Positions 1-24,174 are shown, counted from the stretch's first letter. The stretch is DNA of 24,174 bases from Candidatus Bipolaricaulia bacterium (GCA_046758705.1 JBHIAT010000039.1:1-24174), one strand, 5' to 3'. The notes: generated by a model not told the origin, from the letters alone. Numbers and translations: made by a program.

Positions 1-47
1 AACAGTTAGGCCTCACCTAAGTCTCCGGCGCCATTCCTTGACCCTAC
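1..47 (+). mobile_element. Probable 3' end (domain VI) of a group II intron, class E-like, inserted into an attC site
   Basis: Ends ...GGCGCCATTCCTTGACCCTAC, with a terminal AC and an A 7 nt from the end (41). The layout aacag-tagg...ccta-gcgcca-tgaccctac resembles class E intron ends as I recall them. It occupies the place of the missing left arm of the attC at 48-93. Confidence 0.55.
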
Positions 48-93
48 GAGCCGACCGTCCCTTGGGCGGCGGCTCAGTTCGGTGCCGTTAGGC
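48..93 (+). other. Right part of an integron attC site (inner stem, L' and R' core GTTAGGC)
   Basis: Hairpin GAGCCG-A-CCGTCC-CTT-GGGCGG-CGGCTC followed by GTTAGGC (87-93, GTTRRRY). No RYYYAAC at the expected spacing upstream. Confidence 0.75.
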
Positions 94-126
94 AGACCCG
101 TTGATGCTAAGACGAAAGATTTTGTC

Positions 127-155
127 TTGACACCTGATACGTGTCACGTTATATT
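127..155 (+). promoter_or_regulatory. sigma70 promoter of higBA with overlapping inverted repeats (likely HigA operator)
   Basis: TTGACA(127-132)-17 bp-TATATT(150-155). Inverted repeats TGACAC/GTGTCA (128-146) and ACGTG-T-CACGT (139-149). Confidence 0.8.
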
Positions 156-160
156 ATAGT

Positions 161-439
161 ATGATCGAATCTTTCAAACACAAGGGTCTAAGAAGGTTTT
201 TTGAAAAGGGTGATAGCTCGAAGATTCAGCAAGCTCACATAAGGCGTTTGAGATTAATACTCACTCAGCTTCATGCCGCAAAAGAGATAAGAGATATGAA
301 TTTTCCAGGTTCAAACTTGCATATGCTGACCGGAGACAAAAAAGGTTTCTGGTCAGTGAGTGTGAGCGGTAATTGGCGGGTAATATTTCGGTTCGAAGAT
401 GGACATGCTTATGACGTTGATTATTTAGATTATCACTAA
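161..439 (+). CDS. higB: HigB toxin (RelE/ParE superfamily)
   Basis: MIESFKHKGL...LHMLTGDKKGFWSVSVSGNWRVIFRF...VDYLDYH is the typical HigB pattern, and the toxin lies upstream of the antitoxin. Confidence 0.95.
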   Translation: MIESFKHKGLRRFFEKGDSSKIQQAHIRRLRLILTQLHAAKEIRDMNFPGSNLHMLTGDKKGFWSVSVSGNWRVIFRFEDGHAYDVDYLDYH

Positions 440-451
440 AAAGAAAGGAAC

Positions 452-763
452 ATGAAAATGCATATGCATAAACCGGCACATCCCGGGGAGGTTTTGAAAG
501 AGTTGTATTTAGAGCCCCTTGAATTGACGGTAACGGATGCGGCCAAAGCTCTTGGTGTGACGCGTAAGACTTTGTCTGAACTAGTCAACGGCCGATCGGG
601 AGTCAGCACGTCAATGGCTTTACGACTGGCGAAGGCTTTTGGGACGACGCCGGAGTTATGGCTTAAAATGCAGCAGAATTTTGATTTGTGGACTGCCCGA
701 AAGAGAACGAAGCTTTCGGAAGTAAAGGTTCTATTTTCAGCCGATCCGTCATTGAACGGTTAA
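452..763 (+). CDS. higA: HigA antitoxin (XRE-type HTH)
   Basis: HPGEVLKE..L, AAKALGVTRKTLSELVNG, MALRLAKAFGTTPELWL..Q motifs. AAGGA RBS. Confidence 0.95.
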   Translation: MKMHMHKPAHPGEVLKELYLEPLELTVTDAAKALGVTRKTLSELVNGRSGVSTSMALRLAKAFGTTPELWLKMQQNFDLWTARKRTKLSEVKVLFSADPSLNG

Positions 764-776
764 TATTGCCCGGTCT

Positions 777-839
777 GCCTAACAACACAATGAAGCTGAC
801 CTCCGCTAACGCTGCGGCAGTTTATTTTTGACGTTAGGC
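777..839 (+). other. Complete integron attC site (63 bp)
   Basis: R'' GCCTAAC(777-783); L'' AAT[G]AAGCTG pairs with L' CAGTTTATT leaving an extrahelical G; inner stem CCGC/GCGG; R' GTTAGGC(833-839). Confidence 0.92.
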
Positions 840-895
840 GGCACAATAACACTTGCGATGCTGCCCGAAAGCGGAAAGGGAAAGTGGTACGGTCC

Positions 896-924
896 TTGTT
901 ATTCTTTCAATCGCCTTCTATAAT
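896..924 (+). promoter_or_regulatory. sigma70 promoter for the ORF at 964
   Basis: TTGTTA(896-901)-17 bp-TATAAT(919-924). Confidence 0.6.
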
Positions 925-963
925 GCAGGGTAGAGAACTATTCATCGGAAAGGATGGGCTGTC

Positions 964-1232
964 ATGGGGAAAACGACAATTTCTCTTAATCCAGGCGAAT
1001 TGGAAGATCTTATCCGCCGTATCGTGCGTGAAGAGTTGATCCGTTTGCTTCAAACCCCGCTACCTCCTATTCTTGAGGATCAGAGTCATGAAGGGCCAGA
1101 GGATCCCGGCGAAGATGAATTGCTTCTCCGAGAAGCTCTTGCCGTAATCCAAGCATACCAAGATAAACCGGATGCTTGGATGGGCTGGGAGGATTTCGAG
1201 GCAGAGCTTGATAGGGCGGAGGCAGCGGGTGA
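964..1232 (+). pseudogene. Small acidic antitoxin-like gene, 3'-truncated; the ORF reads on to 1536 through the antisense of EamA
   Basis: ELEDLIRRIVREEL at the N-terminus and WMGWEDFEAEL near the C-terminus resemble type II antitoxins. After about 1232 the sequence is the antisense strand of a membrane-protein gene. Confidence 0.5.
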
Positions 1233-1500
1233 TTGCCCCCAGGGCGATGAACAGACTGCTCAGGCCCAAAAACAACACCGCCCGCCGGTTCAACCGTGGC
1301 CACTCTCGGTATCTCCCGGTGCCCCCCAGGTAGATCCCGTGGGCGAGCGCCGCCGCCACGATCCCGATGCTCGCTGCTACAAGCGGGGAGTCGAGCTCCA
1401 GGTAGCCCTTCTTGAGCAAAATCGGGCTGATCGAGAAGCTCAGCGCCGTCAGCAGACCGTACAGAACGCCGAGCAAATCATACAACTTATCGGTTCTCAT
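1228..1500 (-). pseudogene. EamA/DMT transporter, 3'-truncated
   Basis: ATG 1500: MRTDKLYDLLGVLYGLLTALSFSISPILLKKG...LFLGLSSLFIALGAI gives about three EamA-type helices, after which the hydrophobic pattern stops. Confidence 0.7.
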
Positions 1501-1514
1501 GATTCGGTCGCCCA

Positions 1515-1688
1515 CTACCCGGTCGCGGTGAAGTAGATCCCGAGGAAGATGATGGCGGAGATGAACACACTGATTGAGGCGCCCAGGAACGCTGGGATCT
1601 GCTTCAAACCCACCCGGGCGGTGATCGTTGACAGTGCGAAGCTGACAGCGGTCACGAACGCCAGCGCCACCCCGAGCAGATTTCCCAT
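1515..1688 (-). CDS. 57-aa EamA-like two-helix membrane peptide (absent from the ORF track; possibly a gene fragment)
   Basis: Translated by hand: MGNLLGVALAFVTAVSFALSTITARVGLKQIPAFLGASISVFISAIIFLGIYFTATG*. Confidence 0.65.
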   Translation of the reverse strand: MGNLLGVALAFVTAVSFALSTITARVGLKQIPAFLGASISVFISAIIFLGIYFTATG

Positions 1689-1715
1689 AGCGTCTTTTCC
1701 CCGGTTCAGACGCGG

Positions 1716-2519
1716 TTAGAGAATATTTCGGATCGCACCGCCGTCGACTTGGATCACCGCTCCGGTGATGAAGTCTGCGGGTTCGGAGGCGAGAAATGCG
1801 ACGAGCGCGGCGAGCTCCTCTGGATTTCCCAGCCGGCCAGCCGGAATCTGGTCGGTCCATGAGCGGCGCACCGCCTCGATCGAGATCCCACCCCGATCGG
1901 CCTGAGCGTTGATCAATTGCTCCATCCGCTGGGTCGCCGTCGATCCGGGGCAGACGCAGTTGACCCGGATACCGTCCCCGGCCAGCTCCTGGGAGAGGGT
2001 CTTCGCCAACCCAAGGACCGCCGTCCGCACAGCGTTCGACAGGATCAAATTGTCGAGCGGCTGCTTGACCGTAATGGAGGTCACATGGACGATTCGGCCC
2101 CAGCCGTTGGTTTGCATGTGGGGGATCACTTGGCGGCACAGGTGCACTGCGCTCATCACCAGCAGTTGAAACGCGTGCTCCCAGTCGGCGTCATCAACGT
2201 CAAAAAACCCACCCGGGGGCGGCCCTCCGGCGTTGGTCACCAGAATGTCGACCGGACCGAACGCCTCGACGGTCCGATCCACCAGGGTGTTGATCGCATC
2301 GGCATGTGTCAGATCGGTCGGCACCGCCAGCACCTCGGCCCCGGTCGCCTCCCGGATCTCCTCGGCCGTTTGCTGCAACTGTTCCTCGCCCCGAGCGCAG
2401 ATCGTGACGTTGACACCCTCCTCGGCCAGTCGGAATGCGATCGCCCGGCCCAGCCCTTGGCTGGCTGCGGCAACGACCGCGGTCTTTCCCGCAATGCCTA
2501 AATCCATATCGTCACTCAC
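1716..2519 (-). CDS. SDR family oxidoreductase (3-oxoacyl-ACP reductase-like)
   Basis: AASQGLG Rossmann motif, LVTNAGGPP, SNAVR in place of YxxxK, IRVNCVCPG and VDGG. The start may be ATG 2507. Confidence 0.92.
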   Translation of the reverse strand: MSDDMDLGIAGKTAVVAAASQGLGRAIAFRLAEEGVNVTICARGEEQLQQTAEEIREATGAEVLAVPTDLTHADAINTLVDRTVEAFGPVDILVTNAGGPPPGGFFDVDDADWEHAFQLLVMSAVHLCRQVIPHMQTNGWGRIVHVTSITVKQPLDNLILSNAVRTAVLGLAKTLSQELAGDGIRVNCVCPGSTATQRMEQLINAQADRGGISIEAVRRSWTDQIPAGRLGNPEELAALVAFLASEPADFITGAVIQVDGGAIRNIL

Positions 2520-2573
2520 CTCGGCTTTGTGATAAGATCTATCTTACCGGTTCATCGGGCGTTGCTTCAATCT

Positions 2574-4328
2574 TCAATGTTTGACCACGCAGAACTTGAG
2601 CCCGATGATCTCCAACGGGTGGCTGTTATCGGGTGAGTGGACGATCATTCGGCCACGTTCGAAGTAGGGCAGGGCCCGCTGGTACTCAGGTGGCGCCCCG
2701 GCCTTCTCGGCCATCTTGCGCTCCATGCCGAGCAGGATCCGGTTGCTGATTTGGGAGAGTACCCCCTCGTTGATGTCCTGGGGGTTCTGGCTGATGAGGA
2801 CCAACCCCAGTCGGTTCTTGCGCCCTTGCTTGGCGGCGTTGACGAACTTCTCGGCGATGGCCTTGTCCTGTTGGGTATCGAGTGAGGTGAGGTAGTTATG
2901 CGCCTCATCGACCGCCAGGATGATCGGGTACCGGGCGATCCGTCTCCCCCATGGCCGGTCGACCGTCCGGGTCTTGGCGTCGGCGATCATCGACATCACC
3001 GTAAGCACCATCACCCGCTCGGCCGTGGCGCTCAGATGATCGGTGGGGAAGACGCTGACAATGTCCTCGTCGAACATCTCCTCGTAGAGCTCGGTGATCG
3101 GGTTGCCGCCGTCCTGATCGAAGATCCGCGCGAAATGAGGCTTGTCAACTCGGCGACGGAGCGCCTTGAACGTGGCCGGGTGGATCGTCCCCTGCTCGGC
3201 GTACCGCTCCATCAGTTCGTTATCTTGGATGAACGCCTGAAAGTCGGCGTAGCGATGATCTCCTTCGCGACCGAAAAACACCTTCACCAGCATCACCAAG
3301 GCGTCGTACTGGCTCTCGTTCAGATCACCGCCGGCGATCATGTACGGGAACTCGTCGACGAGTTCAAACGGGATCGTAAACGGTGTGTATCGGTCGGCTC
3401 CGCGGTATCGGGCCCCGTGCTCCACCGCGGCGAACACCCGCAGGGAGTTCCCGATTCCGCCAATCTTGACCCCTTGGGCGAGCAACGCTTTTCGGTCCTC
3501 CACTTCGATGAGGCCGGCCTCGCTCATCATGTGGTACTCGTTCTCGGGATCGATCACGACGATGCACGGCTTGCGCTCGACGCCGCCTCGCCGCTCCAGC
3601 CGGTAGGTGGAACCGACGATCTGTCGCAGAAAGTTCTTGGCGACGTGGGTCTTGCCCCGACCGCTCATCCCAGCGATCAGCGTATGGATGAAAATCAGCG
3701 GATCGCCGGTTCTGTCCGGATCATTGCGCAGGTAGTAAGGGACGTAAATCCCGCCGCTCACTTCGATCGTCTCGCCGTTGACGGCCACATATCCGAGGAA
3801 CAGCCCATCGTCCGGGATATCCAGGCCGGTTTTCACCTCATCCTCGCTGGCTACCCGGCGGACGATCGTGTTCGGCTTCGGAATGTAGCGGACCTCCGAG
3901 ACCTTGAGGTCATCGCCAAACATCGAGATCGGATGCAGCTTGGCGGTCTCGATGTACTCGTCCTCGCCGATGTGATCGGCGTTGACGAGTGTGTAAACCT
4001 CATTCATGTCATCGATGGCGTTCCGCTTTATATAGGCGAGACTCTCGATGCGGGCAAAGATCCTCTGTGCCTGGTAGCCAAGCGGGATGACCACATAATC
4101 CCCGATCGCTACCGCATCGCGGCGACTCTCCGGGATGTAGGCATGGATGTTCGAATCGGTGATGCTCAACGACAGTTGTTCCGGGATGACGATCCGACCG
4201 ATCTCCTCATCGACGAACTCCCGCCACTCCAGTCCCTCGATCTCACGGAGCGGGATCTTATCCGTTCCCGTCCGTTCGGTTCGCCCCACCCGGGACAACT
4301 TGCGCTCCAGTTCCAGATCATTCGCCAT
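2574..4328 (-). CDS. herA: HerA ATPase/helicase (HAS barrel plus FtsK/HerA ATPase)
   Basis: Walker A AGMSGRGKT, Walker B ILAVDEAH and KQGRK.RLGLVLISQNPQDI; N-terminal IGDYVVI barrel; context with nurA, rad50 and mre11. Confidence 0.9.
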   Translation of the reverse strand: MANDLELERKLSRVGRTERTGTDKIPLREIEGLEWREFVDEEIGRIVIPEQLSLSITDSNIHAYIPESRRDAVAIGDYVVIPLGYQAQRIFARIESLAYIKRNAIDDMNEVYTLVNADHIGEDEYIETAKLHPISMFGDDLKVSEVRYIPKPNTIVRRVASEDEVKTGLDIPDDGLFLGYVAVNGETIEVSGGIYVPYYLRNDPDRTGDPLIFIHTLIAGMSGRGKTHVAKNFLRQIVGSTYRLERRGGVERKPCIVVIDPENEYHMMSEAGLIEVEDRKALLAQGVKIGGIGNSLRVFAAVEHGARYRGADRYTPFTIPFELVDEFPYMIAGGDLNESQYDALVMLVKVFFGREGDHRYADFQAFIQDNELMERYAEQGTIHPATFKALRRRVDKPHFARIFDQDGGNPITELYEEMFDEDIVSVFPTDHLSATAERVMVLTVMSMIADAKTRTVDRPWGRRIARYPIILAVDEAHNYLTSLDTQQDKAIAEKFVNAAKQGRKNRLGLVLISQNPQDINEGVLSQISNRILLGMERKMAEKAGAPPEYQRALPYFERGRMIVHSPDNSHPLEIIGLKFCVVKH

Positions 4329-4365
4329 GGCTCACTCAGTCTCCTTTTGGTGATCGAGCCTTTAT

Positions 4366-4854
4366 CTAATCCTCGTTTCTATCCCGGTTATTGGAATCCT
4401 TCTGTCGGTACTCCATGATCGCGATCCGGGCTTTCAGCTCCACGACGATCTCGTGAAGCGTCTCAATCCGATCTTCGAGCCGTTGGATCCGGTGGTCTCG
4501 TTCCCCAATCACTCGATCGCGTTCCTCAGCGATCCCGCGCCAGTAGGCTTCAGATCCAGAAGGCCTCGTTTGCGTTGGATTGTGATCCTTTCGATTCGAT
4601 TCGTCGATGCTGGGCAAGCCCTTCGTCTCCCGCTCAATTCGCTCCACCGCGCTTTGCAGGCTCTCCCCAAGTTTTTCGTATTCCCGCAACCGTTCCAGGA
4701 TAAGGTAGCCGTCATGGGAGATTTCCCAACGATTGAAGATCCCTTTTCGGATGTCCGATCCGAGCGGATCGGCCAGCTTGTCGATGCGAGTGCGCACCTG
4801 GTTTTCGTTGAGCTCAAGCAGATCGGCCAGCTGTTTGATGGTAAACACTTTCAA
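4366..4854 (-). CDS. MerR-like HTH plus coiled-coil putative DNA-binding protein
   Basis: FTIKQLADLLELNENQVRTRI HTH; C-terminal heptads RDHRIQRLEDRIETLHEIVVELKARI; TTG start after GAAGG. Confidence 0.7.
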   Translation of the reverse strand: MKVFTIKQLADLLELNENQVRTRIDKLADPLGSDIRKGIFNRWEISHDGYLILERLREYEKLGESLQSAVERIERETKGLPSIDESNRKDHNPTQTRPSGSEAYWRGIAEERDRVIGERDHRIQRLEDRIETLHEIVVELKARIAIMEYRQKDSNNRDRNED

Positions 4855-4980
4855 AACACCTTCTCAACGCTCGTTGCGCCATTTGATCCAAGCCGGTGCC
4901 ATGATCGTAACCGATCTCAATCGATTGAGCTTCTCAGGATAACGGTTCTTAGATCATCTCGACCAATCCCACGTTGAAAT

Positions 4981-5009
4981 ATACTAACATCAATTCGGGG
5001 ACTTTGCAA
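4981..5009 (-). promoter_or_regulatory. Internal sigma70 promoter for the HTH gene and herA
   Basis: Minus strand TTGCAA(5009-5004)-17 bp-TAGTAT(4986-4981). Confidence 0.6.
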
Positions 5010-5178
5010 CTGGATGGTGCATTGCTCCGTTTCACATCGGTTTGATCGGCCGTTATGAAGGTGAAACGAAGGGCGTAGGGTTGGCACTTTCAGGTCGGTT
5101 CTGGAAATCGCCCTGTTCTGGAAAGTTCATAGGTTCTGAATCTCCTCGATGCGATCGATTGAGGGGGGCTCAGACAGG

Positions 5179-6408
5179 TCAGAGGGGTTCACCGCGGCTC
5201 TGATTGTAGAGCGTGTCGGGGAGCATCCCGGAGCTCCGGATGAGTGCCTCCCGCTCCACTTGGGTGACCCGTGCTTGGCTGTCAGCGACCCGAATCACGT
5301 TGGGGACACCCTTCCCCCGGGCGATCTCCGAAAGCACCTGCAGACGCAGCCGATCAGGGTCCTGGTTCTGGAGGATGGTGTACGGGGTTTCGACCTTGAG
5401 AACGCTCTCGACCCGGGGATCGTAGACGAAGAAGTAGCAGACGTGGTAGACGTCCGGAGCAAGTCGTTTTCGGAAGTTGCTCAACTGAGAGAACAACTCG
5501 AAGCCCTGCGCCCCGCTCACCCCCCGCGATGGATACTTGACCTGGACGAACCAACCGGTATAGCCGAGGTTGTCGGCCGGGATTTCATCGAACAGGGCCG
5601 CGATGAACTGACGATCGTTCGCCCAGGTGCTATCCTCCAGGCAGAATTTGATCAGGTATCGGGTGCTCGGCGTCTTGTTGATTCCAACGTACGGCGTGCC
5701 AAGCTCGGCATACCGCTCGGCGATCTCAACATACTGCTGTAGGATCTCGGTTCCGTGCTCCCAGGAGCCGATCCCGATGTCCCAGGCCCAGCGTGCATCG
5801 TCCACGAGATAGTAGTAGAGCCCGATCGGATAGATTCCCCCGTCGAGGAAGACGAGATCTTCCGGCCCTAAGCGGAGTCGATCGGTCATCCTCAGCAGAT
5901 GGCGTGCCTCACTGGCGGCATCGGCGAGGCCCTTGACGACCGGGTCGACCTTGCGTCTCAGGTACTCCCGAGGGATATGGATGCGCCACAGATCGACCAG
6001 ATCTCCGGTGTAGTAGGATGACAGGTCGCGATCTTCGGGATCGAAGGAGTGCGTAGCCAGGGAGACGGTCCGGAACGCCTCCAGCGGCAGGCCGTCGAAC
6101 TGGATCGTGCTGTCGCTCGACAGCACCGCCTGATTGGCACAGATGGTCATCCCGTTTCGGAAATGCATCGGACGGGTGCTCCCCCCGTCCAGGCCGTAGA
6201 CGACTCCGGACTCCGTTGCAGTCCAGCTGGCCAGTTCGAGGATCGGCGAACGAAGACACTCGGGATCGGTGTACGCGCTCACCCCGGCGGACAGGTTCAA
6301 TCGGTGGAAGCGTCGATGCGCCTCCCGGCCGTAGTCTTTGGTCCGCTTACGAATCGTTATCTCCTGAACCTGTGTCTGAAACACTTTGCGGACATCCGAT
6401 GACAGCAC
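5179..6408 (-). CDS. nurA: NurA 5'-3' nuclease
   Basis: YGLDGGS and VFLDGG catalytic Asp motifs, GINK, and C-terminal GVPNVIRVADSQARV; lies directly downstream of rad50. Confidence 0.88.
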   Translation of the reverse strand: MLSSDVRKVFQTQVQEITIRKRTKDYGREAHRRFHRLNLSAGVSAYTDPECLRSPILELASWTATESGVVYGLDGGSTRPMHFRNGMTICANQAVLSSDSTIQFDGLPLEAFRTVSLATHSFDPEDRDLSSYYTGDLVDLWRIHIPREYLRRKVDPVVKGLADAASEARHLLRMTDRLRLGPEDLVFLDGGIYPIGLYYYLVDDARWAWDIGIGSWEHGTEILQQYVEIAERYAELGTPYVGINKTPSTRYLIKFCLEDSTWANDRQFIAALFDEIPADNLGYTGWFVQVKYPSRGVSGAQGFELFSQLSNFRKRLAPDVYHVCYFFVYDPRVESVLKVETPYTILQNQDPDRLRLQVLSEIARGKGVPNVIRVADSQARVTQVEREALIRSSGMLPDTLYNQSRGEPL

Positions 6409-6414
6409 TTGAGC

Positions 6415-9273
6415 TCACCTCACCTGCTCGATTACGCTGATGTTGTCGCTCCGTTTGCGCGCGTGGTACTCATGGTCGGCACTCTCGACCAGGGCGGCGT
6501 CGTGAGAGACGAGGATCACCTGGCCGATCCGCCGGCCGAGATCCTCCAGTAACCGTTGCAGTCGCTGAATTCGGCTGCGATCCAGATAGATCGTTGGCTC
6601 GTCGAGGATCAACGGGGTTCGGGTGATCGCCCGGGAGAGCACCTGGTGGATTGCTGCCCGCAGCGCGATGTTAATCAACGCCCGTTCGCCACCGGAGAGG
6701 ATCGCTGGATGGATCGCCTCCCCGTTCTTCAGGAAGACCTGGATGCCGTAGTCGTCGTCGATTTGGACACCGCTGTAGCTGTCGCCCGAATCCATGAGCG
6801 TGAAGAACCGTTCAAAGTAGAGGTTCAACGCCTCCAGGTTTCGCTTGCGAAACTCCCGTTTGATCACCCCATAGGTCTCGATGATCTCGTCGAGTTCGCC
6901 TGCGATCCGGTCGAACCGTTCGGCTTTGTTGTGGAGCATCTCCTGTTGTTCTTTGCGCTTCTGGAACATCTCGATCCGGCTCTCTACCGTACCGCGGCGG
7001 TGAACCAACCCATCGCGTTCTTCCCCGAGCTGTTCCCGTCGCCCCGTCAATTCGGCAACGTGATCCTCAATCACCTTTAGTTGCTCCTCAAGTTCCGTTC
7101 GATCTCCCACCTCAAGCTCCTGAGTCAGTTCAAAGTGCTTGGCTCGCAACATCTCCAGGTCGCGCCGCAGATCGTCGATCCGCTCACGCACACCCGAGCG
7201 CATCTCCTTACGATTGATGGTCCGATCCCGAAGCCGGATGGCCCTGTTAGCCAGCGCCTTAACCTCCTCAAGGGCGTTCAGTTGCGCCTCCACCTCGTCA
7301 AACCGTCGGTTCAAATCGGTGATTTGGGCCTCAAGTGCCTTCCCCCGCTCTTCGGTCGCGTGAAGTTCCTCCTCGGTCCGCTCACGTCGTTCTTTATGTC
7401 CCTCGATCTGTGTCTCCCGGGTTTCGATCTCACGCTCGTCCTGCTCGATCCCGACGACCCGTTCCTCGAGCCGAGCGCGTATGCCCCGCAGTTCCGATCC
7501 GATCAGTTCGAGTTGGTTGACGGCCTGTTCATCGGCCTTGAGCCCTTCGATGCGGCCGGTGAGGTCCGCCAGTTGCTCCTCATCGTTGCTGATCTTCTGG
7601 GTCAGCTCATTTCGGTGAATCTCCAGATGATGGAGCGTGTCTGTGAACGTCTCCTCGGTCACCGCTTGTCCGCAGGTCGGACATCGGCCCGCTTCGACCA
7701 ACTGTTCTTTGTTCGACAGCTCCTTGTCGATCTCGGCTTGTTGCGTTCGCCGTTCGACCAACCGTTCTTTGACCGCCTCCTGCACTTCCGCGACGGTCGC
7801 CAGTTGCTCGGTCACCTGGTCACGGAGCGCCTTCAGATCAAGTTCGGAGAACCTCTTGGGCGCTGGAAGCTCCACGGTCAGTTCGGGAAGTTTCTCATCG
7901 GCGGCCGCCTCCTGACCCTTGATCTGTTCCTCGAGTGCTGCCTGCTGTGACCGTTCGGCTTCGAGTTGATCTCGTGCCTGTGCGAGTCCCTCTTTATCCG
8001 ATTCCAGTTGGGTATCGATATCTGTGCTTGTATCCGTCAGCCGCTTCCGCTCCGACTCCAGCCGGGTCACCTGATCGCGGAGCGCCTGACGCTGGGTCTG
8101 AAGCGACTCGACTTCGGCCTGTCTCTCAGCCAGCTCGATCCTGAACTCGGGGACTTCCTCGATTCCGGCGGCGGTCTCCAGAGCTTCCAGAATCGTCCCT
8201 TCCTCAGCCCACAGCATCCCGCCAAGGTCTGAGACCATCTCTTGATGCTGCAATTGGAGTTCCTCGATCTCCAAAGTTAGCTCCTTCTGCCGATCGAGTT
8301 GTTCCTGGAGTCGGTCCTCCTTCTCCGCGATCGACGCCTCGGTCGTCTCGAGTTCCTGTTTTGCCGCATCGATCCGTTTCAACCGTTCATGGTGCTCGGC
8401 CCGACGGCGTTCCGCCCCTTCAATGCGCGCATCGAGATCCTTTAACTCCCCTCGTATCTCGTCCAGTCGTCGCTCTAGCTCGGCTCGCTTCTGCTCCAAG
8501 CTCTCGCCCTCCAGGTCGGCGATCTCCGTCTCGATATCGTTCAGCTTGCTCTTTACCACATCCCGCTGGCGGTTGACCGCCCGGCGGGCGCCCTGTTTCG
8601 CCCGGGTTACGTAATCGTCGAGCCGCTCCAGCCGCAGCAGCCGATCGATCATCCGCTTGCGTTCCTCCTCACCTGCCTTGATCAGCCGGTCGATCTCACC
8701 CTGGCGGATATAGATGCAGTTCACGAAGTCGTCACGGTCCATGCCGAGCTGCTCCTCGATCGCGGTGGTGACGTTCTCCACCCCGACCCATTTCTGGCCG
8801 TCGTCTCGCTCCAGCCAGCATCCCTCCCGCTCAGAGATCACCGAGCTTCCGCTGCGCCGCATCCCCATCCGGACGGTGTAACGGTGCTCTCCGTGATCGA
8901 ACGTCAGCTCGACGTGCCCTGAACGGGCCGCTTCGCGCAGGATGTGGTGGAGCGGCCGGCCCATCACTGGACTCGCTTTGCTGCCGTAGAGGGCGAAGAA
9001 AATGCTCTCCAGCAGAGAGCTCTTCCCCGAGCCGTTCGGGCCGGCGATGATCGTCGTCCCCGTCTCGAATGAAACCTGCTCCTGCTTATAGCACATGAAA
9101 TTGCTCAGCTCGACCGAGACGATCCGCATCCGATCGCGGTCTCGGTCCAGGTCTCTGAGGGACGAGGGGGCCATCGCGATCTCCAGATCCCGGTCCGGAT
9201 CCAGGGCTTCCGGTTCCCCGGCCTTATCTCCCTCATCCTTCATCAGGTCGAGCAGGCTGGGTTCATCATTCAT
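6415..9273 (-). CDS. rad50: Rad50 (SbcC-like) SMC ATPase
   Basis: GPNGSGKSS, Q-loop YIRQGEI, long coiled coils, central zinc hook CPTCG, LSGGE signature, LILDEPT and LVSH. Confidence 0.95.
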   Translation of the reverse strand: MNDEPSLLDLMKDEGDKAGEPEALDPDRDLEIAMAPSSLRDLDRDRDRMRIVSVELSNFMCYKQEQVSFETGTTIIAGPNGSGKSSLLESIFFALYGSKASPVMGRPLHHILREAARSGHVELTFDHGEHRYTVRMGMRRSGSSVISEREGCWLERDDGQKWVGVENVTTAIEEQLGMDRDDFVNCIYIRQGEIDRLIKAGEEERKRMIDRLLRLERLDDYVTRAKQGARRAVNRQRDVVKSKLNDIETEIADLEGESLEQKRAELERRLDEIRGELKDLDARIEGAERRRAEHHERLKRIDAAKQELETTEASIAEKEDRLQEQLDRQKELTLEIEELQLQHQEMVSDLGGMLWAEEGTILEALETAAGIEEVPEFRIELAERQAEVESLQTQRQALRDQVTRLESERKRLTDTSTDIDTQLESDKEGLAQARDQLEAERSQQAALEEQIKGQEAAADEKLPELTVELPAPKRFSELDLKALRDQVTEQLATVAEVQEAVKERLVERRTQQAEIDKELSNKEQLVEAGRCPTCGQAVTEETFTDTLHHLEIHRNELTQKISNDEEQLADLTGRIEGLKADEQAVNQLELIGSELRGIRARLEERVVGIEQDEREIETRETQIEGHKERRERTEEELHATEERGKALEAQITDLNRRFDEVEAQLNALEEVKALANRAIRLRDRTINRKEMRSGVRERIDDLRRDLEMLRAKHFELTQELEVGDRTELEEQLKVIEDHVAELTGRREQLGEERDGLVHRRGTVESRIEMFQKRKEQQEMLHNKAERFDRIAGELDEIIETYGVIKREFRKRNLEALNLYFERFFTLMDSGDSYSGVQIDDDYGIQVFLKNGEAIHPAILSGGERALINIALRAAIHQVLSRAITRTPLILDEPTIYLDRSRIQRLQRLLEDLGRRIGQVILVSHDAALVESADHEYHARKRSDNISVIEQVR

Positions 9274-10321
9274 CGGATTCCGAACCTCCTGTCGCGGTCA
9301 GCAGTTTGTCCACCTCAGAATCGACGTTGGAATCGGCGATCTCTCGGTCGCGAGTGATGTGATCGATCTCCCGGGAGGTCTCGGAGAGTTCCATCCTGTC
9401 GAGTCGTTCTGAGACGGCCCGGTCAAGGTCGCCGAACTCGACGCTCACCTCGATCTGCTCCAGGCCGACATCGTCCTCGCGACGGTCTCGCACCTGGACC
9501 GCCAGCGCCCCGTTCGTCAGCCCGTACTCCTCGATCTCCTTGACGGTATGCCCTGACTTCTTCAGGTAGACGGCGACGACCGCTCCGGTCACGGGATGAG
9601 CGTCGATCCCTCGGATCGGGTCCTCGTTGCCCGCAATGTAGATGAACCGACGGGTGTCGAACTCCCGACGGGTCAGCCGACCGGTCTCCAGATCAATGAG
9701 GTTGAAACCGCGCCGTGCCACCTCATCCAAGCTCCAACGTTCGGTGCTGCCCGGATAGGTGATCAACACGCCATCCTGGCGCCAGACCTTATGCTGGTGG
9801 TAGTCGCCGAGCAGCACGATCCGCGCGCCGCAGCCGACGAGTGCCTCGAGCTTCAGCTCACCGTCAACGACCTGGACCTGATCGAGCATCTGGTGGGCCA
9901 CCAACACGCCGTCGTCGAGCTCGGGCAGTTCGATCTCCCGCCTGCCGCTGTAGTCAAGCCCGTAGACCACGATATCGCCCACGTAGGTCGGTTCAGCGCC
10001 GAGATGGACGGCGAGCCCTAGCTCAGCAAACAGATCGATCCACTGAGCCCCCCGCCGCCGCTCGTGGTTGCCGACGATCCCCAAGAATGGGATCCCGACC
10101 TGGTTCAGTTTGGTGAGTTCCCTGAGAACGTCGCCGAGGTCTTCGGTGCTGGGGTAGCGATCGTCGAACAGATCGCCGGCGTGGATCACTGCTGCCACCT
10201 CCTCTTCGATGGCGATCTGAATGACCTGGGCGAATGCCTGTGAGAAATCTTTGCGGCGGTCCTCCAGGCCGTACTGCCGTGTCCCGATGTGGGTGTCGGC
10301 GGTGTGAAGCACCTGGGTCAT
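9266..10321 (-). CDS. mre11: Mre11 (SbcD-like) metallophosphoesterase nuclease
   Basis: HTADTHIG, HAGDLFD, GNHE, AHQ, LGDYH and YPGSTE motifs; the stop overlaps the rad50 start. Confidence 0.95.
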   Translation of the reverse strand: MTQVLHTADTHIGTRQYGLEDRRKDFSQAFAQVIQIAIEEEVAAVIHAGDLFDDRYPSTEDLGDVLRELTKLNQVGIPFLGIVGNHERRRGAQWIDLFAELGLAVHLGAEPTYVGDIVVYGLDYSGRREIELPELDDGVLVAHQMLDQVQVVDGELKLEALVGCGARIVLLGDYHQHKVWRQDGVLITYPGSTERWSLDEVARRGFNLIDLETGRLTRREFDTRRFIYIAGNEDPIRGIDAHPVTGAVVAVYLKKSGHTVKEIEEYGLTNGALAVQVRDRREDDVGLEQIEVSVEFGDLDRAVSERLDRMELSETSREIDHITRDREIADSNVDSEVDKLLTATGGSESDE

Positions 10322-10355
10322 GACATGTTACCTTGCTTTGCCTTTCCTTAGTCCT

Positions 10356-10384
10356 ACTCTATCCGAACATAACGCGGTTGTCAA
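10356..10384 (-). promoter_or_regulatory. sigma70 promoter of the mre11 operon
   Basis: Minus strand TTGACA(10384-10379)-17 bp-TAGAGT(10361-10356). Confidence 0.7.
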
Positions 10385-10407
10385 CTGGAGTTCATCAGCT
10401 GGTGGCA

Positions 10408-10437
10408 TTGAACACTCCCGCGTCACTTCGCTACAAT
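10408..10437 (+). promoter_or_regulatory. sigma70 promoter of the DUF1802-nuclease gene
   Basis: TTGAAC(10408-10413)-18 bp-TACAAT(10432-10437). Confidence 0.55.
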
Positions 10438-10507
10438 GGCTTGTGTCAAGAAACGGTCGCAACCTGAAACTGAGACTGAAGTGCCCTGTGGCAATGGAGA
10501 GGCCATC

Positions 10508-11452
10508 ATGGAGTTCCCGTTGCAGCTTGCCGGGGGGGTCCCGGCGAAGGCGGAGATCATCGAGGCGTTGGCCACCGGTCGTCATCTCTTCCTGATCCGG
10601 AAACGAGCGAGACGGTCGAGCCTGTTCTTGCTCTATCCGTCCCTTTCACCCCCGTCCTTAAAGCGCTATCAGGAGATCCACCGACCGTGGCTCGCCCACC
10701 GTCGGCGGACCGCCGGGGAGCCGCCGATCGTCCGCTACCTGGCGACACTCGATCAGGCGGTTGAGGTCGAGAACGACGATCGGCTCTGGGAAGCGCTCGA
10801 ACCCTATTACGTCTGGTCCCTCGATGCCATCAGAAAATATCTCAACGGACGGGAGCGGGCGTATCTGTGGCTGGTGCGCGTCTATCGGTTGTCCGAGCCG
10901 GGGATGCTTACCAAGGGGGACTACCACGCCGGCGCCTGGGTGCGGCTCGCGGAGCCGATCGAGGTCGAACAGGCTGAGCCGACGCTCGAGGAAACGCGCT
11001 ATGTAAAACTTCGGGATGAGGTGGTCGGGATCGCCGAGGAGCTTCGCGTCGAGGGAGGGAAAACCTACGAACACAACCTGTTGGTCGATTATCTGGGCGA
11101 GCTCGGCGCGCAGCAGGGGTTCGAGACCGAGATCGAGGTGCCCTGCGGCCGGTTTAAAATCGATGTCGTGTGGCGACCGACCTACCGGGGGGCGGTGCCC
11201 CGGTATGCGTTCGAGGTCCACATCGGCGGAAACCTGCATAAGGATCTGGCGGCGCTCAAGCATGCCTATGATCTGTGGAACGCCCGAATCACACTGATTT
11301 CGACGGCCAAGGACGTGGAACGGATCTGTGACCTTGTCTCCGGGACGTTCCACGAGATCGAGGATGAGCTGAAACTGGTCGAGGCGGAGCAGTTCCGCCA
11401 CTATGTCCACTTCAAGCAGCGGTTTTCCGATCTGGAGCGGGTCTTCGGTTAG
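10508..11452 (+). CDS. DUF1802-like domain fused to a PD-(D/E)XK-type nuclease
   Basis: The N-terminal half has EALATGRHLFLIRK, FLLYPS, PYYVW, LWLVRVYRL..P and WVRL (DUF1802 pattern). The C-terminal half has H..L...G...GF...E...IDVVW...YAFEVH. Start 10508 follows GGAGAGG. Confidence 0.72.
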   Translation: MEFPLQLAGGVPAKAEIIEALATGRHLFLIRKRARRSSLFLLYPSLSPPSLKRYQEIHRPWLAHRRRTAGEPPIVRYLATLDQAVEVENDDRLWEALEPYYVWSLDAIRKYLNGRERAYLWLVRVYRLSEPGMLTKGDYHAGAWVRLAEPIEVEQAEPTLEETRYVKLRDEVVGIAEELRVEGGKTYEHNLLVDYLGELGAQQGFETEIEVPCGRFKIDVVWRPTYRGAVPRYAFEVHIGGNLHKDLAALKHAYDLWNARITLISTAKDVERICDLVSGTFHEIEDELKLVEAEQFRHYVHFKQRFSDLERVFG

Positions 11453-11493
11453 GTAATCCTAACCCGTTGAGAAAGGGGGCAGATGAATGAACT

Positions 11494-11637
11494 ATGCTCT
11501 GTGACAAGAGTTCATGCAATAGGCTTGAGGGTCATGCTGGGAGATGTAATAAGTACCCTAAAGAGAGCTTTAGCAGTCTACCTGAGGAAATATTTAAAAA
11601 GATAGATAAGACAGCCATGACGCGAGGGGCACAGCCA
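11494..11637 (+). pseudogene. N-terminal fragment of a BstXI-like restriction endonuclease
   Basis: LCDKSSCNRLEGHAGRCNKYP...KIDKTAMTRGAQ resembles the BstXI-family N-terminus as I recall it. The stretch is AT-rich and runs into the antisense of the integrase. Confidence 0.5.
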
Positions 11638-12093
11638 TTCCCCTGTGCGAGTGACGAACACCTCCTCAGAGTACGGCTGATAACCCCGTAAATCGATCCA
11701 TCGTCTCATAGTCTTAGTCAACTTAGCCCCCATGAAACAAACCCGATCCTTGGCCCCTTTGCCATGAACTTTCAGACTACGTTGGGCGCGGCTTAAGTCA
11801 CCGACTTCCAGGTTGATCAGTTCATTGCGTCGAAGCCCCACATCAAGGAACGTCAGGAGCATGGTGTAGTTTCGGAATCCCGTCCACCAGACAGGGTTTT
11901 TAGCCATGGCGATCAAGCCTTCTCTAGCCAGCCAGTTGAAGAACGCTTTGAGCGCTCGCAAGTAAATGGCGATCGTTGTGTTCTTTAAGCCCCGATCCTG
12001 TAAGTGAGCCAAGTAAGAACGAATGGTGAACGCCTTGATCTCAGATAGCGGAACCGTGCCCTGAAACTGCCCTTTACTGGACCATTTTTGCAT
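11634..12093 (-). pseudogene. Tyrosine recombinase (XerD/phage integrase-like) remnant
   Basis: SAM-like TIRSYLAHL...LRALKAFFNWL, catalytic-box DVGLRRNEL and VHGKGAKDR. The linker after KNP is missing, and there is no HxxR or catalytic Tyr. Confidence 0.85.
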
Positions 12094-12248
12094 GGATTGG
12101 GGAGCTAGGCGTGTGCAGAAGATATTAGGGGAAATGACGTTGGGGTGAGCAATACCGACAACTTGTTAGTGAAGCCGGTGGGCCTGACTTCTCGTTCTAA
12201 ACCGCCCCTGCTCCACCAACAAGCGATCCAGTCGCTGCTTGGTCTTAG

Positions 12249-13505
12249 TCATCGACCTGTCCTTGTTCCCGGTTCGCTACTGAGTTCGACTATCTTGGGG
12301 TCGGATTGAATCCTGCTGCGATAGGTTTGCAATCCCGCCGCCAGGATGTGGACCGCTCGCTCCAGCGCCTTTCGGTTCAGGACGTAGGCGATCCTGACCT
12401 CATTGATCCCCAGTCCCGGCGTCTCGTAGAAACCGGCGGCTGGGGCGAGCATCACCGTCTCCCCGTCGAGCTCGAAGTCGGTCAGCAACCACCTGGAAAA
12501 ATCTTCGGCATCGGCCACCGGCAGCTGGACGATGAGGTAGAACGCCCCCTCGGGTCGGGTGCAGACAACTCCAGGGATCTGGTTTATCATCCCGAAGAGC
12601 AGGTCCCGACGCCGCTTGAATCGTTCGATCATCTCGGTGACCTGACGCGGATAGGTTTCCGAGCTGAGGAGTCGGACCATCCCCAGCTGTTCCAGCGTCG
12701 GCGGGGAGAGCCGCGCCTGCGCCATCTTCAACGCCGAATCGATCACCTTCCGGCTCCGACTGACGATCGTTCCGATCCGTGCCCCACAGGCGCTGAACCG
12801 CTTCGAGATGCTGTCGACCAAGACGGCATGGCGTTCCAGTCCCCCCAGGTTCAGCACGCTGTGATGGGATCCCTCATAGACGAACTCCCGATAGACCTCA
12901 TCGGAGATCAGGAACAGATCGTGCTCCAGGGCGATCTCCTGCAGCATCTCCAGCTCTGCCTCGGTGTAGACGGTCCCGGTCGGGTTGCCGGGATGGGTGA
13001 TCAGGATCGCCTTCGTGGTCGGGGTGAGCTGCGATTCGATCGCCTGGCGGGATGGGAGTCGGAAATCCTGCTGGGCCCGGGTGGTGATCGGCGTGATGGC
13101 GACCCCGGCCATCCGGGCGTAGCTGCTGTAGTTGGTGTAGAACGGCTCCGGGATGAGCAGGGTATCTCCATGTTCCAGGGTGGCGATGATCGCAAACAGA
13201 ACCGCCTCGCTGCCGCCGATGGTGATGATCAGGTCATCGACCCCGACCTCGATTCCCACATCCGCGTAATAACGGACCATCGCCTCCCGCGCCTCGGCGA
13301 ACCCCTGGGACGGGCTGTAGGCCAGCACCTTGATGTCAGCCTCCCGGATCCCCGCCCAGAAAGGTTCCGGCGTCTCGATATCGGGTTGGCCGATGTTGAG
13401 GTGGTGGACGGTGATCCCGCGATCTTCGGCCCGGTCGGCGAGCGACCCCAGTTTGCGAATCGGGGAAGGACGGATCGAACGCGCTCGGTTTGAGATCTCA
13501 GGCAT
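12249..13505 (-). CDS. PLP-dependent aminotransferase, class I/II (aspartate aminotransferase-like)
   Basis: HLNIGQPD, HPGNPTG, ISDEVY and DSISKRFSACGARIG. The likely start is MPEISNRA at 13505 rather than 13601. Confidence 0.93.
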   Translation of the reverse strand: MPEISNRARSIRPSPIRKLGSLADRAEDRGITVHHLNIGQPDIETPEPFWAGIREADIKVLAYSPSQGFAEAREAMVRYYADVGIEVGVDDLIITIGGSEAVLFAIIATLEHGDTLLIPEPFYTNYSSYARMAGVAITPITTRAQQDFRLPSRQAIESQLTPTTKAILITHPGNPTGTVYTEAELEMLQEIALEHDLFLISDEVYREFVYEGSHHSVLNLGGLERHAVLVDSISKRFSACGARIGTIVSRSRKVIDSALKMAQARLSPPTLEQLGMVRLLSSETYPRQVTEMIERFKRRRDLLFGMINQIPGVVCTRPEGAFYLIVQLPVADAEDFSRWLLTDFELDGETVMLAPAAGFYETPGLGINEVRIAYVLNRKALERAVHILAAGLQTYRSRIQSDPKIVELSSEPGTRTGR

Positions 13506-13627
13506 GATGGAACACCCATACCTCCCTTCGGGATGGTAGATATTCTGAATTATAGCAGATCGAATGCCCTGACACCAAACCGGATCCAAGCCGGTGACCA
13601 CGTCGAAGCATGAAGGTGCGGATAGCC

Positions 13628-13656
13628 TTGACAGTCAGACGGGGGTGTGCTATACT
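13628..13656 (+). promoter_or_regulatory. Strong rRNA promoter
   Basis: TTGACA(13628-13633)-17 bp-TATACT(13651-13656) with an extended TG. Confidence 0.9.
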
Positions 13657-13689
13657 AAGGTCAGTCCATGGCAGAGAGCATAGGGATTC

Positions 13690-13711
13690 GGTCTTTGAAA
13701 AGTGGATAGCG
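13690..13711 (+). promoter_or_regulatory. boxA-like element and 5' arm of the 16S processing stem
   Basis: GGTCTTTGAAAA; 13695-13711 pairs with 15419-15435 (two G-U pairs). Confidence 0.75.
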
Positions 13712-13734
13712 TGGTGAAAGGACCCTTGAGATTA

Positions 13735-15361
<1,627 letters not shown>

Positions 15362-15418
15362 TTCACTCTTCAGAACTCCGGAGATCGATCCCAATCTCAC
15401 TGCCACATCTGAGTAGCT

Positions 15419-15451
15419 CGCTGTCCGCTTTTCAACCTTTTCTTTTTTCTT
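15419..15451 (+). other. 3' arm of the 16S processing stem followed by a U-rich tract
   Basis: CGCTGTCCGCTTTTCAA is complementary to 13695-13711 and is followed by CCTTTTCTTTTTTCTT. Confidence 0.7.
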
Positions 15452-15462
15452 CCCGCTTCGGC

Positions 15463-15768
15463 TCAAATCCTTCGACTTAATTCCAACAGGCTGCGGACGA
15501 CAAATTGCCGGACAAAGATGAGTATCAGGATCGCGATCATCGGCGAAAAGTCGATCATCATGTTCGGCATATAGCGGAATAGGAACCGCCTGATCGGAAA
15601 GAGGATCGGTTCGGTGATTCTGTATAGCATCTCAACGATCGGATTTTCGTAAGGGTTGCGGACAAACCACGAGACGATGGCCCGGATGACCAGAATGATG
15701 ATCATGACTTGAACGACAATGTTCAAGATCTGGGCGATCGCTTCGGTGAGGTAGGACAGAAAGATCAT
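15463..15768 (-). CDS. yggT: YggT family membrane protein
   Basis: IIILVIRAIVSW...NPIVEMLYRITEPILFPIRR...IDFSPMIAIL; TGATG coupling to yggS. Confidence 0.93.
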   Translation of the reverse strand: MIFLSYLTEAIAQILNIVVQVMIIILVIRAIVSWFVRNPYENPIVEMLYRITEPILFPIRRFLFRYMPNMMIDFSPMIAILILIFVRQFVVRSLLELSRRI

Positions 15769-16481
15769 CAATATCGCCTCCCTCCGAAGATCCCTGTGCC
15801 GATCCTGACCAGGTTTGCTCCCTCCTCGATCGCGATCTCAAAATCGTGGGAGATCCCCATCGACAGGTACCGCATCTCGACATTCTTGATCCGCTGCTCG
15901 GCCAGCGCCTCGAAACACGCCCGCACCGCTCGGAAGTGGCCGCGGATCTCTGCCTCCGCCTCGCTGTAGGGGGGCATGGTCATCAACCCCGTGATCCGAA
16001 GCCCGGGACACTCCGAAATGGCGGCCACCAGATCGGGACACGCCTCGACCGTGACCCCGTGGCGACCCGGATCCGGCGACGGGTTCACTTCAATGAGGAT
16101 CGGTACCTCCAATCCCCATCGTGTAGCGCACCGGCCCAACTCCTCAGCCAGCTCCAGCCGATCGATCGAGTGGATCATATCGAACAACCGGATCGCGGCC
16201 CTGGCCTTGTTCATTTGCAGATGACCGATAAAATGTTTCTCGATTGGGTTCGGCAGGAACTCGAACTTCCCCAAGGCCTCCTGGATCGTGTTTTCACCGA
16301 TCAGGTCGATCCCGGCCTCGACCGCGCGCAGAATCTCCCCGACGTTTCTCAGCTTCGTCGCCGCCAGAATCCGAATCTCATCGGGGGGACGGCCACCGCG
16401 CTCCGCTGCCTCGGCGATCTCAACCCGGAGCCGGGCGACGTTGCCAGTGATATCGATGTCGGTATCAGTGTTCGGTTCGAT
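15768..16481 (-). CDS. yggS: YggS/PLPBP pyridoxal phosphate homeostasis protein (start codon uncertain)
   Basis: The frame extends upstream of the listed start at 16274 through ILAATK and IGENTIQEA, then HFIGHLQ.NK, GLMTM, LSMGIS.DF..AIEEGA..VRIGT.IFG. Confidence 0.9.
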   Translation of the reverse strand: MEPNTDTDIDITGNVARLRVEIAEAAERGGRPPDEIRILAATKLRNVGEILRAVEAGIDLIGENTIQEALGKFEFLPNPIEKHFIGHLQMNKARAAIRLFDMIHSIDRLELAEELGRCATRWGLEVPILIEVNPSPDPGRHGVTVEACPDLVAAISECPGLRITGLMTMPPYSEAEAEIRGHFRAVRACFEALAEQRIKNVEMRYLSMGISHDFEIAIEEGANLVRIGTGIFGGRRY

Positions 16482-16530
16482 CGTCCCCGCCTCCTCTGCG
16501 ACTGCAAACCGGTTACCCCATTATAGCCAG

Positions 16531-17661
16531 CTACGTCAGTTCGATCCACCTGCGCTCGTTCGCCGAGCTCAGGACGACCTCCTCAAATCGCATCGCTGCC
16601 AGCCCGTCGGTGAACGTCGGAAAGTCGCTCGCCTCGGACCCGTCCCCTATAGACCGATATATGCTCGCCAGCAGGTTCTTCTGAGCGTCTCCCCATCCCT
16701 CGTTGTGACCGCCGGGATAGAGCGAGTACGCTTGAGTGGTCAACAGGGCGGGATCGTCAATCAGGACCCGGTTCGCCTCGTCCCGTTCCCCGATCCACAG
16801 ATAGTTGGGCTGCTCCAGATCCCAGAAGAGCGACCGTCTGCTCCCGTCGACTTCGATGTGGAGCCGATTCTTGCGGCCGGGAGCGACCTGGGAGACGATC
16901 AGACTCCCCCGGATTCCGCCCTCCATCTCGAACAGGATCGCAGCCCAGTCCTCCGTCTCGATCTTCACCGGTTCGTACGCCTCGGCCTCCCGGCCACGGG
17001 CGAACGTCTCGCGCTCCCCCCGCGGCTTCTTGCGCTGGGGGATGAACGTGGCAAGATCGGAGACGACCCGAGCCACCTCCTTCCCCGACAGGAACCGAGC
17101 GAGATCGATCCAATGGGAGCCGATGTCAGCCACCGCCCGGGTGTTCCCCTCCCCGGGCTCGAGCCGCCAGTTATAGTCGGTTTCGTAGAGGAGCCAATCC
17201 TGAATATACCCGCCGTGGATCGCCCGCACCTCCCCGATCTCCCCCGACATGATCCGCGCACGCATCTCCTGAACCACCGGGAAGAACCGATAGTTGAAGC
17301 AGACGGCGTGGGTCACCCTGTTCTCGTTTGCCAACTCGACCAGCGCCTCCGCCTCCGCCACCGTCAGCGTCAGCGGCTTCTCCGAAATCACATCCACCCC
17401 CGCTTCGATAAACGCCCGGTTGATCTCATAATGAAGACTGTTGGGGGTGCAATTGTGGATGACATCCACTCCTGCATCGAGCAACGCCCGCCAATCGGTC
17501 TCAGTCCTGGAGACGCCGAACGCCTCCTGATAGTAACGAAGCTTCTCAGGGTTTCGGGTGGCGACCGCCTTCAACCGGACCCCCGGCACCCGCCGCAGGT
17601 TCTCACAGTGCACCCGCCCGACGAACCCCAGCCCGATCACCGCCGCCTTCACGTTGGCCAT
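16531..17661 (-). CDS. Gfo/Idh/MocA family oxidoreductase
   Basis: VIGLGFVG, CTPNSLH, SEKPL and DIGSHWID. Confidence 0.93.
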   Translation of the reverse strand: MANVKAAVIGLGFVGRVHCENLRRVPGVRLKAVATRNPEKLRYYQEAFGVSRTETDWRALLDAGVDVIHNCTPNSLHYEINRAFIEAGVDVISEKPLTLTVAEAEALVELANENRVTHAVCFNYRFFPVVQEMRARIMSGEIGEVRAIHGGYIQDWLLYETDYNWRLEPGEGNTRAVADIGSHWIDLARFLSGKEVARVVSDLATFIPQRKKPRGERETFARGREAEAYEPVKIETEDWAAILFEMEGGIRGSLIVSQVAPGRKNRLHIEVDGSRRSLFWDLEQPNYLWIGERDEANRVLIDDPALLTTQAYSLYPGGHNEGWGDAQKNLLASIYRSIGDGSEASDFPTFTDGLAAMRFEEVVLSSANERRWIELT

Positions 17662-17691
17662 CGCGTCCTCCTTCCCTTCCTAAAGTCCCGG

Positions 17692-18660
17692 CTATGCCCA
17701 CCACATCTCGGCGGGCGGTTCGGTGAGAACACAGGCCTTCAGAAACTGAACCGCCTTCCTCAAGCCCTCATCCACCGAGGCGAGTGCATCCTCGTGCTCG
17801 ATACTGAGGACATAATCGTAACCGATCATTCGCAACGCGCTGATCATATCCCGCCATGTCGACTCCCCGTGGCCGTAGCCGACGGTCCGAAAGTACCAGG
17901 AGCGTTCGGGAACCTGTCGGTAAGGGGTTGTGTCCAGGACGCCGTTGATCTCGGTGTTCTGAGGGTCGATGTAGGTGTCCTTGGCGTGGATGTGGAACAG
18001 GGCATCCGCCTCCCCGAGCCGCTTGATGGCAGCGACCGGATCGATCCCTTGCCAGAAGAGATGGCTGGGGTCGAAGTTGGCGCCGATCTCCGGCCCAACC
18101 ACGTCGCGCAGCCGGAGGAGCGTCCCCGGGTTGTAGATCATGAACCCGGGATGCATCTCGAAGGCGAGCTTCACCCCGTGATCCCGAGCGAGCCGGGCCG
18201 CCTGCGTCCAGTAAGGGATCAGTACCTCCTCCCACTGCCATTCCAACACCTTCCTAAAATCCTCGGGCCAGGCGCAGGTCACCCAGTTGGGATACTTCGC
18301 TCTCTCTGAATCTCCGGGACACCCGGAAAAGAGACAGATAACCCCCACCTCCAGCTTCTCGGCCAGCCGGACCGTCCGCTCGAATGTCTCATGATGGCGC
18401 TTTGCGAACGCCTCATCCGGATGGATCGGGTTGCCATGGCAGCTGAGCGCACTGATAATCAACCCCCGATCCATCACCGCCTGCTTGAACGTCTTTAACT
18501 GACGTTCGTCGTTGAGCAACTCCTCCGGGTTACAGTGGGCGGTGCCGGGGTAATTGCCCGTCCCCGGCTCGATCGCCTCCAGACCCTCGGCCACCACCCG
18601 GTCCAGCATTTCTTCGAATGCCAGCTCCCGAAACAGCGGCGTATGCACACCGATCTTCAA
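17692..18660 (-). CDS. Sugar phosphate isomerase/epimerase (xylose-isomerase-like TIM barrel)
   Basis: FEMHPG, NFDPSH, HIHAKD and LSIEHED; TTG start after AAGGAGG. Confidence 0.92.
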   Translation of the reverse strand: MKIGVHTPLFRELAFEEMLDRVVAEGLEAIEPGTGNYPGTAHCNPEELLNDERQLKTFKQAVMDRGLIISALSCHGNPIHPDEAFAKRHHETFERTVRLAEKLEVGVICLFSGCPGDSERAKYPNWVTCAWPEDFRKVLEWQWEEVLIPYWTQAARLARDHGVKLAFEMHPGFMIYNPGTLLRLRDVVGPEIGANFDPSHLFWQGIDPVAAIKRLGEADALFHIHAKDTYIDPQNTEINGVLDTTPYRQVPERSWYFRTVGYGHGESTWRDMISALRMIGYDYVLSIEHEDALASVDEGLRKAVQFLKACVLTEPPAEMWWA

Positions 18661-18793
18661 CTAGATCTACCTCCTTTAGACAAACACACAGCGACGTATC
18701 CTGATCTCCCGCCGTCTGGTATATTTCCTTTCCTCCATACTCGGATCCGGTGATTCGCCACAAACACTATACTATCCCCGATACAGAGATGGG

Positions 18794-19357
18794 TCAACGA
18801 TACTCCAGGAGGCAGAGACGTTGACCACCGTCGACCTCCTCCCCCTCTGCAACGTCGATCCGTTTGACGATCCCAGCGCACGGTGCTCGGATCTGGTTTT
18901 CCATCTTCATTGCCTCGATGATGACCAAGCTATCCCCCTCACTCACCGCCTGGCCCTCGGTCACCTCGACTTTGACGATCAAACCGGGCATGACGGCGGT
19001 GATCACCCGCTCCTGTTTCCTGTCCACCGCTTGCTCATCCCGACTGAGCCTTGCCTTGAGTGTTTGTAACCCCGTTCGTTCGACCCGAACCCGATAGTCT
19101 CGCCCATGGAGGTTCACCTGATAATCCCCTCGCCCTCCGGCGATACCGAGTTGGACCGATCCTGCCCCCTGGGTGAACGTATATAAAGCACCCGGCCCGC
19201 TATGGCGGAGCTCGGCCGGAAATTTCTCGTCCCCGATCGCCGCCCACAGGTGTCCCTCGCGTTCGAACAGGGTCACCTCATGGACCGCTCCATCGATCTC
19301 GACGAGATAACGCCATCCTGGCTCACGACTATCGGAACCGGCTCCTTTTCCAACCAT
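18794..19357 (-). CDS. Biotin carboxyl carrier subunit of an acyl-CoA carboxylase
   Basis: ITAVMPG...IEAMKMEN biotinylation motif. The likely start is ATG 19357, overlapping the accC end. Confidence 0.88.
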   Translation of the reverse strand: MVGKGAGSDSREPGWRYLVEIDGAVHEVTLFEREGHLWAAIGDEKFPAELRHSGPGALYTFTQGAGSVQLGIAGGRGDYQVNLHGRDYRVRVERTGLQTLKARLSRDEQAVDRKQERVITAVMPGLIVKVEVTEGQAVSEGDSLVIIEAMKMENQIRAPCAGIVKRIDVAEGEEVDGGQRLCLLEYR

Positions 19358-20801
19358 CGTCCGATCGACGCACCCCTTCGATGAAGTTGAACCGCTCTCG
19401 ATCCCGCTTGATCGCCATTGCGACTGCGATCGCTTGCAGCGTGGTCTCCGGCGGTTCGGTCGGCTCGAACCCGACGACGAAATCGGCCGTGTAATCCCCT
19501 CGCAGGAAGCGTGGGTCGGCCATCGCCTGTCGGCTGAAGTCAATCGTGGTCCTCACCCCGAAGATGATCAGCTCATCGAGCACCCGGCTCATCCGTTCGA
19601 TCGCTGCTTCTCGGGTCTGTGCCCAGGCAATCAGTTTCAACAACAATGGGTCGTAATAGTGTGTCACCCGGCTCCCGAGGTACAAGTCCGAGTCCACCCG
19701 CACGCCGGGGCCGTCGGGTAAGGCGAGCCCCTCGATCGTGCCGGTCGACGGATAGAAGTGATTCGCCGGATCCTCGGCATAGATTCGGCACTCGATCGCC
19801 GCCCCGCTCAGCTTGATTCGATCCTGACGATAATCGAGCTTCTCGCCCCGGGCAATTCGGATCTGGGCGTGAACGAGATCGATCCCGGTGATCATCTCAG
19901 TGACCGGGTGCTCGACCTGGAGGCGGGTGTTCATCTCAAGGAAGTAATAACGGCCCTGGTGGTACAGAAACTCCACCGTTCCAGCATTTCGATAATCGGC
20001 AGCGGTCGCGATCTTCACGGCGGCCTCCCCCATCTCGGCCCGCCGCTCGACGGAGAGAGCGACCGACGGGGACTCCTCGATCAGTTTCTGATGACGTCGC
20101 TGGATGGAGCAGTCACGCTCTCCCAGATGGACACGGGTTCCACGGCCGTCCGCCAGGATCTGAAACTCGATATGCTTCGCCCCGGGGAGGAACCGCTCCA
20201 CGTAGAGCCGCCGATCGCCGAACGCCGCCTCGGCCTCGGAGGCAGCTCGATCGAACGCTTCGTTCACCTCATCCGCATCGGCTACGAGCCGCATCCCCTT
20301 CCCGCCTCCGCCGGCGGTCGCCTTGATCAGGATCGGATAGCCGAACTTCTGGGCCAGTCGTTTGACCTGCTTAGCATCCCGGACCGGTTCCTCCGACCCC
20401 GGGATGACCGGCACCTCCTGAGCGTTTGCCAGTCGTCGGGCGGCCAGCTTGTCCCCCATCGTCCGGATCGACCCCGGCGCAGGGCCGATGAAGATCAGAT
20501 CGCTCCGCTCCACCGCCTCGGCGAAGTCGGCGTTCTCGGCCAGGAAGCCGTAGCCGGGATGGATCGCATCGCATCCGGTCACCTGAGCGAGTTCGATCAG
20601 CCACTCACCTCTGAGATAGCTCTCCCGGGCAGGGGAAGGGCCGATCAAGTGGGCCTCATCGGCATATCGAGCATGAAGGGAATCCCGGTCGGCCTCGGAA
20701 TAGATAGCGACTGTCTCGATCCCGAGTTCCTTGCAGGCCCGGATGACCCTTAGGGCAATCTCACCCCGGTTGGCGATCAGAATTTTTTGTATCGGCATCA
20801 C
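19329..20801 (-). CDS. accC: Biotin carboxylase subunit
   Basis: KILIANRGEIA, HPGYGFLAEN, GGGGKGMR, DCSIQRRHQK and EMNTRLQVEHPVTE. Confidence 0.95.
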   Translation of the reverse strand: MMPIQKILIANRGEIALRVIRACKELGIETVAIYSEADRDSLHARYADEAHLIGPSPARESYLRGEWLIELAQVTGCDAIHPGYGFLAENADFAEAVERSDLIFIGPAPGSIRTMGDKLAARRLANAQEVPVIPGSEEPVRDAKQVKRLAQKFGYPILIKATAGGGGKGMRLVADADEVNEAFDRAASEAEAAFGDRRLYVERFLPGAKHIEFQILADGRGTRVHLGERDCSIQRRHQKLIEESPSVALSVERRAEMGEAAVKIATAADYRNAGTVEFLYHQGRYYFLEMNTRLQVEHPVTEMITGIDLVHAQIRIARGEKLDYRQDRIKLSGAAIECRIYAEDPANHFYPSTGTIEGLALPDGPGVRVDSDLYLGSRVTHYYDPLLLKLIAWAQTREAAIERMSRVLDELIIFGVRTTIDFSRQAMADPRFLRGDYTADFVVGFEPTEPPETTLQAIAVAMAIKRDRERFNFIEGVRRSDDGWKRSRFR

Positions 20802-20841
20802 AAGCCAGATCTCCCATCACGACCGGATTCAAGTTACTTCA

Positions 20842-20910
20842 AGTATAGGAAGGACCAGGAAAATTTCCAACTCTAGGAGAGTTGTACCGCCGACCGAAGC
20901 GGTCTACAAT
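20842..20910. promoter_or_regulatory. Divergent sigma70 promoters (accC on minus, DUF4443-like gene on plus)
   Basis: Minus: TTGGAA(20870-20865)-17-TATACT(20847-20842). Plus: TTGTAC(20882-20887)-17-TACAAT(20905-20910), with a GACCG/CGGTC inverted repeat in the spacer. Confidence 0.65.
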
Positions 20911-20930
20911 GGCCTCGAGGTGTAAAGTTC

Positions 20931-21524
20931 ATGTCAGATGCCTGGATAGAACGATGGAGATATATCTCGAGCTGCCTGATCTATTATCTCACCCATGAGG
21001 TGATGGGCCGTAGGACGCTGGTCGAGCAGACTGGATTTACGGAAAGCCGAGTGCGAACGGCCTTGGAACGGCTCCGTCAAGATGGATTCGTCTCGATGGA
21101 CAAGCAGGGGACCCAGGTCACCGAGGCGGGACGGCAGGCGTTCAAGCAGGTCTTAGATATGGTCAAAGGATTGGAGACCCTCCAGTTGAAGGAACTGAGT
21201 CTGGGGCGCTTCAACCGGGCGACCCTGCTTAACGAACTGGGAGCTGATTTCTCAAGATCGTGGCGGTATCGGGACGTGGCCATTCGAGAGGGCGCTTCCG
21301 CTGTACTCTTTCTCACCTGTAACGATGAGCTCCGCTTCTCGGATGAGACACAGCCGCTCGCGGCTCAAAATCCTGATGATGCAAAGACCATTCGACAGAC
21401 GTTTCAGGCATGGACACCTGGGGACCTGGTGGTGATCGTCTTCGCTGAAGCTCGGGGGGCCGCGGAGGCAGGCCTGTGGCGGGTGATCGATCAGCTCAGT
21501 CAGCCGCAGATGAGGGCGATTTGA
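20931..21524 (+). CDS. Winged-HTH plus DUF4443-like putative regulator
   Basis: MGRRTLVEQTGFTESRVRTALERL...GTQVTEAG wHTH, then YRDVAIREGASAVLFL and GDLVVIVFAE. Confidence 0.65.
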   Translation: MSDAWIERWRYISSCLIYYLTHEVMGRRTLVEQTGFTESRVRTALERLRQDGFVSMDKQGTQVTEAGRQAFKQVLDMVKGLETLQLKELSLGRFNRATLLNELGADFSRSWRYRDVAIREGASAVLFLTCNDELRFSDETQPLAAQNPDDAKTIRQTFQAWTPGDLVVIVFAEARGAAEAGLWRVIDQLSQPQMRAI

Positions 21525-21528
21525 TTTC

Positions 21529-21564
21529 CTCTCTCAGGGTATAATAACTCTCTCAGGGTATAAT
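21529..21564 (+). repeat. Tandem direct repeat of 17 bp containing TATAAT
   Basis: CTCTCTCAGGGTATAAT at 21529-21545 and 21548-21564. Confidence 0.9.
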
Positions 21565-21599
21565 GAATTTAGATAATACATAAGGGGGTTGTGCCAGGA

Positions 21600-22883
21600 A
21601 TGCGCAAGATCACAGTTTTATCATTGGTTGTTCTGCTCCTCCTGACCGGCTGCACCGCTTTCGTCAGGGAGCCCACCGCTCCGTCGATTCCCACGCGGCG
21701 AGTTGCGGTGTTAGATTTCCGAGGAGATGAGGAGTTGGTCATCGCGATCACCGAGACGTTCACTACCTCGTTCGTGAGAGCCGGCTCCTTCGAGGTGGTG
21801 GAACGGGCTCAACTGGAGAAGGCGATCGAGGAGCTCAAACTGGGCGTGGCGGGCATTCTTACCGAAGCCTCTGCCAAAGAGATCGGTCAAGCGATCGGGG
21901 CCGATGCCATCGTAGTGGGGAGCGTTACCACCATCGGAGATGACCTCCTGATCAACACCCGGATTATCGATGTGGAGACCGGGGTGATCTTGGTCGCCGA
22001 GACAAGCGAGAGCAAACGAACCGTCAGCGCGATCCGTGAGGTCGCTGATACGGTTGTGGGTGAGTTGACCAAGGCCTACGCGGAGCGGATTCAGATCGCG
22101 GGAAGAAGTGAAAGTGAAGTAGAAGAAGTGGAACGGGAGGTTGAACGGGAAGTCCCGGTTGTTGTTGAAGAACAGCCTCGGGAGGAAGAGATAGTGATCA
22201 TCGTTCAACCGCCGGAGGAGGTCGAACCGGAAGTCTCACCCGTTGAAGAGGAGCCTCGAAGGGAAGCGGATCGGCAACCGCCCCACCCGGAGGAGCGACC
22301 CCGACTCGCGGTCTTCGTTGAGATGATCAGGGGGCCTCAAAGAGCGGTCGTCGGTCAGATCCTCTTTGAAGAACTCCAGGACGCCCCCGGAGCGCCCGTC
22401 CGCGATGTTGATGTTGGGGTTCGGGTCAACGGAATTCGCATCCCCTATCGGCTCCGGCAACCGATCCCTTCTCCTCCAGAACTCCGGCTCAGGCCCGGTC
22501 AGCCCGTCCATCTGGAGGTTCGTGTCGGTGACACCCGAATAGCAGGGACGGCGATGATGCCGGGCTACTTCGTCGAGATCCAGACACACAGGCAGGTTCC
22601 GCTTAGAGAACCCGTCCCGATCCGACTGCACCATGATCCTCAGCGGAGGCCGGCCCAGGAGCTCAGGATCAACGTTTTCGGGCGTGCCGGTCCGGTCCAC
22701 CACAGCGGCCCTTTGCCGCCCAGGACTCCAGAGTACACTATCCCGGCCGAGGTCTTTACTCAACCCGGACGCTATCGCATCGAAGCCGTGTTGATCAATA
22801 GATCAGAAAACCTCCATCGTCCATTCCTCTTCCTTGCCGGGACGAGAAGCGAGACGGCTCTAGGCGTGGGTCAGCCCCCCTAA
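21600..22883 (+). CDS. CsgG/FlgO-like lipoprotein with an acidic Pro-rich linker and a C-terminal beta-rich domain
   Basis: Signal peptide with lipobox LLTG-C; RVAVLDF, FEVVERAQLEKAIEEL, IGADAIVVGSV and RIIDVETG. Confidence 0.8.
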   Translation: MRKITVLSLVVLLLLTGCTAFVREPTAPSIPTRRVAVLDFRGDEELVIAITETFTTSFVRAGSFEVVERAQLEKAIEELKLGVAGILTEASAKEIGQAIGADAIVVGSVTTIGDDLLINTRIIDVETGVILVAETSESKRTVSAIREVADTVVGELTKAYAERIQIAGRSESEVEEVEREVEREVPVVVEEQPREEEIVIIVQPPEEVEPEVSPVEEEPRREADRQPPHPEERPRLAVFVEMIRGPQRAVVGQILFEELQDAPGAPVRDVDVGVRVNGIRIPYRLRQPIPSPPELRLRPGQPVHLEVRVGDTRIAGTAMMPGYFVEIQTHRQVPLREPVPIRLHHDPQRRPAQELRINVFGRAGPVHHSGPLPPRTPEYTIPAEVFTQPGRYRIEAVLINRSENLHRPFLFLAGTRSETALGVGQPP

Positions 22884-22889
22884 TGAGCA

Positions 22890-24174
22890 TTAGCCAGGAA
22901 TCAGGATGAGCAACGCCTCCTGTTCTGCCTCGATCGTCTCTCGGTCGAAGTACATCGGGTGGTACGCCACCGCCTGCCAGGGGTCGATCAGGTCGCTGTA
23001 GTGTTTGTAGTAAGGCTGACCCGATTGGCCGGTGGTATGTATCGACTGGGAGTTTCCCAGCGCACCTAAGTCGACGATCTGGCGGTAGGAGGACAGACTG
23101 GTCGTAGAGAAGGGATTTCGGTAACTGAAAGCGGCTCGGTCGATCGTGAACACACCCCCGCGACTTGGCACCGGCCCCCGGTTGAAGATCCGGCTCAACA
23201 CAGAGACACCCAACGGGTGTTCAAAGGTCGAGCGGTGAAGCCGGCCCCAGCTCCAGCGGTCCGGATCCTCGCCGAGTTGATCCTGAAGCATCTCGATCCC
23301 CTGTTCAAAACTCCGGTTCAGGATCGCCTCCCGATCCTCAACCTCGGGTGTGGAGACGTCATCGAACCACCGGCTCTCCCGGTCTTCGATCAACCGTTCC
23401 AGGGTGAGCGCGTGGAAGCTGCTCCTCCCCAGGTAATCTCCGAACAACTCCTCACCCAGCTCATCGGCGAACGTGTTCTCCACCAACTTCAGGTAGGTCA
23501 TCTCGAAGATCGAGGCGCCGACGCTGTCCAGCTTGTAGCGAAAGTCCCAACCGCGAAGCCGTTCCAATGCCTTGGTTTCGAGTTCTGTCTCGAGCTCGAT
23601 CGTCAGTAGATGAGGGACGAGCCGCTCCGCCTGGATCGAGTAGGTATCGGCCTGAATCCGTTCGAAATCCTCGATGCTCAGCGTCTCCGTTTCGGTCAAC
23701 AACGCGATGATCCGCTCGGCGCGGTAGGGGGCGGCCCATTCGGCCGAGATAAAGTAGGGGTAGTCGTCGGGGACGACCTGGTTGTTGGCAGTGGCGATAT
23801 ACCCGGTCGGCGGGTTGAAGATCGACGGCAGCTCATCGAACGGCACATACCCCTCCCACTCGTACTCTCCGGTCCAGCCAGGAACCGGAACCAACCCACG
23901 ACCCCGAGCCCGGATCGGGATGAGCCCTGGCATCTGGTAGCCGATGTTGCCGTCGATGTCAGCATAGACGAAGTTCTGAGACGGAGCGTCGAAGTCGCGC
24001 AACGCGTTTCGAAACTCCTCCCAGGTTCTGGCCCGATCGAGCCGCAGCACGCTCCTCAGCAGTTGGTTCGGCGAACTGGTCGCTGTCCACCGGAACGCGA
24101 GCGGCTGTTCCAAATCGGAGACGACGTCGTTGATGATCGGCCCGTGACGGGTGATCCGCACCTCCAGGATCTCC
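22890..24174 (-). CDS. Penicillin acylase family protein (3' part; the 5' end lies outside the window)
   Basis: TRHGPII, QNFVYADIDGNIGY, IATANN, WSWGRLH, SYRQIVDL and GQSG..Y..HYSD. Confidence 0.93.
   Translation of the reverse strand, partial: EILEVRITRHGPIINDVVSDLEQPLAFRWTATSSPNQLLRSVLRLDRARTWEEFRNALRDFDAPSQNFVYADIDGNIGYQMPGLIPIRARGRGLVPVPGWTGEYEWEGYVPFDELPSIFNPPTGYIATANNQVVPDDYPYFISAEWAAPYRAERIIALLTETETLSIEDFERIQADTYSIQAERLVPHLLTIELETELETKALERLRGWDFRYKLDSVGASIFEMTYLKLVENTFADELGEELFGDYLGRSSFHALTLERLIEDRESRWFDDVSTPEVEDREAILNRSFEQGIEMLQDQLGEDPDRWSWGRLHRSTFEHPLGVSVLSRIFNRGPVPSRGGVFTIDRAAFSYRNPFSTTSLSSYRQIVDLGALGNSQSIHTTGQSGQPYYKHYSDLIDPWQAVAYHPMYFDRETIEAEQEALLILIPG

Follow-up and report, generated by a model that had tools for sequence, protein, structure and literature searches.

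Gene content of the locus

The stretch of DNA analysed, hereafter the window (24,174 nt), is the entire contig C39 of a Bipolaricaulota MAG that is 93.86% complete and 4.69% contaminated. It contains mre11, rad50, nurA and herA in a single co-oriented group, the linkage of the archaeal four-gene DSB-repair cluster, and the start of mre11 lies 3.4 kb from a bacterial 16S rRNA gene. This arrangement, pointed out in the initial annotation, was borne out by the ORFs, Pfam and Rfam. The following features were recorded:

10321-2574, minus strand: mre11-rad50-nurA-herA cluster, four co-oriented ORFs
10384-10356, minus strand: promoter-like site TTGACA-17-TAGAGT, 10/12 consensus positions, 34 nt upstream of the mre11 ATG
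9266-10321, minus strand: mre11 (351 aa), halo-type Mre11 nuclease; Pfam Metallophos, E 1.3e-10
6415-9273, minus strand: rad50 (952 aa); Pfam AAA_23/SMC_N/SbcC_Walker_B; 8-nt overlap with the mre11 stop
9130-9273, minus strand: N-terminal extension of Rad50, residues 1-48, with the motif S-L-L-D-L-M at residues 6-11
5179-6408, minus strand: nurA (409 aa), 6 nt past rad50; Pfam NurA (PF09376), 56.6 bits, cut-off 21
4867-4838: promoter-like site near orfX, from the consensus scan
4366-4854, minus strand: orfX (162 aa), inserted between nurA and herA, outside the conserved system
2574-4328, minus strand: herA (584 aa), halo-type translocase; Pfam DUF87/HerA (PF01935), 28.9 bits, cut-off 23.2; HerA_C
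11578-12093, minus strand: truncated tyrosine-integrase fragment (171 aa); Pfam Phage_integrase, profile positions 20-105 of 172 only
12249-13601, minus strand: class I/II aminotransferase (Pfam Aminotran_1_2), between the cluster and the 16S rRNA gene, used as lineage marker for the 16S side
13735-15353, plus strand: bacterial 16S rRNA gene (1619 nt); Rfam SSU_rRNA_bacteria, 1490 bits

Catalytic motifs were intact in the translations of all four genes (Mre11, Rad50, NurA and HerA), and the Mre11, Rad50 and HerA motifs quoted earlier were all recovered from them (GNHERRRGAQWIDLFAELGLA, FVNCIYIRQGEI, LSGGERALINIALRAAI and DPLIFIHTLIAG). The GC content was even over the cluster and its flanks (about 0.60), and the four genes are presumably co-transcribed. 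The promoter-like site upstream of mre11 is present as described; five such sites were found in the 9-kb region against 1.9 +/- 1.4 in shuffles, so that the site is to be read as a consensus match only, and the sigma70 control proposed from this one match is no more than suggested by it.

The spacing between nurA and herA was 850 bp in the window, where it contains orfX, and -17 to +75 nt in seven relatives. No match to orfX was detected in Pfam, NCBIfam or PADLOC, nor a homologue in any other locus compared, and its local GC was 0.54 in comparison to about 0.60. A HigBA pair, the integrase fragment and orfX all lie near the cluster. The window included no tRNA, and neither a tRNA nor a 23S rRNA gene was present beside the 16S rRNA gene, which shared 80-87% identity with other 16S genes in its phylum.

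Characteristics of the four proteins

The phosphoesterase motifs of Mre11/SbcD are DxH, GD, GNH[DE], H and GDxH.H, in which Asp, His and Asn bind the metals. In the window Mre11 they were found as DTH (residue 9), GDLFD (49), GNHE (84), HQ (143) and GDYHQH (172), with D9, H11, D50, N85, H86, H143, D173 and H175 invariant among 16 homologues. The best-scoring NCBIfam model was Mre11_Halo (NF041030), with 298.6 bits against a curated cut-off of 550, while sbcd reached 68.7 bits; the TIGR sbcd scores (61.9-68.7 bits, cut-off 77.65) covered only the first ~100 residues. Also the best PDB sequence matches, Mre11 of P. furiosus and M. jannaschii, ranked above SbcD. The archaeal main-copy Mre11 proteins are longer than the bacterial copies, which are missing a C-terminal tail with a PIP-like motif (Q..[LIVM]..[FYW][FYWL]; 39/60 archaeal Mre11 ORFs vs 0/22 bacterial).

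Rad50 included the Walker A GPNGSGKS (78), Q-loop IRQGE (189), zinc hook CPTC (531), signature LSGGE (859), Walker B LILDEP (888) and H-loop VSHD (922). It scored 500.9 bits with PRK02224 (cut-off 1087), 450.6 with Rad50_Halo (NF041035; cut-off 1000) and 84.9 with sbcc (cut-off 478.5); all four NCBIfam equivalog scores were below the cut-offs. The NCBIfam Rad50 models begin at residue 49 of the window protein. Exact LLDL was present in the preceding extension in 16 of the 19 Bipolaricaulota Rad50 N-termini and as variants in the other three, while the archaeal halo-type Rad50 has no such extension, its Walker A being at residue 30-32 in 57/59 ORFs. The LLDL tail, a gain of the bacterial Rad50, and the PIP-like box missing from the bacterial Mre11 are details new here.

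NurA is assigned to the nuclease family of this name, with its RNase H-like fold, by the Pfam gathering score, the fold and the conserved residues. The motifs LDGGS (73), LDGG (188) and ADSQAR (375) were present, the DG motifs agreeing with those given in a 2026 review (PMC13748450), and D74, E167, H170, D189 and D376 were invariant in a 33-sequence alignment. The AF2 model (pLDDT 92.7) had its best fold matches in NurA of S. solfataricus (E 2e-9), T. kodakarensis and P. furiosus, and the match to D. radiodurans NurA was weaker (E 6.9e-5, rank 13). A PDB sequence search with NurA gave no match at E <= 1.

HerA is likewise assigned to the HerA translocases, whose fold consists of an N-terminal barrel, a RecA-like core and a C-terminal part, by its Pfam score, its Walker A GMSGRGKT (220) and Walker B VDEAH (473), and its modelled fold. 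The AF2 model (pLDDT 88.2) matched HerA of S. solfataricus, T. kodakarensis and D. radiodurans over the full length (Foldseek E about 1e-23, with 5.7e-24 to 4d2i; 560-646 aligned columns), while in the PDB sequence search only the C-terminal 70-100 residues matched. The Pfam HAS-barrel, recorded in five close homologues, was not detected in the window HerA.

Continuity of the contig

In run X3 one Logan contig spanned positions 2000-12007 with zero differences and another spanned 12230-14076 into the 16S rRNA gene, the interval 12007-12230 being joined by a 266-nt unitig between branch points. At the integrase fragment the Logan assembly is broken or branched (11984-12249); there is a loose end at 12259, and 12175-12249 is shared by a second contig. 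No long Logan contig bridged the interior of the 16S rRNA gene (14076-15333), which was present only as short high-depth fragments. These observations, together with the contamination of the MAG, would be expected if an archaeal fragment had been misjoined to a bacterial 16S contig. Against this, the depth was equal on both sides of the node in three runs (about 10-12 in X3), and the nearest named relatives of the proteins on both sides belong to the same phylum at the same identity (55-65%). Among the best 120 homologues of Mre11, all eight organism-named rows were Bipolaricaulota, Acetothermia or Fraserbacteria (52-62% identity), as were all nine among the best 120 of the aminotransferase (55-64%). 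Furthermore, the cluster recurs in relatives, on contigs up to 283 kb, where it is placed after PNPase and an M16 peptidase, and in the Mre11, HerA and NurA trees its sequences belong to a bacterial clade separate from all archaeal ones. Chimerism of the contig is unlikely, and an assembly or binning artefact as the explanation of the locus is very improbable. The continuity to the 16S rRNA gene is supported by flanks of the same lineage and equal depth, with one graph node and the 16S interior left unbridged.

Phylogenetic relationships

Beyond the phylum, all four proteins were most closely related to those of Halobacteria and Methanosarcinaceae (24-45% identity), in accordance with the NCBIfam results and the trees and with the haloarchaeal/methanomicrobial resemblance noted initially. 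Identity to the halo-type archaeal proteins was 37-45% in Mre11 and, with five named archaeal genomes, 38-41% in HerA and 24-34% in NurA. The best 80 of 497 confirmed relatives with Mre11-profile loci included 23 of Bipolaricaulota type, 56 Halobacteria, Methanosarcinaceae or unlabelled archaeal-like loci and one 4.8-kb contig of a Salinibacter MAG, the only representative of any other bacterial group among these 80. The single-protein trees supported the halo-type clade strongly (Mre11 100, HerA 100, NurA 98), and the cluster proteins did not branch with ordinary bacterial SbcCD. Judged by these sequences, they belong to a distinct 'halo-type' subfamily otherwise present in Halobacteria and Methanosarcinaceae.

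The tree of the four concatenated proteins (26 taxa, 1545 columns; rooted on 10 canonical archaeal clusters) placed the clustered archaeal copies outermost and joined the unlinked archaeal copies with the Bipolaricaulota (support 96), which puts the bacterial clade, with moderate strength, within the archaeal radiation. Also in the HerA tree the clustered archaeal copies were outside the group of Bipolaricaulota and main archaeal copies. In the AU test archaeal monophyly was disfavoured, although marginally (p = 0.036; LG+F+G4, within-group topologies fixed, a long outgroup branch and many rows with deviant composition), and the grouping of Bipolaricaulota with the clustered copies gave p = 0.0003. 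The trees were constructed without the bacterial NurA and HerA of Deinococcus, Thermus and Thermotoga.

The direction of transfer from archaea to bacteria, part of the original proposal, is moderately supported by the AU test, while the tree of Mre11 only disagrees: it was reciprocally monophyletic, the bacterial clade, which included the Salinibacter contig, being sister to the archaeal halo-type sequences as a whole (93). The opposite would be that the halo-type system is bacterial in origin, from a Bipolaricaulota-like or unsampled source, and that Halobacteria and Methanosarcinaceae, both of which hold many bacterial genes, received it from there. Halo-type Mre11 and halo-type HerA were found in the same 42 of the 161 sampled genomes of the Methanosarcina phylum, about 100 others having a more distant canonical Mre11, and the system is thus patchy in archaea too. 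The trichotomy in the NurA tree, and the depth of the bacterial clade in the HerA and concatenate trees, equal to that of the Halobacteria-Methanosarcinaceae split, also agree with a bacterial origin, as does the reciprocal monophyly in Mre11. We nevertheless consider a reverse transfer or a third-party donor unlikely: the concatenate and HerA trees have the clustered archaeal copies outermost, archaeal monophyly is disfavoured in the AU test, the Salinibacter contig is the one occurrence in another bacterial group among the best 80 of 497 relatives, PDB and NCBIfam scores rank archaeal Mre11 over SbcD, and within the phylum the genomes with the system all fall on a single side of the DnaN tree, the other families having the ordinary AddAB-like and SbcCD set.

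Distribution within the phylum

All four genes were found in about 30 of the 151 sampled Bipolaricaulota genomes, the window genome included in the 151. Besides the window genome, 31 genomes had halo-type Mre11 (strong or partial), and NurA and HerA were each found in 29. The genomes with the system were all within families f3, f4, f6, f9 and f11, and NurA and HerA were not found in f2 (0/43), f5 (0/55) or f7 (0/14). In the DnaN tree of 24 genomes one branch with a support of 100 separated f1, f3, f4 and f6 from f2 and f5.

The families without the system have an ordinary AddAB-like and SbcCD set: PDDEXK_1 was detected in 43/43 genomes of f2, 51/55 of f5, 12/14 of f7 and 4/4 of f8, mostly in frames of ~1000 aa, and in f7 ordinary SbcD/SbcC (392/799 aa) adjoined a UvrD-PDDEXK protein. 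In the families with the system PDDEXK_1 was found in 1/16 genomes of f3 (a 252-aa frame), 0/4 of f6 and 0/1 of f9. G067 and G113, two f4 genomes that do not have the system, had PDDEXK_1 frames of 1191 aa. In f11 (3/3) and some f4 genomes the system occurred together with a PDDEXK_1 match, with frames of 240-535 aa in those listed, which do not include G060, G132 and G154. This pattern of presence and absence against AddAB-size PD-(D/E)XK helicase-nucleases fits the view that the resection enzyme of bacteria was replaced long ago.

The window genome had one SbcD/Mre11, one NurA and one HerA, and no PDDEXK_1, RecC or second SbcD was found in it; the RecB model matched only a 665-aa UvrD-like frame. 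In a MAG of 94% completeness, AddAB/RecBCD are to be counted as 'not found'. Bacterial RecA, RecJ and RecR scored above the cut-offs, and RecJ could carry out resection alone.

The module might instead serve mainly in defence, degrading foreign DNA, and not as the recombinational resection machine of the cell. According to the same review (PMC13748450), degradation of exogenous or foreign DNA is the main role of bacterial NurA-HerA. PADLOC produced partial HerA matches (best 69.8 bits, residues 460-534; in all ~460-535), Rad50 matched the SMC-like LmuB and PbeC, and the integrase fragment, the HigBA pair and the inserted orfX are nearby. However, the HerA and Rad50 matches represent a generic ATPase core, and neither Mre11 nor NurA had a match in PADLOC. 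The antiphage systems Sir2-HerA and DUF4297-HerA would show a full-length HerA match beside an effector gene, and neither Sir2 nor DUF4297 was present next to herA. The genes are single-copy, have host-like GC and have been kept in about 30 genomes beside housekeeping genes. Complementarity with AddAB-size nucleases is predicted by a replacement in repair and would be unexpected for a mobile defence island. A primarily defensive role is improbable, somewhat more so than a reverse transfer.

Proposed origin and function

The locus is probably best explained as an intact chromosomal resection module of halo type, acquired from archaeal kin by the ancestor of one Bipolaricaulota clade, inherited vertically and replacing AddAB-like enzymes. 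The ancestor would most likely have taken the module from an archaeon akin to Halobacteria/Methanosarcinaceae, after which it would have been passed on vertically within the clade and taken over the job of the AddAB-like helicase-nucleases of the other families. The cross-domain transfer suggested in the initial annotation is partly supported, agreeing with the archaeal affinity, but not as a transfer into this genome, the cluster being an old trait shared by a part of the phylum.

The module is likely to function in resection. By analogy with characterised archaeal and Deinococcus systems, Mre11-Rad50 would recognise and trim the DNA end, and the hexameric translocase HerA would feed duplex DNA to a NurA dimer degrading the 5' strand. 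The 3' tail may then be passed to the bacterial RecA of the host via RecFOR-type mediators.

Comparison with known systems

SbcCD together with AddAB, RecBCD or AdnAB has the same presumed role, end processing and resection for RecA loading, and a set of SbcCD and AddAB-type enzymes is present in the sister families of the phylum. Deinococcus radiodurans and Thermus thermophilus likewise have a NurA-HerA pair in a bacterium without RecBC-type enzymes, and the fold of D. radiodurans HerA matches that of the window (TM 0.64). In these bacteria, however, NurA-HerA is separate from an ordinary SbcCD, whereas the window has four linked, clade-conserved genes with an archaeal-type Mre11-Rad50.

Thermophilic archaea (Sulfolobus, Pyrococcus) have a herA-mre11-rad50-nurA operon, reportedly described by Constantinesco et al. 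in 2004 (cited in PMC7776575). It brings together the same four functions, and the modelled HerA and NurA folds of the window match those of S. solfataricus, T. kodakarensis and P. furiosus. The operon is herA-first, as also in L115, while in the window herA is last; the identity in the fold alignments is 9-18%, and the host of the window cluster is a bacterium with RecA and not RadA.

The gene order of the window, mre11-rad50-nurA-herA, is that of the haloarchaeal second-copy clusters in four genomes (L126-L129) and nearly that of L132. The same order was seen in L118-L120, L127 and L128, all archaeal, and L102, L103, L107, L109, L112 and L113 add a small ORF to it. The closest archaeal main copies, in five named genomes, form two unlinked pairs 34 kb to >1 Mb apart, so the four-gene linkage was not simply inherited from them. 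The catalytic motifs of the halo-type archaeal systems are identical to those of the window, and the two form a strongly supported common clade in every tree.

Genes of the cluster

Four long open reading frames lie in head-to-tail order on the minus strand of the window, and together with the Pfam families of their products they confirm the mre11, rad50, nurA and herA cluster described in the initial annotation, whose cited peptide strings were all found in the translations. A further frame, orfX, is inserted in the gap between nurA and herA.

Open reading frames of the cluster region
10321-9266, minus strand: mre11, 351 aa; Pfam Metallophos
9273-6415, minus strand: rad50, 952 aa; Pfam AAA_23/SMC_N/SbcC_Walker_B
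6408-5179, minus strand: nurA, 409 aa; Pfam NurA, 56.6 bits (cut-off 21)
4366-4854, minus strand: orfX, 162 aa
4328-2574, minus strand: herA, 584 aa; Pfam DUF87/HerA, 28.9 bits (cut-off 23.2)

The characteristic motifs were intact in Mre11 (DTH, GDLFD, GNHE, HQ and GDYHQH), Rad50 (Walker A, Q-loop, CPTC zinc hook, LSGGE signature, Walker B and H-loop), NurA (two DG motifs and ADSQAR) and HerA (Walker A and Walker B). AlphaFold2 models built from alignments were confident (pLDDT 88.2 for HerA and 92.7 for NurA). With Foldseek the HerA model resembled the HerA of S. solfataricus, T. kodakarensis and D. radiodurans over the full length (E about 1e-23). The NurA model matched the S. solfataricus NurA best (E 2e-9), followed by those of T. 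kodakarensis and P. furiosus, the D. radiodurans NurA being ranked 13th; against the PDB sequences NurA had no match at E <= 1.

The end of mre11 overlaps the start of rad50 by 8 nt, and nurA follows 6 nt after rad50. The nurA-herA gap is 850 nt (4329-5178) in the window and from -17 to +75 nt in seven relatives. Over orfX the GC content is 0.54, below the level of the window, and a promoter-like site is present at 4867-4838. The N-terminus of orfX resembles a helix-turn-helix (FTIKQLADLLELNENQVRTRI) and its C-terminus is charged and coiled-coil-like; no family match was obtained, nor any homologue among the fetched loci. Six canonical archaeal clusters (L102, L103, L109, L110, L112 and L113) also have a conserved ORF of 160-194 aa between nurA and herA, which lacks a Pfam family and whose copies share 21-85% identity. 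Identity of orfX with this small ORF was rejected, as no similarity was found (best blastp E 4.6).

The TTGACA-17-TAGAGT site, to which sigma70 control had been attributed, exists at 10384-10356 on the minus strand, as a consensus match only; five promoter-like sites were observed in 9 kb, compared with 1.9 +/- 1.4 in shuffled sequences.

Archaeal relatives

When one genome of each prokaryotic species was searched with a profile built from Mre11 homologues, 497 confirmed relatives were obtained. The best 80 of these included 23 Bipolaricaulota-type MAGs, some wrongly labelled 'uncultured Thermotogae' by the submitters, one Salinibacter MAG contig and 56 Halobacteria, Methanosarcinaceae or archaeal-like records with 37-45% identity. 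In five archaeal genomes (Actinarchaeum halophilum, Haladaptatus salinisoli, Haloarcula montana, Methanosarcina sp. T3 and Methanimicrococcus hongohii) HerA was 38-41% and NurA 24-34% identical to the window proteins; there nurA adjoins herA, but the pair lies 34 kb to more than 1 Mb away from mre11-rad50. The Salinibacter contig (L024, 4.8 kb) carries halo-type mre11-rad50, that is, of the Halobacteria/Methanosarcinaceae subfamily, and branches on a long stem as sister to the Bipolaricaulota clade (support 84); either another bacterial group has the pair or this contig was binned wrongly.

Halo-type Mre11 was detected in 42 of the 161 sampled genomes of the Methanosarcina phylum (41 at E <= 1e-50, and G306 at 9e-40), and halo-type HerA in exactly the same 42, while about 100 others had only a distant canonical Mre11. 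When 1.84 billion cluster representatives were scanned with HMMER, only 39 reached E <= 1e-30 for halo-type HerA; the other full-length HerA followed after a gap, at E > 1e-12, so that halo-type HerA forms a distinct subfamily. A 2020 Haloferax review gives HerA and NurA as absent from H. volcanii (PMC7776575). Contrary to this, a control search with the Pfam NurA model gave a match in that species. Since a divergent HerA also occurs in every sampled genome with halo-type Mre11, the subfamily seems to be under-recognised.

Some haloarchaea have a second, more divergent halo-type set with the gene order mre11-rad50-nurA-herA, as in the window. All four genes were seen in L127 (genome G289) and L128 (G264); in L126 (G163) and L129 (G212) herA extends past the fetched stretch, and L132 (G185) has a 4.8-kb insert ahead of herA. 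Some of these sets are on contigs of about 200 kb, which may be secondary replicons. The canonical archaeal clusters in other genomes of this archaeal phylum vary in order: mre11-rad50-nurA-herA, mre11-rad50-nurA-smallORF-herA and herA-mre11-rad50-nurA.

Host genome and contig integrity

The source MAG comprises 3.70 Mb in 319 contigs (93.86% complete, 4.69% contaminated), of which the window is one (C39) in its full length. The ribosomal gene of the window is the following.

13735-15353, plus strand: bacterial 16S rRNA gene, full, 1619 nt

Its identity to the 16S rRNA genes of other genomes assigned to this phylum and class is 80-87%. Neither a 23S nor a tRNA gene adjoins it or occurs within 8.8 kb downstream, and the rRNA genes are therefore unlinked. 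The gene is longer than the 1533-position model, the 16S of the relatives aligns to it as two pieces, about 100 nt (gene positions ~180-284) are unmatched in the relatives, and other run contigs skip 13866-14038 and about 15228-15303, which suggests lineage-specific insertions.

Of the best 120 Mre11 homologues eight carried an organism name, and all eight were Candidatus Fraserbacteria, Acetothermia, Bipolaricaulota or Bipolaricaulia (52-62% identity), and the names of the HerA homologues gave the same lineage picture. For the aminotransferase located between the cluster and the 16S gene, nine of nine named rows came from the same lineage (55-64% identity). Both sides of the contig thus represent one lineage at one divergence depth. 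GC content is even, about 0.60, across the cluster and its flanks except over orfX.

Continuity from the cluster to the 16S gene was followed by placing per-run contigs of three runs from one study on window positions 2000-17000; these runs may be the source samples and are thus not independent of the assembly. Run X4 was left out, as it holds only a diverged relative with few shared words and many differences. One contig of run X3 spans 2000-12007 with zero differences, and another spans 12230-14076, reaching the first 340 nt of the 16S gene, with equal depth (about 10-12) on both sides of the join. A chimera between the cluster and the 16S gene could hide at the join itself, a 266-nt unitig between branch points at a truncated integrase gene (12007-12230), or in the 16S interior (14076-15333), which is covered by short high-depth fragments only and is not bridged. 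Continuity thus holds for the long contigs and their depth, not for these two stretches, and a chimera is unlikely. The question is also immaterial to the main claim, because in the relatives these genes are carried by long contigs of bacterial origin, one of them 283 kb in length. Genes for PNPase and an M16 peptidase directly precede the cluster in L002, L004 and L005.

The tyrosine-integrase fragment (171 aa, truncated; window region 11578-12259) coincides with branch points at 11984-12007 and 12230-12259; a loose end lies near it and a second contig shares 12175-12249, so this region may be a strain-variable insertion site. At the left contig end, where GC is 0.46, a HigB-like toxin and HTH antitoxin pair is located at 161-763 on the plus strand.

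Distribution in the phylum

The phylum sample comprised 151 genomes, all of one class and including that of the window, which is left out of the counts. Halo-type Mre11 was found in 31 genomes (28 at E <= 1e-90, three fragmentary), and NurA and HerA in 29 each. All absences, here and for the other genes searched, mean 'not found' in incomplete MAGs.

Halo-type genes and the AddAB-type nuclease domain PDDEXK_1 in families of sampled Bipolaricaulota (genomes with gene/genomes sampled)
f3: Mre11 16/16, NurA 15/16, HerA 14/16; PDDEXK_1 1/16 (252-aa frame)
f4: Mre11 7/9, NurA 7/9, HerA 7/9
f6: Mre11 4/4, NurA 3/4, HerA 4/4; PDDEXK_1 0/4
f9: Mre11, NurA and HerA 1/1 each; PDDEXK_1 0/1
f11: Mre11, NurA and HerA 3/3 each; PDDEXK_1 present, listed frames 272-281 aa
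f2: Mre11, NurA and HerA 0/43; PDDEXK_1 43/43
f10: Mre11, NurA and HerA 0/1; PDDEXK_1 1/1
f5: NurA and HerA 0/55; PDDEXK_1 51/55
f7: NurA and HerA 0/14; PDDEXK_1 12/14
f8: NurA and HerA 0/4; PDDEXK_1 4/4

PDDEXK_1 is the PD-(D/E)XK nuclease domain shared by AddA, AddB, RecB and AdnAB. Its distribution is nearly opposite to that of the four-gene system, and in f2, f5, f7, f8 and f10 it mostly occurs in frames of about 1000 aa. The pattern extends into f4, where the two genomes lacking the system, G067 and G113, carry 1191-aa PDDEXK_1 frames; f11 has both. In the genome of the window, an incomplete MAG, neither PDDEXK_1, RecC nor a second SbcD was found, and the sole match of the RecB model was a 665-aa UvrD-like frame. 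The search for RecBCD and AddAB proposed in the initial annotation thus came out negative at 93.86% completeness, while bacterial RecA, RecJ and RecR were present above the cut-offs.

Proteins of f5, f7 and f8 that matched Mre11 weakly at the N-terminus are ordinary SbcD and were not counted as halo-type; in f7 this protein accompanies a 799-aa SbcC and adjoins a UvrD-PDDEXK protein.

In a DnaN tree of 24 genomes, a single marker with groups labelled by family-level presence and f7-f11 left out, one branch (support 100) split f1, f3, f4 and f6 from f2 and f5. Among the phylum relatives the linkage of the four genes is variable. All four were linked in the genome of the window and in L003, L006, L007, L010, L011, L012, L018 and L158; in f3 genera g3 and g8 mre11-rad50-nurA are linked with herA on another contig, and f11 has two pairs on separate contigs. 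Between mre11 and rad50 lie genes for a DEAD-box helicase and a DprA-like protein in L002 (11231-15089), surface-protein genes in L005 (11182-15773) and a PIN-domain gene in L004 (4500-4934).

Phylogeny and direction of transfer

All trees were quick IQ-TREE analyses (LG+C20+F+G4 by PMSF) with SH-aLRT support. In the Mre11 tree (82 rows) the halo-type clade received a support of 100, and Bipolaricaulota with the Salinibacter contig (84) were sister to all archaeal halo-type sequences (93). The HerA tree (48 rows, rooted with 13 canonical archaeal HerA) supported the halo-type and the Bipolaricaulota clades (100 each) and placed the latter as sister (84) to the unlinked copies of Halobacteria and Methanosarcinaceae (98), the main copies kept as two separate pairs, with the clustered archaeal copies of the second sets outside. 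In the NurA tree (52 rows; halo-type 98) the clustered archaeal copies (88), Bipolaricaulota (100) and the unlinked archaeal copies (99) formed a trichotomy.

When all four proteins were concatenated, with Rad50 represented by its heads (26 taxa, 1545 columns), the tree had the topology (clustered archaeal 99, (unlinked archaeal 100, Bipolaricaulota 100) 96). In an AU test of three hand-built arrangements (LG+F+G4, within-group topologies fixed) this topology had p = 0.968, archaeal monophyly p = 0.036 (delta lnL 18.6) and Bipolaricaulota with the clustered copies p = 0.0003.

All four genes therefore point to a single history, common descent with an archaeal system, and by these alignments the bacterial clade is probably nested within the archaeal diversity. 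The evidence for nesting is moderate because the outgroup branch is long, many rows deviate in composition, the trees have no bacterial NurA-HerA outgroup and the tree of Mre11 only disagrees. Of the cross-domain transfer originally proposed, the archaeal affinity of all four proteins thus holds, and the direction from archaea to bacteria is moderately supported only. The reading of an archaeal-type machine in a bacterium was right in substance, but the transfer needs re-dating, as the trait is old and clade-wide.

The ordinary-looking SbcD of f7 (L121-L123) groups (100) with the Mre11 of L111, L116 and L118-L120, archaeal genomes with canonical clusters including herA and nurA; this grouping may represent another affinity across domains within the phylum.

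Tails of Mre11 and Rad50

The main-copy Mre11 of archaea is longer than the bacterial one and ends in QxxMEDYL (Halobacteria) or QYNLGDYL (Methanosarcinaceae). The pattern Q..[LIVM]..[FYW][FYWL] was present at the extreme C-terminus of 39 of the 60 archaeal Mre11 ORFs (L026-L081 included), with near variants in most others, and in none of the 22 Bipolaricaulota Mre11; the archaeal second-cluster copies likewise lack it. This motif agrees with the archaeal PIP-box consensus. A parallel is the Mre11 of P. furiosus, whose C-terminus has been shown experimentally to bind PCNA; the motif search in that paper reported no hits outside Thermococcales and A. fulgidus (PMC6009593).

The Rad50 of Bipolaricaulota has an N-terminal extension of 29-75 residues (window 9130-9273, minus strand; loci L002-L023 compared), with no counterpart in archaeal halo-type Rad50, in L022 (the basal f11 locus) or in the Salinibacter contig L024. 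The extension carries the motif x-x-[SND]-L-L-D-L-[LFMW], with exact LLDL in 16 of 19 sequences and variants in three, and L7, L8, D9 and L10 are (nearly) invariant in the alignment (A5). The motif resembles the pentapeptide by which bacterial proteins bind the beta clamp, fitting positions 2-5 of the consensus QL[SD]LF. The DinB homologue in the genome of the window has QLPLPLF near its C-terminus.

A speculative and rather improbable reading is that the system was re-wired after transfer from the archaeal to the bacterial clamp, Mre11 having lost the PIP box and Rad50 having gained a disordered tail whose conserved [ST/N/D]-L-L-D-L-[LFMW] motif would bind the beta clamp (DnaN). Under such re-wiring the basal f11, with neither the tail nor four-gene linkage, would represent an intermediate. 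Such re-wiring, if true, would illustrate in nature how a repair machine obtained by horizontal transfer is connected to a foreign replisome. The lineage-specific loss of the PIP-like tail and gain of the Rad50 N-terminal motif offer a concrete, testable way into the adaptation of transferred repair machines to a new host.

Function and comparison with known systems

By homology to archaeal and Deinococcus systems, Mre11-Rad50 would bind and trim DNA ends, HerA and NurA would carry out long-range 5'-3' resection, and the RecA of the host would use the 3' tail. A role in core repair is favoured because the system is nearly exclusive with AddAB-size nucleases, occurs in single copy, has host-like composition and is conserved next to housekeeping genes. 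A role in defence would be the alternative, but PADLOC returned only generic partial matches and no system-level match. No paper linking Bipolaricaulota, Acetothermia or Fraserbacteria with these genes was found, subscription-only papers and supplements being outside the search.

In the textbook view, bacteria resect double-strand breaks with RecBCD, AddAB or AdnAB, and Mre11-Rad50-NurA-HerA is the archaeal machinery. In this phylum, and even inside the family f4, either solution almost excludes the other, which amounts to a natural replacement experiment, in which an entire bacterial clade appears to have exchanged the bacterial resection route for the archaeal one.
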